From an uncultured Bacteroidota bacterium (GTDB lineage: Bacteria; Bacteroidota; Bacteroidia; Bacteroidales; DTGW01), in the NCBI GenBank assembly GCA_963851385.1, contig CAWKPE010000013.1, positions 233,753 to 297,752 of the forward strand: a DNA stretch of 64,000 nt, in the 5' to 3' direction. The notes below the pieces were generated by a model. The model had not been told where the DNA came from. It did not search any database and saw only the letters and a program-made list of their open reading frames with translations. Within the stretch, counting starts at the first letter, position 1; every line of letters starts with the position of its first letter. The translations under genes and the position numbers were made by a program. Shown in pieces: positions 1-64,000 of the stretch.

Positions 1-657
1 GAAAAAACAAATAAAATAATTATTTGTGGCCGTCGCGAAAATAAACTCATTGAAGCAAAAAAGAAATTTCCAAACATTCATATTAAAGTATGTGATCTTC
101 AATATCGGTATCAAAGAATTGAATTTGTTGAATGGATAAAACACGATCACAAGGACTTAAATGTTTTAATAAATAATGCAGGTATTCAAAAAGAATTAAA
201 TCTTTTGAAAATTAATGACTTTACTGAACTTACCCAGGAAACAGAAATTAATTTAATTGCACCTGTTCATTTAAGCACATTGTTGATTTCCCACTTATCG
301 GCCAAACCGGATGCCGCAATAATAAACATTACTTCGGGTTTGGCATTTACTCCTATCGCTTTTATGCCATTGTATTGTGCTACTAAGGCAGCAATGCATT
401 CATTTTCGCTTTCTTTAAGACATCAATTGATAAAAACGAATGTAAAAGTTTTTGAAATTATACCGCCGACTGTAGATACTGAACTGGATCAGGGCAGACG
501 TGAAGAGCGACAGCAAAGAGACAAGGGGATTAGTCCCGGTGAATTTGCTATTCAGGCCGTAGAAGCTTTAAAAAACGATAATTACGAAGCTGCTATTGGT
601 TTTGCCGGTAATTTGAGATTAAAACGTGAAGAAATGTTCAATAATTTAAATCATTAA
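1..657 (+). CDS. Short-chain dehydrogenase/reductase (SDR), 5' end outside window
   Basis: Frame 1 is open from base 1 (..IIICGRRENKLIEAKKKF..). NNAG motif (VLINNAGI, ~nt 160-185) and catalytic YxxxK (YCATK). The listed 205..657 ORF only starts at an internal TTG. Confidence 0.8.
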   Translation, partial: EKTNKIIICGRRENKLIEAKKKFPNIHIKVCDLQYRYQRIEFVEWIKHDHKDLNVLINNAGIQKELNLLKINDFTELTQETEINLIAPVHLSTLLISHLSAKPDAAIINITSGLAFTPIAFMPLYCATKAAMHSFSLSLRHQLIKTNVKVFEIIPPTVDTELDQGRREERQQRDKGISPGEFAIQAVEALKNDNYEAAIGFAGNLRLKREEMFNNLNH

Positions 658-715
658 GCATAATTTTCTTTTAAGTAATATTTCTTTTTATTCTGCCAAA
701 TACTATTGAGATCAT

Positions 716-757
716 TCGGTATCAGGTATCTTATATCCAGCATCCAGCACATTATCC
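716..757. repeat. 7-bp-period drifting tandem array (tcggtat/caggtat/cttatat/ccagcat/ccagcac/attatcc)
   Basis: Read directly. Lies ~60 nt after the SDR stop codon. Confidence 0.6.
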
Positions 758-911
758 ATTTATGCCAACCCTTATTTAAAAAAATATTTATTTTTCAGGC
801 AAAAGATTTTTTTACCCGAAAAATCATAAATGTTTTCTATAAACTTCTTTAAAAATTCATCAAAATCGAGTAACTTTAATAATAGAGTAATAACCTTTAA
901 ACATAAAAACT

Positions 912-1154
912 ATGGATATATCAGAAATCCCTGACAGAGTTTGGAAAAACATCTTGAAGGAGGAAGCAAACCATGATTTTGAATCATTAAGCTTAAAAAT
1001 CTTGCTGGCAAGATTAAGAATGAAGTTGAGATTAAACCCAAATGAATTGGATGAAAGTATTGCTGATATTAAACAATTATTCAATTCCCAGGGAAACTTA
1101 CCTAGCTTACAGCGCGATATTCAGAAAATAAAAGTCAAAGGAGGTATACTATGA
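912..1154 (+). CDS. Small hypothetical protein (80 aa)
   Basis: ATG ORF whose stop overlaps the next start (ATGA at 1151-1154), suggesting translational coupling. No family recognised. Confidence 0.45.
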   Translation: MDISEIPDRVWKNILKEEANHDFESLSLKILLARLRMKLRLNPNELDESIADIKQLFNSQGNLPSLQRDIQKIKVKGGIL

Positions 1155-2140
1155 AAAAAGTAATGTTTACGAAAGATGAAGTGAGTACTTTAATTAATAA
1201 TGGAAAAAAATTATTAATAGCAACTGATGAAGAATTATTGAAGCAATTACCAAAGGGTAACTGGATTGCTGGTTCAATACCTTATTTTTTAGGAGAGGAA
1301 GGAGGTATAACAACCCGTGATAAAATTTTCGTTAATGAATTACCGGAAGACATTGAAAAAATTGAAATAAAGGAATATACTTCAGAAACTATTGACCAGA
1401 TATATATAGATGCACCTAAAAACGGGTTTACAGCATTGATAATACCTGCTTTAAGCCCGGTGCATTTATCGTTTGCATTAAAAGCACCCAATTACAAAAA
1501 TTTTGCAATGAGTCCTTTGATTGGCTGGATATCGGGCGTTATGCTGGAAGATTTGGGCAAAGTAACACCCAAAATAGCGATTGGAAACAGTTTGAAAATT
1601 TCTGATTCTACTGCTGTTGCAATGCATGTTTACTTGCCGCAAAACAGATATGCCGAGATAGAGATAGTAAATATTTTTAAGCAAAAAGAAGGGGATGTGA
1701 TTTCTTTTATGGATGATGGTTTTAGTGTTACCGATGCTTACATAAATGGCAAAAGAATAAATTTTGCTGAATACGTGATCAATAATAAAATTGACACCAG
1801 GCTGCCATTGATTGCAGATTATTATGGAGCTCTTATAAATATTAGTTTTCAGAATGTTGATAAAGAGAAGAAAAAGGTCGATTTTTATGCACCTGTATTT
1901 AAAGGGATACAATATAAACTTGCTTCTCCGGTCAGCGACTATGTTAAATCATTTACTTCCCAAATCAAAGGACTTCATACCGATTCAATAGTTTTCTCAT
2001 GCAATTGTATATTGAATTATTTGTACAGTGAGCTGGAAGGTAAGAAAACAGCTGAAATAACCGGCCCGATTACTTTTGGAGAAATTGCCTATCAGTTATT
2101 AAACCAAACGATGACGTATTTGAAAATAGGGAATTATTAA
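1151..2140 (+). CDS. Hypothetical protein, possibly FIST-like sensory domain
   Basis: 329-aa ORF. The C-terminal ..IVFSCNCILNYLYSELEGKK..ITGPITFGEIAYQLLNQTMTYL resembles my memory of the FIST_C signature (fsC..R...G.f..GEI....hNqT). Strong SD AAGGAGG at 1138-1144. Confidence 0.55.
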   Translation: MKKVMFTKDEVSTLINNGKKLLIATDEELLKQLPKGNWIAGSIPYFLGEEGGITTRDKIFVNELPEDIEKIEIKEYTSETIDQIYIDAPKNGFTALIIPALSPVHLSFALKAPNYKNFAMSPLIGWISGVMLEDLGKVTPKIAIGNSLKISDSTAVAMHVYLPQNRYAEIEIVNIFKQKEGDVISFMDDGFSVTDAYINGKRINFAEYVINNKIDTRLPLIADYYGALINISFQNVDKEKKKVDFYAPVFKGIQYKLASPVSDYVKSFTSQIKGLHTDSIVFSCNCILNYLYSELEGKKTAEITGPITFGEIAYQLLNQTMTYLKIGNY

Positions 2141-2283
2141 AATAATGTTGAGTTTTGGCCATAAACCTCTTTGCGGATCAGTCATAAATTGATAGGGAGT
2201 CTGTTTGAGGCTGTCCGCTTAGAGGTTTAAAAAAGTGTACAGTTGCCATTAAAAAAATAATTTTTGAAATAATAAATAAAACC

Positions 2284-2844
2284 ATGTCAGCAAGTGCTCT
2301 TTCAACTGAACAAATAAAAGAAAATATCCGAGAGTTGATAGTTGCTGCTGAGTTTTGCGTCAATTACAGAAAAAAATCAGAAGCTTGGAACGATTGTAAA
2401 ACTGAAATTAATTTAGGGTTTCCGGGAGCGATTTCATTGCTAATGATTATTGATATTATGGGTTGCCATTACAGGGACAAAAAGAATTTTAAAATAATAA
2501 TTGATGGAAAAGAAAAATACATCAATGGTGATAGCTACAAACACTTTTATATCCTAAACAGTAAATTATTTGATCAAAATCTGACTGAAGATTATATTCA
2601 TAAAATTCATCTTAAATTCAAATCATATTTATTAAATGATCCGATAATTGGAAAAGATTCTATGATTATCGCTGGAGATGATCACGAAAGGGGAGCGTTC
2701 ATGGTTGGAAGTAAGAATTTAAAAAAGGAAATTTATGTAATTTCCTTAATGCAGTTATTAGCTTTGGTTAAACACGCCATTGAAATATTTCTGGCAGAAA
2801 TTGAGAATACTCCTGTGGCAATAAGACAAGTAAAGAAAGTGTGA
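2284..2844 (+). CDS. Hypothetical protein (186 aa)
   Basis: ATG ORF with no competing frame. No motif recognised. Confidence 0.5.
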   Translation: MSASALSTEQIKENIRELIVAAEFCVNYRKKSEAWNDCKTEINLGFPGAISLLMIIDIMGCHYRDKKNFKIIIDGKEKYINGDSYKHFYILNSKLFDQNLTEDYIHKIHLKFKSYLLNDPIIGKDSMIIAGDDHERGAFMVGSKNLKKEIYVISLMQLLALVKHAIEIFLAEIENTPVAIRQVKKV

Positions 2845-2975
2845 CAAGTATTATTATTTTTTCACATCAATCAAGTACTTGTAAATACTGTACAAAAAAA
2901 ATACACTATTTTGCTGTTTGCAACTAGATAAATAGCAATCTTTTTTGATACTTCGACAACACCACCGAGGATTGT

Positions 2976-4763
2976 TCATTTTAAATTAAAAAGCGGGCTT
3001 TTAACAACAGGCCTATCGCTTGAAAGTGGTTTGGTCTGATGTTCAAATTCTACTTCTTTTATTAAAATTCCATCGGGAATGATAAATGAAACCGGTGGTC
3101 CATTAGGAATGGCTTCCTGATTGTCAATAACCGAGCTACTTTCTTCAGAACCAGATGCTTCATTCATAAAAGTATTGTATATCAATGAACCCGAAGAAAC
3201 TCCTATTATTTTTTTAAGAGAAGTTATGTTTAATGATTTCATAGAAGCATCCCGAAGCAAAGTTTCTTTACCATCTTTTACTGAAACCTTGTAAATATTT
3301 AATGGCATATAGAAGTTCCCCTGTTTAACCGGTTTGATCATGATTGCATAGTCAAGATCTTCTTCCTTGGCAGCTTTTATAAGCTGTTCTTTAAGCTTGT
3401 CTATTGTTATTCCATCAGTTGCTGAGATATAAATAACTCCTGGTCCAAGATCATGAGTTATACTTCCATATTTGGTTACCGAATATCGGTTATGACCATT
3501 CGATTCTTTAATATTCCTTGTAGGAGTTCGTCCATTGTACAAGCTTTTTAAAATGCCATTTTCAATCAGCACTAGTGTATCAGGAGGTACCACTCCTTCT
3601 CCATCAGCATCATAACTTCCAATAAGATTAACTCCTTTATATGTTTTTAACCTGGACATATCTTTAACGGTAATATCTTTTGCAATTACAGGTTTATCTA
3701 ATTTTGCTTCAACCGCATTTACGTTTTGGCCATAGTACATTGACATTTGAGAACTGTTATATAGAGGCTCTCTGTATGCAATAAGATTGTCTGTTCCGGT
3801 AAAAAATCCTTGAGAAAATGCATCAGCCACAGCCTGACCCAGGAATAGAACCGGTCCTGAATAATTTTCGTCCAAAATTGGAGCTTTGCCTCTTTCCAAC
3901 AGATTTTCAGCTAAAGACCTGGCATCAGTCTTCATGTTTTCAATTTTTGGTAAATCACCCTGGCTAACACCACAATATCTGACCTGATCTGTAACATTAT
4001 CACCGTCATCAGCCTGGCTCAATGCTGAAATTAAAATATAAACCACATCTATTGGAGTTTTTATCTGGCAATCTTCACTGCTATAAAAATAAATATTAGC
4101 GTGTAATTGAAAAGCAGCTACTTCAGAATAAAAAATGTCAGGATAATCCTTAAATACTGACGAAACCTCTTTGACCAAAGACTGAAGATATTCTTTGTTC
4201 CAAACATATTTATTATCCTTGATGCTCATTTTAACAACTGGAACAGTGCAGAAATCTGGAATTTGAAGATCTTTTTTACTCAGGTTTTTGTCATTTAAAG
4301 AAGCAAGTTTGTTCTTATAATTTTCTGCTGCAGATTTATAAGTATTGTTAGTCATCATCCACAATGCACGCCTGATGCCATAATAATCATTATCAAGAGG
4401 CAGTTCTAGATCCCCATCGCGCGGCGGTTTTGTTCGCGTTGCATCAGTAAAATTCTCATCATTTAACTGATAGTCTCCAACCATTACACGGTTGCTCCAG
4501 CTGCGAAAATTTCTTTCCGAAGCATTGCTTAATGCACCCAAAGAAGCTGTAGTAAAAAAAGTTTTTACGTCCTCAATAGAATAACTTATGTAAAAAGGCG
4601 CCTGGCAATCATTACAAATCAGTTTTTTCATACTTCTATCCAGCTCATCTTTCATTGCCCTGAACATAATTGTTTCAGTGCTATCCTGAGAAAAGGATAG
4701 CTGTGATGAACAAAGCAGAATTCCAGTAATTACTTTTATAATATTTTTTTTAGTGAAGAACAT
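2976..4763 (-). CDS. TldD/PmbA-family protein, secreted, lacks HExxxH (non-catalytic partner type)
   Basis: N-terminal signal peptide (MFFTKKNIIKVITGILLCSSQLSFSQ). C-terminal ..ESNGHNRYSV..GPGVIYISA.. parallels the TldD-like neighbour. Adjacent on the same strand to the catalytic paralog. Confidence 0.7.
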   Translation of the reverse strand: MFFTKKNIIKVITGILLCSSQLSFSQDSTETIMFRAMKDELDRSMKKLICNDCQAPFYISYSIEDVKTFFTTASLGALSNASERNFRSWSNRVMVGDYQLNDENFTDATRTKPPRDGDLELPLDNDYYGIRRALWMMTNNTYKSAAENYKNKLASLNDKNLSKKDLQIPDFCTVPVVKMSIKDNKYVWNKEYLQSLVKEVSSVFKDYPDIFYSEVAAFQLHANIYFYSSEDCQIKTPIDVVYILISALSQADDGDNVTDQVRYCGVSQGDLPKIENMKTDARSLAENLLERGKAPILDENYSGPVLFLGQAVADAFSQGFFTGTDNLIAYREPLYNSSQMSMYYGQNVNAVEAKLDKPVIAKDITVKDMSRLKTYKGVNLIGSYDADGEGVVPPDTLVLIENGILKSLYNGRTPTRNIKESNGHNRYSVTKYGSITHDLGPGVIYISATDGITIDKLKEQLIKAAKEEDLDYAIMIKPVKQGNFYMPLNIYKVSVKDGKETLLRDASMKSLNITSLKKIIGVSSGSLIYNTFMNEASGSEESSSVIDNQEAIPNGPPVSFIIPDGILIKEVEFEHQTKPLSSDRPVVKSPLFNLK

Positions 4764-4800
4764 ATTTTATTTTATTATTTCATTTCTTAAATAAAGGTCT

Positions 4801-4826
4801 TTGGCATATTGGCATATTGACACATT
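4801..4826. repeat. 8-bp tandem array ttggcata x2 + ttgacaca
   Basis: Read directly between the two TldD/PmbA genes. Same word family as 17461, 35847 and 36221. Confidence 0.6.
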
Positions 4827-4828
4827 TT

Positions 4829-6523
4829 TTATTTTGTAATTTTTTCAATATCCGGCCTCGGTAATAAAGGCATTTGTCCATAGCTTTCAGGTTGTTTTTG
4901 TGTTTCGATTTTCGTGATGAAAAGTGAAGGTGAGACTGCTGTCACCGGTATGGTTCCTGATTCTGCCCCGCAATAGCCCGTAAACATTCCAATGCTATCG
5001 CCGGTAGCTTCAACATTCGAAAAAATAGTTAATGGAGTTCCTATAAAATTAACACCTCTTACAAGTTCATCGGGTCTTCCATCAACATATATTTTATAAA
5101 CAACCGTAGGTTTTACATTAAAAACGTTAGGTGTGTATCTGTTAGTAAGAGTGAAACCTCCTACAACCTGGTCAAAAAGAAATCCATAAGTTTTATTATT
5201 CTTCTTGCATTCTGCTATCAGCTTTTTTCTAAGTTCTTTATCAGTTGATGGTTTTCTCGTCTCAACTATAAGATTCGACTGCCTCGCAACTGGTGACATA
5301 CCTGCCTGGGAACGACCATGCCCATTTGAGTTTGGAAATCCGTCTATAGGACACCGGGACATCAAGAAGTTTTCTAATATACCATCTTTAACTATATTTA
5401 CCCGTTGTGCTTTAACACCCTGATCGTCGAATTTATAATATCCGAACATATCTTTTCCTTTAAATTGTGATTGTAATGGATCTGATATAATATCAACATA
5501 TTTTGGCAATACATGAGTGCCAATTTTCGACTTAAATGTTTGACTGTCGAAATCGCTTTTTAGTCTGTGTCCTTCTATACGGTGTCCAAAAATCTCATGG
5601 AAAAATACTGCCGCAGCACTTGGTGAAAGTATTGCAGGGCCCGAATATGCATCAGCCTCCGGAGCAGTTCTTAACTGCTTCAACTGTATCATCATTGCTT
5701 TAATATCAGTTACAATTTGTGCATCGGGAGTCAGCTTTTCAGGCGTGAAGGCATAATATGAACGGAAAAGCGGCAGAACGCTGCCATTATCAGCTTTAAT
5801 TATTGCAAGAATTTGAAGCTGGCAATAGCTTGAATTTTGAACAATCTTACTTCCTTCTGTTGAAACAAAATACTTCCTGTCAGTAATAAATGAAAGAATT
5901 GCATCTGCTGAAATTATTTTGTCGTCTTCGAGAAATGGCTCGGAATATTTCTTTAATCTTTTTATCCAGGCTTCACTATCATTAAAAGAATTATTTACCG
6001 GCGCTTCATAATAAACTTCTGGTTTCTCAATCGAAAAATCAGTAGTCTTTTTTTGCAAAGTTTCATCTTTCAAACTGCTTTGTACCTGGTTAAATGCATC
6101 AACAGCATTGCGATATGCATAATGTGTAGCTTGCCATAATGATTGTTTTATAGCAATTGGAACATTTTCAAATGGCAATTTAATAGCAAAAGGCTGAGCT
6201 AAACCACCAATTCCATATGTTCCATTAATCTCATGAGTATTATCAAAATCATAATTGCCGACTCTTACTGTTGCAGTAAGAATACGTCCATTATCTTCAT
6301 TTTTGCTGACCAGACTGCCAAATGAGGTACTTATTGTAGTACTTTTTATATCGTCAACGCGATATTCAATATAATATGGAGCTATGGTCTGCGTTTTCAA
6401 TGTTTCCATCTCCCTGTTAATCTCATCCGATAAAATATTAGTCAGAGTATCTTGCGCATTTACGTTAACAGACATTAATACGACTCCTAAAATAATATTT
6501 ACTAAAATTTTCAACTTAATCAT
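4829..6523 (-). CDS. TldD-like zinc metallopeptidase, secreted
   Basis: Signal peptide. HEIFGHRIEGHR (HExxxH-type TldD motif). ..NSNGHGRSQ..ARQSNLIVE.. matches the TldD/PmbA C-terminal core. Confidence 0.8.
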   Translation of the reverse strand: MIKLKILVNIILGVVLMSVNVNAQDTLTNILSDEINREMETLKTQTIAPYYIEYRVDDIKSTTISTSFGSLVSKNEDNGRILTATVRVGNYDFDNTHEINGTYGIGGLAQPFAIKLPFENVPIAIKQSLWQATHYAYRNAVDAFNQVQSSLKDETLQKKTTDFSIEKPEVYYEAPVNNSFNDSEAWIKRLKKYSEPFLEDDKIISADAILSFITDRKYFVSTEGSKIVQNSSYCQLQILAIIKADNGSVLPLFRSYYAFTPEKLTPDAQIVTDIKAMMIQLKQLRTAPEADAYSGPAILSPSAAAVFFHEIFGHRIEGHRLKSDFDSQTFKSKIGTHVLPKYVDIISDPLQSQFKGKDMFGYYKFDDQGVKAQRVNIVKDGILENFLMSRCPIDGFPNSNGHGRSQAGMSPVARQSNLIVETRKPSTDKELRKKLIAECKKNNKTYGFLFDQVVGGFTLTNRYTPNVFNVKPTVVYKIYVDGRPDELVRGVNFIGTPLTIFSNVEATGDSIGMFTGYCGAESGTIPVTAVSPSLFITKIETQKQPESYGQMPLLPRPDIEKITK

Positions 6524-6813
6524 TTTATTTTTCGAAATAAAAAATTTAAATACTCCAAAATAATGCCAAACCTTTTTTTAAAAGTTTCAAAAGTAATAAA
6601 AAATTTATAGCTCATTTTTTAATTAAAATTCTTGAATATTTATTGAATGAACGAATTATTATCTGTTACATTATGTTTTCCTTATTATTATTAATAACAA
6701 ATTCAACAATTCATTTAGTTTAAATTTAAACTTAATTAACAATTACTGTTCTATTTTGATGTTGAAATTAAGTATTTCCTGATTATGGATACTTGATTCC
6801 AGATTTTTTTAAC

Positions 6814-8973
6814 TTATTTGCCGTCTTTAGCTACCGGTTCTTGATCCAGCGTATCTTTTAATGACAATTGGATTCGTTTTCTTGCAACGTCAACTTCAAT
6901 TACTTTTACTTTTAGATGTTGATTCAACTTCACTACTTCAGTGGGATCAGATACAAAGCGGTTTGCCAATTGACTTACATGCACCAACCCATCCTGGTGA
7001 ACTCCAATATCAACAAAACATCCAAACCGGGTAATATTAGTGACTATACCGGGTAAAATCATCCCGGGTTTTAAATCTTCCATTTTATGCACATTTGGGT
7101 CAAATTCAAATACCTTAATAATTGTTCGTGGATCGCGACCGGGCTTGGCAAGTTCCTCTATTATATCCTGCAAAGTAGGTAAACCTATTGTACCGGAAAT
7201 ATATTTTTTAATATCAATTTTAGAACGAATTTCAGGTTCTTTGAGTATTACTTCGACATTTGACCCAAGATCATTAGCCATTTTTTCTACTACGTGATAG
7301 CTTTCCGGGTGAACTGCACTATTATCAAGTGGATTTAAAGCATCTGGTATGCGAAGAAATCCAGCACTCTGCTCAAATGCTTTATCACCCATTCTTGGTA
7401 CTTTCATTAATTCATGACGTGATTTAAAGGGTCCTTTCGCTGAACGAAAATCCACAATCTTTTGTGCAAGTGAAGGACCTAAACCAGAAACATAAGTCAG
7501 CAACTGCTTGCTTGCAGTATTCAGGTTTACACCAACCTTATTAACACAAAGTTCAACTTCCTGGTCAAGGGTAAGTTTAAGTTTATTTTGATCAACATCA
7601 TACTGATATTGGCCAACACCTATAGACTTTGGATCAATTTTAACCAGTTCAGCCAGTGGATCCATTAAACGACGGCCAATAGATACAGCGCCCCGGACAG
7701 TTACATCATATTCAGGAAATTCTTCACGTGCTATCGAAGATGCCGAATAAACAGATGCACCGCTTTCATTGACAATGTAGACTCTAACATCGCGTTCAAA
7801 TCGAACTGTTTTTATAAAGCTTTCTGTCTCCCGACCTGCCGTACCATTGCCAATGGCAATAGCTTCGATTTTATAAGTATTTACCAGTTGGTTAATTTTG
7901 GCTGCAGATGAGCCTCTTTCGTTTTGAGGTGGATGCGGATAAATGGTTTCATTGTGCAGCAAATTACCCTGGGAATCTAGGCATACCAATTTACATCCGG
8001 TGCGAAATCCAGGATCAATAGCTAAAACATTTTTCTGTCCAAGTGGAGGAGCAAGCAATAGCTGATGGAGGTTTTCAGCAAAAACTTTGATAGCCTGATC
8101 ATCGGCTTTTTCTTTAAAGCTATTTTTAATTTCTGTTTCTATTGAAGGTCCAAGAAGTCTTTTGTAAGAATCAGATATAGCAATTTTGACATGTTCTGAA
8201 CATTCATTTTTTGCCTTGATAAAATATTCATGAAGAATTTGAATTGCTTTTTCTTCATCAGGTTCAACGGAAATCTTCAGAAAGCCTTCTTCTTCACCAC
8301 GGCGCATAGCCAGATATCTATGAGAAGGACAACGTTTCAGTGGTTCATTGAAATCATAATAATCTCCATATTTTATACCGTCCGGTTCTTTGCCTTTTAG
8401 AACTTTTGAATAAATTAAAGCCTCGTGATTAAAAATCCGGCGCATGGCATTCCTGGCATATTGATCCTCGTTTATCCATTCAGCAATAATATCGCGTGCT
8501 CCATGAAAAGCTTCATCTACCGTATCAACTTTCTCATTTATGAAAGCCTCAGCTTTTTGTTTCAAATTTAGTTCCTGCTGCTTCATGATCAGAGTTGCAA
8601 GCGGTTCAAGTCCCTTTTCTTTTGCCATGCCTGCACGTGTCTTCCGCTTGGGCTTATAAGGTAAATAGATATCTTCTAATTCTGATAATATATAAATTGA
8701 TTCCAGTTTTATCTTCAGTTCATCCGTCAATTTACCTTGCTCTTCTATTGAATTAATAATTGTTTCGCGGCGCTTATCAATTTCAATAAATTTGTTCCAT
8801 AAAGTTTTAATTTCAGCTACGGCAACTTCATCCAGGCTTCCTGTAAGTTCTTTCCGGTATCTGCTGATAAAAGGAATAGTAGCTCCATTTTCCAGCAACT
8901 CAATTGTATTAGCAACCTGATCTTCTTTAAGATTATTCTGTTTCGAAATTAATTCAACGTGTTTCTGAATCAT
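6814..8973 (-). CDS. tex: Tex transcription accessory protein (S1 RNA-binding domain)
   Basis: 719 aa. N-terminal ..GATIPFISRYRKELTGSLDE.., YqgF-like centre, C-terminal S1 domain (..GIVTNITRFGCFVDIGVHQDGLVHVSQL..). Confidence 0.9.
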   Translation of the reverse strand: MIQKHVELISKQNNLKEDQVANTIELLENGATIPFISRYRKELTGSLDEVAVAEIKTLWNKFIEIDKRRETIINSIEEQGKLTDELKIKLESIYILSELEDIYLPYKPKRKTRAGMAKEKGLEPLATLIMKQQELNLKQKAEAFINEKVDTVDEAFHGARDIIAEWINEDQYARNAMRRIFNHEALIYSKVLKGKEPDGIKYGDYYDFNEPLKRCPSHRYLAMRRGEEEGFLKISVEPDEEKAIQILHEYFIKAKNECSEHVKIAISDSYKRLLGPSIETEIKNSFKEKADDQAIKVFAENLHQLLLAPPLGQKNVLAIDPGFRTGCKLVCLDSQGNLLHNETIYPHPPQNERGSSAAKINQLVNTYKIEAIAIGNGTAGRETESFIKTVRFERDVRVYIVNESGASVYSASSIAREEFPEYDVTVRGAVSIGRRLMDPLAELVKIDPKSIGVGQYQYDVDQNKLKLTLDQEVELCVNKVGVNLNTASKQLLTYVSGLGPSLAQKIVDFRSAKGPFKSRHELMKVPRMGDKAFEQSAGFLRIPDALNPLDNSAVHPESYHVVEKMANDLGSNVEVILKEPEIRSKIDIKKYISGTIGLPTLQDIIEELAKPGRDPRTIIKVFEFDPNVHKMEDLKPGMILPGIVTNITRFGCFVDIGVHQDGLVHVSQLANRFVSDPTEVVKLNQHLKVKVIEVDVARKRIQLSLKDTLDQEPVAKDGK

Positions 8974-8982
8974 AATAATTGG
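8895..8982. repeat. Direct repeat copy A (tex start codon + first 26 codons + ~9 nt 5' flank)
   Basis: 88 nt aligning with 17282-17370: 4 substitutions and 1 single-base indel. This copy is contiguous with intact tex. Confidence 0.9.
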
Positions 8983-9420
8983 TCGTTAGCATATAAACAG
9001 GAAAGTATCAATTTAATGCCCAAAATTATAAAAAGATATTATGAATAAAGGCATATATACATATAGAATTTCTGAAAATGTCAGTTGCAAGGAGATATTG
9101 AGATGATACAATCTTTAATAAGAATACTTTGCTTTGCGAACAGGCATGATTGGGCTTTATTAAAAGGTAATTTGTAAATATTTATTAACAATTTTAAAAA
9201 TTTATTTTGCAAATTCAATTTAATTTTCAATTTTTGCAATTGACATATTAATTTCATTCCCAAGTATTTTAATTTTTTCAATAGTAATATACACCTGAAA
9301 GTATCTAATTGCGGGATTTTTAAAAATATTTTAAAAAAAGTTAAAATATTTTGGGAACATTTTGAAAAAATTGAATCTTATAAATAGGATAAAATTATTT
9401 CTAATAAATAAAATATTACA

Positions 9421-9453
9421 AGCGTAAGCCGAAAAGCTTTTGAAGAGTAGGCA
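9421..9453 (+). promoter_or_regulatory. Conserved leader/promoter-proximal motif, copy 1 (agcgtaagccgaaaagcttttgaagagtaggca)
   Basis: Near-identical to 59901-59930. Ends 20 nt before the ATG at 9474. Confidence 0.5.
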
Positions 9454-9473
9454 AAGTTCTAAATAAAACCTTT

Positions 9474-10778
9474 ATGAAAACTATTAAATTATTTTTTCTT
9501 ATTAATTGTATAGTAGTGTTTTTTATAACTAATGTACAAGCGCAAACGAATGTTGCTGCTGCTCCTACCAAGCCGGTATTTTTAATAAATGGTACATGTT
9601 CCACTACACTTTCCTATATGAATGATGGTAATACATCTACATTAGCCAGTCTGTATTATCCTGGCGCTATTTCCTTTTATATTGATTTGGGGAATGGAGC
9701 TGCGAATTATTTTGATCTTACCTCTACAACAATTTATTGGGCAAGTGGAAATTATTTAACAAGTTATACTATATACACATCACCTGATAATACCAACTGG
9801 ACAGTTGCTGCAACAGCCACTAATTCAAGTCTTACAGATAAACAAACGCTTACTGCAGGTAAAACTTACGTCAGGTATGTGAAATTAATAGCAGGTAATT
9901 ATGTAAATCTCTATAATATTGGAATTTATGAATTTCAAGTATATGGTTCACCCAGTATTTCATTACCGGCTTCGTTCAGCACAATAAATGTTTCAAGTAC
10001 TGCTACTTTTGGTGCTACAGCTTCATTTACCGGGGGAATTACAGCAGGTGCTTTAAACACGCCAACTATAAATAATTCGGGTAACTTGAATCTGCAAACT
10101 GGCGGAACAAATAGAATCACTATTCTCAACCCAAGTGGTCAGGTAAATATTTTAAATGATTTTTCAGTTTCTGGTAATACAACTACAGGTGCTATTTCTG
10201 CAGCAAGCTTAACAACAACTGGAAATGTTGGTATTGGTGGTACTCCAGATGTAAATTCTAAATTAAAGATATATGGAAGCCAGCAATGGCATTTAGTTAC
10301 TGATGCAAATCTTGAAATTTTAAATTGGACTTTAGCAGGACCCAACTCCGTTACGTTTAATGCATTTAATGATGCAAATACTGCTGCTGCACCAATGGCA
10401 TTTTCTGCAAGTGTTTTTGTTTTTCATGCAGGAAATGTAGGTATAGGTTGCTCTAACCCAACTTCATTACTTACTGTAAATGGAGTAATAACAGCCCAGG
10501 AAGTAGATGTTAAAAACCCGGTGCCAGGTTGTGATTTTGTTTTTGAAAACAATTATAAATTAAAAAGTTTACCTGAAATTGAAAAATATGTTAAAGAATA
10601 CAAGCACCTGCCCGAAGTGCCTTCAGCCATAGATTTTGAAACCAAGGGTTGCAACATCGGAGAAATGAATAACATTTTACTGAAAAAAGTTGAAGAGCTT
10701 ACTCTTTTAATGATCGAACAAAACAAACGTATTGAAGCCCTTGAAAAAGAAAATGCAGCGCTTAAAACAACTAAATAA
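9474..10778 (+). CDS. Secreted discoidin (F5/8 type C)-like protein with tail-fibre-like repeats and conserved coiled-coil C-terminus
   Basis: Signal peptide ending ..NVQAQ. Discoidin-like ..YIDLG..YVRYVKL..IYEFQVYG. GNVGIG repeats. C-terminal ..DFVFENNYKLKSLPEIEKYVKEYKHLPEVPSA..LLKKVEELTLLMIEQNKRIEALEKEN, typical of Bacteroidota tail-fiber-domain proteins. Confidence 0.7.
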   Translation: MKTIKLFFLINCIVVFFITNVQAQTNVAAAPTKPVFLINGTCSTTLSYMNDGNTSTLASLYYPGAISFYIDLGNGAANYFDLTSTTIYWASGNYLTSYTIYTSPDNTNWTVAATATNSSLTDKQTLTAGKTYVRYVKLIAGNYVNLYNIGIYEFQVYGSPSISLPASFSTINVSSTATFGATASFTGGITAGALNTPTINNSGNLNLQTGGTNRITILNPSGQVNILNDFSVSGNTTTGAISAASLTTTGNVGIGGTPDVNSKLKIYGSQQWHLVTDANLEILNWTLAGPNSVTFNAFNDANTAAAPMAFSASVFVFHAGNVGIGCSNPTSLLTVNGVITAQEVDVKNPVPGCDFVFENNYKLKSLPEIEKYVKEYKHLPEVPSAIDFETKGCNIGEMNNILLKKVEELTLLMIEQNKRIEALEKENAALKTTK

Positions 10779-10856
10779 AAAGACATTTGCTAATACTGTA
10801 TACAAGTTTTATTTTACTAAACATTTTTAAAATGCAATAAATTTAAATTACAAGTA

Positions 10857-13800
10857 ATGAAAAAAATAATAATATGTTGTTTTGCCCTGCTGCTTTTTGT
10901 TAGTAGCTATGCACAGGAAGGGTGTCAAAAAAAAGGCTGGGATGCAGTAAAATACTATAATAGCGAACGTGAAAGAATACGTGACAGTGCTGAGTTTATT
11001 TTCCAGGGTGTGACTAATTCTATTGATTACTATAACCGTATTGATAAAAACGGCAAAGAATATGTTGCATATTCCCGAATTGTAAAAGTTACTAAAGTCT
11101 TCAGGGGCAAAATTAGGCCAGGCACAGTCGTTGAAATAGTTGGGAAAACGAGTTTCCAGGTTATCACCAATGAACCAAGAAAAACTAGAGACTTGAATGG
11201 CGATTCTCTTTTTGTATTTTTCTGCCGGTTAGCCAAAGAATTTCCTTATGACCCCAAATACAATATAAGCCCTGTAGACAACAAAATAATACTTACATCT
11301 TTCAGTGATATTGGGAATATTAGTATTATTCATCAAACTGGGCTCCGCAAAAAGTTTGCTTCAAAAGGAGAAATTTACAGGTATATCAGTACATTTCCAA
11401 ATATTAAAATGCCCGTTATTTCAAAAGAAGATACAGTTTTTCCGGATAGAATAATACATAAACCAATGACTTTGCCTGGGCATACAAAAGACTATATCGA
11501 TTCGGTGAAGCGCGTGAAAGAGTCTAAAAAAAAAATTAAATCATTAACCCTAAGTAATTCTGGGATAATACCTGTTCCGGCAACAGAAGAAATAATTAGG
11601 ACAAATGTCAAAGCACCAATATTAAAACCTTATTCTTCAAAACTTAAGTCTGCCACTGATGACGATTATGTCGATATTATATATGACGGTTATGATTATA
11701 CTGCTAATAGTAAAGATATTACTTTTTCTTATAATGGTAGTAATATAGATGTGACATTAACTTATGATGCTGAACTTGAAGAAGATGATATAAATATAGA
11801 AAGTGCCGTTTGGAGCTCAAGTGATGAATCTATTGTAAAGGTTGTCGATAATACTAATGGAGAGTTTAAAATTATAAAAGGGCCAGGTACAGCAACAATT
11901 AATTTAATTGTAACTTATGACTACCAATATTGCTATACAGATCCAACAACACAGAAACCAGTCTGTTTTCCAGAAACCACTTATGTGGCTGCTTCAGTCA
12001 ATATTGTTGTAACTGTTCCCGCCACAGGTGTTGATGTTGAGCCGAAAATAATAGCCCTTATGTATGCCGGCACATCAAGTGAATTAATAGCAACACCCAA
12101 ACCTTCCTATGGTACATATAAGATTATTCAATGGTACTCAAGTGATTTAAGTATTGCAACTATTAATGATAATTGCGATGGAACCTGTACCGTATATGCC
12201 ATTAGTTCTGGTACAGTTAATGTTTACGCTATACTCACTTTATTAGATGGCACCACAACATATAAAGATAATTGTAGTATTACAGTTTATCCATACATTA
12301 ATAATATAATAGCTAGCCCTGCTTTTAACGCAGGGGACAATCGTTGTTTTATTACAATTTCAGGCCAGGGTTTTGGCAATTCCCAGGGAAAGAGTTATAT
12401 ATCTTTTACTACCGCAGACGATGCCACTGGGACTATGTATCCGGACCCTGATAGTTATGATTATTTAACTAACTGGTCCCCTACACAAATACAAATGTGG
12501 TTACCTGGTCAAGTTAGTTATATTTATTTATATAATGAAACTATTGGTACGGGTGATGTAAATTTTACTTATATAGATGCTAATAATAATCAATACACAA
12601 GTAATTGCTATAATATTATAATTAATCATAACTATTTACAATATATTTCTCCTGATGGTTCACATAAGTATTGTGAAAAACCACATGAAACTTCTGTTAA
12701 TACAATAGCTTTTAGTCTTGATACCCATTTAAGTAATAATGCGAAAAATGCAATTAATCGTGCAATGGCCGATTGGAATTGCGCCCTTTCCAAAAATGGC
12801 ACTCCAATCAATTTTACAATTAACCAAGGCTCACCTAATCAAATATTAATAGGGTACCCTAATAATGATAATGCCATGGAAACAGATCCCTCCGGCACAC
12901 TAAATACTGCCGGTCAAGATTGTTATCTCACTATTAATACAATTACAATAAACAAAATAATGTACAACAATAATATTTTTTCTTTTACTTTACCAGGTCA
13001 AGGAATAATAGATGCAACTGAAGATAATTTTTATTTTGATATATTGCACGAATTCGGCCATGTGTTAGCATTAGGCCATGTAAATAATGCAGATGATTTG
13101 ATGAATTATACAGTTAATAATGTTTATGGTTTAAGTAATCCAAACAATGATAATTATGCACTTGTTGATGCACAAACCAGGATTACAGCAAGTGAAAATC
13201 GGGTCTGGATAACTGCTTCATGTGCTTCTACATGCATTGGCCCGTCATCACCAGTGCTTACAGCAACAAAAAATGGTTCATATAAAATAGACCTAAACTG
13301 GACATATTCGATGTCAGATGTAGATTCTTACAATCCTCCCAGCTTTGATATTTACCGGGATGGTACATTAATCAGTTGGTTACCTTATAGTAGTTTAATA
13401 GGCATATCGATCTAAGGTTCTCAATATTATTATCAGGATAATAATTTAAATGCAGGTACACAACATACTTACTGTGTAGTTGCAAAGAACTCAGATGGTG
13501 AGGGTTCATTTAATACAAATCCATCGAACCAATCCTCAGCCATTACAGATGCTGCGGCTCCATGTAGTTCAACGGGTTCAGTTCAGACTTCTTGTACTTC
13601 ATGCTATCCCACAATTACCTGGTCCGACAATTCAACAAACGCAACAAAATATAACATATTGCGCTCAAGTGATGGAATTAACTTTTCTCAAGTAGCTAGC
13701 GTGAACTCTACCAATTCAACATTATCTTATACCGATAATGTGTCGACCTGTACTGGTAAAGTATATTATTACAAAATTCAATCTGTGAATCCTGAAGGTA

Positions 13801-14348
13801 CTGCCAATTCATCTATTATTATTATTGGCTTTGCGTCATGCAGTAACACTTCAAATATAAATTACACAGCTTCTTCGCAGGTAAAGGCATATCAATACAC
13901 TACAGGCACAATAACAGCAGGCACAAATATTACCATTGGTAACGGAACGATTGTCGGTTTTTATGCAGGTTCCGGTATACAACTATTATCCGGTTTTTCT
14001 GCAGTAATTGGAAGTACTTTCCAGGCACAAATTGTAGCTTGTACAAGTAATACACAATCGGCTATGAAGGATAGCCTTGGCAATAATTCTATAACTGATG
14101 TTCCTGCAGTGAATACTGGCACAATAAAAATTTATCCAAACCCGACAACAGGTTTGCTTACTATTGAAACCGGTGAAAATAAAGCTACCATTGGAATTTA
14201 TAATATATATGGTAGTTTGTTGAAACTACAACAGCTAACGGGTAATATAAATCAAACCGATATTAGTAATCTGGCTGCAGGCACTTATATAATAAAAGTA
14301 GTTACTAATAGCGGACAGCAAAAAGAACAATTAATAATTAAAAAGTAA
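10857..14348 (+). pseudogene. T9SS-sorted multidomain metzincin-like surface protease (Big_2, IPT, HExxHxxxxxH, 2x FN3, Por C-terminal domain) with one in-frame TAA
   Basis: Frame 3 is open over 10857-13412 and 13416-14348, interrupted only by TAA at 13413-13415 inside an FN3 repeat (..DIYRDGTLISW..SI*GSQYYYQDNNLNAGTQHTYCVVAKN). HEFGHVLALGH. C-terminal IKIYPNPTTGLLTIE...GTYIIKV is a T9SS CTD. Confidence 0.75.
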
Positions 14349-14371
14349 AATTGCTTTTGCTTGAATAAATT

Positions 14372-14410
14372 AAAGAGGCTGCCTAATAATTAGATAGCCT
14401 CTTTATGTTT
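14372..14410. terminator. Hairpin between convergent genes (aaagaggct / agcctcttt)
   Basis: 9-bp stem and 15-nt loop, T-rich on both sides. Lies between the protease (+) and acyltransferase (-) 3' ends. Confidence 0.55.
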
Positions 14411-14477
14411 AAAAGGTCATCAACTCTGACAAACGTCTCGCTATTAAGCGTCGAACTAATTAATAAACATTACCCGT

Positions 14478-15629
14478 TTACAAGTGAAGATTAACCCAAA
14501 TTTTCCATTTATCTCTTAAATCCATAATTGGCTTTTCATAATATTTATAAATCAATGTGGAAAATACTATGACAACAGTCCAATATATTACATATAAAGC
14601 CCAAGCCGTGTGAACTCCACGAGGTGGAAAATGATCACGCATTATTTCAGAAACAAGCGCCAAATTAATCAAGTACATTGAATATGAAATTAAACTTATA
14701 TGAGTAAATATTTTTGTTATAATTAGTGGAGCTTTTTTAATACTGTCAAACTTTGGTAAAAGTAAAAAACATCCAATGCTTTGAAAAAATATTTGAAATA
14801 CTTTAGTAGAAAAGTCATTAGGCAACCAAGTTGTATAAAGAATTGTATAACTTATTACTAATCCTAATATAAAACTAAAATTTCTACTTTTAATCCAAGA
14901 ATTCGGAAACCAATATTTAATAAATGCAGCTAAAAGTCCTAATGCAATGCCATCTAAACGATAAATAACTACTTTAAATATTTTCACACCGAGCCAAAAT
15001 TGATCAACATTAAACTTCGATGCTTTAAAAAATCTTAAAAGAAATGGTATAAGCAAGAAAATTATAATTGCATAAAGAAAAATAGACTTTTTATTTATTT
15101 TATAGCCTTTTAAAATGAAATAAAAAATGCCTAGAATAATTGGAAATAGAAGGTAAAACCACTCTTCAATACTTAGGCTCCATGATTCCCAAAAGAAACC
15201 AGTAAATGGCCCGGAAAAATTTTGAAGAAAAAAGAAAAATTTCCAATTGAATTGTGAGAAATCTTCTTTAATTATTCCAAAATAAACAACAATTATATTT
15301 AGAATTAATATTAAATAATAGTTCGGTAAAGTACGAAACCAACGTCGAATCCAAAAATTACTAATTACTTTTATCCCAAATGAATTATTTTTTTTAAAAG
15401 TTTTTATCAATATTCCTCCAATTAGAAATCCACTAAGTACAAAGAATAACTCAACACCATTTATTAATCGAATCCAAGGAAAATTAGTATCAATTTTTTC
15501 TAGCATTGAGGCATGTCCCATGACAACAAAAATAATTGCAAGAGATCGCATTAAGTCAAGTCCAAATACTCTATTTTCATAATCTGGTCTTAATCGAAAT
15601 ATATTTATAAATCTATAAATTATAGCCAT
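14478..15629 (-). CDS. Acyltransferase family 3 integral membrane protein (OafA-like)
   Basis: ..GLDLMRSLAIIFVVMGHA.. plus about 10 hydrophobic segments. ATG at 15629 preferred over the TTG at 15647 in the ORF track. Confidence 0.75.
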   Translation of the reverse strand: MAIIYRFINIFRLRPDYENRVFGLDLMRSLAIIFVVMGHASMLEKIDTNFPWIRLINGVELFFVLSGFLIGGILIKTFKKNNSFGIKVISNFWIRRWFRTLPNYYLILILNIIVVYFGIIKEDFSQFNWKFFFFLQNFSGPFTGFFWESWSLSIEEWFYLLFPIILGIFYFILKGYKINKKSIFLYAIIIFLLIPFLLRFFKASKFNVDQFWLGVKIFKVVIYRLDGIALGLLAAFIKYWFPNSWIKSRNFSFILGLVISYTILYTTWLPNDFSTKVFQIFFQSIGCFLLLPKFDSIKKAPLIITKIFTHISLISYSMYLINLALVSEIMRDHFPPRGVHTAWALYVIYWTVVIVFSTLIYKYYEKPIMDLRDKWKIWVNLHL

Positions 15630-15679
15630 TTTCTTAGTACATAACAAAAATTATACAATGCATTGATTACTAATTAAAT

Positions 15680-15707
15680 GCACGCTTTTTGTTAATAAAA
15701 AGCGTGC
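15680..15707. terminator. Perfect 11-bp palindromic hairpin (gcacgcttttt-gttaat-aaaaagcgtgc)
   Basis: Read directly. Located upstream of the acyltransferase start, so it may insulate that gene from rightward-origin minus-strand transcription. Function uncertain. Confidence 0.35.
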
Positions 15708-15984
15708 AAAAATTTGTTTATCACATTGATATTCTATTTATTATCATCGTAAACCAAAACGATGTTAACTATGAATACCAATATTGACTGTAAAACTAAT
15801 CAATTCGTTGTAAAACTCAAAGAAAAAACCCAGTGGAACCTGAGGTTCTTCTTACAAAAATACAAAATTGGAGCGCTTTAAAGAAAAAGTAAGGATTTTG
15901 AAAAAAGAAAGTACTAAGGTTTCAGAGTTGAAAGAGTGTAAGCAAACCTTAACTCTTTCTCTGCAAATAAAAATAGGATTGAAT

Positions 15985-16131
15985 GGAGCAAGCTGGCTGC
16001 GTCCCGTGTGTAAAAAGTGAGTGTAGGGAATGAGACGGGTCCAGTGCAGTGTAATGAAATCTTATTTTGTGCGCCAGCTGGGGTCAGCCCCTATATAGCG
16101 CAAGTCTTCAGGACTTGTGCTTCTTATTCTT
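15985..16131 (+). ncRNA. Candidate free-standing structured sRNA (unclassified) with intrinsic terminator
   Basis: G+C-rich patch in AT-rich spacer with no ORF. Nested helices: 15991-16000/16071-16079 and 16003-16007/16035-16039. GGGG-TCAG-CCCC at 16080-16091. Terminator hairpin 16098-16120 followed by TTCTTATTCTT. Confidence 0.4.
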
Positions 16132-16215
16132 GCAGTTTATAACTGCCAATAAATATTATTTCTAATATAGTCTAAGTTAAAAACTTGAACTATTAAAGGG
16201 AATCCGGCTTTTGCT

Positions 16216-16419
16216 TTAAATATCTTCTTTATCAATACCCGCCTGTTTAAGGAGTGAAAAGAAAAGACCTTTGGCAAGGTCTTTATTGCCATGTACAGGA
16301 ACTATAATTGTTTTACCGGTTTTAGGGTTATAATACAAATGATGGCTGCCATTGGCACGTTTAAAGTAAAAGCCTCTTTTTTCTAGTACCCGGATTAATT
16401 TTTTAGCCGAATAGTTCAT
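16216..16419 (-). CDS. hicA: HicA family mRNA interferase toxin
   Basis: 67 aa. ..KKLIRVLEKRGFYFKRANGSHHLYYNP..GKTIIVPVHGNKDLAKGLFFSLLKQAGI is a canonical HicA pattern. 4-bp overlap with hicB. Confidence 0.85.
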   Translation of the reverse strand: MNYSAKKLIRVLEKRGFYFKRANGSHHLYYNPKTGKTIIVPVHGNKDLAKGLFFSLLKQAGIDKEDI

Positions 16420-16643
16420 GCTGTCTGCAGGTTTAAAGAGTATTCCAAAGTATCGCTATCATCGGGAATCTCTTCGCCACGTTCATGAAGCTCTTCAATA
16501 TAAAGCTCTATAGCTTCTTTTGCCATTTGAATAGCATGTTCTACTGTCTCGCCAAAAGTCATACAGCCAGGCAAAGCCGGCACAGAAACAGTATAAGAGC
16601 CTTCCGGCTCTTTGTGTATTAATATTTTATAAGTCAGTTGCAT
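16416..16643 (-). CDS. hicB: HicB family antitoxin (UPF0150)
   Basis: 75 aa. ..YKILIHKEPEGSYTVSVPALPGCMTFGETVEHAIQMAKEAIELYIEEL.. is a HicB N-domain pattern. Confidence 0.8.
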   Translation of the reverse strand: MQLTYKILIHKEPEGSYTVSVPALPGCMTFGETVEHAIQMAKEAIELYIEELHERGEEIPDDSDTLEYSLNLQTA

Positions 16644-16654
16644 ATTTTTATTTT

Positions 16655-16786
16655 TTAATGAGCCAATTGTAAAGCACTTGATAAAGCGTCTTTTAGTTTT
16701 TTCTTACCTACGGGAACATCCTCAAGAGAAAAGACGATTGTCGTTTCTTCGTCATTGAGTTCTTCAATAAGTTTTATTTTCCCTCG
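16655..16786 (-). pseudogene. Start-less 43-codon C-terminal gene remnant immediately upstream of hicB
   Basis: Open frame RGKIKLIEELNDEETTIVFSLEDVPVGKKKLKDALSSALQLAH*, bounded upstream by TAG with no ATG or GTG and only one TTG, three codons before the stop. Ends 11 nt before the hicB ATG. Confidence 0.3.
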
Positions 16787-16790
16787 CTAA

Positions 16791-16822
16791 GCGTAGTTTT
16801 TTTAACTACGCTTTTTTATTTT
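16791..16822 (+). terminator. Intrinsic-terminator-like hairpin (gcgtagtt-ttttt-aactacgc + TTTTTTATTTT)
   Basis: 8-bp stem followed by a T-run. No obvious + strand gene upstream. Confidence 0.5.
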
Positions 16823-17042
16823 GTAGTTTTCAACTACACCTACGGCTAAGCGAAGTATGCAAATATAAGAAAAAAGGAAGAAAGGCTAAACGTAGTTTTC
16901 TCTTAACCGCACTTTTTTAATAAAATTTGTGAAATTCGGCTATTACATTATTTATAAATATCTTTCCCAAATAGCGCATGTTTATTAATCTTGTGCCTCT
17001 TTCTCATGGAGTTTTTAACCCCTTAAATGGCGCAAGTTTCTG

Positions 17043-17201
17043 AGGGTGTCTCAAAAGTTATTTTTCATTGTCATTCCCGCGTTCCGAACCATCGGAAGCG
17101 GGAATCTATATATAATTGAGTGTGTGAAGATTCCCATTCCCGAAAGTTCGGGACATGGGAATGACAGTTTTGAGTTTTGAGCCACTTTTGAGACGGCCTC
17201 T
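17043..17201. mobile_element. MITE-like nested palindromic element (outer arms gagggtgtctcaaaagt / acttttgagacggcctc; inner tgtcattcccgcg..gggaatgaca hairpins)
   Basis: Outer arm pair 17043-17059/17185-17201. tgtcattccc 17070-17079 pairs with gggaatgaca 17158-17167. Internal hairpins at 17074-17106 and 17131-17163. Confidence 0.65.
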
Positions 17202-17281
17202 TTTTATTTTGTAGTTTCCCTAGCACGGAGTGTGTCCACTTACTTCAGAATACAATCCGCGCCAGCTTATGCCAACTTAAG

Positions 17282-17370
17282 GCAATTCAATGGTATTAGC
17301 AACCCGATCTTCTTTAAGATTATTCTGTTTCGAAATTAATTCAACGTGTTTCTGTATCATAATAAATTGG
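17282..17370. repeat. Direct repeat copy B (orphan tex 5' end; ATG at 17360, stop at 17277-17279 on the minus strand)
   Basis: Encodes MIQKHVELISKQNNLKEDRVANTIEL-P-stop, versus tex MIQKHVELISKQNNLKEDQVANTIEL.... Confidence 0.9.
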
Positions 17371-17460
17371 CAGTTGATTTTGGTCAGAATTCAAAAATAA
17401 TATTTATTATCCGTTAAAAATAATTACACGCATTAATCATTAAAAATAAGCTATGAATAT

Positions 17461-17496
17461 ATTGGCACATTGGCATATTGGCACATTAGCACATTT
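17461..17496. repeat. 8-bp tandem array attggcac/attggcat/attggcac/attagcac
   Basis: Read directly, ~90 nt upstream of the likely SusC start. Confidence 0.7.
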
Positions 17497-17583
17497 ATGT
17501 TTCAAGTTTGTTTGAAAGAGAAATTATCCTTAATATTGTATGCTAGTGAAAAAGTGTTAAATATCATAAGAAAATCTAAATCT

Positions 17584-20500
17584 ATGAAAAGAACCGGAGT
17601 ATTGCTGCTGTTAATGTTTTTACTAAAGCAATTTGCCTTTGCTCAAACAACAATCACCGGAACTGTTACAAGTGCAGATGATGGTTTGGGGTTACCAGGT
17701 GCATTTGTAGTTGTAAAAAGTTCAACTAACGGTACAGTTACCGATATAGAAGGTAAGTATAAAATTACGGTACCTCAGGGCAGTACTTTGGTATTTAGTT
17801 TTGTAGGAATGCAACCGCAGGAAATTCCGGTAACAGATCAGACTGTTATTAATGTTGTTCTTAATGCTATTGCAACAAATGTTGAAGAAGTTATAGTAGC
17901 TGGCGTTGCCAGTGCTACTCCACGCAAAAAAATGAGTGTTTCTGTAAGTAAGGTAGATTCAAAAGACCTTGAATCTGTGCCTGCCACTTCAACAGCAACG
18001 GCTCTCCAAGGAAGAGTTGCTGGGTTAGTAGTTGTTAATTCCAGCGGGAACCCTGGACAATCTTCCGGAATCAGATTAAGAGGTTCCACTTCAATATACG
18101 GCAGTACTTCTCCTTTGATTATAGTTGATGGAGTAATGATGGATGGCGATATGGCTGATGTAAACAGTGATGACGTTGCCGACTATCAAGTTGTAAAAGG
18201 TGCATCTGCTTCTGCACTCTATGGTTCTCGGGCAGGAAATGGTGTAATTGTTATTACAACAAAAAGAGGAAATTTAGCAAAAGAAGGAAATACAGAGATA
18301 AGATTCAGAAGCGAATATGGTACTTCCGATCTTATAAAAGAAATAAAATTAAATGAACATCATGACTACAGGTTAGCTGATAATTATAAACAGGATGGTT
18401 ATACAAAATATTACGGAGTAACCTATCCAACCAATTATGATGGAGGACCTACAAATGATATTTTAGGAACCAGGACACCTGATTTTGACCACTATTCTGA
18501 TAATCCCTATTCATTTGCTAATGATTTGCAAAAGGAAATATTTCCAAATGGTAACTTTTATACAGAATATATTTCAGTAGCTTCCAATAATACAAATTCA
18601 GATTATCTTATTTCATATGAAAATAACCACAACTCAGGAATTGTATTTAGTAAAAATGGTTCTACCAGACAAAACATACGTCTTAACATTGATCTGAAAA
18701 TATTTGAAAAGCTAAAGCTTTCTATAAGTTCTTTATATATTCAAACAAAATTAGATTTACCCAATGGTGGAGAAACAGTAAGTGACGGCGGTGGAGAACT
18801 GAGCGCATTTTCTGATGTTCTGTTTATGAATCCTGATGCAAACCTTAATATGGCTTCACCTGATACAATGATACTAAAGAAATATTACTATAAACCGGAT
18901 TATTGGGCATTAGCAAGCAATCCTAAACATTCTCTTTATTACGAGCAGCGTAATACTGAAAGAAGTTCCTTCATGCCTGATTTCTCGCTTAATTATAAAA
19001 CCTTTAGCTGGATGGAACTTGAAGCAAATTATAGTTTTGAAAAACGAAATATAATGTATACTCAATATGATCCTGTAGGTTTTATGGGACTCAATGGAGC
19101 AATTACAGAATGGTGCGGAAGAAAAAATCGCTTTTGAAAGTTTGGGTCAAACGTTTCAATCCACCATTAATTTAAATGGAAAATTTGGTGATTTTGTTGC
19201 AAAGGGCAAATTAAACTTCACTTATGAAAAATTCGGTTCCGATCAGTTTTCGGTAACAGGTGTTAATTTTTTGTTATCAGGTATTACAAGTCTACAGGAT
19301 TTAGTAGGTAAAATAACACCTACATCGTTAATTATTAATACCGTTGCTAAAAATTATTCTGGTATCGCAGATTTGGATTATAAGGGTAAATATATAGCTT
19401 CCATGCTATACAGAATAGATGGTTCATCGTTATTTGGCCCAAATAACAGGTGGAACCCTTATTATCGTATTTCCGGTGCGTACAGGATTGGTGAGGATTT
19501 AAAAATACCAGGTATCCAGGAATTAAAATTAAGGGCAGCTGTAGGGACATCAGGCCAAAGGCCAGAATTTAATTATCAGTATGAAACATTCACAATGGAA
19601 AACGGTGTTCCTATTGGCTATACATTGGGCAATAAAAATTTAAAACCTTCTGAAACAAAAGAAACAGAACTTGGAGTAAATTGCGAATTTCTTAACAAGT
19701 TTGAACTGGAAATAATTCAATCTTTTAACGAAACAAATGGTGATTTTATGAACGTTCCTTTATCTGCTGTAACAGGTTTTCGCTATCAATGGCGAAATGC
19801 AACAATAATAAAAGGAACTTCTTTTGAGACAACTTTAGGGGCCCAAATTATTAAATCGAAGGATTTGGATTGGAGGTTTAATCTTACTTTCGATAAAATG
19901 AGCCAAAAAATTTCTGCATTAGAAAACACTAGTGCATTCTCGACTGGTCCAAAAAGTGCATTTCGTGTTCAAGCCGGAGAACCTTATGGAATTATGTATG
20001 GATATGCATGGGTAAAAACTATACAGCAAATGGAGCAGCAGCTTCCAGAGGGTAAAACTATTGATGATTATACTGTTAACAGCGAAGGATATGTTATTCC
20101 AAAAGGCACTGAAGGTACACCTTATGAAATACCCATACCCTATGATAAGAATAAAGACGGACAACCTTATGAAATTGCGGATATGAATCCAAGATTTAAT
20201 ATGTCGTTCTCTACTAATTTGGAATGGAAAAATATTTTATTTTCTATGCTATGGAACTGGAAATGCGGAGGCAACATTTATAATGAAACAAAGCAAATGT
20301 TATTCCGGGATCAAAGGGCGGGCGTAAATGATCAATATGGCAAACCCGAGTATCAAAAAAAGACAACTGATTATTATAATACTTTCTATTACCAGGATAT
20401 TACAAATTCTTATTTTGTTGAAGATGCCAGCTATCTGAAATTAAGAGAAATGTCAATATATTATTCTTTTAGCAGCAAATTTTTTAGTAAGGTCGGTATC

Positions 20501-20678
20501 AGTTTCATTAAAAATGCTAAACTTGGTATATTAGGTCGAAATCTTCTGACTTTTACTAAATATACAGGATGGGATCCTGAAGTATGCAGATATTAACAAC
20601 CCTACAAGTTTCATTTTTGATGATTTCAGTTACCCCAATTATAGAACAATATCGGCATCATTAGAAATTAACTTTTAA
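17584..20678 (+). pseudogene. SusC/RagA-family TonB-dependent outer-membrane transporter, at least 2 frameshifts
   Basis: Signal peptide from ATG 17584. CarboxypepD_reg (TITGTVTSADDGLGLPGAFVVV..) and plug domains. Frame changes near 19090-19137 and 20578-20590. The canonical C-terminus ..YPNYRTISASLEINF* is only in a third frame, ending at 20678. Confidence 0.8.
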
Positions 20679-20727
20679 ATATTGAAACAAAATGATGTGT
20701 GTTGAATTTTTTAAAAATATTTTGAAG

Positions 20728-22271
20728 ATGAGAAAGTCGTTGTTTTTTATATTGGTTCTTATAATATATTCATGTAATAAGGATATGGATATTCCTGACA
20801 CGAATGATCCAAACAGATCTAACGTTAATTCTTCTTCCCGCGATGTCGAAAATGTTGCTGAAAGTGCTTTCCTGGCCTATTGGCAAGCTACCAGATCTAC
20901 TACTAGTGGTGGTGCTAATCTTTATGGTACTTCCCTTGTAGCTGCTGATCAATTTACAGCAAGCTGGTATAACTTTGCATGGGGATATGTATCTGCCGAA
21001 CCACGCATCCCATGGAATAATTTAGTGACATTTGATGATGCAGATGTAACTACTGACTTTTATTATTCGATGTATGGTGTTTTGTCCAACTCAGTAAATC
21101 CCGTAATTGATCTCATCCTAAATAAAAATTTCAAACTTGGAAATAACGGTCAAGACAATCCTGCAATTTTAGCTTTGTGTTATTTTTTACAGGGTGCTAT
21201 TTTAGGCAATTTAGGTTTGTGCTTTGACAAAGCAATGATTGTAAAAGAAAATACTGATTTGGGAAATATTAAATTTTCAAGTTATAATGAAGTAATGGAT
21301 GCTGCAATTGTATCATTGGAAAAAACTGATTCAATTTGCAAAACAAATACTTTTCAGTTAGATCCAAGTGTAGTAAATGGATACCTTTTAAACAATGACA
21401 TTCTCAAGCGTTTAGCTAACTCATATATGGCCCGTTTCCTGGCCCTTACACCAAGAACTAAAGTTGAAAATAGCCTGGTAGACTGGGATAATGTGCTGGC
21501 ACATGCTCAACAAGGTATAAATAATGATTTTTATGCTGATGGTGATGCCACATACCTTCAAGGTGGCAAATGGTATGATAATAATTTTTATTATCTTGAC
21601 TAACCCTGAAAATGGTACGTTTGCCTATGCCTTTGTTGATTGCCGTTTAATTCATATGCTGGATCCTGATTACCCTGCCCGTTATCCTTCTGATGGAATA
21701 GCACCACAGGTTCATAGCGATTTGCGACCCGGAGAGGCAAAATCTAATGATCATCGCCTTGCGGCGGATTTTACATATTTTAGTTCTTGTGGTTTTTATG
21801 CTAGCAGAGGTTATTACAACTTCTCACATTATCAATATTCAAGATACCCGGATATCAGAACAACCGGTGTGGCCTTATTGTATGATTTCAGAAAATATGA
21901 GAACGATTTGTATATGGCAGAAGCTTACGCTATGTTAAATCAACCAGATAAAGCACTTGAAATTTTAAATGACCCTGGAAATCCGAGATTAGACCCGACT
22001 AGAGGTGGACTAAATCCTTTGCCGAGTACTGCTGGCAACCAGACAGATTCTTGATGCTATTTTTTATGAAAGAGAGATTGAATTGTTAGCACAGGGATTT
22101 ATGGTAGGTTTTTGTGACATGCGCCGGAGAGATATGTTACAATATGGCACGTACCTTCATTACCCGGTTCCCGGTAAAGAACTTGAAACACTACAATTAC
22201 CTAACTATACATTTGGAGGCGCGGGTAATGCTGATGGAGTAAATACTTCCAATGGCGGTTGGTTTAAATAA
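20728..22271 (+). pseudogene. SusD/RagB-family lipoprotein, 2 frameshifts
   Basis: Lipobox ..LIIYSCN. Pieces lie in frames 1, 2 and 3 (20728-21603, 21524-22054, 22083-22271). ..ILDAIFYEREIELLAQGF.. is the typical SusD C-terminal helix. Confidence 0.75.
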
Positions 22272-22425
22272 AAAAATTCAATGAGAGAATTTGAAAACTC
22301 GTTAATAAAAGAAAAATAGAATAATGGAAAAACTGGTGTAAGAACCTCCTAGCGGTTTTGAGCCGCTTGGAGATTAAGCCATCTGGACTTTAAATTTTGA
22401 ACTTTAAACCTTGAACTATAAAAAT

Positions 22426-23209
22426 ATGAAAATCAAAATTCCTAATCTGATCATGACCTTGATTTTTACAGCTATGACAATCTCATCATGCAAAAAGGAA
22501 GAGAGTTACAATTGGAAAAATATTGATCCGGGGAAACAACAAATATCCGGACCAGATTCAATCAAAGGAAATGACAGTACTGTCTATGAATATCTTGCCA
22601 TTCCAAGGGGAGGATCAACATATTCATGGGAAGTATTGAGTGGGCCTATAACTATCAAGGTAGATACTTTAAACAAAGATCCTCTGCATTATCATCCCTT
22701 CAGAGCTGAAATAACTGCAAATTCTTCCATCGATACAACCGGGTCTTTTGTAGTTAGAGAAACTACCTGGGCCGGTAAACCGGGAATAGCAGATACTTTT
22801 AAGATTCAAAAAATACTTTGTTATAAACCATTCATTCCTGATAGTTTTGTAGGAGAATATACTTGTCATGAAAGTGTTATAAATAACATTGATAATTCTT
22901 TTAGTAACGTCTGACCCATTTATCGTTACCCTCTCGTATTTAGGCGGGGACACCGTTCAGATTGATAATTTTTATGGCACACAAATATCTTTAAATTACA
23001 TAATCAGCAGGGATAAAAATGAAAACCTTACAGTAGTAAATACTTTGACTGATGAAATAACAAATGCTTATTTCGATGATATAGCAGAAATAAAGGGCTA
23101 TGGTTCATATAGTTCATGTAACAAAACTATCACGGTAGATTTTTTTATTATAGATGCTGCAGTAGGCGATACTATTATTACCGGAACAGATAATTTTATT
23201 CATAAGTAA
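22426..23209 (+). pseudogene. PUL-associated lipoprotein of unknown function, 1 frameshift
   Basis: MKIKIPNLIMTLIFTAMTISSCKKE lipobox. The frame switches near 22870-22905 between the 22411..22914 and 22889..23209 ORFs. Confidence 0.55.
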
Positions 23210-23245
23210 TCAAATTATTATTCCTTTATAAATATAGAAATATAG

Positions 23246-23275
23246 TGCAAGTTCCTAAAAAACTTGCATTTTTTA
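23246..23275 (+). terminator. Intrinsic terminator (tgcaagtt-cctaaaa-aacttgca + TTTTTTA)
   Basis: 8-bp stem plus T-run, after the PUL. Confidence 0.75.
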
Positions 23276-23348
23276 TAAGGTTTACAGGACTTGGAAAGTT
23301 TTTAAATTAACAGCTTTTAAATAATCAAAGTATTTGTAAGAATTCTTA

Positions 23349-25451
23349 ATGAATAAACTACAGCAGGATATTAAATATCTTCAAGGTGTTGGACCAAAAA
23401 GAGCGGAAATATTGAATAATGATATTTCAGTCTGTACTTTGGAAGACTTGTTGTATTACTTTCCTTATAAACATGTTGATAGATCAAGATTTTATAAAAT
23501 AAGTGAACTGACTGCAGATTTACCCTACATACAAATAGTAGGTAAAATCACTGGTTTTACTGAAATAGGTAAAAGCTATAAAAAAAGATTGTCAGCTCAA
23601 TTTACTGATGGAACCGGTAAAATTGAACTGGTATGGTTTAAAGGAGTGAAATGGATTCAGGAATCTTATAAAACAGGCATAAATTACATTATATATGGGA
23701 AACCCGGTATTTTCGGAACACGCATAAACATAGCCCATCCTGAAATTGAAGAAGCAGATAAGCAGGATCAGTCAATCAAATCGACTTTACAGCCTTTCTA
23801 TAATACTTCTGAAAGAATGAAAAATATTTTTCTTACTTCCAGGGTAATTCATCGTTTGATTGGCGTGATAATAAAAAACTATTTGAAGGAAGTAAAAGAA
23901 AGTCTTCCGTCATATTTATTAAAAAACTGCAAACTTATTCCTTTGCATGAAGCACTGCTTAATATACATTATCCACAGGGAACAGAATTATTGCGAAAAG
24001 CGGAATACAGATTGAAATTTGAAGAATTGTTTACAATTCAACTAAGCCTGCTTAAACAAAAGGCTTCTAGGGAGTCTGTCAATAAAGGCCTTGTTTTTAC
24101 GAAAGTTGGTGATTACCTTAATTCATTCTACAAGCTCAATCTGAAGTTTGAACTTACCGAAGCTCAAAAAAGAGTTATAAAAGAAATCAGAAAAGACCTG
24201 GGTTCCGGGAAACAAATGAACAGACTGCTGCAGGGCGATGTTGGAAGTGGCAAAACATTAGTGGCTTTAATGGTCATGCTCATTGCACTTGATAATGGTT
24301 TTCAGACTTGCATTATGGCACCTACTGAAATTTTAGCTTTCCAGCACTTTGAAACGTTATCTAAAATGCTTGCTGGTCTAAATATCAGTATTAAACTTTT
24401 AACGGGATCAACTAAAAAAACTGAACGGCAGCAAATATTCAAAGGACTTGCAGACAGCAGTATTCAAATATTAATCGGTACTCACGCGCTAATTGAAGAT
24501 ACAGTTCAATTTAAAAATCTTGGATTGGTTATTATTGACGAACAACATAGATTTGGAGTTGCTCAACGTGCAAAGCTCTGGCAGAAAAATGAAAATCCAC
24601 CTCACATATTGGTAATGACTGCTACGCCCATTCCCCGGACTTTAGCTATGACAGTTTATGGTGATCTGGATGTTTCTACTATAGATGAGTTACCTCCTGG
24701 ACGGAAACCAATTTATACAAAACATATTGCCGGAACACAACGGTTAAAACTTATAGAGTTGCTTAAAACGGAAATTGCAAAAGGACGGCAGGTTTATATT
24801 GTATATCCCTTGATAAAGGAATCAGAAAGTCTCGACTATAAAGCACTTGAAAATGGTTTTGAAACTATTATCAAATTGTTTCCTGTACCAAAATACCGGG
24901 TAAATATGGTTCATGGACAAATGAAACAATCTGAAAAAGATGCAGCTATGAAAAACTTTGTTGAAGGGAAAACTCATATTATGGTTGCAACAACAGTGAT
25001 AGAAGTGGGTGTTGATGTTCCCAATGCCTCGATAATGGTAATTGAAAGTGCTGAACGTTTTGGCCTTTCACAGTTGCATCAGCTTCGTGGACGTGTAGGT
25101 AGAGGTGCCGAACAAAGCTATTGTATATTATCTACATCTCATAAGCTCTCTGAAGAAGCCCGTAAACGTATTAATATTATGGAAGCTACAAATGATGGGT
25201 TTGAAATTGCAGAAGCTGATCTTAAATTACGCGGACCAGGAGATATTGAAGGTACCCAGCAAAGTGGCATGCCATTTAATCTGCGAATTGCACATCTTGG
25301 AAAGGATCAACAAATACTTCAATACGCTCGTGATATTGCTAATGGCATAATTAGTTTAGATCCATCACTCAATAAGCCTGAAAATAGAGAACTCCGTGAA
25401 CTTCTTTTAAAAACAAGGAAAGAAAATGTAAACTGGAGAATGATTAGCTGA
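23349..25451 (+). CDS. recG: ATP-dependent DNA helicase RecG
   Basis: 700 aa. Wedge domain, GDVGSGKT (Walker A), DEQHRFG, ..QLHQLRGRVGRG... Confidence 0.9.
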   Translation: MNKLQQDIKYLQGVGPKRAEILNNDISVCTLEDLLYYFPYKHVDRSRFYKISELTADLPYIQIVGKITGFTEIGKSYKKRLSAQFTDGTGKIELVWFKGVKWIQESYKTGINYIIYGKPGIFGTRINIAHPEIEEADKQDQSIKSTLQPFYNTSERMKNIFLTSRVIHRLIGVIIKNYLKEVKESLPSYLLKNCKLIPLHEALLNIHYPQGTELLRKAEYRLKFEELFTIQLSLLKQKASRESVNKGLVFTKVGDYLNSFYKLNLKFELTEAQKRVIKEIRKDLGSGKQMNRLLQGDVGSGKTLVALMVMLIALDNGFQTCIMAPTEILAFQHFETLSKMLAGLNISIKLLTGSTKKTERQQIFKGLADSSIQILIGTHALIEDTVQFKNLGLVIIDEQHRFGVAQRAKLWQKNENPPHILVMTATPIPRTLAMTVYGDLDVSTIDELPPGRKPIYTKHIAGTQRLKLIELLKTEIAKGRQVYIVYPLIKESESLDYKALENGFETIIKLFPVPKYRVNMVHGQMKQSEKDAAMKNFVEGKTHIMVATTVIEVGVDVPNASIMVIESAERFGLSQLHQLRGRVGRGAEQSYCILSTSHKLSEEARKRINIMEATNDGFEIAEADLKLRGPGDIEGTQQSGMPFNLRIAHLGKDQQILQYARDIANGIISLDPSLNKPENRELRELLLKTRKENVNWRMIS

Positions 25452-25453
25452 GA

Positions 25454-25522
25454 ACGACAGCAGACAAACGACGGATGACAGAAGTTAGAAAAAAATAAAC
25501 TTTGAACTTTAAACTTGAAACT
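25454..25522. repeat. Two adjacent 7-8-bp-period arrays (acgacag/cagacaa/acgacgg/atgacag; aaactttg/aactttaa/acttgaaa)
   Basis: Read directly between convergent recG and the OstA-like gene. Confidence 0.55.
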
Positions 25523-25526
25523 ATTT

Positions 25527-27056
25527 TTACTCTTCCTGCCAATTAAAAATATCAAATCTTGAATTTGGACGGGATTTAGTGTACCACTTAAAATCTCTTA
25601 GTTTCAATTCTTCAGCAGGTGCTTTGTCCAAAGGATAAAGTATTGCATCCGGCTTAGTCAAAAAAACTATCTTTTCTATTCTTTTATTTGCTCGATAAAT
25701 TACGAGATCTGAACTTTCGGCTTTATTGACACCAACAATACTGTCATTCTTTTCTTTCACATAATAAACAGTTTCTCCATTTCCATTTACAGTTACTTTA
25801 TATAACTCATCGTCTTTAAAGTAGCCGATCATTTTTCTGCCTTTAATTTGACTGTATTTACCAGAGTCTTCTTTTGATATTATAAATGAGTTGTTATAGA
25901 AATTAATTGTATTTGGTTTTTTATTTGCCAAATGCAATTCAATATATTCTGAAGTCATTTGATTTTGATTCGACCATAATACCGGTTTAATAAACATACG
26001 AATAGTTGAATCACCGGTTGTATAGGTAAGGGAGTCACTTTTCCCTTGCATATCCGACTTAAAAATTTTGACATGGTAATATGCCCGGATTGTTTTTTCT
26101 TTATTCAAACTATCGGCTAAAGATTTAAGAGTATCTGCATGAACAAACATAGTGTCTTTATCAGAAAACTGCATAAATACGGCACTATCAGTAATCATTG
26201 AATATTGAGGCTTTTCACAGTACCGTGCATAATTGCCTGTAATTATTACCTGCTGAGTTGAATCAATAATCCAGATGTGCATAAAAGCTCTGCCAATGCC
26301 AGTATTTCTTTCATAATATAGACTGTCACCCTTGAGTAATTGTTTATCTGATTTAAGATAAGCGTTTTTGTAAAACTGGGAAATATTAGTTGCTGTGTTG
26401 TACCATCCATTTTCGCAATAAATATAATTTTCTTTTGATGTAATATCTGTGGGTCCAAAAAAATAAGCAATCTTGCTTACTGTATTATATTTGAGAGTAT
26501 CTGATTTTATGATATATTTAGGGTTAATAATTACTACATTTTTCCTGTAATAAAAAAGTTTTTGTTTTGCATAATAGTATCCTATATTGCTGGTAAGCGT
26601 GTTTTCACCATTAATTATTTTTCCTCCATTGATATAATATCCAATATCTTCAGCAATTTTGAAATCAAGATATTCGGTAGTCAGGGTAATTTCTTTATCA
26701 ATTAATTTTACTCTGTTTCTTACCTGTGCTAATTTTGTATTTCCATTATAGGTTAATTTGTCTCCATATAAATGCAGCGTATCTCCCTGGTGTATGTTAA
26801 CATTACTATAAGCATCTATTGTATTTTTTTCAGAATAGAAATAAGCTGAATCGCAGAACATAATTGTATTTTCATGTTTGAATTCTACATCACCCATAAG
26901 CTTTTTAGCGGCATTATTAGAGCGTTGGTCGAATTCTATAGAATTTGCATGAACTATTTCAATTTGATGAATTTCCTGACCAATTACCACTAGTAAAGGA
27001 GAATTACTTAATAATAATAAAAATATCAGTATTACTTTCAACTTGCAGTGCATCAC
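25527..27056 (-). CDS. OstA-like (LptD N-terminal-like) periplasmic protein
   Basis: 509 aa with signal peptide. Repetitive beta-rich ..GDV.F......C.SA.Y......A..NV.I... pattern. Sits upstream of the SurA-like genes as in other Bacteroidota. Confidence 0.5.
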   Translation of the reverse strand: MMHCKLKVILIFLLLLSNSPLLVVIGQEIHQIEIVHANSIEFDQRSNNAAKKLMGDVEFKHENTIMFCDSAYFYSEKNTIDAYSNVNIHQGDTLHLYGDKLTYNGNTKLAQVRNRVKLIDKEITLTTEYLDFKIAEDIGYYINGGKIINGENTLTSNIGYYYAKQKLFYYRKNVVIINPKYIIKSDTLKYNTVSKIAYFFGPTDITSKENYIYCENGWYNTATNISQFYKNAYLKSDKQLLKGDSLYYERNTGIGRAFMHIWIIDSTQQVIITGNYARYCEKPQYSMITDSAVFMQFSDKDTMFVHADTLKSLADSLNKEKTIRAYYHVKIFKSDMQGKSDSLTYTTGDSTIRMFIKPVLWSNQNQMTSEYIELHLANKKPNTINFYNNSFIISKEDSGKYSQIKGRKMIGYFKDDELYKVTVNGNGETVYYVKEKNDSIVGVNKAESSDLVIYRANKRIEKIVFLTKPDAILYPLDKAPAEELKLRDFKWYTKSRPNSRFDIFNWQEE

Positions 27057-27198
27057 TTTGTATTTGAAATAAATCTTTGGGCGTTGTGTTTAAATTTTAG
27101 ACAGACGGCAACAAAATTTATAAAATTGAAATATTTGTTTTGAATATAAAATCAAAGAATCATTTTTCTAATATCCAGGTTCTTTATTACCTGAACTA

Positions 27199-28545
27199 TT
27201 AATCTTTTTTGAACCAACCATTACTTTTGAACTGGCATGATTTAAAAGAATCATCAATTCGGATATAAGTAACCTTTTGTTTTTCAGTTACCCAATCTGA
27301 GAGAATTTTTTGTTTTTGTGTTTCCATGGCTAAATCCTGCAACAATTGATAATCATCATTGAGATTTGCTTTATGCGGCTCGGTTCTGGAAATTAATTTG
27401 ATTACTTTGAAAACATCCTTTTTGTTGTCATCTTTACTCATAAAAGGTTCGGATATCTCATTAACCTTAAGTTTTTTTATAACATAATAATCTTCTTGCG
27501 TAAGTTGTTCAAACTCAAATTTAGTGGAACCATTCGCGGGATTAATTACTTTACCACCACTAAGCCTGGAATTTTTATCTTCAGAAAAATATAAAGCAGC
27601 TTTTTCAAAAGACATACTATCGGCCTTAATATATTTTACAATAGTATCCAAACTTGAAAGAGCCTCTTTAATTTCTTTATCAGTAGCCTTGGGTTTCTTA
27701 AGAATATGTCTTGTATTTATACGATCATCAGATTTTCCAATAAGTTGAATTATATGATATCCAAATTGAGTTTCAACAATATTTGAAACAGCATTCATTT
27801 TTAGACTAAATGCAGCTTTGGCATAATCGGGATCTAATTCTCCCTTACTCATAAAACCAATTTCCCCACCATTTCTTGCAGAGGTAGCATCTTCGGAATA
27901 TAAATATGCCAATGTTGAAAATTTTTCACCATCAATAACACGTTTCCGCAAACCAAGTAATTCTTGTTTTATCTGGTAAATTGATTGTTCAGTGTATGGA
28001 GGATATTTAACAATTTGCAAATATTCAACTTGAGAATTAACTAAAGGAATACTATCTTGAGGAAGGCTATTATAATATTCTTTGACCTCAGTTGGAGTAA
28101 TTTTTACATCACCGGTAATTTCTCCCTGCATTTTTTGCATGAGCAGTTGTTCTTTCAAGGGTTCTCTCATATCTTCCTTAATCTGGAATAAAGATCTCTT
28201 ATAATAATCCTCGAGTTTTTCTTTTGAACCAGCTTGATCGATAAAATACTTTATACGGTTTTCAAGTTGCATATTTACCGTAGCATCACTTATCTCTATA
28301 CTATCTAATTTAGCCTGATTAACTACAAGTTTCTGTACCAGAAAATTCTCAAATATTTCACATTTGTCAGCTTTCTGATGTTGAGCCTGAAGCATGAGAT
28401 ATTGATTCTCAATATCAGATTGTAATATTTCGCTTCCTCCAACGATAGCTACTATTTTATCTACAATTACTTTTTCCTGGGAAAGAAGTTGTAAGGGTGT
28501 TAATGCCAAAAGTAAGGCTAAACTTTTTGTCGATGATATCATCAA
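27199..28545 (-). CDS. surA: SurA-like periplasmic chaperone / parvulin-type peptidyl-prolyl isomerase
   Basis: Signal peptide, SurA-N-like helical region and parvulin motif ..GGEIGFMSKGELDPDYAKAAF..FGYHIIQL... Confidence 0.7.
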   Translation of the reverse strand: MMISSTKSLALLLALTPLQLLSQEKVIVDKIVAIVGGSEILQSDIENQYLMLQAQHQKADKCEIFENFLVQKLVVNQAKLDSIEISDATVNMQLENRIKYFIDQAGSKEKLEDYYKRSLFQIKEDMREPLKEQLLMQKMQGEITGDVKITPTEVKEYYNSLPQDSIPLVNSQVEYLQIVKYPPYTEQSIYQIKQELLGLRKRVIDGEKFSTLAYLYSEDATSARNGGEIGFMSKGELDPDYAKAAFSLKMNAVSNIVETQFGYHIIQLIGKSDDRINTRHILKKPKATDKEIKEALSSLDTIVKYIKADSMSFEKAALYFSEDKNSRLSGGKVINPANGSTKFEFEQLTQEDYYVIKKLKVNEISEPFMSKDDNKKDVFKVIKLISRTEPHKANLNDDYQLLQDLAMETQKQKILSDWVTEKQKVTYIRIDDSFKSCQFKSNGWFKKD

Positions 28546-29394
28546 TTAATTTTTATATATAGTGAAGTTGTTACGATCAATTGCATCAAAATAGATCTTA
28601 TTTTCCAGATCATTTATCAGCTTTTGTTTTCTTTTTAGCAAAATAATACTCTTAATATCGCTTTCGACCAATTTTAAAGGTGTAATTGAACCCTTTAGTT
28701 TGTAATCTTTAATATTTAATAAATATAAAAAAATAGAATCTTTCATATCGAAAAATTTACCGCTTTTTAAGAATAATTCATTATTTGAAATTTCAACGGG
28801 CAAAAGCATCTTTATATTATCGAAATTTGCCCATTCATCTTTAAAATATTCATATTTAATACCGTGCTGGAGACAATATCCTTCAAGTAGTTTAGTATTT
28901 TCGGCTGTCTCAGAACGCATCCATTCTTTTACTTTATCAATATTAGCTGAACGCAATAATAGTTTTATATATTGTGCCTTGACAATATCATAATTTAAAA
29001 TGAAATTAGAGGTATTGCTATTGAAATATTCAATTATTTCTTCTGGTTTGACAGTTGTATCAAGCTTTTCCTTAATGAGTTTTTGTTCATATTTAAAAAT
29101 AATTAATGAAGTCCTGTATTCATCCAATTCTTTGTTAACATTTTTTTCCTCATCAGTTAAATTTAGTTCAGCTTTTTGAAGTATTAGCTGTTTGCGTATC
29201 CATTTTTCAGCAAGGCTGGCAACCATAATCATGCTATCACTCTTGGAAAAACCTGGTTTAATGAGTCCTCTAAGTTCCGACGAATATAAATACTGATTCC
29301 CTACTTTAGCTAAAGGCTTTTCCTTATCATTTTCATGAAATCCGGAACACCATCTTGAGAAAAAGGCCAACGATATAAAAAGCAGGTATTTCAT
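28546..29394 (-). CDS. Hypothetical periplasmic protein in the SurA/PpiD block (no parvulin motif seen)
   Basis: 282-aa ORF abutting the surA-like start, with a hydrophobic N-terminus. Confidence 0.5.
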   Translation of the reverse strand: MKYLLFISLAFFSRWCSGFHENDKEKPLAKVGNQYLYSSELRGLIKPGFSKSDSMIMVASLAEKWIRKQLILQKAELNLTDEEKNVNKELDEYRTSLIIFKYEQKLIKEKLDTTVKPEEIIEYFNSNTSNFILNYDIVKAQYIKLLLRSANIDKVKEWMRSETAENTKLLEGYCLQHGIKYEYFKDEWANFDNIKMLLPVEISNNELFLKSGKFFDMKDSIFLYLLNIKDYKLKGSITPLKLVESDIKSIILLKRKQKLINDLENKIYFDAIDRNNFTIYKN

Positions 29395-29473
29395 GTAAAT
29401 TATCTTATTTGAACATTATGAATCAAATTTTCATATAGTATAATATTGAAAAAGCTCATAATTTCATTAATAA

Positions 29474-31441
29474 TTAAATGGAATTGAGCAACTTTTCGTT
29501 AATAACAACTTTATACTTTTTGTGAAGTTCTGCTAAATATAATTTTTCAAGATATGCTTGATAATCAGCTATACAAATTCCTTTTACTTCTTGCATACTT
29601 TTTTGTTCAGGAGCTACCAAAGCTTTTTTTACAAAAAAACCAAATTTGCCGTCCTTTAAAATTATTTTGGAAATACCAACATTCCATCCAATACTATCAA
29701 GGATTATGTTATCGCCTTTTTCAAAAAGAGAATCCATTACATTGATACATGATTTTGCAGAATCACCTTTACATACTTTAGCAAGAATATCTTTAGCTTT
29801 AATTTTTCCCAATTTATAATCCTCAGCAAGTTTATAAGCCTCATCTGTCAATGACTTATTAGTTGAAGTAACTACAAGCGCTCTCACTCTTTCGCCCCAT
29901 TTATATTGTTCTTTATGCTCCTGATAGTATTTTTCCAAACCTATACTGTCTTTTGCAGCCTGGGTCCATATTTTATCTTCCATAAGATTAAATAGTAAAA
30001 TACCATCATGATATTCCTGAACAAGATATCTGAAATCAGGATATTTTTCTTCGAGGCGAGATTTTTCAAATTCAAGAATTTTATTGTTTACATATTCTTT
30101 ATACACTTCATCTATAAGCATTTTGTAAGGTATTGCTTTTCGAGCATGTTGTACTAAAACAATATAATCGGCAAAATCTTTAACCGAATATGACTTATTT
30201 GCTAATTTAAAAAGAGTACTTGTCTTAAGATCATTAGCTTTAGAATCATTCCACTTGCCCTTAAAAATACTGCTATCCAGCATTGGCAATAATAAATTTA
30301 TTTTTTCCTGGTCATCTTTAAAACCAATTTCATTCTTTACTTTAGATATTAAAGCATATTGCCCCATCTTTGATCTTTCATCACGTAAAAACTTTTGTTT
30401 AATCTGATCTTTTAAATTGTCATAACTTGAAATTTCACGATGAGAGATTCTCTTAATTATATGATATCCAAAAGTTGTCCTAATAGGTTCAGATATTTCC
30501 CCATCTTTACCAAGTGCAAAAGCTGCATTTTCGAATTCAGGTATCATCTGCCCATTACCAAACCAGTCAAGTTCTCCTCCAATACCTGCTGAACGACGAT
30601 CATCTGAATATTTCTTAGCCAAGTCTGCAAAATTTTCACCTGCCTGAATACGCTTATAAATTTCATTTATTTTATTTCTTGCTGAATCAATTGCAGCCGT
30701 TGAAGAATTTTCCGGGAATGCTACCATAATATGTGCAACTTTTAATTCGCCACGAGAAGGTCTGCTGTCCAATAACTGGAGTATATGATAACCATTACGA
30801 CTGCGAACAGGCAATGATATTTCATTTAACTTCAGGCCATATACAGCATGTTCTATAGGATACCAGACCTGAAATGCAGAAATATATCCCATATTTCCTT
30901 TCTTGTTTTTTGAAAATTGGTCATCTGAATATTTTGGCACAAGCGAATCCCATGTTTCTCCTTTAATTAGCTTTTCTCTTATATCATATGCTTTCTTATA
31001 TGCAATAAGTGTATCTGCAGGTGAAGCATTCTGACTGACTCTAATAAATATCTGGCGGAATTCAACGTCTTCTTTCATTCTGTTATATGCTTCATGCATT
31101 AACCTGTTCTCAGTAATAGTATCTGTAAGGTAGGGTTTTGACAATTGGTCACGATAACTATTAAATTCTTTTAAGAAAGATTTAACTGTATCCATTCCCA
31201 GATGTTCTGCTTCTATTACTTTTAGCTTATAATTGACAAACATATCCATGTATTCACTAATGCTCTTGTGATCATTTGCAATTTGTGAATTGTTTTTATG
31301 ATAAATTCTTAAGAATTCAGATTTTGTTACGTTTTGATTGTCTACAGTAAGAATAATTGGATCATTACTTTTTGATCGAGAAAATAAATTAAACGGAATG
31401 AGCAATACTAGAAAAATGCTCTTAAATACTATTTTTTTCAT
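29474..31441 (-). CDS. PpiC/parvulin-type peptidyl-prolyl isomerase (two parvulin domains, PpiD/SurA-like)
   Basis: 655 aa with signal peptide. ..NGYHILQL.. and ..[28 protein letters not shown]... Confidence 0.7.
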
Positions 31442-31558
31442 TTGTTTTAAAAATTATATTGATTAATAATTAATTTGTTTTTTGTTCATAATTCTGATTT
31501 AGAGATTTATTATTCAATAAATACTCTTTTGTATATTCACTTTGTCCCGTCACATTCA

Positions 31559-33028
31559 TTATCTACTGTAATTTGGTGCTTCCCTGGTAATTGTTACATC
31601 ATGCGGATGGCTTTCTATTAATCCTGAATGAGTAATTCTTACAAACTTAGCATTATGCAAAGCCGGAATATTAATTGTTCCGCAATAACCCATGCCGGCA
31701 CGTAACCCTCCAATAAGCTGATATATTACTTCAGAAAGTAATCCTTTATAAGGAACTCTTGCTTCAATACCTTCAGGTACAAGCTTTTTAATATCGTCTT
31801 CCACATCCTGAAAATATCTGTCTTTAGACCCTTGTTGCATGGCTTCAATAGAACCCATACCACGATATGATTTGTATTTTCTTCCATTATAAATAATAGT
31901 ATCGCCTGGCGATTCTTCAACTCCGGCTAAGAGTGATCCTGTCATAATACTTGAAGCACCAGCCGCAAGTGCTTTTACAATATCACCTGAATAACGAATG
32001 CCTCCATCAGCAATAACCGGCACACCAGAACCCTTTAAAACCTTAGCCACATCATAAATAGCGGATAATTGAGGTACGCCGACACCGGCAATAATTCGGG
32101 TAGTGCATATAGATCCTGGCCCAATGCCAACTTTAATTGCATCGGCACCTGCCTTTAATAGTTCTTTTGCAGCTTCAGCAGTTGCAATATTACCGCATAT
32201 TAAATCCAAATTTGGAAAACGTTTGCGGGCTTCTTTTAATGTATTAATGACATCCTTTTGATGACCATGTGCAGTATCTATAATAATGGCATCAACATCT
32301 GCTTGAATGAGGGCTTCCATTCTATCAAAAGTATTGCTTGTAACAGTTACTGCTGCTGCAACTCTTAATCTTCCTTTATTGTCTTTGCAAGAGTTTGGCC
32401 TGTCTTTTGTTTTAGTGATATCTTTATAAGTTATTAATCCTATAAGTTTGCCGTTTTCGTCAATAATAGGTAATTTTTCGATTTTATGTTTTTGCAAAAT
32501 ATCCGCAGCATGCTCAAGATCGGTTTTCTGGGAAATACTTATTATATTTTCACGTGTCATGACTTCACTAATGGGCCGCTTCATATTTTGTTCAAACCTT
32601 AAATCGCGGTTGGTAACAATTCCTATCAATTTTTTATCTTCATCAACAACAGGAATACCACCAATTTTATTTTCAGCCATTAATCCCAGAGCATCAGCAA
32701 CTGTTGCATTTTTATGAATTGTCACAGGATCAAAAATCATTACATTTTCTGCTCTTTTTACTTTCTTAACTTCTCTTGCCTGCTCTTCAATACTTAAATT
32801 TTTATGTATTACACCTAACCCTCCTTCCCGTGCTATTGCAATGGCAAGTGCAGCTTCAGTAACAGTATCCATTGCAGCAGATACAATTGGAGTCTTTAAT
32901 TTAATATTACGTGAAAATAAAGTTGAAATGTCAACTTCTCTTGGTAATACTTCGGAATATGCCGGTAACAGTAAAACATCATCAAAGGTTAAACCTTCAC
33001 CAATTATTCTATCTTGATTAAATGACAT
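31559..33028 (-). CDS. guaB: IMP dehydrogenase
   Basis: 489 aa. Tandem CBS domains, catalytic loop [11 protein letters not shown], ..GGIRYSGD... Confidence 0.92.
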
Positions 33029-33057
33029 TTTCCAGAAATTATTAGTTTAAAATTGCG

Positions 33058-33088
33058 CCAAATTACAAAAAAATTAGCATATACAACG
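33058..33088 (-). promoter_or_regulatory. Possible Bacteroidota-type promoter for guaB (TTG-N18-TAATTTGG)
   Basis: Minus strand reads ..gcgTTGtatatgctaatttttttgTAatTTGGcgc.., 37 nt before the ATG. Approximates the -33 TTTG / -7 TAnnTTTG consensus. Confidence 0.3.
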
Positions 33089-33308
33089 CATAAAAATATA
33101 TTTGGCTAAAATAACTCCATTTATCTGATTATATTTTAATATAAAATATAAACTACTTAAACTCAAAAAAAGTATAGATTTAATATTAAAATATTATTTA
33201 CCATTTTCTTTAATAAATTTGAACAAATTGTATATTAGGATTTTTAAATATAAATCCATTATTTTCTTTAAAAATCTATATTTTTATCTGAATATTGCAA
33301 ACATTTAA

Positions 33309-34147
33309 TTTGCACTAATAATTGTAGCTTGTGATAAGATAGCTTTTATAATTGTTTTTTTGCTTTGCATCAACTTAAATAATTCTCAATGCCAATGTTC
33401 TATAAAAAATTCAGCATTTTCAAATGATGAAAAAATTGAATATGAAGTTGTTTATAATTGGGGAATAATATGGATTGCTGCCGGTAAAGTTACATTTTCA
33501 GTAAAAAGTAATGAATATCAATGGGCAAGACTGTTTATCAAATCGATGCTTTTGGAACTACTTACAGAGGATATGATTGGTTCTTTAAAGTAAGAGATTA
33601 TTTTCATGCATACGTTGATACTGCTTCCTTTGAACCACTTTGGGCCGAGCGCAATTCCAGTGATGGTGGTTATAAGACCTACGAAAACTATGTTTTCAAT
33701 GAGCCATCTAAAACGATTTATTCAGTAGTAAAAACAAACAATAACCCTATTCATTTGGATACTCTTGCCATGAAGGGTTGTATTTACGATATTTTGACGG
33801 CAGCTTTTCATGCACGTAACATTGACTATTCTAATATTAAAACAAAATGAAAAATTTCCATTATGGGTTCTAATTAGATGGAAAGGTATATCCTACTTTA
33901 TATCCGCTATTTAGGAAAGGAAATAATTACAGGGTTAAAGGATCAAAAATATAATTGCATCAAATTGTCTTCAGCTATGATTGAAGGTACAATTTTTAAA
34001 AGTGGTGAAGATTTAATTATTTGGATTACCGATGATAAAAATCATTTGCCAATACTTTTGCAGGCTAAAATTTTAGTTGGTTCTGTAAAAGCTTTATTAT
34101 TAAATGCTGAAAACTTAAGAAATCCTTTTACATCAAAGGTTAAATAA
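33309..34147 (+). pseudogene. DUF3108-like protein, start lost and multiple frame/stop lesions
   Basis: Signal-peptide-like ..KIAFIIVFLLCINLN.. is open from 33309 with no ATG or GTG; the only TTG (33360, used by the ORF track) lies inside the hydrophobic core. Frame change near 33515. In-frame TGA (33848) and TAG (33875). C-terminal ..YIRYLGKEII..IWITDDKNHLPILLQAKILVGSVKALL matches the DUF3108 pattern. Confidence 0.6.
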
Positions 34148-34279
34148 ATTTCATTTCTGATTTTCTTGCCTTTCATGTATTAATTTTCTGAAAGTTATGA
34201 TTGCAATAATAATTTCAACTAATGAAAAAATAATAAAATAGAATTTGGCTTTTTATATTTTTACTTAAAATTTCAAGAT

Positions 34280-35156
34280 ATGATTAAATCAATGACGGGT
34301 TACGGAAAAGCTTCCTGTAATTTTGAAGAAAAAAATATTATTGTAGAACTTCGTTCGGTAAATAGTAAACAACTGGATATTAATAGTCGTATTCCATTCA
34401 ATTATAAAGAGAAAGAATTGGAAATACGGGGTGAAATATCTCGTATTGTAGAAAGAGGTAAAGTTGATTTCTATATAACAATTGAACAAAATGAGCCTGG
34501 AAAACCTGTAAAAATAAATAATGCTGTTCTACTGGAATATTTCAATCAAATAAAATCTGCGGCAACTGAAATAGGAATTTCTGTTACTGAACTATCATTA
34601 ATTGCAGCTTTACGGCTGCCGGAAACTCTTAAGACAGAAATTTCTGAATTATCGGAAAATGAATGGATTATTTTATTGAAATGTATTAAGGATGCACTTG
34701 TACTGTTTAATCAATTTCGAATACAGGAAGGGCTGGCGCTTGAAAAAGATTTGTTATCCAGGCTGGATTTAATATTACTTTATCTTTCAGAAATGGAACA
34801 ATTCGAATCTGCTAGAATTGATAGAATTAAAAATAGACTCCAAAAGAATTTAAATGAGTTTATACCTGCCGGAAATATTGACGCCAATCGTTTTGAACAG
34901 GAAGATTATTTACTTCCTCGAAAAACTTGATTTTACCGAAGAAAAAATACGATTGAAAAATCATTGTAACTATTTCCTGAAAACCATGAAACAGGAAGAA
35001 TCTCAAGGGCGTAAATTGAGTTTTATTGCCCAGGAAATGGGACGTGAAATAAATACTATTGGTTCCAAAGCAAATGATTATGAAATTCAAAAAAATGTAG
35101 TAATGATGAAGGATGAATTGGAGAAAATCAAGGAGCAGTTATCGAATATATTATAA
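34280..35156 (+). pseudogene. yicC: YicC-family stress-induced protein, 1 frameshift
   Basis: MIKSMTGYG.. N-terminus. The frame switches at ~34901-34906 (removing g34904 restores ..FEQEIIYFLEKLDFTEEKIRLKNH..). C-terminal ..GRKLSFIAQEMGREINTIGSKAN... Confidence 0.75.
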
Positions 35157-35168
35157 AAATAGAAGAAC

Positions 35169-35233
35169 GGAATAACTGAAAATCTGAATAAAGGAAGTTA
35201 TAATCTTCAGGACTTCAGATTTTCAGTTATTCC
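35169..35233. repeat. Perfect 20-bp inverted repeat (ggaataactgaaaatctgaa ... ttcagattttcagttattcc), 25-nt loop
   Basis: Arms at 35169-35188 and 35214-35233. The loop holds a small gaag..cttc hairpin. Lies between yicC and gmk. Confidence 0.8.
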
Positions 35234-35273
35234 AAACTTCAAATATTTTACTTTGAACTTTGAACTTATAGAA

Positions 35274-35846
35274 ATGCAAGGAAAGAGCATTATATTTTCA
35301 GCACCCAGCGGAGCCGGAAAAACAACAATAGTCAAAAAATTGCTTGACAAACCGGAACTGAAACTTGAGTTTTCAGTTTCAGCAACTACCCGTAATCCTC
35401 GCGGAAATGAAATTGATGGAAAGGATTATTATTTCATTTCAATTGAAGATTTTAAGAAAAAAATTTCACAAGACGCCTTGGTCGAGTGGGAAGAAGTTTA
35501 TAAGAATTATTTTTATGGAACACTCAAATCAGAATTATCCAGGATTTGGAATAAAGGAAATAATGTTGTTTTTGACGTAGATGTAAAAGGCGGAATAAAT
35601 CTAAAGAAAATATTCAAAAATAATGCCCTGTCAATTTTTATAATGCCTCCTTCTTTAGAAATTCTCGAAAATCGTCTTCGGGAAAGAGGTACCGAAACAG
35701 AAGAAAAAATTCAACAACGCCTAGCAAAAGCAAAACTCGAAATTTATTTTAAATCACAATTTGATATCTGCATTATTAATGATGTCTTGAATAACAGTAT
35801 TGAACAGACTTATGACATAGTGCTTGGATTCTTAAATTCATTATGA
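35274..35846 (+). CDS. gmk: Guanylate kinase
   Basis: ..IIFSAPSGAGKTT.. P-loop, ..ATTRNPRGNEIDGKDYYF... ATG at 35274 preferred over the upstream TTG. Confidence 0.88.
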   Translation: MQGKSIIFSAPSGAGKTTIVKKLLDKPELKLEFSVSATTRNPRGNEIDGKDYYFISIEDFKKKISQDALVEWEEVYKNYFYGTLKSELSRIWNKGNNVVFDVDVKGGINLKKIFKNNALSIFIMPPSLEILENRLRERGTETEEKIQQRLAKAKLEIYFKSQFDICIINDVLNNSIEQTYDIVLGFLNSL

Positions 35847-35997
35847 ATCAATGTGCCAATTCGACAATTCGATAATTTGATAATTTGATAATGTGAAAAT
35901 GTGAAAATATGAGGATGTGAATTGTGAAGTTGTGAATAGAGAAGATAAGAATATGTCAATGTGCCAATGAATTAATGTGCAGATTTGCAAATTTGAG
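35847..35997. repeat. ~19-unit 7-8-bp-period drifting array (tgtgccaa/ttcgacaa/ttcgataa/tttgataa x2/tgtgaaaa x2/...tgtgccaa/...tttgcaaa)
   Basis: Read directly. Begins at the first base after the gmk stop. Opposite orientation to the 36221-36290 array. Confidence 0.8.
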
Positions 35998-36064
35998 TAT
36001 ATTTATGTGTTAACGGACACATTAAGACAGTGCAAAAATTAATTATCAGTGCAATAAACGAACA

Positions 36065-36148
36065 ATGACAAAACACATTTCATTTTTATTTGGCTCTGGA
36101 TTTTCAGCACCTGAAAAAATTCCAACAGTTAGCATTGGAGTTTCATAA
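36065..36148 (+). pseudogene. 27-codon ORF resembling the N-terminus of SIR2-like (SIR2_2) proteins; possible gene relic
   Basis: MTKHISFLFGSGFSAPEKIPTVSIGVS*. FLFGSGFS resembles the F-l-G-A-G-x-S start of SIR2-like domains. Short, so weak. Confidence 0.2.
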
Positions 36149-36220
36149 AACGAATACATAGAATTTTCAAAAGAATAATAATAAGAATTGAAAAAAAGCA
36201 CTAGCTGCATTAAATTTTTA

Positions 36221-36290
36221 AATTGGCATATTTGTAAATAGGCACATTATCTAATTGGCACATCTGCACATTGGCACATTGGCAAATTAA
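36221..36290. repeat. ~8.5-unit 8-bp array (aattggca/tatttgta/aataggca/cattatct/aattggca/catctgca/cattggca x2/aattaa)
   Basis: Read directly. Ends 35 nt before the ABC ATPase ATG. Confidence 0.8.
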
Positions 36291-36325
36291 TTTTATCTTC
36301 GTGAAAGTTTCTTATACATTACGAA

Positions 36326-37022
36326 ATGAAGAACATAATTTCATTTAAAGATATTACGAAGGATTATTATTTAGGAAGCATTGTTGTTCCTGCTTTACAA
36401 AATGTTTCTCTTGATATTTCCCAAAATGAATATGTCGCCATCATGGGGCCATCGGGTTCAGGTAAGTCAACCCTGATGAATATTCTCGGATGTTTAGATA
36501 CACTTACAAGTGGATTCATACATTTTAAATGGAACCGATGTCAGCGGATTAAATGATAATCAACTTGCAGATATTCGAAACAAAGAAATAGGTTTTGTAT
36601 TTCAGACATTTAATTTATTGCCACGTTACAATGCTCTCGAAAATGCAATGTTACCTCTTATTTATGCCGGAGTTCCAAAACTTGAACGTAATAAAATGGC
36701 AAAAGAAGTATTGGCGAATGTAGGTTTGGCAGACCGTATGCTACATAAACCAAATGAACTATCTGGCGGACAACGTCAAAGAGTTGCTTTGGCCAGGGCC
36801 TTGATTAACCATCCGTCTATTATTCTTGCCGACGAGCCAACCGGCAACCTTGATTCAAAAACTTCAATTGATATTATGAGCTTGTTTGATGAAGTTCATA
36901 GCAAAGGAAATACTATAATTGTGGTTACTCACGAAGAAGACATTGCACGCCATGCCCAGAGAATTATAAAACTTCGTGATGGCAAAGTGGAATCTGACCG
37001 TTTAAATGACCACAAATTATAG
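36326..37022 (+). pseudogene. LolD/MacB-type ABC transporter ATP-binding protein, 1 frameshift
   Basis: Walker [10 protein letters not shown], signature [15 protein letters not shown], Walker [12 protein letters not shown]. Frame break at ~36509-36513 (..LDTLTSG|[12 protein letters not shown]..). Confidence 0.8.
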
Positions 37023-37025
37023 AAT

Positions 37026-37601
37026 ATGAAAACTGGTTTGTTCTTTGGTTCTTTCAACCCAATACATATCGGACATCTGGCTATTGCCAATTATATTGTT
37101 GAATACACGGACTTAGAACAATTATGGTTCGTTGTGAGCGCTCAAAATCCTTTAAAAAAGAAAAAAGTACTTTTAGCAGAATATCATAGAATTACTTTAG
37201 TTCGGGAAGCAATTAATAATGACAAAAGATTTTATGCTTGCGATATTGAATTTAAACTTCCTCATCCTTCTTATACTATTGATACACTTACCTACCTTAA
37301 AGAAAATTATCCCGAACGGGAATTTGCAATAGTTATGGGAGCTGACGGATTATTAACATTTAACAAGTGGAAAAATTATAATGAGCTCATAAATAATTAT
37401 ACGCGTTATATATATCCGCGACCGGGTGTAGATGTATCAAAAATTAAAAACACTGAAAATTGCATATTTATTGATGCCCCTTTAATAGAAATATCATCGA
37501 CATTTATTCGCAATGGAATAAGAAAAGGAAAAAATATGCATTATTTTTTAAATGAAAGGGTTTTCAAATATATCAGGGATATGCATTTTTATGAGAAGTA
37601 G
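37026..37601 (+). CDS. nadD: Nicotinate-nucleotide adenylyltransferase
   Basis: ..GLFFGSFNPIHIGHL.. (HxGH) and C-terminal ..ISSTFIR... Confidence 0.85.
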   Translation: MKTGLFFGSFNPIHIGHLAIANYIVEYTDLEQLWFVVSAQNPLKKKKVLLAEYHRITLVREAINNDKRFYACDIEFKLPHPSYTIDTLTYLKENYPEREFAIVMGADGLLTFNKWKNYNELINNYTRYIYPRPGVDVSKIKNTENCIFIDAPLIEISSTFIRNGIRKGKNMHYFLNERVFKYIRDMHFYEK

Positions 37602-37613
37602 TGATATAATGAG

Positions 37614-37690
37614 ATTCAAAGTTCAAAGTTCAAAGTTTGAAAATCTAAAATTCCTTCACCATTTATCCTGTTTCCGGTATCCGGTATCAA
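37614..37690. repeat. 7-bp arrays (ttcaaag x3, tttgaaa, atctaaa; ccggtat x2)
   Basis: Read directly between convergent nadD and mqnA. Confidence 0.65.
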
Positions 37691-37692
37691 AT

Positions 37693-38451
37693 TCACTTTG
37701 ATTTATAAATTAACTTAAGAAACAACTGCATTGCTTCTTTCTTTTTCTCATCTAAAACATAACTCATGTTATTTTTCAGGTAATGTTCAATATCATCAAT
37801 TCTGTTCAGACCATTGAATTTAACAGTCATTGCTGCTTCCGAAATATGAGAAACACCATAATGATTAGCTTCTTCAAATTTTTCCACAAAAGTTTTTTCC
37901 AATTTACAATTTGTCACCCAGCAAGCAAAAACAAATGGCAACCCGGTAAAATTTTTCCATACTTCAGCCAAATCATAAGCATATTTATATTTTTTTTCTA
38001 CTACAAATGCTTTGTCACCTATGACAATAGCAGCTGTAGTACCTTTAATATCTGTTTCTTCAAAACCCAGACTTCCCATTTTAAAGTTTATATTGTAATG
38101 CCAAAATTCTCTAACTAAAATTTGAATCAATTGTACCGATGTCCTGGACTGGTAATCAAGAACAATTTCTTTTATTTCTTCAACTGGTACATCACTGGCC
38201 AGAATAACTGTACGCGCAGGACCGTCCGCGCCAATACAATAATTTGAAAAAATACCGGCATTTTTAATTTCTGAAATTGAAGCAATAGGAACTAAACCAA
38301 TATCAACTATTCCAGCAATCAATTTATCTGCACAAATTGCAGGAGGATCAAGCAATAGTTCTATCTCATCTATTATTGCATTGTTCTTTATCCCGTAAAT
38401 AAATGGCAAAGTATTGTAAAATGATATTGCAGATACTCTTTTTTTTCGCAC
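37693..38451 (-). CDS. mqnA: Chorismate dehydratase MqnA-like (futalosine-pathway menaquinone biosynthesis)
   Basis: 252 aa. ..RVSAISFYNTLPFIYG.. N-terminus and periplasmic-binding-like fold pattern typical of MqnA/DUF178. Confidence 0.6.
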   Translation of the reverse strand: MRKKRVSAISFYNTLPFIYGIKNNAIIDEIELLLDPPAICADKLIAGIVDIGLVPIASISEIKNAGIFSNYCIGADGPARTVILASDVPVEEIKEIVLDYQSRTSVQLIQILVREFWHYNINFKMGSLGFEETDIKGTTAAIVIGDKAFVVEKKYKYAYDLAEVWKNFTGLPFVFACWVTNCKLEKTFVEKFEEANHYGVSHISEAAMTVKFNGLNRIDDIEHYLKNNMSYVLDEKKKEAMQLFLKLIYKSK

Positions 38452-38584
38452 GACTTTTTAAAATTATCACTGCGAAAATAGGAAATTCTTATCATTTGAT
38501 TATAGAAAAAAGGAACTTGATATTAAAAAGCAGGATGGCAGTGTAGAATTTTTTTTAACTTTGTTGACATTGAAAAATTAAACA

Positions 38585-39934
38585 ATGGAATTAAACGCTC
38601 TTAATGCAATATCACCGATTGATGGAAGGTATAACAATAAAACCTGGGAATTATCCAAATATTTTTCTGAATTCGGATTGATGCAATACAGAATAATGGT
38701 TGAAATCGAATATTTTATTGCTCTCTGCGAATTACCTCTTCCACAATTAAGCAAATTTGATAAAAGTAATTATTCAACTTTACGTGATATTTATAAAAAC
38801 TTTTCGTATGATGATGCACATGCCATTAAGGAAATAGAAAAAATTACCAATCATGATGTCAAAGCTGTTGAATATTTATTGAAACAAAAATTCGATGACT
38901 TAAACTTATCAGCATTCAAAGAATATTTGCATTTTGGGCTTACTTCACAGGATATTAACAATACAGCTACACCGCTGTCATTAAAAGAAGCATTAAATGA
39001 TGTTTATTATCCATTGATAAATGAATTAGTTTCCAAACTTGATGAATGCATAAAGGATTGGAAAGATATTTCCATGCTTGCTCATACACATGGACAACCT
39101 GCTTCACCAACTAAACTTGGAAAAGAGATAAAAGTTTTTTCAGAAAGAATAAGAAAGCAACTTGAACTTCTTAAATCTGTGCCATGGTCAGCTAAATTTG
39201 GTGGCGCTACAGGTAATTTTAATGCCCATGTTGCAGCGTATCCCGGAATTAATTGGGTGGATTTTGCAAATAAATTTGTTAACAAAACTCTTGGTCTTGA
39301 ACGTTCCCAAACTACTACACAAATTGAGCATTATGATAATCTGTCGGCACTTTTTGATGCATTGAAACGTGTTAATACAATTTTGATTGATCTTTCACGC
39401 GATTTCTGGACCTATATATCTAAAGAATACTTTAAGCAAAAAATTTCTAAAGATGAAGTAGGATCTTCTACAATGCCACATAAGGTCAATCCAATAGATT
39501 TTGAAAACGCTGAAGGAAACCTGGGCGTTGCTAATGCTTTATTTGAGCATCTATCAGCAAAATTGCCAATTTCCAGGTTGCAGCGCGACTTGACCGATTC
39601 TACAGTGCTCCGGAATGTAGGCGTTCCATTGGCACATACAATAATAGCTATTAAATCATTACAAAAAGGATTGGGCAAAGTAATTGTTAATTCTGAAGCT
39701 ATTGACAGGGATTTAGAAAAAAATTGGGCAGTTGTAGGTGAAGCTATTCAATCAATCCTGCGCCGTGAAGGATATCCCAATCCATATGAAGCTCTTAAGG
39801 ATCTTACGCGTACAGGAAATTCAATTACCAAAGAAACCATTTCAAATTTTATTGATAACTTGAATGTTCCAGATAATATCAAAAAAGAGCTCAAAAGCAT
39901 TACCCCGCAAAACTATACTGGTATTAAGATTTAA
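38585..39934 (+). CDS. purB: Adenylosuccinate lyase
   Basis: ..ISPIDGRY.., fumarate-lyase signature ..GSSTMPHKVNP... Confidence 0.9.
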   Translation: MELNALNAISPIDGRYNNKTWELSKYFSEFGLMQYRIMVEIEYFIALCELPLPQLSKFDKSNYSTLRDIYKNFSYDDAHAIKEIEKITNHDVKAVEYLLKQKFDDLNLSAFKEYLHFGLTSQDINNTATPLSLKEALNDVYYPLINELVSKLDECIKDWKDISMLAHTHGQPASPTKLGKEIKVFSERIRKQLELLKSVPWSAKFGGATGNFNAHVAAYPGINWVDFANKFVNKTLGLERSQTTTQIEHYDNLSALFDALKRVNTILIDLSRDFWTYISKEYFKQKISKDEVGSSTMPHKVNPIDFENAEGNLGVANALFEHLSAKLPISRLQRDLTDSTVLRNVGVPLAHTIIAIKSLQKGLGKVIVNSEAIDRDLEKNWAVVGEAIQSILRREGYPNPYEALKDLTRTGNSITKETISNFIDNLNVPDNIKKELKSITPQNYTGIKI

Positions 39935-40084
39935 GAAAAATTCTTAACAGTTTTCTTACATGTCAATAACAAATTATTTAACCTCCAAAATATCTTTAAT
40001 GAAAAGAAAGAACCGGACGTTTGGTACATCCGGTAATTGCCTCTTTATAAGTATATTTGACTATTTCCTAAATAATATATTATA

Positions 40085-40735
40085 ATGTGCAATCCATTTG
40101 AAATAAGCAACCTGACAAGGATTGCATATAATAAAACTGCTGATAAATATCATGATTGTTTTAAAGATGAGATAAACCAGAAAGAATATGATCGCCGGAT
40201 ACTCGATAAATTTTCAGATTTATTGAACAAAAAAAGTCTTATCTGTGATGCCGGTTGCGGTCCTTCGGGACATATTGGAAAATATTTAGCTGATAAAGGA
40301 CATAAAGTTACAGGAATTGACATATCCGAACGTTGTATTGAAATTGCAAGGAAATATAATTCAACTATACGTTATGAGCAAATGGATATGTTCGATTTGA
40401 AATTTGAACAAGGCACTTTCGATGGAATTATTGCATTTTATTCAATTCTCTATTCACCGAAATCATTAGTTCATCTAATGTTTGATAATTTCAAAAAAGT
40501 TTTGAAGCCGGGAGGTAAATTATTAGTTGCAGTAAAGAAAGGTGAAAAAGAAGGATTTCTTGATAATGATGAGTGGTACACCAGCCGGGTTCATTTCGCA
40601 CTTTTTGATGAAACTGACATTCAAAAATATTTTGAAAATTCCGAATTTATGATAGATTTCATAGATACCCGGAAACCTTATGATTTTGAAATAAATATGG
40701 AAAGAATTTATGCTTTAGGAACCAGAAGCCATTAA
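40085..40735 (+). CDS. Class I SAM-dependent methyltransferase
   Basis: Motif I ..ICDAGCGPSGH.. and post-I ..VTGIDIS... Confidence 0.7.
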   Translation: MCNPFEISNLTRIAYNKTADKYHDCFKDEINQKEYDRRILDKFSDLLNKKSLICDAGCGPSGHIGKYLADKGHKVTGIDISERCIEIARKYNSTIRYEQMDMFDLKFEQGTFDGIIAFYSILYSPKSLVHLMFDNFKKVLKPGGKLLVAVKKGEKEGFLDNDEWYTSRVHFALFDETDIQKYFENSEFMIDFIDTRKPYDFEINMERIYALGTRSH

Positions 40736-40918
40736 GACTTCTGTTATTTATATGTTTTGCAAACGAAATGAATATGAATATCTTATACTTTTAATCAGAA
40801 AATATTGAGTAAATAAATACATTCCGGAAAAAATATAAAATAGTATTATTTTGAACCCTTGACATTTTAAAACAATATCTATGTCGGAAGACACTTAACA
40901 AAACTTACAAATACATTA

Positions 40919-41758
40919 TTATTTTTTTGAAAGTATTAAGGTATCCTGGAAATCAAAAGATTCATTCCTGGGGCGGCCAGACCAAAAACCATACAATATT
41001 TTCTCAATGGTCAAATTATTTTGATTGATTAAATTAAATAAATATTTTTCCTCATATGCTACATTTGCTTCTTTAACATTTTTATTCAAAAGACTGTAAC
41101 TGCCAAAATTAAATTTAAAGTTAAATTCTGAATTTGATTGCATGTAATTTTTGCTTTCAGTATTAAGTATAAAATATGTCACCAGGCATTTGCCGCCAAC
41201 TTTAAGAACCCTGCGAATCTCATTGGTATAATTTTCTACATCATCAGGAAGCATATGAGTGAATACAGATGTTAATACCACCAAATCAAAATCATTGTCT
41301 TTGTATGGAAAGACAAAATTTTTAGCTGTTCGTTCTGTTTTTAAATTGTACAAATCATTTTTAAGGTCAATATGTAAAAATTTGAAATTAGGATATGATG
41401 TTGTTACATGTTTTTTGCACCAATCAATACCTTTTTTTACTATATCAAAGCCTTCGTACGAACCTTTTGAATTAAGATATTTTGTTAATGGAATTGCTAT
41501 TCTCCCGATACCACAACCAATATCAAGAACCCGGCAACTTGGTTTTAAGCTGCAATGTTCAATAAAAACTTTAAGATAATATTCTCCTATTTTTTTGAAA
41601 TCACCAGGGCCTATAAAAATTAAACCCTTTGGCGGAAGAGTATTATCCCGCTTTCCAGTTAAAGAATCCCATAAATCAATATTGAAAAAATAAATTCTTC
41701 TTATCAAATATCTTAATGCAGGAGGAACGGAATAATATAAAGTTCTTTTAAATGACAT
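40919..41758 (-). CDS. Class I SAM-dependent methyltransferase
   Basis: Motif I ..VLDIGCGIGR.., ..FDLVVLTSVFTHM... Confidence 0.7.
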   Translation of the reverse strand: MSFKRTLYYSVPPALRYLIRRIYFFNIDLWDSLTGKRDNTLPPKGLIFIGPGDFKKIGEYYLKVFIEHCSLKPSCRVLDIGCGIGRIAIPLTKYLNSKGSYEGFDIVKKGIDWCKKHVTTSYPNFKFLHIDLKNDLYNLKTERTAKNFVFPYKDNDFDLVVLTSVFTHMLPDDVENYTNEIRRVLKVGGKCLVTYFILNTESKNYMQSNSEFNFKFNFGSYSLLNKNVKEANVAYEEKYLFNLINQNNLTIEKILYGFWSGRPRNESFDFQDTLILSKK

Positions 41759-41786
41759 AAAATATATATTTAACAGCGAAAAGACA

Positions 41787-42332
41787 TTAATCCTCTTTAG
41801 TTCTTTCGAGTTTAATATCGGCTTTTTCGCCTTTAAGTTTTACAATTTTACCCGGAGCTCCTACTACCGTGCAATCAGAAGGTATGTCATGCATAATAAC
41901 TACACTTTCAGCACCTACTTTAACATTATCACCTACTAAAATTGGACCTAATAAAGTTGCACCGGTGCCAATCAAAACATTATTGCCGATTGTCGGATGT
42001 CGTTTGCCTAAATGTTTTCCAGTACCGCCAAGCGTTACATTATGAAACAACACACAATTTTTACCTAATACGGCTGTTTCACCTATTACTATCGCACTTC
42101 CATGATCAATGAATAGCCCTCTCCCGATTTTTGCACCCGGATGAATTTCAATGCCTGTCAAAAATCTTCCGATTTGTGAAAAAAACCTTGCGAAAAATCT
42201 CAGTTTTATTTTGTAAAGAGGATGTGATATATACCTGTGTAAAACAATTGCATGTAAACCAGGGTACAATATGAATTGAATTCCTTTTGCTGCAGGATCG
42301 TTTTTATAAATAGCTTTTATATCTTCAAGCAT
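41787..42332 (-). CDS. cysE: Serine O-acetyltransferase
   Basis: ..[28 protein letters not shown].. hexapeptide repeats with a CysE N-terminal helix region. Confidence 0.85.
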
Positions 42333-42516
42333 AATTTTTAATTTAGCTAATCAATTTTTACATTGATTAAATGACTTTGAAAAATTTCTTTAAAGTAAGT
42401 AATTAATTTTTTATTAATCCGTTTAATTAGATTGAAGCTTTTATTTTTACTTTTACCGCTATATTTCTTTTGTTCTTTTATTAACTGCATAAAATGCATG
42501 AATTAATTTTTACTTG

Positions 42517-44334
42517 ATGAAACGTTTTTTTTCTTTGCTTCCTTACATAAAGCCTTATTGGACAAATACATTTTTAAATGTTTTTTTCACAATTCTTTCA
42601 GTTGTATTTTCAGTTTCAACGATAGTATTAATAGCTCCGTTTCTGGGAATATTATTTGGTACTCAGCCATTAGTCGATAAACCCGCTCATTTTTCAATAT
42701 CAGAAGTTACCCAGTACATATATTACTTCTTTGGTTACTTAATAAAATATTATGGTAGCCATTATGCCCTAATTATTGTTAGCTTTTCAATAGTATTTTT
42801 TTCATTACTGAGAAACGCATTTAGTTACTTAGCGCTTCATTTTTTGGCACCAATGAGAGCAAATATAGTACGTGATGTTCGCAATAAATTGTTTGATAAA
42901 ATTCTTTCGTTGCCTCTTTCCTATTTTTCAAATGAAAGAAAAGGAGATCTTATGGCGCGTATGACAAATGATGTGCAGGAAATCGAAACCTCAATCATCA
43001 GTTCCCTTGAAATGGTTCTCCGTGATCCTTTAACAATTTTATTTTATCTGTCTTATCTCCTGATAAAAGATGCACAGCTAACCCTTTTCGTACTATTATT
43101 ACTTCCCGTTGGTGGCTTTGTTATAGGACGTATTGGAAGAACACTCAGAAAAACTTCATTTAAAAGTCAAACCAGGCTTGGAACTATCCTTGCTTTAATT
43201 GAGGAAACTTTGTCAGGGTTAAGAATAATAAAAGCGTTTACTGCTGAAAAGCCAGTCACCAAAAGATTCAGAGATATTAATGAAGAATACACGAAACTTA
43301 CTATTAAGATAAACCGCCGGCGATCTCTTGCCAGTCCTGTTAGTGAATTCTTAGGTACAATTGTAGTTATTATAGTTATGTTTTATGGAGCTACTCTTAT
43401 TATGTTACATAGAACTCATATGTTGCCCCAGGAACTATTAGTATATATTGCAGTTTTTTACATGATTATAGAACCTGCTAAAAGATTTTCAACTGCTTAT
43501 TATAATATTCAAAAAGGTCTGGCCTCAGCCGAACGAATTGAGTTTATTCTTAAGGCTGATAATAGAATTAAAGAAAAAAAGGATGCTTTGCCTGTAAAGG
43601 AATTTAAATTGTACATAGAATATTGTAATGTTTCGTTCAAATATGAGCATCAGATTGTTCTACAGGATATCAACCTTAAAATTGAAAAGGGTAAAACAGT
43701 TGCTTTGGTAGGTCAATCTGGCGCTGGAAAATCAACACTTGTAGATCTATTACCAAGATTTTATGATATTGAACATGGTGAAATACTCATTGATGGTGTA
43801 AGTATAAAAGATTTTAAAATAAAAGATTTGCGTAAATTAATGGGAATAGTAAATCAGGAACCCATTCTATTCAATGATACATTTTATAACAATATAGTTT
43901 TTGGCCGGGAATATTGTACTCCCGAAGAGGTTGAGTTTGCTGCAAAAGTGGCACACGCGCATGAATTCATTACTTTAACAAAACACAAGTACGAACATAA
44001 TATTGGCGATAGGGGCGGAAAACTATCTGGCGGTCAAAAACAACGGATTAGCATTGCCAGAGCAGTATTGAATAATCCTCCGATTTTAATACTTGATGAA
44101 GCAACTTCTTCATTGGATACTGAATCTGAAAGGTTGGTGCAGGATGCATTGAACGAACTTATGAGGAACCGCACTACCATTGTTATAGCCCACAGGCTTT
44201 CTACAGTTATACACGCAGACGAAATATGCGTTATTCATGAAGGTCAGATCGTGGAACGAGGCCGTCATGAAGAATTATTAGCTTTAAGCGGATATTATAA
44301 AAAACTTCACGATTTACAAATGTTTTCATCTTAA
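42517..44334 (+). CDS. ABC transporter permease/ATP-binding protein (MsbA-like exporter)
   Basis: 6-TM N-domain. GQSGAGKST, LSGGQKQRISIARAV, LILDEATSSLD. Confidence 0.8.
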   Translation: MKRFFSLLPYIKPYWTNTFLNVFFTILSVVFSVSTIVLIAPFLGILFGTQPLVDKPAHFSISEVTQYIYYFFGYLIKYYGSHYALIIVSFSIVFFSLLRNAFSYLALHFLAPMRANIVRDVRNKLFDKILSLPLSYFSNERKGDLMARMTNDVQEIETSIISSLEMVLRDPLTILFYLSYLLIKDAQLTLFVLLLLPVGGFVIGRIGRTLRKTSFKSQTRLGTILALIEETLSGLRIIKAFTAEKPVTKRFRDINEEYTKLTIKINRRRSLASPVSEFLGTIVVIIVMFYGATLIMLHRTHMLPQELLVYIAVFYMIIEPAKRFSTAYYNIQKGLASAERIEFILKADNRIKEKKDALPVKEFKLYIEYCNVSFKYEHQIVLQDINLKIEKGKTVALVGQSGAGKSTLVDLLPRFYDIEHGEILIDGVSIKDFKIKDLRKLMGIVNQEPILFNDTFYNNIVFGREYCTPEEVEFAAKVAHAHEFITLTKHKYEHNIGDRGGKLSGGQKQRISIARAVLNNPPILILDEATSSLDTESERLVQDALNELMRNRTTIVIAHRLSTVIHADEICVIHEGQIVERGRHEELLALSGYYKKLHDLQMFSS

Positions 44335-44357
44335 ACTGAAAGTTAAGTTTCAATATT

Positions 44358-44458
44358 TTTGCTATTAGCTTTTAGCTATTAGTTTTTATTATTTTAGAAA
44401 ACTGCCAAAAGCTAACATCCAATAACCAACAACCAATAGTCAATTGCTAATTATTAAA
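44358..44458. repeat. 7-8-bp-period arrays (ttgctatt/agctttt/agctatt/agttttt; aaccaac/aaccaat/agtcaat/tgctaat/tattaaa)
   Basis: Read directly, downstream of the ABC exporter stop. Confidence 0.55.
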
Positions 44459-44557
44459 AACCAAATATTCTGTTTTTTCAAAAAAAACTTGGTGTTTTAA
44501 CGTGTAAATGTCTATTTTCGTAGCTTGAAATAAAATTGCGTATTCAAATACATATGT

Positions 44558-46600
44558 ATGGAATCTAAAAATTTAAGTAACTCTGTTCAGGATGAACAAT
44601 TCGGCAAGGACAATGAAATTGCTGAAAATACTGAGAATTCTTCCCAAGGTAACGGCTTGCCTCAAACTAAAATAGTAGAGGTCAAAAATGTTATCAAGAA
44701 TAAAAAACAGACCAAAATTTATGAGAAAATAAAGTCAGAAATTGACCAGGAACAAGAAACCGATGAACATGAAATAAAAGATGAACATGTGCTGCTCCCT
44801 GAAGATCTAATGGTTCCAGAAGAACTATTAGACGAAGATGAAGAACATTTTGAAGAAAGTCATTTAGCTGAAGCTTCTTTGGACTATTCAAGTTGCAGTA
44901 AAGAAGAACTTATCTCAATTGCAGAAAAGTTACTTAAAGAAAAACCAGTAGAGTCAATAAAATCAGCTATTGATAATATAAAGATTCAATTCTATAAAAA
45001 ACATAAAATTGATTTTGAAAAGTTACGCAAACAATATGTTGAAAATGGCGAAAATCTTGAAGATTTTAAACCTGAAAGTGATCACCTAGAAGAAAAATTG
45101 AAAGAAATTCTGAAACAATATAAGGATGTAAAAGCTGAGTTTACGCGTAAATCTGAAGGTGAAAAAATTGAAAATCAGAAAATAAAACAATCAATAATAG
45201 AAGAAATTAAAGTGCTTATTAATGGCAAAGAGTCATTAAATGACACTTTTCATCAATTCCGGGAATTACAAAAAAAATGGCGTTCTATTGGTCCGGTACC
45301 TCAATCCGAACTTAACAATCTTTGGGAAAATTATAATCATCACGTTGAAAAATTCTACGACTACATCAAGATAAATAAAGAACTTCGAGATTTAGATTTT
45401 AAAAAGAACCTCGAAGCAAAAATTGAAATATGTGAAAAAGCAGAAGAACTTTTACTTGAACCTTCAATACTAAAGGCTTTCAAACTATTACAGGAAAATC
45501 ATAATAAATGGCGCGAGATAGGACCTGTTCCAAATGAAATGCGAGCCGATATCTGGAATCGCTTTAAAGAAATTACCAGCAAGATAAATAAAAGGCACCA
45601 GGAATATTTTGAGAATATGAAGGCTGCACAATATAAAAATCTTGAAGCAAAGACTTTATTGTGCGAAAAAGCTGATGAAATTCTTAGGACTGAGTTTTCA
45701 ACCATGAAAGAATGGGAAAATAAATCAAAAGATTTGATTGAACTTCAAAATATTTGGAAAACAATTGGATTTGCTCCTAAAAAAGATAATACCCGGATAT
45801 ATCAGCGTTTCAGATCTGCCTGTGATGAATTCTTTAGCAAAAAAAGATCTTTCTATAACAAAATAAAAGAAGAACAAAATAACAATCTTCAGATAAAACT
45901 TGATCTCTGCATACAAGCTGAAGCTATGAAAGATAGTACTGAATGGAAAAAATCAACGGAAGATCTTATAAATATTCAAAAAAAATGGAAAGAAGTTGGA
46001 CCGGTGCCACGTAAAGTTTCAGAACAGATTTGGAAACGGTTTCGTTCAGCCTGTGACACTTTCTTTAATAATAAATCTTTATATTTTACTAATATTGATT
46101 CAAAATATGAGGATAATCTGAAATTGAAAAATGAATTAATTGTTGAAATTGAAAATTACAAATTACTTGAAATCATAGAAGATAATTTTGCTAAACTAAA
46201 AGATTTTCAGCGCCGATGGTCAGAAATCGGATTTGTGCCACTCAAACAAAAAGAAGAAGTTCAAAATCGTTATCGTAAAGCCATAAACAGACTATTTGAC
46301 AGCTTGAAACTTGATGAAGGGAAACGGCAAATCCTTAAATTCAAGAATAAAATAGAACACTTGAACCAGAACAGGAAATCTGAAGTAAAAATGAATCGTG
46401 AGAGGGATAAGTTCATTATCCGCCTGAAAAAATTGGAGAATGATATTGTCTTATGGGAAAATAATATTGGATTTTTTACCAAATCGAAGAATGCAGAAGT
46501 AATGATTAAAGAAGTACAATCAAAAATTGATAGCGCTAAAGAAGAAATACAAGTACTTGAAGAAAAAATCAGGTTGATTGATAATTTAGTTATAGATTAA
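44558..46600 (+). CDS. DUF349 domain-containing protein
   Basis: Five repeats of the ..KKW+.IGPVP......W.RF.. motif (for example KKWRSIGPVPQSE, NKWREIGPVPNEM, KKWKEVGPVPRKV). Acidic N-terminus. Confidence 0.8.
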   Translation: MESKNLSNSVQDEQFGKDNEIAENTENSSQGNGLPQTKIVEVKNVIKNKKQTKIYEKIKSEIDQEQETDEHEIKDEHVLLPEDLMVPEELLDEDEEHFEESHLAEASLDYSSCSKEELISIAEKLLKEKPVESIKSAIDNIKIQFYKKHKIDFEKLRKQYVENGENLEDFKPESDHLEEKLKEILKQYKDVKAEFTRKSEGEKIENQKIKQSIIEEIKVLINGKESLNDTFHQFRELQKKWRSIGPVPQSELNNLWENYNHHVEKFYDYIKINKELRDLDFKKNLEAKIEICEKAEELLLEPSILKAFKLLQENHNKWREIGPVPNEMRADIWNRFKEITSKINKRHQEYFENMKAAQYKNLEAKTLLCEKADEILRTEFSTMKEWENKSKDLIELQNIWKTIGFAPKKDNTRIYQRFRSACDEFFSKKRSFYNKIKEEQNNNLQIKLDLCIQAEAMKDSTEWKKSTEDLINIQKKWKEVGPVPRKVSEQIWKRFRSACDTFFNNKSLYFTNIDSKYEDNLKLKNELIVEIENYKLLEIIEDNFAKLKDFQRRWSEIGFVPLKQKEEVQNRYRKAINRLFDSLKLDEGKRQILKFKNKIEHLNQNRKSEVKMNRERDKFIIRLKKLENDIVLWENNIGFFTKSKNAEVMIKEVQSKIDSAKEEIQVLEEKIRLIDNLVID

Positions 46601-46676
46601 CAGATGTCATTCTGTAGAAAAAATTTTATTAAAAAAAGAATTATTGAAAAAGTTATAATAGTATTTGGAATTATAG

Positions 46677-48335
<1,659 letters not shown>

Positions 48336-48629
48336 ATACTTATTTACCGAAAATTCACCTTATTAAATTATTTCTTTTCCAAATAATGATTAATAGTACT
48401 ATTCATGCAATCCTTTGATGAATTTGAAGCAAGATATTAAGGAGGTTTTTTATATTGCTTACCGAAAAATTATGAGTCTCATTAATAAATATCATATATA
48501 TTTGCACAACTTTTTAAAGAAATAGATTAAATAGTTTAGAATCAGTTATCTATAATTTGAGAGGTTAATTAATGCACATGATTTAATAATTTGCAAATAC
48601 AATAACTGAGTTAATTAATTAAATATACG

Positions 48630-50513
48630 ATGGATAAAAATACTGTGTATGGATTATTATTAATAGGGGTAATTGTTGTCGTTTTCTCTATTTGGACATC
48701 GCCCGATAAAAAACAGATGGAAGAAGAAATGCGTCAGGCAGATTCATTTGCCATGGTTAAACAAAAAAAACTGGAAGAAAAAATGACTGAGCAAAATAAA
48801 GCTCAATCTGCATTACCTGTTTCTTTAGCTGATTCTCTGAAAATAAAATCCAAACATTTAAAAGACTTAAAAGAAAAATACGGAGCTTACGCAAATACTG
48901 TTGAAGGCAAAAAAGAATTCTACACAATTGAAAATAACTTGATTAAAATAACTTTTCTGAATAAAGGTGGTCGTCCATATTCAGTCGAGCTAAAGAAATA
49001 CAAAACTTTTGACAAAAAACCTTTGATATTGTTCGATGGGGACTCAACCATATTCGGACTTAATTTTTCTTCCCAGGCTACAAGAATTATTTCTACCAAT
49101 GATTTGTATTTTCAATTGAAAGGAAAGGAAAATCATATTTTTATTTCTGAAAAAGATACAGCTAAATCCTTAATATTAAGACTAAATCTGGGAATTAACA
49201 GATATATTGAGTATATATATAAATTGAACCCCGAGTCATACATGATGAATTTTGATATTCACATGGTTAATTTGGATAGTATTATTCCACAAAACAGTTC
49301 GACTATTGATTTAAAATGGAAGTTTTTCATGTTATGTCAGGAAAAAATTAAATCAACAGAATCAAATTACACCAATATAGATTATAAATTTTATCAGGCC
49401 GATATAGAAAAGTTTGATATATCAGCAAAGAAATCCTGTGATAGTATAAATATAGGCAGGTTAAGCTGGTTAGCTTATAAGCAACAGTTTTTTTCATCAG
49501 TATTGATTACCAATCAATACTTTGAAAATGCCACATTAAAAATTTCAAATATTCCTGACAGCGCACGTATTCTTAAAATTTTTGATTCCGACATAGGTAT
49601 TCCCTATGAAAGCAAGATAAATCAAACAATGGGTTTTAGAGTTTATTTTGGTCCAAATAAATATTCTATTTTAAAAAACTATGGGCAGAATCTGGAAGAA
49701 CTTGTATCCATGGGAAGTTGGAGAATTATAAAATGGATAAACAGATGGTTTATAATACCAATTTTCAATTTTCTTAATAACTATACGTCAAATTATGGGT
49801 TGATAATTCTGCTACTCACGATTATTATCAAAATTTTACTCTATCCTTTATCATTTAAGTCATACTTATCAATGGCAAAGATGCGTGTATTAAAGCCACA
49901 GATTGATGAAATAAATGAAAGAATACCGAAGGAAAAAGCAGTAGAACGACAACAGGCCACAATGGCATTGTACAAAAAAGCAGGTGTAAATCCAATGGGT
50001 GGATGTTTTCCAATGCTTTTGCAAATGCCTATTCTCATAGCAATGTTCCGTTTCTTTCCTACTTCAATTGAGCTTAGGCAGCAAGGCTTTCTCTGGGCAC
50101 ATGATTTATCCAGTTATGATGCTGTTATCACTTGGAGCAACAGTATTCCCATCTTTGGCGACCACATAAGCTTGTTTAATTTATTGATGACTATTACTAC
50201 AATTATTACAATTCGAATGAGCAACCAGGCAGGTGCCTCTGCACAGCAAATGCCTGGAATGCAGTATATGTCTTACCTAATGCCGTTAATGTTCTTCTTT
50301 GTCCTGAATAACTTCTCATCAGGTCTTACTTATTATTATTTTCTCGTTAATCTGATTACCATTGCCCAAAATGAAATTTTTAAAAGATCCATTGACGAAG
50401 CAAAAATTCTTCATCAACTTAACGAAAACAAGAAAAAGCCGGTTAAAAAATCGAAATTCCAGGAAAAGCTTGAAGAAGCTGCAAAACGAAGAGGATATAA
50501 TACTAAAAGATAA
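48630..50513 (+). CDS. yidC: Membrane protein insertase YidC
   Basis: 627 aa. Large periplasmic domain plus ..GGCFPMLLQMPILIAMF.. Oxa1 core. pyrG-yidC adjacency is common in Bacteroidota. Confidence 0.9.
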   Translation: MDKNTVYGLLLIGVIVVVFSIWTSPDKKQMEEEMRQADSFAMVKQKKLEEKMTEQNKAQSALPVSLADSLKIKSKHLKDLKEKYGAYANTVEGKKEFYTIENNLIKITFLNKGGRPYSVELKKYKTFDKKPLILFDGDSTIFGLNFSSQATRIISTNDLYFQLKGKENHIFISEKDTAKSLILRLNLGINRYIEYIYKLNPESYMMNFDIHMVNLDSIIPQNSSTIDLKWKFFMLCQEKIKSTESNYTNIDYKFYQADIEKFDISAKKSCDSINIGRLSWLAYKQQFFSSVLITNQYFENATLKISNIPDSARILKIFDSDIGIPYESKINQTMGFRVYFGPNKYSILKNYGQNLEELVSMGSWRIIKWINRWFIIPIFNFLNNYTSNYGLIILLLTIIIKILLYPLSFKSYLSMAKMRVLKPQIDEINERIPKEKAVERQQATMALYKKAGVNPMGGCFPMLLQMPILIAMFRFFPTSIELRQQGFLWAHDLSSYDAVITWSNSIPIFGDHISLFNLLMTITTIITIRMSNQAGASAQQMPGMQYMSYLMPLMFFFVLNNFSSGLTYYYFLVNLITIAQNEIFKRSIDEAKILHQLNENKKKPVKKSKFQEKLEEAAKRRGYNTKR

Positions 50514-50517
50514 TCTG

Positions 50518-50547
50518 AAAAGCCGGTTTTAAACCGGCTTTTTTATT
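50518..50547 (+). terminator. Intrinsic terminator (aaaagccggttt/aaaccggctttt + TTTTATT)
   Basis: GC-cored palindrome plus T-run, 5 nt after the yidC stop. Confidence 0.85.
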
Positions 50548-50592
50548 AATTTTATGTAACTTATTATCTTTTTTAATTTCAAAATTTATTGA

Positions 50593-52623
50593 ATGAGCAG
50601 AAAATTACATTTCTCGTTTTTTCTGATTTGTTTCTTTTTAAAAGTTCATGGAATATCTCAAAGTGATAGCTTAAAAGCTTTATTATTAAAAGTAAATGAT
50701 ACTTCTAAAATAGAAATTATAATCAAATTAGTAAATCTGAATACCGATAAAGATTTAGACGTAAATCTGCGCTATTTAAACCAGGGACAAAAAATCGCTG
50801 ACGACAATAATCTTATTATTGACAAGGCAAGGTGTATACAACTAAAAGGACTACAATACAAAAAAAAAGGAGATTTTACGTTTGCTATTGAATTGTTCAA
50901 TGAAGCCGCTCAAATATATGAAAATGCAAAGAATTTCAAATTACTTGCAGGAGCATATAATAATTTAGGTGCTACATATGTAGATAAAGGTGATTATCAG
51001 AAAGCTATTGAATTTTTAATTAAAGCTTTACGATATTGTGATAAGGTAAATGATGATGCTTTAAAAGCAAAGACTCTGTTAAATATTGGTTTGGTATTTT
51101 ATTATCAGAATAACTACAGAAAAGCATTAGAATATTATTACCAGTCTCTTGAATTAAGGAAAAAAAATAATGATTTAAAGGGACTATCATTAATATATAA
51201 TAACATTGGCACAGCCAGTTACTTTTTAAAAGAAAACAAACTTGCAGTTGAAAGTTTTAAAAAATCTCTGATAATCTCACAGAAAATAGGTGATATAAGG
51301 GGAATGTCTTTGCCCTTGTTCAATATAGCTGAAATATATTATAATGATAATTCCTTAGATTCAGCACTTTATTATTATTACAAATCATATACTATTGATA
51401 CAAGTTTGAAAGATAAAGCAGGCACAGCAAAATCATTACAAATGTTGGCAGAAGTTCACTTTCTACTTAAGAATATAAGTTTGGCTTTAAAATACGATAA
51501 TGATGCTTTAAAACTTTCAACAGAAGTCGGATCGAAAGATGATATAAAAGATTGTTATAGAGTTTTAAGTAGTATTTATGCGGAAAAAAAAGATTATAAG
51601 AAAGCACTTGAATATTCAAATTTGTGCAGCTCATTTAAAGACACCTTATATAGTAAACAAAGTTCTGAAATGATTGCAGAGCTTCAAACAAAATATGAAA
51701 CAGAAAAAAAAGATCTGCAGTTAAGCAAACAAAAGGAAAAAATTAAACATCAGGGCATAATTTCCCGGATATTAATTTCTGGAATTATTATAGCAATTTT
51801 GTTTACAATACTGGTACTTTGGCAATATTTCCAAAAGAAAAAGGCATTTAAAATTCTTGCGTTTCAAAAGAAAAATATTACAGATAGTATAAATTATGCC
51901 AGTCGAATTCAAACAGCTTTACTGCCTCCTGAAGAATTATTAAACAAGCTCCTGCCTGAACATTTTATTTTATATCTGCCAAGGGACATAGTTAGTGGCG
52001 ATTTCTATTGGATTACAATATCAGAAGGAAAAACTATTATAGCCGTAGCTGATTGTACCGGACATGGTGTACCTGGTGCATTTATGAGTATGCTTGGTTT
52101 TGCCTATCTAAATGAAATAGTAAATAAATCGGTTAATTTAAAAGCAAATGAAATATTAAATGAATTGCGTGAAAAAGTAAAATCTTCCTTGCATCAAAAT
52201 GATAGTTCTTATAACAAAGACGGTATGGATATAGCTCTGGTCATTATTGATCATGCAAATATGCAACTGCAATTCTCCGGAGCCAATAACCCGCTTGTTA
52301 TTTGCAGAGATTCAAAAATTATCAATATACCGCCTGATAAAATGCCAATTGGCATACATTCAGTTGAAAATGAATCATTTACTTTAAAAGAAATAGAACT
52401 TGAACGAAATGATATTGTATATTTATTTTCCGATGGTTATATGGATCAATTTGGAGGAGATAACTTGAAACGATTGGGAAAGTTAAAATTTGAAAGAATT
52501 TTGACATATTCAAGTAAATTACAGATTAAAGCTCAGCGTTATTTTCTTGAGGAAAAAATTCTGGAATGGATGATTGATACGGAACAAATTGATGATATTC
52601 TTGTAATGGGAGTGAAAATATAA
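50593..52623 (+). CDS. TPR-repeat / transmembrane / SpoIIE (PP2C-like) phosphatase
   Basis: About 8 TPR-like repeats, one TM segment (ISRILISGIIIAILFTILVLW) and a SpoIIE core ..GDFYW..ADCTGHGVPGAFMSMLG.. ..SDGYMDQFGG... Confidence 0.8.
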   Translation: MSRKLHFSFFLICFFLKVHGISQSDSLKALLLKVNDTSKIEIIIKLVNLNTDKDLDVNLRYLNQGQKIADDNNLIIDKARCIQLKGLQYKKKGDFTFAIELFNEAAQIYENAKNFKLLAGAYNNLGATYVDKGDYQKAIEFLIKALRYCDKVNDDALKAKTLLNIGLVFYYQNNYRKALEYYYQSLELRKKNNDLKGLSLIYNNIGTASYFLKENKLAVESFKKSLIISQKIGDIRGMSLPLFNIAEIYYNDNSLDSALYYYYKSYTIDTSLKDKAGTAKSLQMLAEVHFLLKNISLALKYDNDALKLSTEVGSKDDIKDCYRVLSSIYAEKKDYKKALEYSNLCSSFKDTLYSKQSSEMIAELQTKYETEKKDLQLSKQKEKIKHQGIISRILISGIIIAILFTILVLWQYFQKKKAFKILAFQKKNITDSINYASRIQTALLPPEELLNKLLPEHFILYLPRDIVSGDFYWITISEGKTIIAVADCTGHGVPGAFMSMLGFAYLNEIVNKSVNLKANEILNELREKVKSSLHQNDSSYNKDGMDIALVIIDHANMQLQFSGANNPLVICRDSKIINIPPDKMPIGIHSVENESFTLKEIELERNDIVYLFSDGYMDQFGGDNLKRLGKLKFERILTYSSKLQIKAQRYFLEEKILEWMIDTEQIDDILVMGVKI

Positions 52624-52675
52624 TAAGTGAGAAAATGAATAGTAAGTAGTCATATGAAAAAGGTCAAATAACAGT

Positions 52676-52704
52676 AAAGGCGCCTCAGCGCCTTTCTAAT
52701 TTTT
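52676..52704. terminator. Bidirectional terminator hairpin (aaaggcgc-ctca-gcgccttt)
   Basis: 8-bp GC-rich stem with T-rich tails on both strands, between convergent genes. Confidence 0.75.
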
Positions 52705-52924
52705 AATATTCATCTTCGTTAAAGAAGAAGTCATCTTTACTGGGATAATCCGGCCATATATCTTCTATACTTTCATAGATTTCTCCCTCGTCTTCTATCT
52801 CTTGAAGATTTTCAATAACTTCAAGAGGAGCACCAGATCGAATAGCATAATCAATAAGCTCTTCTTTAGTCGCTGGCCAAGGGGCATCCTCAAGTTTAGA
52901 AGCTAATTCTAACGTCCAATACAT
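52703..52924 (-). CDS. DUF2795 domain protein
   Basis: ..APWPATKEELIDYAIRSGAPLEVIENLQEI.. is a canonical DUF2795 pattern. Confidence 0.75.
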   Translation of the reverse strand: MYWTLELASKLEDAPWPATKEELIDYAIRSGAPLEVIENLQEIEDEGEIYESIEDIWPDYPSKDDFFFNEDEY

Positions 52925-52987
52925 AACCGCTTATTTATATTTCTGCCCTGTTAAAAAGTTACGCAAAATTAAAAAAAATAACAACAT

Positions 52988-53536
52988 TTACAACTCGGGA
53001 GGCCATCTGGATTCAACAGCCTTAAAATCAGCAGATAACTTGCGTGAAAGAACAAAAAAATAATCCGATAAACGGTTAAGATATTCCATAACTACTTCTG
53101 GTACATCATAATCCATTGATAATTTAACAACCAATCTTTCCGCTCTTCTGCAAATAGTACGGATTACATGGCATAATGAGACCATAGGATGCCCTCCCGG
53201 AATAATAAACGAATGGATTGGTGAAAGGTTACTTTCAATTTTATCAATTTCTTGTTCCAGATACAAAATATTTTTTTTAGATAATTTAGGAATTTTTACT
53301 TTACAATCTTCACAGTCAGATGCAAGTATAGCTGCACAGACCATTAATCGATCCTGGATGTGCAATAAAATATCCTGAATTTTATTGTCAGCAAGTTGAT
53401 CACGCAACAAACCAATAAAAGATATAAGTTCATCTACCGTACCATAAGCATCTATTCTTGGATGATTTTTAGTCACCCTTTTGCCTCCTATCAGTGATGT
53501 CTCTCCTTTGTCTCCAGTTTTGGTATAAATCTTCAT
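52988..53536 (-). CDS. PduO-type ATP:cob(I)alamin adenosyltransferase
   Basis: MKIYTKTGDKGETSLIGG.. canonical N-terminus. ATG at 53536 preferred. Confidence 0.85.
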   Translation of the reverse strand: MKIYTKTGDKGETSLIGGKRVTKNHPRIDAYGTVDELISFIGLLRDQLADNKIQDILLHIQDRLMVCAAILASDCEDCKVKIPKLSKKNILYLEQEIDKIESNLSPIHSFIIPGGHPMVSLCHVIRTICRRAERLVVKLSMDYDVPEVVMEYLNRLSDYFFVLSRKLSADFKAVESRWPPEL

Positions 53537-53693
53537 ATAGGATATAATATTGTATTTATGCAATTTATTAATTTAGACTAAATATTCAATATTTATTATA
53601 TAATTTCTCTTTAGTATCATTATTACAATTTTATTTAAAAGGGAAAAACAGTGTGCTAATTATTTTGTTTAATTAATAATTATTTAACTTAGC

Positions 53694-54416
53694 ATGACAT
53701 TATTTAAATTCATGCAAGGCAAATTATACCTAATACCTTCATTTCTGGGATCAGAACATCCAAATGAAGTTTTTCCTGAATTAAATAAAAAAATTGTAAA
53801 CTCAATAAATTATTTTATAGTTGAAGAAGAGCGCACTGCCCGCAGGTTTCTAAAAAAATTGCTGCCTGAAATTGTTATAGACAATTTGCATTTTATGATT
53901 TTAAATGAACATACCAGGGAAGCTGAAATGAATAGTTACATAAAGCCATGTTTTGAATTCAATGTCGGTTTGATTTCAGAGGCAGGAGTACCTTGTGTGG
54001 CTGACCCTGGTGCACTAATGGTAAAACTTGCACATGAAAAAAATATAGAAATAGTGCCACTGGTTGGGCCATCGTCTATATTATTGGCATTAATGGCTTC
54101 CGGGCTTAACGGGCAAAATTTTGCATTTAACGGATATTTGCCGGTACAAAGAAATGAGCGGATAAAAATGCTTAAATTTTATGAGAAACGCTCTTATAGC
54201 GAAAACCAAACTCAGGTATTTATAGAAACACCTTATCGAAACAAACAACTTTTGGAAGACATATTTAATTATTGTGGATATAATACAATGCTATGTATTG
54301 CATGCGATCTCTATCTTCCGACACAGTTTATAAAAACCCAAAGTATAGAAGAATGGAAATCAAAAATGCCGGATATTCATAAACATCCGGCAATATTTGC
54401 TTTACATAAGGTTTAG
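53694..54416 (+). CDS. SAM-dependent methyltransferase, tetrapyrrole-methylase (RsmI-like) fold
   Basis: ..LYLIPSFLG.., ..ISEAGVPCVADPGALMV.., ..VGPSSILLALMASGLNGQNFAFNGYLP... The true start may be the ATG at 53712. Confidence 0.65.
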   Translation: MTLFKFMQGKLYLIPSFLGSEHPNEVFPELNKKIVNSINYFIVEEERTARRFLKKLLPEIVIDNLHFMILNEHTREAEMNSYIKPCFEFNVGLISEAGVPCVADPGALMVKLAHEKNIEIVPLVGPSSILLALMASGLNGQNFAFNGYLPVQRNERIKMLKFYEKRSYSENQTQVFIETPYRNKQLLEDIFNYCGYNTMLCIACDLYLPTQFIKTQSIEEWKSKMPDIHKHPAIFALHKV

Positions 54417-54432
54417 AAATTATTAATTCCTT

Positions 54433-55374
54433 TTATTTATAACTATATTTTCTTATATCGTTAATAATTACTTGATAATAAACCGAAGTATAGGGAGGTA
54501 CATCTATAACATCAAAATATTTTGAATATCCTGAACTACCCCAAGCCATATTATAAGGTACAATTATTCTGGCCTCTGAACCTTTATTCAGTTTACTAAA
54601 TGCGATTTTTAAACCTGGTATTATACTATCAACACCCATAGTATATTTACTACTCAGAAATTTTTGCGTCCCAAGTGAAAAAATAGTATCTAACGCTTTA
54701 ACTTTATATTGAAATATAACTGTATCGTAAGTTGCTGGCATATCTCCCGTTCCTACTGTATCTATTTTCATATAAATACCATCAGATAAATTATTTTGAT
54801 TCAACTGCAATGTATCCAAATATCTTTTAATAAATACAAGATCATCAGCTACAGGATCTTTAATTACCCTGACAAGTTCAACATCTATTATCAAAGTTGA
54901 GTATGCCGGTATATTATTCGTAAATCCATATCCATCGTAAGCCAATTTAGAAGGTACTATTAATCGAGCTTTACCACCTTCTTTCATTTTACATATTCCT
55001 TCTTGAAGCCCTGGCAAAGTATATCCGAGATATAATTTAACAGGTCCTTTATAGGAAATAAATGGCGTAATACCATTCCTTGAGGCAAGTGCAGTATCAT
55101 TTGTTTGGACCACATTACCATTAATCAAGTACCACGTCGTATTGATAAGTACATAATCGGTATCGACAGGTGATATACCAGTGCCTGTTTTAGTTTCTAT
55201 ATAATATAATCCATCGGCAGTTGGCGCTACAGTTATATTGTGCGATTTAATATATTGACTAAGGTTCTCTTGTTCTTCATTTTGCAGATCTTCAGAATCA
55301 TTTATTGAACATCCCGGCAATAGAAATATTCCATAGAAGCTAATAATTCCGAGTAAAATTTTTGTCTTCATCAT
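54433..55374 (-). CDS. FKBP-type peptidyl-prolyl isomerase lipoprotein (two FKBP domains)
   Basis: Lipobox ..LLPGCS. ..LPGLQEGICKMKEGGKARLIVPSKLAYDGYG.. and ..IPGLKIAFSKLNKGSEARIIVPYNMAWG... Confidence 0.75.
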   Translation of the reverse strand: MMKTKILLGIISFYGIFLLPGCSINDSEDLQNEEQENLSQYIKSHNITVAPTADGLYYIETKTGTGISPVDTDYVLINTTWYLINGNVVQTNDTALASRNGITPFISYKGPVKLYLGYTLPGLQEGICKMKEGGKARLIVPSKLAYDGYGFTNNIPAYSTLIIDVELVRVIKDPVADDLVFIKRYLDTLQLNQNNLSDGIYMKIDTVGTGDMPATYDTVIFQYKVKALDTIFSLGTQKFLSSKYTMGVDSIIPGLKIAFSKLNKGSEARIIVPYNMAWGSSGYSKYFDVIDVPPYTSVYYQVIINDIRKYSYK

Positions 55375-55484
55375 ATTTATTTTTTATAAATTATCATTTT
55401 TGTCTTAATTGAGTAATATTTGAATACATTAATATTTTCATATCTGATTCATAAGAACTAAAAAAGGTTGCGTGAAATTATATT

Positions 55485-56348
55485 CTAATTTATTTTTTTT
55501 ATTTCTAATTCAAAAATAAGTGATGTAAATGGAGGTATAATGCCGGTTGATGAACCGGTTTCTCCAAAAGCAAGTTCAGAAGGCAAAATAACTACAGCCT
55601 TTTCTCCTTCCTCCATCATACCGAATGCTTCCTCAAGTCCTTTCACAACTTGCCATTCAGTGCCATAAACAAATTGAAATGACTCATGTCTTTTAACGGT
55701 TGAATCAAAAAATTTACCGTCCAAAAAGCGACCTTCATAATCTACAGTAAGTGTATCACCTTTTACCACTTTCCGACCATTCCCTTTTTTGATTTTAATA
55801 TAATATAAACCGCTTCCCACAGGACTTATGGACAATTTTTGTTCCTGCATGTATTGCGAAAGTATCTCTTTTTCATAATCTCCAAAATCCTCAATCCACT
55901 TAAGGAATGCCTTCTTTTCATTCTCATATTCTTTAGCACTTTGAATATCAATCATGTTGATTTCAATTTTCAAGTCATCATCAGGTCTCAAAAAAGAAGG
56001 GAGATTGTTTTGAAGAGTTTTTTTGAAAAAGTTATTTGCACTTATAATAAACTCGGCTTTTTCTCCTTTAGCTAACATTGTAAAACATTCATCAACAGAA
56101 CCCATATATTCCGGTTTAGTAACCTGGAATTTTCGCCTTCCTGAAAAAAACAAGGAATCCTTTATTGTTTTGTATGAAATATCAAAAGTTACATAATCAC
56201 CAAATTGAGCCTTTTGATTGTCTTCACCTATTGTCAACAACTTATAATATATACCGCTCCATGTTTTTGAATATCCGGGATATTTTGAAAAATAGTTACA
56301 TGAATATAAAATTGTAGCGATAAATAAAGTATAAAATATTTTTTTCAT
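55485..56348 (-). CDS. FKBP-type peptidyl-prolyl isomerase lipoprotein (two FKBP domains)
   Basis: ..ILYSCN lipobox. ..VVKGLEEAFGMMEEGEKAVVILPSELAFGETG... Confidence 0.75.
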   Translation of the reverse strand: MKKIFYTLFIATILYSCNYFSKYPGYSKTWSGIYYKLLTIGEDNQKAQFGDYVTFDISYKTIKDSLFFSGRRKFQVTKPEYMGSVDECFTMLAKGEKAEFIISANNFFKKTLQNNLPSFLRPDDDLKIEINMIDIQSAKEYENEKKAFLKWIEDFGDYEKEILSQYMQEQKLSISPVGSGLYYIKIKKGNGRKVVKGDTLTVDYEGRFLDGKFFDSTVKRHESFQFVYGTEWQVVKGLEEAFGMMEEGEKAVVILPSELAFGETGSSTGIIPPFTSLIFELEIKKIN

Positions 56349-56381
56349 TTCAATAATATGTTCATTTACAATAATAAATTA

Positions 56382-56975
56382 TTAATGTCTTTTTAAATTT
56401 TCAACTTTAAGCAATTCTACCACATATACAATAATTGACCTTGCCGGGATACGATTATCATCACCTACTAAACCATAGGCAAGATGCGGAGGTAAAATAA
56501 ATCTTGCCTTGTCGCCCTCATGCATGAATAGAATACCTTCGTTAAGTCCAGATTCAACTTTGTATGAACCAACAATAAAAATTTTGTAACCAGTCGAATC
56601 AGAATTATAACAGGACTTGCCATCAAGTAATTCAACATTATATTTCAAGGTAACCTGCAAATCCGATGAAACTTGTTTCCCATGACCATGTTCAAAGATT
56701 TCATACCAAAGTCCGCTGCCTGTTTCTTTCATATTCCATTTGTGCCGCTTAATATATGCTTTAATATTGTCAGCATCTTTTTTAACCAAATACTTGTTTG
56801 CTCGAACTAAAGCTTCATTTTCTTTATTATCGTCAGGTTTGTTTTGTTCTATAGTTGTAGGACCGCATGTTTCTAATAATAAGCATAATGAAGATACTAT
56901 TATGCTACTTACCAAACCATTGAACAGTTTCAATTTCATGACGATAAAGTTCAAGAAGTTTTTTGAATTTCTCAA
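56382..56975 (-). CDS. FKBP-type peptidyl-prolyl isomerase (single domain)
   Basis: ..GLNEGILFMHEGDKARFILPPHLAYG... The likely true start is the internal MKLKLF.. at ~56939. The ORF overlaps the nrnA 3' end. Confidence 0.75.
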   Translation of the reverse strand: MRNSKNFLNFIVMKLKLFNGLVSSIIVSSLCLLLETCGPTTIEQNKPDDNKENEALVRANKYLVKKDADNIKAYIKRHKWNMKETGSGLWYEIFEHGHGKQVSSDLQVTLKYNVELLDGKSCYNSDSTGYKIFIVGSYKVESGLNEGILFMHEGDKARFILPPHLAYGLVGDDNRIPARSIIVYVVELLKVENLKRH

Positions 56976-57945
56976 TAGTTTTCTTCATAGAAAGATTTGA
57001 TTCACCTCCGGCTGCATTTTTATGTCCTCCACCTTCGAAATGTTGTTCACAAAAATTATTTACAGCAAATCCTCCACGCGATCTCATTGAAATTCTGATA
57101 TTATCTTTCTTTTCAAGAAATAAGACAGTTATATTAACGTCTTCAATAGAAAAAGGCAGGTTTACAAAGCCTTCAGAATCACCAGGTTTAAACCTGTATT
57201 TTTCCATTTCTTTTTTAGTCAAATAAATGTATGCAGTATGAAATTCAGGTAATACTACCATTTTTTTATTAAGACAATAACCCAAAAGCTTCATACGATT
57301 ATATGAAAAATTATCATAAACGTGGTTAAATACTTTATCTTTATTAATACCACAAGTTAACAAATCAGCTACTATGATAAAAGTTTCAGGATTTGAGGAA
57401 TTGAAGCTGAAGCAACCGGTATCAGTCATAATGCCTGTATAAATGCATTCGGCAATAGTATTATCGATTAAATTCCTGTCTCCTGCATGAGAAATATATT
57501 TATAAACAAGTTCAGCAGTAGATGACACAGGTGTCGTTTATCATGATATTGTAAACATTATCGGGCTTGGGATGATGATCAATCAGCACTTTTATTGCAT
57601 TGGATGAAGAAATTTTCGGGCCTAGATCTTTAAGCCTGGTTACATCATTAAAGTCAACACAAATAATAACATTGCTTTCTTTTATTATTTTAGAGGCAAT
57701 TTTTTGATGTTTATAAAAAACAAGTAATCTGATTTGAAGCCTGCATCCAATGTAGAAAATGAGGAAAATCGTTGGGAACCATTAAAGAAGATGTGATGTC
57801 CTTTTTTCTTCAAATAGTGAAATAAAGCTAAAATTGAACCAATGGCATCACCATCCGGATTATAATGCGAAATCAATAATACTTTTCGCGGTTCTCTCAA
57901 CAGATTGCTTAAGTTTTTTAATTCTATGTTAAAGTCTTTTTTCAA
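56905..57945 (-). pseudogene. nrnA: DHH/DHHA1 phosphoesterase (NrnA-like bifunctional oligoribonuclease/pAp phosphatase), at least 3 frameshifts
   Basis: ..ISHYNPDGDAIGS.. (57685..57945 piece). ..VDFNDVTRL..VLIDHHPKP.. is readable only in an unlisted middle frame (~57530-57720). ..SSTAELVY.. and ..GGGHKNAAG.. in the 56905..57528 piece. Confidence 0.75.
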
Positions 57946-58067
57946 ATAAATATTTAAAAGTTAGTACAATTCAAAGATAAAGAAATTATCATTTAATAAA
58001 ATGATGTAACCAGGCTCATTTTAGGCTTTCTTAAAATCGTTATCTTTGTCAATCAAAGAAAAAAAAT

Positions 58068-58829
58068 GTGAAGATTACTTTTCTCGGTACAGGCACATCG
58101 CAGGGAGTTCCTGTAATAGCTTGCAAATGTAAAGTCTGCCAGTCAAAAGATTTACGCGACAAGCGATTGAGATCATCTATAATGATTGAAATTAATGGCA
58201 TAACAATTATTATTGACACCGGACCCGATTTCAGACAACAAATGCTTCGCGAAAATGTAACTAATATAGATGCAATCCTTTTTACTCATGAACACAAAGA
58301 TCATACTGCAGGGTTGGACGACATCAGGGCATTTAATTATATTAAACAAATGCATGTCGACGTGTTTGCTGAAGAACGCGTTCAACTATCATTAAAGAAA
58401 GAATTTGCATACATTTTTGCTGAAAAAAAGTATCCGGGTGTTCCTCAAATTAATCTCAATACCATTTTTAACCAGGAATTCTTTGTCGGAGATATTAGCA
58501 TTATCCCAATCAGGGCCATGCACTATCGATTACCAATATTAGGATTTCGAATTGGAGATTTCACTTACCTAACAGATTTCAATTATATTTCCGATGAAGA
58601 AAAAGAAAAAATAATTGGTTCGAAACATATAGTGGTTACTGGCCTTCGCAAACAAAAGCATATTTCACATTTCACAATTTATGAAGCAATTGCTTTGATT
58701 GAAGAACTTAGTCCCATGAGAGGTTATATTACACATTGCAGCCACCAATTGGGTCTGTATGAAGAATTGCAAAAAGAATTACCTAAAAATGTAGTACTTG
58801 CATATGATGGGCTGAAGATTGAGATGTAG
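58068..58829 (+). CDS. MBL-fold metallo-hydrolase (PhnP-like)
   Basis: GTG start. ..FLGTGTSQGVP.., HEHKDHTAG (HxHxDH). Confidence 0.75.
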   Translation: MKITFLGTGTSQGVPVIACKCKVCQSKDLRDKRLRSSIMIEINGITIIIDTGPDFRQQMLRENVTNIDAILFTHEHKDHTAGLDDIRAFNYIKQMHVDVFAEERVQLSLKKEFAYIFAEKKYPGVPQINLNTIFNQEFFVGDISIIPIRAMHYRLPILGFRIGDFTYLTDFNYISDEEKEKIIGSKHIVVTGLRKQKHISHFTIYEAIALIEELSPMRGYITHCSHQLGLYEELQKELPKNVVLAYDGLKIEM

Positions 58830-58901
58830 AAGAAGATTCAAGAATCAAGATATAAGATATTGACTAAGGAATACTTTTAACCTTTTAACCTTTTAACCTT
58901 T
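58830..58901. repeat. 8-bp-period array (agaagatt/caagaat/caagatat/aagatatt/.../taaccttt x3)
   Basis: Read directly. Fills the whole spacer between two convergent stop codons. Confidence 0.7.
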
Positions 58902-59477
58902 TCAGTCAATCATTGCTTTGTATGCAATTCTAACAAGCGCACTTTTCTTAAAATAGAAAGTAAACCTAACAATGTTGTCATCATCGCTAATAACAACAGT
59001 ATCACTTTCAAGAGACTTAATACTAAATTTTGATTTAAACGTTTCTTTAGTCATTCCAATTGATATTCCATTTTTTAAGTTGAATCTTCTATCTGTAATA
59101 TCAAAATGATTAATCATTTCATTTTGAGAGGTTTTATAGATAGATATCTCATTTTTCTTGTTTGAAAAATAGAATGCAGTATCAACTGTAGAACTATCAT
59201 GTACATTGATAACCGGTTGTTTAGAAATACTGAAAAAATTATTTTTATTTTTTAATAAAGTTTTAAGCTTAAAACTATTCGTAAATGCATCCGATGCAAA
59301 ATCATTGCATCGAAAACAATTATCATCGTTGCTATCTGATTCAACAATTTCTGCAACATAAGTTGTTGCTTCCTTTTTATTAAATTTGTCGTTTTGTAAT
59401 GCAGCAATATATCCAGGAAACAAAATACATATTATTAATAAAAAAACATAAACATATGTTTTCATGGTATATTTCAT
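58902..59477 (-). CDS. Hypothetical secreted protein (191 aa)
   Basis: ATG ORF with a hydrophobic signal-like N-terminus. No family recognised. Confidence 0.5.
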   Translation of the reverse strand: MKYTMKTYVYVFLLIICILFPGYIAALQNDKFNKKEATTYVAEIVESDSNDDNCFRCNDFASDAFTNSFKLKTLLKNKNNFFSISKQPVINVHDSSTVDTAFYFSNKKNEISIYKTSQNEMINHFDITDRRFNLKNGISIGMTKETFKSKFSIKSLESDTVVISDDDNIVRFTFYFKKSALVRIAYKAMID

Positions 59478-59900
59478 TATTTGGAACTAATAAACAAATA
59501 TAAGGAATTATGATCATAATTGTCATTGAAAATCAGTGAAATATTAAGTTCTGCTCATTAGTTCTTTTTAGGTAATCAGGCAAAGGCTTAATACTAATAG
59601 AATATGACAATAATCTACATCCAATACAACTTCATCATGAACGTTTCAGATTACGGATTAATCATTGAGCGGAAATGTTATTCCTGTCCCTGAAAATGGA
59701 AAAGAAAATAAAATAAAATAAAATAAAAGTAAAAATGAGATAAATTTTGCAAAAATTTGTACTTTTTTTTAAAAAAAAGACTTAACAATTTGCTTGCAAG
59801 TGCTTTTTTAAAATTATTTTTTGTATTTTTAACTAATTACTCTTATTTATATTAAATAAATAGTAGTAAGAAGTATTTTGAAATTCAAAATAAATTAAAA

Positions 59901-59930
59901 AGCGAAAGCCGAAAAGCTTATGAGTAGGCA
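59901..59930 (+). promoter_or_regulatory. Conserved leader/promoter-proximal motif, copy 2 (agcgaaagccgaaaagcttatgagtaggca)
   Basis: 28 of 30 aligned positions identical to 9421-9453, plus a 3-nt indel. Ends 18 nt before the ATG at 59949. Confidence 0.5.
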
Positions 59931-59948
59931 TATTTAATAATAATAATT

Positions 59949-60533
59949 ATGAGAAAAATGAAAACTTTAATGGTTATGCTAAGTATTGCCATGTTGCTTG
60001 TAGTGATTGATTGCAAAAAAGACAATAGTTCCAGTTCTGGTTCATCAAAGTTTACGGTTGGTTCAACAAGTTATGCATTGACGAGTGGATATATTGAAGA
60101 TGACAGTAATAGCGCTTATATAGCTCTCCTTTCTTCCGGACTTAATATATCAGGTGAAAATATGACGGGAAGTGGTAATATGGTATTTTTAGAAATTTAT
60201 CCTGCAACAGCCGGATCTTATGCAGGGACTTATACTTTTAATACCAATAGTGATGCTAATACATATAGTATTTGTGAGTATGACTTGAATTTTAGAAATT
60301 CTTCTGATACTTATATGTATGACTATGCTGGAATTACACTAGTCGGGACTATTACGATTACTAAAAGTGGAAGCAATTACGTAATTAGTATTCCATCATG
60401 TTCAGCCTATAGTACGGCCTATGGATCAAATACACCCACAGCTACTACTTTCTCGCTATCGTATAACGGAACTTTAACATCAACTAGTACAATAGAAACT
60501 ATTGGTAAGATGATTAAATTCTCAAAAAAATAG
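59949..60533 (+). CDS. Hypothetical lipoprotein, Ser/Thr/Gly-rich (194 aa)
   Basis: Signal plus lipobox ..LLVVIDCKKD. No family recognised. Confidence 0.55.
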   Translation: MRKMKTLMVMLSIAMLLVVIDCKKDNSSSSGSSKFTVGSTSYALTSGYIEDDSNSAYIALLSSGLNISGENMTGSGNMVFLEIYPATAGSYAGTYTFNTNSDANTYSICEYDLNFRNSSDTYMYDYAGITLVGTITITKSGSNYVISIPSCSAYSTAYGSNTPTATTFSLSYNGTLTSTSTIETIGKMIKFSKK

Positions 60534-60564
60534 TTTAAGTTTTTCGGTTAAACCATACGTAAAA

Positions 60565-60607
60565 AAATTCCGACATTTCATTTTAATGAGCTGTCGGGAT
60601 TTTTTTT
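60565..60607 (+). terminator. Intrinsic terminator (aaattccgaca ... tgtcgggattt + T-run)
   Basis: 11-bp stem (one G-U pair) followed by a T-run. Confidence 0.8.
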
Positions 60608-60904
60608 GAGTCATTAATGAAGAATAATTTGTCATTTATGACATAATCTGATAGATTTTTTCAATTGAAACAAAATATATATTAGTCTTACTAGAGAGCT
60701 AATAGTAACTCAGTAAAATTTTACTTACTTTCAAATATTTATATACTTAAATATAAAAAGAAGTATCTAAATCAAATAATAATTTTTCACTACCATAAAT
60801 AATGCATATAGGAGACTTATTTTATAGGTAATCCTTCGCCGGAAAACAAAAATTTTTAACTTTGCTGCCCATAATTAATTTATTATTTAATTATCAATCA
60901 TTCT

Positions 60905-60978
60905 GGTCCGGTAGCTCAGTTGGATAGAGCAACAGCCTTCTAAGCTGTGGGTCACAGGTTCGACTCCTGTCCGGATCA
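60905..60978 (+). tRNA. tRNA-Arg (anticodon TCT)
   Basis: Manual cloverleaf, 74 nt. Acceptor GGTCCGG/CCGGATC, D-arm gctc-agttggata-gagc, anticodon arm acagc-cTTCTaa-gctgt, T-arm acagg-ttcgact-cctgt, discriminator A. CCA is not encoded. Confidence 0.9.
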
Positions 60979-60981
60979 CCT

Positions 60982-61010
60982 GCCCTGAAAACCTTTCAGG
61001 GCTTTTTTTA
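60982..61010 (+). terminator. Intrinsic terminator after the tRNA (gccctgaaa-acc-tttcagggc + TTTTTTTA)
   Basis: 9-bp stem plus T-run. Confidence 0.85.
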
Positions 61011-61035
61011 TTTTTCATATTATAAATATTTTTTG

Positions 61036-61264
61036 ATGGAAGTTAAAATTATTGAAAATAAAAAAGAAGATTTGCCGACGATATTAGAGTTTTACGCAGA
61101 CAAGGATATTGAAGATGGAAATGTATTGTTTTTAAGTAAAGCTTAAGCAATTTTCGAAAAAATGCAGTTGTTATAAATTATGCATATCTAGTAATTTGAT
61201 TAGAGAAAGGGCACACAGTTTTTATGAAAAATTGGAATTGAAAAGCATGGGTATAGCTTTATGA
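61036..61264 (+). pseudogene. GNAT-family N-acetyltransferase relic (N- and C-terminal pieces only; internal deletion)
   Basis: 36-codon MEVKIIENKKEDLPTILEFY.. ORF (61036-61146). Separate-frame tail ..LIRERAHSFYEKLELKSMGIAL* ends at 61264 and matches the GNAT C-terminal A..FYeklGF motif. The total span of ~230 bp compares with ~450 bp expected. Confidence 0.5.
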
Positions 61265-61325
61265 TTAAGATTTAAGTTAAGCAAATGCCCATGTGAGAAT
61301 TCAAGATAATAAATAATTCAACTTA

Positions 61326-62531
61326 TTATGGAATAACATAATAATTTTTATTTTTCTGAGCATTATTACTAATAGGTACACGCCATAAACATTTCCAATC
61401 AGAAGTATTATAAAGGCAAAGATATCCTTTGTCTGATACTACAAGATATTTTCCATCAGCACTAAAATCTGCTGGCCAATTTATGTCAATAAAATCCGGA
61501 TTAATTAAAACCTTTTCCATTTTCATATCGGGGTAATTAAATATCTTAAGAGCCCAATCATCCAAATATTTGCCATATATGCCTACGAAATTAGCTGAAA
61601 TTTTTGGCATGATTATTTTATCGACTTCCTGCTTGTTTTTTCTTCCATTTTTATCTGTACTAATATTTGATTCCCATGTACCTGAAACAACATTTTCAGA
61701 CAAAGACCATAACTTAATTAATCCTTTATTATTTCCTAATAAAATATTCTTTTCATCAGGAAGAAACCAGCTACTCCAAACACGAAAGCCAGAAATAACT
61801 TTTTTATTTACATTTTTATTTTCCACTAAATCCCATATTCTAAGCTTACTTCCAAAACCTAAACTGAAATTTCTAATTCTGGTACTGTTCCAGTACAAAA
61901 CATAACGACCTGATGGACTAAACAAAACTTCTACGCCACCTGCATTAGGCAATAAATATTTTTTCATAAAGCTTCTTTCTTGGTATTTTATTTTTCCAGT
62001 AAATGCATCTATTGCAGTTACATCCCATGATCCAACCGCGACAATAAGGCTATCATTTACAGATAAACCTAAACCATTTTCAAAATTAACTTTTATTATC
62101 CGCCAGATTAGTTTCAAATCAGTCAATGAATAACAGCTTATAAAATCCTCTCTGTCATTAAGGCAATTGACGGATATTATCATTTTGCTTTCATCACGGG
62201 TAATTAGTAAATCGTTTACTATTTCTTCGTTTCCAATTTTTATTATAGTGTCTGATGCTCCATTTTCTAATTTCCATATTTTAATTCCATCACATTCTGC
62301 TATGATAATTCCATGCTTTGATGATATGTTTAAAAAAGAAATTGAATTGAGCAAATCTTTTTCAAATACTTGATCTTTATTTAATATAAGAGTAGAATCG
62401 TATGTATTTTCATTTGAGGTATTATTGCCTTTATACTCAGAACCATAGCTTTGAGAAGAACTGCCAATTACTGCAGATGTGAATAACAAAAATATGATGA
62501 GTAAATAATATCTGGAATAATTTAAATTCAT
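61326..62531 (-). CDS. Secreted WD40-like beta-propeller repeat protein
   Basis: Signal peptide. Repeats ending ..IKIWKLENG, ..LRIWDLVEN, ..IKLWSLSEN. Confidence 0.65.
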   Translation of the reverse strand: MNLNYSRYYLLIIFLLFTSAVIGSSSQSYGSEYKGNNTSNENTYDSTLILNKDQVFEKDLLNSISFLNISSKHGIIIAECDGIKIWKLENGASDTIIKIGNEEIVNDLLITRDESKMIISVNCLNDREDFISCYSLTDLKLIWRIIKVNFENGLGLSVNDSLIVAVGSWDVTAIDAFTGKIKYQERSFMKKYLLPNAGGVEVLFSPSGRYVLYWNSTRIRNFSLGFGSKLRIWDLVENKNVNKKVISGFRVWSSWFLPDEKNILLGNNKGLIKLWSLSENVVSGTWESNISTDKNGRKNKQEVDKIIMPKISANFVGIYGKYLDDWALKIFNYPDMKMEKVLINPDFIDINWPADFSADGKYLVVSDKGYLCLYNTSDWKCLWRVPISNNAQKNKNYYVIP

Positions 62532-62947
62532 CTATTTCAATTTAAAATTTCAAGCATTACTTTTATAGTAACATCCATAATTAGTACCAAGTTATAAAAT
62601 TATATTGATATTTCTTTTGAATTTTATATGAATAAAATTAAGTAGTTCTAATTTACTGAAATCTCCAACTTCAATATAATAATATCAGGTGAGAGACAAA
62701 TTGAATTATTGTTCATATTTAAAATACAAACTTACAATCAAGTAAAAAACTAATGTCGAAAATTTTAATATTCAATTATATTTTTGAAACAATATAAAAT
62801 TTTAGGTCTACAAAATATTAAGAATATAAAATTTAGACTATTTTTATTACTAGGTTATTTTGCAAAATATAATATCAATAAATATTTGAATTTTACTTGA
62901 AGAATTATATTTTCTAAAACCTTTAATTATTTAAGGAGGAAAAAAAT

Positions 62948-63130
62948 ATGAAAAAAGAATTTCAGGGAAGTGCACCATCAAGTGCCATTTATGGCTTAGG
63001 TTTTATTGGAGCAGCTATCTATTTTATTGCTCATGCTACCAGCTTCTGGATAGGTGTAATAGGAATATTAAAAGCTATTATTTGGCCGGCCATTCTTGCC
63101 TATGAAGCTTTTAAACATCTTGGAATGTAA
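62948..63130 (+). CDS. Small two-TM membrane protein (60 aa)
   Basis: ..AIYGLGFIGAAIYFI.. / ..GILKAIIWPAILAY... Strong SD AAGGAGG at 62933-62939, 8 nt before the ATG. Confidence 0.6.
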   Translation: MKKEFQGSAPSSAIYGLGFIGAAIYFIAHATSFWIGVIGILKAIIWPAILAYEAFKHLGM

Positions 63131-63218
63131 CATGAAAATAGTTGCTTATCAATAAAACTTAGAGCACGGTTTTTAGACAATAATAAGTATTTAATTGAAT
63201 TGTAGATGTTGCCTTAAA

Positions 63219-63323
63219 GTCTGAAAACTCGTTATTGCGAGCGGAGCGAAGCAATCTCTCTTTTTTAACAGATTGCTTCGTCATTTCATTCCTTGCAATG
63301 ACGTTCCGATTAACTTTTGTGAC
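63219..63323. mobile_element. MITE-like palindromic element, second member (outer gtctgaaaact / acttttgtgac; core cgttattgcgagcggagcgaagcaatct / agattgcttcgtcat..ttgcaatgacg)
   Basis: Imperfect inverted core arms at 63230-63257 and 63270-63303. The outer arms resemble those of the 17043-17201 element. Confidence 0.55.
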
Positions 63324-63367
63324 ACCATTACAACTGTAGAATCAAAATATTTACTAATATTTTTTAT

Positions 63368-63805
63368 ATGGAAAATATTTCAGAAACAAATGAATTCGTC
63401 GTAAAAGGTCAATCTATAAATGATCTTTATGAAACCCGAAAATGGACGTTGTTTTTAAGTATCTTCGGTATGATTTTTTTAGGTCTATTAGTATTATTTA
63501 CTTTGTTTATTACTACACATAATTCTGAAATTAACGGACAACCAATAAACATATTTTTTTCTAAAATTTCATTAATAATAATGACGATTTTATTTACCAT
63601 AATATACTTTTTCCCAATATATTTCTTACTACAATTTTCAAAATATTCAAAAAGGGCAATTAATTATAAAAATGAACATGATATTCAAATGACTTTTAAA
63701 TATTTAAAATATCATTTCAAATATATTGGTATTCTATTAATTATCTTTTTAGCATTTTATACTTTTATCGGACTAATAGTTCTTGTGACAAAATTGGTAA
63801 TCTAA
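63368..63805 (+). CDS. Hypothetical integral membrane protein (145 aa, ~4 TM)
   Basis: ATG ORF with four hydrophobic segments. Family uncertain. Confidence 0.55.
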   Translation: MENISETNEFVVKGQSINDLYETRKWTLFLSIFGMIFLGLLVLFTLFITTHNSEINGQPINIFFSKISLIIMTILFTIIYFFPIYFLLQFSKYSKRAINYKNEHDIQMTFKYLKYHFKYIGILLIIFLAFYTFIGLIVLVTKLVI

Positions 63806-63823
63806 GAATTTAACAAAATTCAT

Positions 63824-64000
63824 ATGAAACTTAAATTGTATTTTAAATTTATTCTGTGCATAGCATTATACATTGCAATTTCCGGGTTATCCAATGCACA
63901 GCAATTAAATAAACCTGTAAATCGTGAACACATACTAATGGATTTTGCCTGGCGATTTGCATTAGGTCATTCTTTTGATACAAACAAAGATTTTGGAAAT
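63824..64000 (+). CDS. Secreted protein, 3' end outside window (N-terminus reminiscent of Bacteroidota glycoside hydrolases)
   Basis: ATG at 63824, open to the window edge. Signal peptide ..GLSNAQ, then ..LMDFAWRFALGHSFD.., which resembles the ..W+F.LGD.. start of GH2-type enzymes (weak). Confidence 0.4.
   Translation, partial: MKLKLYFKFILCIALYIAISGLSNAQQLNKPVNREHILMDFAWRFALGHSFDTNKDFGN

Follow-up and report, generated by a model that had tools for sequence, protein, structure and literature searches.

Why does the start of tex occur twice in direct orientation in this genome of an uncultured Bacteroidota bacterium, and how did the accessory DNA between the two copies come to lie there? The initial annotation had read the arrangement as the footprint of a site-specific element which enters the 5' end of tex and supplies a replacement for it. 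The following features were assigned in the window, i.e. the whole stretch of 64 kb that was analysed, the repeat joined to tex being called copy A and the other copy B:

6814..8973, minus strand: intact tex, 719 aa, its first 26 codons in copy A (Pfam Tex_N, Tex_central_region, Tex_YqgF, HHH_3, HHH_9 and S1)
8895..8982, no strand: direct repeat copy A, tex about -10 to +78, joined to the tex body
8983..9473, no strand: non-coding left end of the insert, not homologous to the DNA upstream of tex in any of the relatives
9474..10778, plus strand: secreted F5/8-type-C (discoidin) protein, C-terminal part like Bacteroidota 'tail fiber' proteins (Pfam)
10857..13415, plus strand: Big_2 and M10 (matrixin) protein (Pfam)
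13659..14348, plus strand: detached fragment with a T9SS (type IX secretion system) C-terminal sorting domain (Por_Secre_tail, E = 1.5e-13)
14478..15647, minus strand: acyltransferase-3 family membrane protein of the O-acetyltransferase type (Pfam Acyl_transf_3; PHROG O-acetyltransferase, E = 2.7e-30)
15648..16215, no strand: non-coding, two terminator-like hairpins (15679-15708, 16097-16121), without a supported RNA gene
16215..16708, minus strand: hicB-hicA toxin-antitoxin cassette (hicA 16216-16419, hicB 16416-16643; Pfam)
16709..17281, no strand: non-coding, hairpin-bearing right end of the insert, with a 39-nt-arm inverted repeat at 17069-17166
17282..17370, no strand: direct repeat copy B, orphan tex start at the ancestral tex position, 87% identical to the tex start of L081
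17371..17583, no strand: native intergenic region between the divergent tex and SusC genes, with homology to DNA upstream of tex in L086, L085 and L081
17584..20596, plus strand: SusC-like TonB-dependent receptor, the ancestral divergent neighbour of tex (Pfam CarbopepD_reg_2, Plug, beta-barrel domain)

Copies A and B are direct repeats with 80 of 84 positions identical in the ungapped alignment, followed by a 1-nt indel and then TTGG. A repeat search within 6000-20000 found no direct repeat longer than the pair 8895-8978 / 17282-17365 (84 nt with 95% identity, at a spacing of 8387), and beyond the indel (AATAA-TTGG vs AATAAATTGG) the match extends to 8982 and 17370, with 8,299 bp of insert between the repeats. 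The longest identical run comprises 49 nt (8919-8967 = 17306-17354). Blastn-short over the whole 64 kb detected the pair with E = 2e-34 and no third copy, and tblastn with Tex led to the full gene, residues 1-26 at 17360-17283 and nothing else in the window. The repeats (88/89 bp) span tex from about -10 to +78, i.e. codon 26, with 78 of the 88 nt coding. Copy B reads MIQKHVELISKQNNLKEDRVANTIELP from the ATG at 17360 up to a stop at 17277-17279 (ORF 17277-17360, minus strand, 27 codons) and differs from Tex by a single Q-to-R change. Translation and tblastn thereby confirmed what had been described for this locus, namely a duplicated tex 5' end with four substitutions and a 1-nt indel, copy A lying in an intact 719-aa tex and copy B in an orphan stub.

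Comparison with relatives revealed a tex locus without the block. In five of them, i.e. every relative at 79-86% Tex identity with tex-upstream DNA on its contig (L081, 86%; the P0004 contig, 84%; L082, 81%; L083 and L084, 79%), tex is directly divergent from a SusC-like receptor gene and 170-450 bp apart from it. The Tex protein of the window is 86% identical to P0002, and the PmbA/TldD gene downstream of tex is also present in L081, L085 and L086, as here. To the right of copy B, the sequence can be aligned with the intergenic region that separates tex and SusC in L085, L086 and L081; to the right of copy A, it aligns with none of the relatives' tex upstream regions. With the block removed, 223 nt separate the stub ATG from the SusC ATG, inside the range of 170-450 bp. 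By these alignments, the stub occupies the ancestral tex position. The expected empty site in related genomes, with SusC and tex divergent and no block, was thus observed; it is inferred at the genus or family level only, as no same-species genome lacking the block came to light. Among GTDB representatives, the identity of Tex does not exceed 70%, and a large protein collection contains none between 86% and 100% identity.

The native intergenic region carries TTGGCAYA tandem repeats (17461-17492) and the conserved tex promoter box TAnnTTTG as TATTTTTG on the minus strand (17392-17399), which aligns with TAATTTTG in L085 and L086. This box now faces the stub alone, so that the native tex promoter indeed lies right of 17370 and would drive only the orphan, as had been proposed. 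As the right flank of the stub is native intergenic DNA with its promoter box, the 8.3 kb represent a lineage-specific insertion which parts tex from its own promoter. A motif scan of 8983-9473 found a single minus-strand TAnnTTTG box upstream of tex, again TAATTTTG, at 9021-9028 and 47 nt before the ATG, which is a candidate for the new tex promoter. In the same non-coding stretch, a DUF805b RNA motif (Rfam, 40.8 bits) is located at 9419-9453 on the plus strand, ahead of the F5/8-type-C gene. The SusC-like gene on the other side opens at 17584 with a signal peptide and is broken here by two frameshifts; read in three frames, it is 73-74% identical to the intact 1040-aa protein of L081.

The origin of the two copies can be read from their substitutions. 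Of the 78 coding positions, 4 distinguish A from B and 10 distinguish either copy from L081, and 4-5 bases are common to A and B and absent from all outgroups. Each copy has two private changes, both synonymous in A (ATT at codon 2, GAG at codon 25), and one synonymous change as well as the Q-to-R change in B. On these bases A and B are sister sequences and each other's closest relatives, as predicted by duplication of a resident target, and their small distance, shared lineage bases and private changes show that a single resident sequence was duplicated within this lineage, later than its separation from L081. The view of the left copy as an imported replacement 5' end is not supported by this pattern. 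That three of the four differences are synonymous does not discriminate between models, as copy A is under selection in every one of them. In the 8 nt beyond -10, the identity of A and B drops from 95% to about 50%, and copy A (GCTAAC) is closer here to the L086 leader than copy B is, in a sample too small to decide; this resemblance could mean that copy A derives from another tex allele.

The insert consists of accessory genes in a partly disrupted state. The F5/8-type-C protein has its best relative, P0121, at just 59% identity, all remaining matches cover the C-terminal part alone, and no PHROG family was matched. The Big_2/M10 reading frame probably represents the 5' portion of a disrupted gene for a protein of about 1150 aa, with the detached sorting-domain fragment as its probable tail, judging from the only relative of the metzincin, P0281 (1145 aa, 30% identity), which combines Matrixin, Big_2 and Por_Secre_tail in one protein. 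A metagenome scan gave no relatives, and with a best hit at 30% identity this protein is almost an orphan. The DNA of the hicAB cassette is 83-87% identical to the unrelated metagenome contigs L088-L092 with similarity ending at the cassette edges, a boundary pattern that marks it as a separately mobile module of 0.5 kb; in a hicA-based metagenome scan it was the only part of the island common to other contigs. A 17-nt motif occurs twice in the right end (16813-16829 and 17201-17217). The accessory gene content listed previously could be assigned by Pfam (F5/8-type-C, M10/Big_2, T9SS domain, Acyl_transf_3, HicA and HicB), with the correction that metzincin and T9SS domain are now split ORFs. 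The 'candidate sRNA' gave no Rfam match and a fold z-score of -1.28, and the 'MITE' turned out to be the single 39-nt-arm inverted repeat, with no second copy in the window. The suggested comparison of composition between island and flanks was carried out (GC 0.327 vs 0.319; tetranucleotide distance third among 56 sliding windows and similar to the neighbouring SusC region); the composition is host-like, not extreme and uninformative on origin.

No integrase, transposase or remnant of either was detected by Pfam in the island ORFs or in any ORF of at least 150 aa in the 64-kb window, in agreement with the absence of integrase, recombinase and transposase ORFs noted at the outset. A translated-frame Pfam scan for recombinase remnants covered the two right-hand non-coding stretches, 16644-17281 in all six frames and 15648-16215 in four of six, and gave no Pfam match in either. 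Terminal inverted repeats were absent, the best inverted match between the island ends scoring 18 against a shuffled mean of 15.4 (sd 2.4). A DNA transposon, IS or MITE was therefore rejected: the block has no such ends, and its duplication measures 88 bp, compared to the short 2-14 bp of these elements. Among PHROGs, only an Ig-domain match, the O-acetyltransferase and HicAB 'moron' families were found; phage structural, replication or lysis genes are missing from the island, which does not qualify it as a prophage remnant. Distant blastn of the island DNA gave no match in 50,697 phage records or in plasmid records, and apart from the hicAB relatives, searches of genome representatives, metagenomes, phages, plasmids and viral contigs yielded neither a related island nor a related element. 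In a set of 86 tex loci, there was no further case of a second tex 5' fragment within 10 kb of tex; no island protein is encoded near tex elsewhere, and the 25 most frequent families encoded up to 3.5 kb upstream of tex include no recombinase, although singletons are possible. These counts do not identify tex as a recurrent target.

The 8.3-kb block is a real insertion, apparently immobile and one-off; it is taken as one of an already described kind and not as a new mobile element. Having neither a recombinase gene nor transposon ends, it is today a fixed, non-autonomous insertion. With both copies taken to descend from resident tex, it is best described by the term 'insertion with long target duplication' as used by Nobusato and Kobayashi. 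This assignment fits best of those considered, and we make it tentatively, with slightly less than even confidence. Members of the class are inserts below 20 kb that lack mobility genes and lie between imperfect direct repeats with a length of 30 to about 400 bp (Nobusato et al., 2000; Furuta, Abe & Kobayashi, 2010, PMC2853133); it is descriptive, its mechanism never having been demonstrated. The block has repeats longer than 30 bp, an insert of less than 20 kb, neither genes nor ends of mobile elements (hicAB counts as a toxin-antitoxin pair and not as a mobility function), and a target that is single-copy in relatives (though not in the same species), both copies aligning with the tex start of the empty-site genomes L081, L085 and L086. 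Its repeat length (88 bp) and identity (about 95%) are inside the published range, with repeats of 70/76, 82/90, 94/103 and 201/223 (PMC2853133). For one published case, from Neisseria gonorrhoeae, the empty-site reference is a tex gene record of N. cinerea (PMC2853133). In contrast, the published cases carry restriction-modification genes and stem mostly from naturally competent species (PMC2853133), whereas the host is here a member of the Bacteroidales instead of one of these mostly proteobacterial species, and no methyltransferase or endonuclease domain was found in the island by Pfam; restriction-modification genes are a published search criterion and not a mechanistic requirement. Further differences are a repeat that is mostly coding, a housekeeping gene cut from its promoter, and an empty site known just from relatives with 79-86% Tex identity.

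According to this explanation, the lineage of this genome alone would have received about 8.3 kb of accessory DNA at a point 10 nt before the tex start codon. On insertion, 88 bp of the target (tex -10 to +78) would have been duplicated, both copies descending from the resident tex sequence. Most likely, foreign or relocated DNA would have been joined to staggered breaks whose gaps were then filled in. The layout expected from these steps is tex body and copy A, insert, copy B with the native promoter, and SusC, in which copy A keeps tex whole, the insert DNA must supply a promoter (possibly the box 47 nt upstream of the ATG), and copy B would be a dead 27-codon stub retaining the ancestral promoter. 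The hicAB cassette, and probably other pieces, may have been added or remodelled later. The 49-nt identical core would permit a RecA-dependent deletion of the block, by which tex would come back behind its own promoter.

Close behind insertion with long target duplication comes a site-specific integrative element (ICE, IME or prophage) that has decayed to a CIME-like remnant, which we consider a serious possibility. Here, a circular element would have entered an attB within tex codon ~26 through the action of a tyrosine or serine recombinase, with the element arm contributing codons 1-26, leader and promoter, and the recombinase module would have been deleted later, leaving attL and attR. Direct repeats from a gene end that flank the block, the restored gene and the box upstream of it agree with such an origin, and the sharp repeat edge at codon 26/27 could mark the crossover side. 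The islands of the SXT/prfC and dusA type behave exactly in this way (PMC8409611): they insert inside the first ~30 codons of a conserved gene, restore the frame by a second 5' end and leave the native promoter with the orphan 5' end. An intact gene start with a plausible promoter is also a hallmark of 5'-end-targeting integrases, an observation that counts against our preferred reading. CIMEs, which have kept their att sites and lost their integration genes, are well known (PMC5704250), and about 1.2 kb of gene-free, hairpin-rich DNA by copy B, the broken metzincin and the independent hicAB suggest heavy decay and remodelling.

However, SXT/prfC and dusA islands encode an integrase and an excision factor by their att sites, recur at one target across many genomes, and bring clearly diverged N-termini (61% identity for dusA; PMC8409611), whereas the block lacks a recombinase or its remnant, is without a second case among the 86 tex loci, and has as supposed element-borne copy a sister of the resident one which shares its lineage-specific bases. 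Neither the phage and plasmid records nor the metagenome scan with the metzincin protein yielded island relatives, and a tex 5' motif scan for a tex-like attP in viral contigs gave one chance match without tex homology. Likewise, the gene-poor accessory block between gene-end direct repeats and without integration or transfer genes resembles a CIME, but a CIME is recognised through an autonomous element with the same att site, and as none was found, the block is not callable a CIME on the present evidence. The site-specific element of the initial annotation is thus not demonstrated; besides the recombinase and recurrence, terminal inverted repeats and a third copy are missing. A more far-reaching version, in which the tex 5' end is the attachment site of an undescribed family of Bacteroidales integrative elements, with the recombinase acting in trans and the block still mobilisable, though non-autonomous, and swapping the promoter of tex, a conserved transcription-associated gene, on entry and exit, appears distinctly unlikely.

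A Campbell-type single crossover would also dispense with a dedicated recombinase, and we consider it unlikely. In this case, a circle from a sister strain, carrying ~90 bp of the tex start, would have recombined with resident tex to two hybrid copies. The copies are close sisters, their 49-nt identical core is long enough for RecA, and the weak likeness between the leaders of copy A and L086 is a hint of a different tex allele. Nevertheless, the problem is only pushed back, as the circle must already hold exactly tex -10..+78. No donor was found, and since the DNA upstream of copy A is non-homologous to the strongly conserved native tex promoter, the donor locus cannot have been a normal tex locus. 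For the same reason, homology-facilitated illegitimate recombination with a sister-lineage donor that carries tex and its native upstream DNA was rejected.

An assembly artefact, with copy B or one junction resulting from metagenomic contigs mis-joined at the shared 49-mer, is very improbable. A metagenome assembly is a possible origin of the 374,773-bp source contig, several genes nearby are split, and the sole independent assembly, Logan contig L087 (run ERR10755942), covers 14333-16993 and neither junction; over this part of the island interior it is 100% identical. The 17281/17282 junction, however, is outside the identical core, so that a k-mer join cannot create it, the four A/B differences follow an evolutionarily sensible pattern, and the stub lies exactly at the expected ancestral tex start, beside homologous promoter DNA. 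Least probable of all is an ancestral block lost in the relatives: a clean empty site would result if the repeats recombined, and the composition is host-like, but several independent precise losses would be needed, and the idea was rejected because A and B (4/78 apart, vs 10/78 to L081, with derived bases common to both) are sisters younger than the L081 split.

The locus is a clean natural example of a conserved housekeeping gene, tex, that has lost its strongly conserved promoter and must now be expressed from imported DNA, with the old promoter surviving beside a dead 27-codon stub. Either of the two leading readings makes this an incremental finding. A decayed integrative element would merely add tex to the long list of gene-end targets. 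If the insertion is truly recombinase-free, the long-target-duplication class would extend to the Bacteroidales and to cargo other than restriction-modification genes, and such an origin would bear on how accessory genes can enter genomes without classical mobile elements.

The longest direct repeat of the region pairs 8895-8978 with 17282-17365 (84 nt, 80 identical, spacing 8387; E = 2e-34 when the entire 64-kb window is searched), and past a 1-base indel (AATAA-TTGG vs AATAAATTGG) the match extends to 8982 and 17370, ending on both sides. Both copies contain an identical core of 49 nt (8919-8967 and 17306-17354), and no third copy was detected in the whole 64-kb window. Copy A, on the left, is the start of an intact tex gene on the minus strand (6814-8973, 719 aa, all Tex domains present). 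Copy B begins a 27-codon ORF reading MIQKHVELISKQNNLKEDRVANTIELP and then stop, with one Q-to-R change. Used as a query against the window, the Tex protein matched the complete gene and, at 17360-17283, its residues 1-26, and nothing else. Two direct copies of the tex 5' end, one joined to the 719-aa gene and one an orphan with a single Q-to-R change, had been described in the initial annotation, and both the repeat search and reading of the sequence confirmed this description.

The nearest Tex in GTDB representatives was 70% identical, and a large protein collection, with the source contig excluded, contained proteins of 86, 85, 84, 83, 81 and 79% identity. In relatives whose contig reaches upstream, a SusC-like TonB-dependent receptor is encoded directly divergent from tex across a gap of 170-450 bp, and the closest relatives have the same PmbA/TldD gene downstream of tex as the window. 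On the copy A side, DNA homology to these relatives extends no further than 8973-8983. At the copy B end three segments are homologous, namely the stub (87% to L081, the locus of the nearest relative with 86% Tex identity), the intergenic stretch that follows on the right (77-93% to the relative locus L086, in two segments) and the SusC start. Deletion in silico of the block and one repeat copy gave a distance of 223 nt from the tex ATG to the SusC ATG (17584), inside the relatives' range. Synteny and the copy B side homology with relatives of 79-86% Tex identity indicate that the central inference of the initial annotation, an insertion separating tex from its native promoter, was right: judged by sequence comparison, the 8.3 kb were inserted right at the beginning of tex, whose ancestral position is now occupied by the stub. 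The finding is real, its description was correct, and a promoter-displacing insertion is supported.

Right of copy B, the minus-strand block GGATAATAAATATTATTTTTGAATTCTGA aligns with a nearly identical block in the relative loci L085 and L086 and holds a Bacteroidetes-type TAnnTTTG box at 17392-17399, 31 nt before the stub ATG, which bears out the proposal that the native tex promoter lies right of 17370 and faces the stub alone. The tex/SusC intergenic region also contains an 8-nt tandem repeat, TTGGCAYA, in 3-4 units (17461-17492), which is conserved in L086, occurs again at 4801-4824 between two PmbA/TldD-family genes, and may be a regulator binding site.

Copies A and B differ at 4 of 78 coding nt and each differs from L081 at 10; 4-5 bases common to both are present in none of five outgroups. 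Each copy also has two changes private with respect to the outgroups, ATT in codon 2 and GAG in codon 25 for copy A (both synonymous), and CGG in codon 19 (Q to R) and ACC in codon 23 for copy B. By these counts the copies are sisters that separated after the split from the nearest known relative, and the two branches have changed to about the same extent. This argues against the earlier idea of an element-supplied, generic foreign 'replacement' 5' end, as the N-terminus carried by dusA islands shares only 61% identity with its resident counterpart (PMC8409611). Copy A did not arrive joined to an ordinary tex upstream region, since the DNA preceding it lacks homology to the native promoter block, itself strongly conserved. 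Just beyond -10 the A/B identity falls to about 4/8, and copy A (GCTAAC) looks nearer to the L086 leader than copy B, over too few bases to carry weight.

The accessory genes between the copies agreed with the first description:

9474-10778, F5/8-type-C protein
10857-13415, Big_2/M10 protein (metzincin)
13659-14348, detached fragment with T9SS (type IX secretion system) sorting domain
14478-15647, minus strand, Acyl_transf_3 protein
16216-16643, minus strand, hicA and hicB
about 1.7 kb in total, non-coding DNA

Two further assignments in the initial annotation did not hold, as the 'sRNA' matched nothing in Rfam and folds with a z-score of -1.28, and the 'MITE' is a single inverted repeat with no second copy in the window. 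The F5/8 protein has a single homologue (59% identity); otherwise, what is widespread in Bacteroidota is just the C-terminal 'tail-fiber-like' part. For the metzincin, the sole detectable relative among 5.8 billion proteins is 30% identical, and a metagenome scan with the metzincin gave no relative; this isolation makes it an unusually isolated secreted metalloprotease. The gene of the 30% identical relative runs on into a T9SS sorting domain, indicating that the metzincin gene of the block is broken; the M10/Big_2 protein and the sorting-domain ORF (10857-14348) are apparently a single gene with two breaks.

Of the block's contents, the hicAB cassette (16215-16708) alone has close relatives at the DNA level, with 83-87% identity in unrelated metagenome contigs (L088-L092), and since the similarity ends at the cassette edges, it is a separately mobile module inside the block. 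The HicAB proteins share 90%-identity clusters with MAGs that bear the names Salinivirgaceae, Lentimicrobiaceae and Bacteroidales, a far greater similarity than that of Tex to these groups (about 65-70%), so hicAB moves horizontally by itself.

The DUF805b RNA motif (Rfam) was detected twice, at 9419-9453 (40.8 bits) and 59899-59930 (38.1 bits). In each case a plus-strand ORF follows after about 20 nt, the F5/8 gene (9474) for the first motif and 59949-60533, of unknown function, for the second; by Pfam, neither is a DUF805 gene. The 17-nt motif TTTTTATTTTGTAGTTT has two exact copies (16813-16829 and 17201-17217) and a similar third at 4825-4843; at least the copy at 16813-16829 comes directly after a terminator-like hairpin. 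Three such plus-strand hairpins (16097, 16789 and 17069-17166) lie in island DNA without plus-strand genes.

As previously stated, no integrase, recombinase or transposase was found: island ORFs included no recombinase or transposase, a Pfam scan of the right-hand non-coding stretches (16644-17281 in six frames, 15648-16215 in four of six) gave no match, and no recombinase was present among ORFs of at least 150 aa in the whole window. The island ends, compared with each other, are not inverted repeats. PHROG matches of the island were confined to an Ig-like domain, an O-acetyltransferase and HicAB, and its DNA had no match in phage and plasmid collections. The composition check called for at the outset (GC and tetranucleotides) gave no convincing separation of the block from its surroundings. 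The 86 tex loci compared, from 80 species representatives plus 6 close relatives and with as much as 10 kb of upstream sequence, contained neither a second tex 5' fragment nor a gene for an island protein near tex. Among 121 ORFs scanned from the 3.5 kb preceding tex at these loci, the 25 most frequent families included no recombinase family, singletons being possible; a SAM-dependent methyltransferase and a 3'-5' exonuclease were the usual neighbours. When viral contigs were scanned for the tex-start motif, one match emerged, without tex homology.

Among the mechanisms considered, we tentatively give most weight to insertion with long target duplication, a class from Kobayashi's group comprising inserts of <20 kb without mobility genes, with imperfect direct repeats of 30 to ~400 bp, both copies of which match a single target in the genome lacking the insert (PMC2853133). 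Published repeat identities include 70/76, 82/90, 94/103 and 201/223, and for one Neisseria gonorrhoeae case the empty-site reference is an N. cinerea tex gene record (PMC2853133). The tex block fits all of these structural criteria, but is without restriction-modification genes, which in the published survey were a search filter (PMC2853133). In the simplest model, breaks staggered by the repeat length would be followed by end joining and fill-in, the mechanism of the class itself being unproven.

Somewhat less probable is the site-specific element of the initial annotation, decayed to a CIME-like remnant (PMC5704250). SXT in prfC and dusA islands restore the target gene and bring a promoter (PMC8409611), and this gene-restoring geometry fits, as does the degraded, hairpin-rich 1.2 kb adjoining copy B; such an element is possible, but with the recombinase missing, the repeat copies being sisters, no recurrence at tex and no related element found, it is not the best-supported origin. 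Homologous crossover of the Campbell type, with a sister-strain circle as partner, seems unlikely. An assembly artefact is very improbable, because the junction 17281/17282 is outside the identical 49-mer and the stub sits exactly where ancestry predicts; the only independent assembly, a Logan contig (L087, run ERR10755942), is 100% identical to 14333-16993 and spans neither junction. Least credible is an ancestral block lost by the relatives, as sister copies younger than the split from the nearest known relative rule out so ancient an insertion.

Damaged genes were also observed elsewhere in the window. The SusC-like receptor beside the stub occupies three frames compared to its intact 1040-aa L081 orthologue, with shifts near 19101-19106 and 20587. 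A SusD-like gene (20692-21603 / 21524-22054) and a gene of about 250 aa (22411-22914 / 22889-23209) are split, each being a single gene in relatives (514-521 and 250-254 aa respectively). For 17584-23209, the alternatives are decay of the entire operon and indel errors in the assembly. Truncated-looking genes at 205-657, 34280-34930 and 36510-37022, namely an adh_short matching only profile positions 101-194, a YicC with the N-terminal domain only and an ABC_tran match beginning at profile position 46, suggest that pseudogenes or frameshift errors are numerous throughout the contig.

With a promoter-displacing insertion, tex would now rely on a promoter within 8983-9473. The sole same-strand TAnnTTTG box upstream of tex in the insert is TAATTTTG (9021-9028, minus strand, 47 nt upstream), and with the motif's frequency at 0.66 per kb and strand, it is a candidate promoter, nothing more. 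Transcription from the ancestral promoter probably continues, running into the stub and the right end of the island. The 49-nt identical core would be long enough for RecA-dependent deletion of the block, which would return tex to its own promoter.

What the first reader, a model, noticed from the sequence alone, without database searches (positions are those of the whole stretch)
35847..36290. Inverted pair of long octamer-period drifting arrays flanking a 223-bp core with a possible SIR2-like stub
A 151-bp tract starts at the first base after the gmk stop. It is built of about 19 consecutive 7-8-bp units that mutate stepwise: tgtgccaa, ttcgacaa, ttcgataa, tttgataa x2, tgtgaaaa x2, tatgagga, tgtgaat ... 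tgtgccaa, tgaattaa, tgtgcaga, tttgcaaa. After a 223-bp unique core, a 70-bp array of the reverse-complement word family (aattggca, aataggca, cattggca x2 ...) runs up to 35 nt before the next gene. The two arrays therefore form a large degenerate inverted repeat. The core contains a 27-codon ORF (36065-36148, MTKHISFLFGSGFSAPEKIP..) reminiscent of the N-terminus of SIR2-like proteins. This could be the scar of a deleted cargo gene bounded by array ends, a protein-binding (iteron-like) array, or an unusual terminator/insulator. I know of no described function for such arrays.
Basis: seen in the sequence. Interest (0 to 1): 0.6.

Follow-up and report, generated by a model that had tools for sequence, protein, structure and literature searches.

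The report
Inverted octamer-repeat arms, no gene inside
The spacer after the guanylate kinase gene is bracketed by two mirror-image runs of an 8-base repeat, one local copy of a repeat class found about 170 times in this genome; it holds no gene remnant and is a fairly ordinary, though still unexplained, kind of bacterial non-coding DNA.

Summary
Octamer-period tracts lie at 35847-35997 and 36214-36290. They are reverse complements of each other and flank a non-periodic, unique core.

The tract is not a one-off. This uncultured Bacteroidales genome carries about 170 intergenic arrays of 7-8-bp units, against 3 in a simulated genome. The octamer word family AATKTGMN recurs patchily in relatives of the same order. 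Octamer arrays follow a placement rule already published for Xanthomonas and Nostoc heptamers: the G-rich strand reads away from the nearest gene.

The spacer is a lineage-specific junction. gmk and nadD are adjacent in 77 of 100 Bacteroidota loci, but here the arrays, the core and an ABC ATPase gene separate them.

The arms are a true inverted duplication and are predicted to pair (z = -3.4). The same armed-hairpin layout encloses four-helix-bundle (23S-rRNA-IVS protein) genes in this and related genomes, and it also occurs in the rRNA spacer.

The SIR2 stub is not supported, and the core shows no gene remnant.

My best reading is a gene-less, IVS-like stem-loop built from simple-sequence repeats. 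Its function is inferred, not shown. The tool for finding sequencing runs was closed, so no read or RNA evidence was available.

The parts
35250..35268 (+). GAACTTT x2.5 heptamer repeat directly upstream of the gmk start. It belongs to another array family of the same genome and is not part of the inverted pair.
   Evidence: Sequence. The same word occurs upstream of other starts on the coding strand.
35274..35846 (+). gmk (guanylate kinase), 190 aa, with TGA stop at 35844-35846.
   Evidence: PF00625 in L102.
35847..35915 (+). Left arm, outer octamer array in 'F' orientation: AATGTGCC AATTCGAC AATTCGAT AATTTGAT x2 AATGTGAA x2 AATATGAG GATGTGAA. Positions 35849-35860 are perfectly complementary to 36270-36281.
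   Evidence: TRF period 8, 6.9 copies. Lag-8 autocorrelation 0.80. More than 20 similar loci in the genome.
35916..35957 (+). TGTGAAT/TGTGAAG units of 7-8 nt (period 15), followed by a non-periodic purine-rich linker. A very similar tail follows the F array at C15:131004-131069 of the genome.
35958..35997 (+). Left arm, inner octamer array: AATGTGCC AATGAATT AATGTGCA GATTTGCA AATTTGAG. It shares the same order of unit variants with the right arm, which marks a true inverted duplication.
   Evidence: Inverted pairs I1-I3, 71-76% complementary over 46-51 nt..
35998..36213 (.). Unique, non-periodic, AT-rich core. It holds a 27-codon ORF (36065-36148, +) and a 54-codon ORF (36046-36210, -). Neither has any detectable relative or family.
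   Evidence: No Rfam match.
36214..36290 (+). Right arm in 'R' orientation (ATTGGCAC alternating with variable octamers, giving a 16-bp super-period). It is the reverse complement of the left-arm word family.
   Evidence: TRF period 16, 4.7 copies..
36271..36301 (+). Likely promoter of the ABC ATPase gene: a -33-like TTGG (36271-36274, inside the last repeat unit), a 19-nt spacer, and a -7-like TATCTTCG (36294-36301).
   Evidence: A TAyCTTCG/TATATTCG box at the same distance from the start is conserved upstream of the orthologues in G001, G004 and G013, which lack arrays there. Its assignment as a Bacteroidota TTTG/TAnnTTTG-type promoter rests on prior knowledge and was not tested.
36326..37022 (+). 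MacB/LolD-type ABC transporter ATPase. In this assembly it is split by a 1-nt indel near 36516-36518. It is intact (231 aa) in L102.
37026..37601 (+). nadD. This is the ancestral immediate neighbour of gmk, displaced here by 1180 bp.

Best explanation
The feature is the gene-less form of an array-armed hairpin. Its two arms are an inverted duplication built from one genome-wide family of octamer simple-sequence repeats (AATKTGMN).

Shown:
- The arrays are real and belong to about 170 intergenic 7-8-bp arrays in this genome.
- The octamer family recurs, with a different dialect in each genome, across the bacterial order.
- Octamer arrays sit at spacer edges with the G/T-rich strand reading away from the nearest gene. 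This locus follows that rule: F orientation right after the gmk stop, R orientation right before the ABC ATPase promoter.
- The spacer is a lineage-specific junction created when the ancestral gmk-nadD pair was separated.
- The arms share the same order of unit variants and are predicted to pair.
- The same layout encloses four-helix-bundle (PF05635, 23S-rRNA-IVS protein) genes, and it occurs between tRNA-Ala and 23S rRNA in the rRNA operon.

Inferred:
- The units multiplied by replication slippage in unconstrained DNA.
- One arm was copied in inverted orientation.
- In any transcript that reads out of gmk, the arms pair into a long imperfect stem that loops out the 216-nt core. By analogy with rRNA intervening sequences, this stem would be an RNase III-type processing or decay boundary between the gmk message and the separately promoted ABC-nadD message.

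The core encodes nothing recognisable.
For: Reality and periodicity of the arrays. An independent assembly is identical.

Genome-wide class:
- At TRF score >= 40 there are 114 period-7 and 57 period-8 arrays, against 1 and 2 in an order-3 Markov genome. Neighbouring periods are far less enriched: at score >= 40, periods 5, 6, 9 and 10 give 3, 10, 39 and 37 arrays against 0, 1, 11 and 19.
- 154 of 166 arrays are intergenic, although 82% of the genome is coding.

Word family in relatives: a four-unit pattern occurs in 27 of 61 genomes of the order, with up to 193 hits per genome. The reversed-pattern control gives about 0 hits. Each genome has its own dialect.

Placement rule:
- For 33 of 39 period-8 arrays with G different from C, the nearer gene lies on the 5' side of the G-rich strand.
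- In co-directional spacers, 12 of 20 F arrays start <= 15 nt from the stop codon, against 1 of 16 R arrays.
- The same layout is seen in G004.
- The same rule is published for GGGNATC heptamers (PMC4692102).

Junction: nadD lies < 300 nt after gmk in 77 of 100 Bacteroidota loci. ABC-nadD adjacency is shared with G001 and G004, but those genomes have no arrays upstream of the ABC gene.

Pairing: MFE is -100.4 kcal/mol against -83.8 +/- 4.9 for shuffles, z = -3.4. The inverted score is 38-39, in the top 1% of 1654 spacers.

Kinship with gene-bearing hairpins:
- 11 of 26 spacers next to PF05635 genes carry arrays, against 213 of 3230 others (odds ratio 10.4, P = 4e-7).
- 10 of 13 such genes have inverted flanks above the control 95th percentile (P = 2e-7), as do 16 of 28 in five other genomes.
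- Arms of the same octamer family enclose these genes at C4:34126/34564, C15:340708/341147 and L193.

rRNA spacer copy: it has a 17-bp perfect stem, z = -2.5.

Other points: an RNase III-like ORF is present in the genome. The Coxiella IVS has tandem heptamers in its arm and is cut by RNase III (PMC4990558).
Against: - No RNA data.
- The stem is imperfect and can pair in many registers.
- Several other F...R pairs in this genome have arms in different dialects and do not fold better than shuffles (C27, C21, C15:143038, C16; z between -1.3 and +1.2). The placement rule therefore cannot be explained by hairpins alone.
- Most arrays have no inverted partner: 10 of 154 reach >= 80%.
- Heptamer arrays in this genome do not follow the placement rule (21 vs 32).
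- In the same-genus relative, the rRNA-spacer arms fold locally on themselves rather than on each other, so there is no clean covariation.
- No array is present at the orthologous ABC upstream regions of relatives. Any function is therefore not tied to that gene.
Confidence: 0.5

Rival explanations
1. Neutral filler. The arrays are polymerase-slippage products (long simple-sequence repeats) that accumulated in a newly created, unconstrained spacer. The inverted arrangement is a chance inverted duplication. Nothing here has a function. The placement rule would reflect a mutational or purifying filter, not a role.
For: - Stepwise drifting units with adjacent identical pairs.
- The spacer is evolutionarily new.
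- There are no arrays at orthologous positions in relatives.
- The distribution among genomes is patchy and correlates with genome size (rho 0.48).
- Most arrays are solitary.
- Over-representation of heptamers and octamers in prokaryotes has been attributed to slippage (Mrazek 2007, as summarised in PMC4679880; PMC4060949).
Against: - One word family is kept across an order while the reversed-pattern control is about 0.
- The orientation and position rule is strong (33 of 39; 12 of 20 vs 1 of 16).
- The arms share an ordered series of unit variants and rank in the top 1% of spacers for inverted similarity.
- The same layout recurs around one particular gene family.
- Periods 5, 6, 9 and 10 are far less enriched than periods 7 and 8.
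Confidence: 0.3
2. Scar of a cassette. The pair of arms once enclosed a small cargo gene, most likely a four-helix-bundle/IVP gene, that arrived as an array-armed insert at the gmk|ABC junction and has since been deleted. The arms and about 216 bp of unrecognisable remnant are what is left.
For: - Gene-bearing versions with the same octamer arms exist in this genome and in G027, including a decaying copy with two stop codons at C4:34268-34543.
- The site is a rearrangement junction.
- In G004, a nucleotidyltransferase/HEPN pair sits between arrays with duplicated flanks.
- Earlier notes of this scan report gene-less derivatives in other genomes (unchecked leads).
Against: - There is no residual similarity to the genome's own IVP genes in any frame (bit scores about 0).
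- The core is 216 bp, whereas arm-to-arm distances with an intact gene are 380-510 bp.
- There is no target-site duplication and no homologous cores elsewhere.
- No mobility enzyme is known.
- IVP copies within the genome are old and diverged, and each has different arms.
Confidence: 0.2
3. Protein-binding arrays. The octamers are tandem binding sites for a DNA- or RNA-binding protein and regulate or insulate the ABC-nadD promoter, whose -33 element lies in the last unit. Candidates are a ribbon-helix-helix-type repressor that reads unspaced 7-8-bp repeats, or the four-helix-bundle pentamers themselves.
For: - Strict periodicity and a conserved word core (RAT-T-K) across genomes.
- The right arm overlaps the predicted -33 region.
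- Arrays are genomically associated with one protein family.
- From prior knowledge, not tested here: omega of pSM19035 binds unspaced heptads in direct and inverted orientation, MetJ binds tandem 8-bp metboxes, and ParG binds repeats with an 8-bp period.
Against: - More than 150 arrays use many unrelated words, which would need many proteins.
- The units drift far from any consensus within a single array.
- No candidate regulator gene lies next to this locus.
- Orthologous ABC promoters work without arrays.
Confidence: 0.1
4. Remnant of a SIR2-like defence gene whose N-terminus survives as the 27-codon ORF.
Against: - No Pfam, PADLOC or NCBIfam hit at E <= 10.
- The PF13289 six-frame search of the genome finds nothing at the core.
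- No similarity continues beyond the stop codon in any frame.
Confidence: 0.02

Closest known systems
Intergenic heptamer/octamer simple-sequence repeats of bacteria (LSSR of Mrazek et al. 2007; GGGNATC repeats of Xanthomonas/Nostoc, Rehm et al. 2015, PMC4692102; TAACTGA repeats, MacGregor 2015, PMC4679880; cyanobacterial STRR)
   Same: - Tandem units of 7-8 nt, strongly enriched and almost exclusively non-coding.
- Phylogenetically patchy distribution, with lineage-specific words.
[quoted passage not shown]
- Inverted copies can form stem-loops.
- Function is unknown.
   Different: - The unit is an AT-rich octamer (AATKTGMN) with no G-quadruplex potential.
- The host is an uncultured Bacteroidales.
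- The arrays are degenerate and drift from unit to unit.
- Two arrays form a long-range inverted pair around a 216-bp core.
- In this genome the rule holds for octamers but not for heptamers.
ORF-bearing intervening sequences (IVS) of 23S rRNA (Coxiella burnetii, Leptospira; PMC4990558)
   Same: - Terminal inverted repeats form a long stem around a loop a few hundred nt long.
- Tandem 7-nt repeats occur in the arm of the Coxiella element.
- The protein family found in IVS loops (PF05635) is the one enclosed by the sister elements of this genome.
- A copy of the octamer hairpin lies in the rRNA operon spacer.
   Different: - The element is not inside 23S rRNA. It lies between two protein-coding genes.
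- There is no S23p/IVP gene or remnant in the loop.
- The arms are long degenerate arrays, not a near-perfect 28-bp stem.
- RNase III excision was not tested.
REP/BIME/REPIN elements of proteobacteria
   Same: - Short repeated sequences confined to spacers, often just after stop codons.
- They occur as inverted pairs able to form hairpins in RNA or single-stranded DNA.
- They are dispersed in hundreds of copies.
   Different: - REPs are single palindromic units of a fixed 20-40 nt, with a cognate RAYT transposase.
- Here the arms are tandem arrays of 8-nt units of variable number, with no fixed element length and no associated transposase identified.
Operator/centromere arrays of ribbon-helix-helix proteins (omega heptads of pSM19035, ParG sites, MetJ metboxes); from prior knowledge
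   Same: Unspaced direct and inverted repeats with a 7-8-bp period next to promoters.
   Different: - Those arrays number a few per replicon, keep a tight consensus and lie next to the gene of the binding protein.
- Here there are more than 150 arrays using many words, and no such gene lies nearby.
Foldback transposons of eukaryotes; from prior knowledge
   Same: Long terminal inverted repeats that are themselves built of short tandem repeats degenerating along the arm, enclosing a variable or empty core.
   Different: - Those are eukaryotic and mobile, with target-site duplications and homologous copies.
- None of these features is seen here.

Membership tests
Long simple-sequence repeats / intergenic heptamer-octamer repeats | Head-to-tail copies of a 1-11-nt unit, longer than expected by chance | tested here: met
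   Lag-8 autocorrelation is 0.65 (left tract) and 0.61-0.70 (right tract), reached by 0 of 2000 shuffles. TRF results. Genome-wide: 57 period-8 arrays vs 2 in the simulated genome.
Long simple-sequence repeats / intergenic heptamer-octamer repeats | Strong bias to non-coding DNA for unit lengths that are not multiples of 3 | tested here: met
   154 of 166 arrays are intergenic, with 82% of the genome in ORFs.
Long simple-sequence repeats / intergenic heptamer-octamer repeats | Placement rule of Rehm et al. 2015: the G-rich strand lies close downstream of a stop on the coding strand, or close upstream of a start on the non-coding strand | tested here: met
   Met at this locus. Genome-wide for octamers: 33 of 39 and 12 of 20 vs 1 of 16. 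Not met by the heptamers of this genome (21 vs 32).
Long simple-sequence repeats / intergenic heptamer-octamer repeats | Copy-number variation between strains | tested here: inconclusive
   Only one other assembly holds the locus and it is identical. A metagenome scan found no further copy.
23S rRNA intervening sequence (IVS) elements | Inserted in a 23S rRNA helix | tested here: not met
   The locus lies between gmk and an ABC ATPase gene. The 23S gene of the genome matches the full-length Rfam model without an insert.
23S rRNA intervening sequence (IVS) elements | Terminal inverted repeats that form a stem around the element | tested here: met
   (z = -3.4). This is prediction only.
23S rRNA intervening sequence (IVS) elements | S23p/IVP (PF05635) ORF in the loop (ORF-bearing subclass) | tested here: not met
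   The PF05635 six-frame search lists 13 loci, and this one is not among them. The genome's own IVP profile scores about 0 on the spacer.
23S rRNA intervening sequence (IVS) elements | Excision by RNase III | not testable with these tools
   An RNase III-like ORF is present. No RNA data are available.
Array-armed four-helix-bundle gene cassettes (seen in this genome and relatives; not found in the papers searched) | Inverted arrays of 7-8-nt units on both sides | tested here: met
   The same octamer family forms the arms at C4, C15 and L193.
Array-armed four-helix-bundle gene cassettes (seen in this genome and relatives; not found in the papers searched) | PF05635 gene between the arms | tested here: not met
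SIR2-like proteins (PF13289 / SIR2 superfamily) | Significant match to the family profile | tested here: not met
MITE / transposon scar | Homologous copies of the whole element elsewhere, plus a target-site duplication | tested here: not met
   The core has 0-2 weak hits in the genome and only the arrays recur. No direct repeat flanks the arms.
Intrinsic terminator | Short G+C-rich hairpin followed by a T run | tested here: not met
   0 terminator-like sites in 35100-36500.
Known RNA families (Rfam 15) | Match to a covariance model | tested here: not met
   Nothing in 35847-36325 even at E <= 10.

The most novel reading that the evidence does not exclude
The gene-less octamer hairpin would be a satellite or relic of a protein-repeat system. 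In that system, four-helix-bundle (PF05635, Avd-like) pentamers recognise, and perhaps create or maintain, arrays of 7-8-nt repeats in RNA or DNA. If so, the long-unexplained heptamer and octamer repeats scattered through many bacterial genomes, about 170 of them here, would be footprints of this family. Spacers such as this one would mark places where a cassette colonised a transcribed gene junction, in the same way that its relatives colonised 23S rRNA.
Probability: 0.15. Interest if true: 0.8.

Novelty: new member of a known kind. Interest (0 to 1): 0.4.

Why it matters
On its own, the locus adds an AT-rich octamer family in Bacteroidales to a class of bacterial non-coding repeats that has been catalogued since the 1990s without a function.

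Its value is as a link between three things:
- The arms use the same words and layout as the hairpins that enclose four-helix-bundle (IVS-protein/Avd-like) genes in this genome and its relatives.
- The same kind of hairpin occurs in the rRNA spacer.
- The arrays obey the placement rule published for unrelated heptamers in Xanthomonas and Nostoc.

This suggests that one mechanism lies behind the orphan repeats, the gene-bearing cassettes and the rRNA intervening sequences. A simple test follows: RNase III-dependent cleavage of a cloned spacer, or binding of the cognate four-helix-bundle protein to the repeat.

If the arrays turn out to be neutral, the locus is still a dated example of how a new spacer fills with repeats after a conserved gene pair is split.

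Tried and rejected
1. Rfam on 35000-37200 at E <= 10: only chance miRNA-type hits upstream of gmk and nothing in the spacer.

2. SIR2 stub: rejected.

3. Core as a decayed IVP gene: a profile built from the genome's 11 IVP proteins scores about 0 in all six frames.

4. The 54-aa minus-strand ORF, called as a gene in L102: its only hit among 5.8 billion proteins is itself.

5. MITE or mobile element: the core is unique and there is no target duplication.

6. Canonical terminator: none found. The sigma-70-type promoter scan is at chance level.

7. Sigma-54 (TGGCAC-N5-TTGC) and full TTTG-N19-21-TAnnTTTG promoters inside the arrays: checked by eye, and the spacings do not fit. Not pursued.

8. Hairpin formation as the general explanation for all F...R pairs: rejected. 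Pairs whose arms are in different dialects fold no better than shuffles, and only 10 of 154 arrays have an inverted partner at >= 80%.

9. Transcription polarity as the cause of orientation: rejected. In co-directional spacers F and R arrays are equally common (20 vs 16), and the rule is symmetric about the spacer.

10. Covariation of the rRNA-spacer arms between G000 and G001: not usable. In G001 each arm folds on itself.

11. Cross-genome correlation of octamer arrays with IVP copy number: rho is 0.50, but rho with genome size is 0.48, so the result is confounded.

12. Strain polymorphism:
- Only one other assembly was found, and it is identical.
- An exact-match metagenome scan with a core 32-mer found nothing.

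13. Positional conservation: relatives have no arrays upstream of the ABC orthologue, and no relative is closer than 70% amino-acid identity in gmk.
Full report
**Observation**

The gmk ORF ends with TGA at 35844-35846, and the next ATG (an ABC ATPase gene) is at 36326.

- Left tract, 35847-35997. Lag-8 autocorrelation is 0.65 and no shuffle out of 2000 reaches it. It resolves into a clean octamer array (35847-35915, lag-8 0.80), a short 7/15-nt array, a non-periodic purine-rich linker, and a second octamer array at 35958-35997.
- Right tract, 36214-36290. It has an 8/16-nt period (0.61/0.70).
- Core, 35998-36213. It is not periodic.
- Inverted relation. The tracts are reverse complements: arms of 46-51 nt are 71-76% complementary. 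The 12-mer at 35849-35860 is perfectly complementary to 36270-36281. Both arms share the same order of unit variants (..GCC AATG.. AATGTGCA GATNTGC..), so they are an inverted duplication rather than two independent arrays.
- Independent check. An independent Logan assembly of run ERR10755942 (L102) is 99.9% identical over 3.5 kb and has the same arrays.

**The locus is one of many**

The window belongs to a 4.18-Mb, 33% G+C genome of an uncultured Bacteroidales.

- TRF finds 114 period-7 and 57 period-8 arrays at score >= 40, against 1 and 2 in an order-3 Markov genome. Periods 5, 6, 9 and 10 are far less enriched (3, 10, 39 and 37 arrays against 0, 1, 11 and 19).
- 154 of 166 arrays are intergenic.
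- The arrays of the finding match more than 20 other loci, while the core matches none.
- A four-unit pattern of the octamer family (RATNTKNN) occurs in 27 of 61 genomes of the order, very patchily (0 to 193 hits per genome). The reversed-pattern control is near zero. Each genome has its own dialect: GATGTGCT, AATTTGCT, AATATGCA.

**Placement rule**

- In co-directional spacers, 12 of 20 arrays reading AATKTG.. on the coding strand start within 15 nt of the stop codon, against 1 of 16 in the opposite orientation. The latter tend to sit just before the next start.
- Convergent and divergent spacers show the same inward-pointing arrangement, also in relative G004.
- Without reference to any word family, 33 of 39 period-8 arrays have the nearer gene on the 5' side of their G-rich strand. 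Heptamers do not follow this (21 vs 32).
- The rule is in print for GGGNATC heptamers of Xanthomonas and Nostoc (PMC4692102).
- Over-representation of heptamers and octamers in prokaryotes is also in print (Mrazek 2007 as summarised in PMC4679880; PMC4060949).
- Heptamer repeats in five Bacteroidetes were noted by MacGregor.

**History of the spacer**

- nadD follows gmk within 300 nt, mostly <= 30 nt, in 77 of 100 Bacteroidota loci (examples).
- Only here do 1180 bp separate them: the arrays, the core and the ABC ATPase gene.
- The ABC-nadD adjacency is shared with G001 and G004, where other genes lie upstream. The gmk|ABC junction is therefore lineage-specific.
- The regions upstream of the ABC orthologues in G001, G004, G005 and G013 have no arrays. 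G001, G004 and G013 keep a TAyCTTCG/TATATTCG box at the same distance from the start as 36294-36301 here.
- I read that box as the -7 element of a Bacteroidota-type promoter (prior knowledge, untested). Its -33 partner would be TTGG at 36271-36274, inside the last repeat unit.

**What the core is not**

- No Rfam family matches.
- The 27-aa peptide has no Pfam, PADLOC or NCBIfam hit.
- The SIR2_2 profile does not touch the core in a six-frame genome search.
- The 54-aa minus-strand ORF has no relative among 5.8 billion proteins.
- No terminator-like site is present.

**Link to gene-bearing hairpins**

One F...R pair of the same octamer family (C4:34126/34564) encloses a decaying PF05635 gene. 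I followed this up.

- The genome has 13 PF05635 (23S-rRNA-IVS protein, four-helix-bundle, Avd-like; PMC10053308) genes.
- 11 of the 26 spacers next to them carry 7/8-period arrays, against 213 of 3230 other spacers (odds ratio 10.4, P = 4e-7).
- 10 of 13 have flanks that are inverted repeats above the 95th percentile of 683 control small genes (P = 2e-7).
- In five other genomes, 22 of 30 such genes have arrays within 200 bp. These are mostly reverse-complement words on the two sides: AATTACG/CGTAATT, GGGCACAA/TGCCCTTG, GTTGCCG/AACCGGC, and TAATGTGC/ATTAGCAC in G027. 16 of 28 pass the inverted-flank threshold.
- This is the architecture of ORF-bearing 23S rRNA intervening sequences. The Coxiella element has a stem of terminal inverted repeats, tandem heptamers of variable number in its 5' arm, an S23p ORF in the loop, and is cut by RNase III (PMC4990558).
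- Earlier notes of this scan describe the same cassettes, and gene-less derivatives, in other genomes. I treat those as leads. The tests above were done before I read them.

**A transcribed copy**

The rRNA operon of this genome (C33) carries an F...R pair of the same octamer family between tRNA-Ala and 23S rRNA. It has a 17-bp perfect stem and z = -2.5. Such hairpins can therefore reside in abundantly transcribed RNA. Comparison with the same-genus genome gave no usable covariation, because each arm there folds on itself.

**Folding**

- The finding folds 16.6 kcal/mol better than dinucleotide shuffles (z = -3.4).
- This is similar to the IVP-bearing elements (z -2.0 to -3.8).
- Four other F...R pairs whose arms are in different dialects do not fold better than shuffles.
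- The finding's spacer ranks about 17th of 1654 for inverted similarity.
- An RNase III-like ORF is present in the genome.

**Interpretation**

Shown: a genome-wide octamer repeat class with a published type of placement rule; a lineage-specific spacer; a true inverted duplication predicted to pair; sister elements that enclose IVP genes.

Inferred: growth by slippage; pairing in gmk read-through RNA; an RNase III-type boundary function.

The neutral-filler reading stays a strong rival. The cassette-scar reading is possible but leaves no trace. Protein-binding arrays are the least supported of the serious rivals. SIR2 is rejected.

Noticed in passing
window 36510-36520: The ABC ATPase gene is split into two ORFs (36326-36556 and 36510-37022) by a 1-nt indel near 36516-36518. 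The Logan contig L102 has an intact 231-aa gene. This is either an assembly error or a strain variant.
   Followed up: yes
window 35847-37025: The ancestral gmk-nadD adjacency (77 of 100 Bacteroidota loci) is broken only in this lineage. The ABC ATPase-nadD pair is shared with G001 and G004 but has different upstream neighbours there. In G005 the ABC gene lies upstream of yicC.
   Followed up: yes
genome C33:52243-52400 (L195:2440-2600): An inverted pair of the same octamer family (AATTTGAT.. / ..ATCAAATT) with a 17-bp perfect stem lies between tRNA-Ala and 23S rRNA in the rRNA operon.
   Followed up: partly
genome C33:52065-52140 (L195:2268-2345): A degenerate partial duplicate of tRNA-Ala, with an insert after the D-arm, lies just upstream of the intact tRNA-Ala in the rRNA spacer. 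G001 has a similar fragment.
   Followed up: no
genome-wide; e.g. C33:85020-85510, C15:340700-341200, C4:34121-34595, C10:159460-159960: Four-helix-bundle (PF05635) genes are enclosed by inverted arrays of 7-8-nt repeats, and each copy has different words. 11 of 26 flanking spacers carry arrays against 6.6% elsewhere. 22 of 30 copies in five other genomes show the same layout.
   Followed up: yes
genome C12:41133-42197, C33:85060-86124; G004:C47:7926-9074: PF05635 genes lie directly next to paralogous MacB/LolD-type ABC ATPase genes in G000 (twice) and G004, and 2.5-2.7 kb away in G001, G002 and G007. This echoes the position of the gene-less hairpin upstream of the ABC ATPase in the window.
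   Followed up: no
window 17462-17495: A TTGGCACA/TTGGCATA x4 array lies about 90 nt upstream of a SusC-like gene, in the same R orientation relative to the start as the right arm of the finding.
   Followed up: partly
window 35250-35268 and many loci (e.g. C14:78648, C14:101190, C10:44263): GAACTTT heptamer repeats sit a few nt upstream of start codons and read GAACTTT on the coding strand in about 9 of 11 cases. Heptamers as a whole do not follow the octamer placement rule.
   Followed up: partly
genome C30:68397-68806 and C14:133522-133819: Very long, near-perfect heptamer arrays: GAATAAA x58.6 and TCTTTAT x42.6. The second lies next to a PF05635 gene.
   Followed up: no
L151 (G004:C15:30700-32100): A nucleotidyltransferase/HEPN gene pair is flanked by two octamer arrays in direct orientation. 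Each array is followed by the same about 25-nt sequence (..CGCCTGCKTGCTATCCGGGTG), as if the array and its flank were duplicated when the pair was inserted.
   Followed up: no
L083 (G002) 2085-2225: The 140-nt gmk-nadD spacer of relative G002 carries its own inverted pair of short-period purine-rich/pyrimidine-rich words (GAAGTTAGAAGATGAAGG / CTTCATCTAACTTCC).
   Followed up: no
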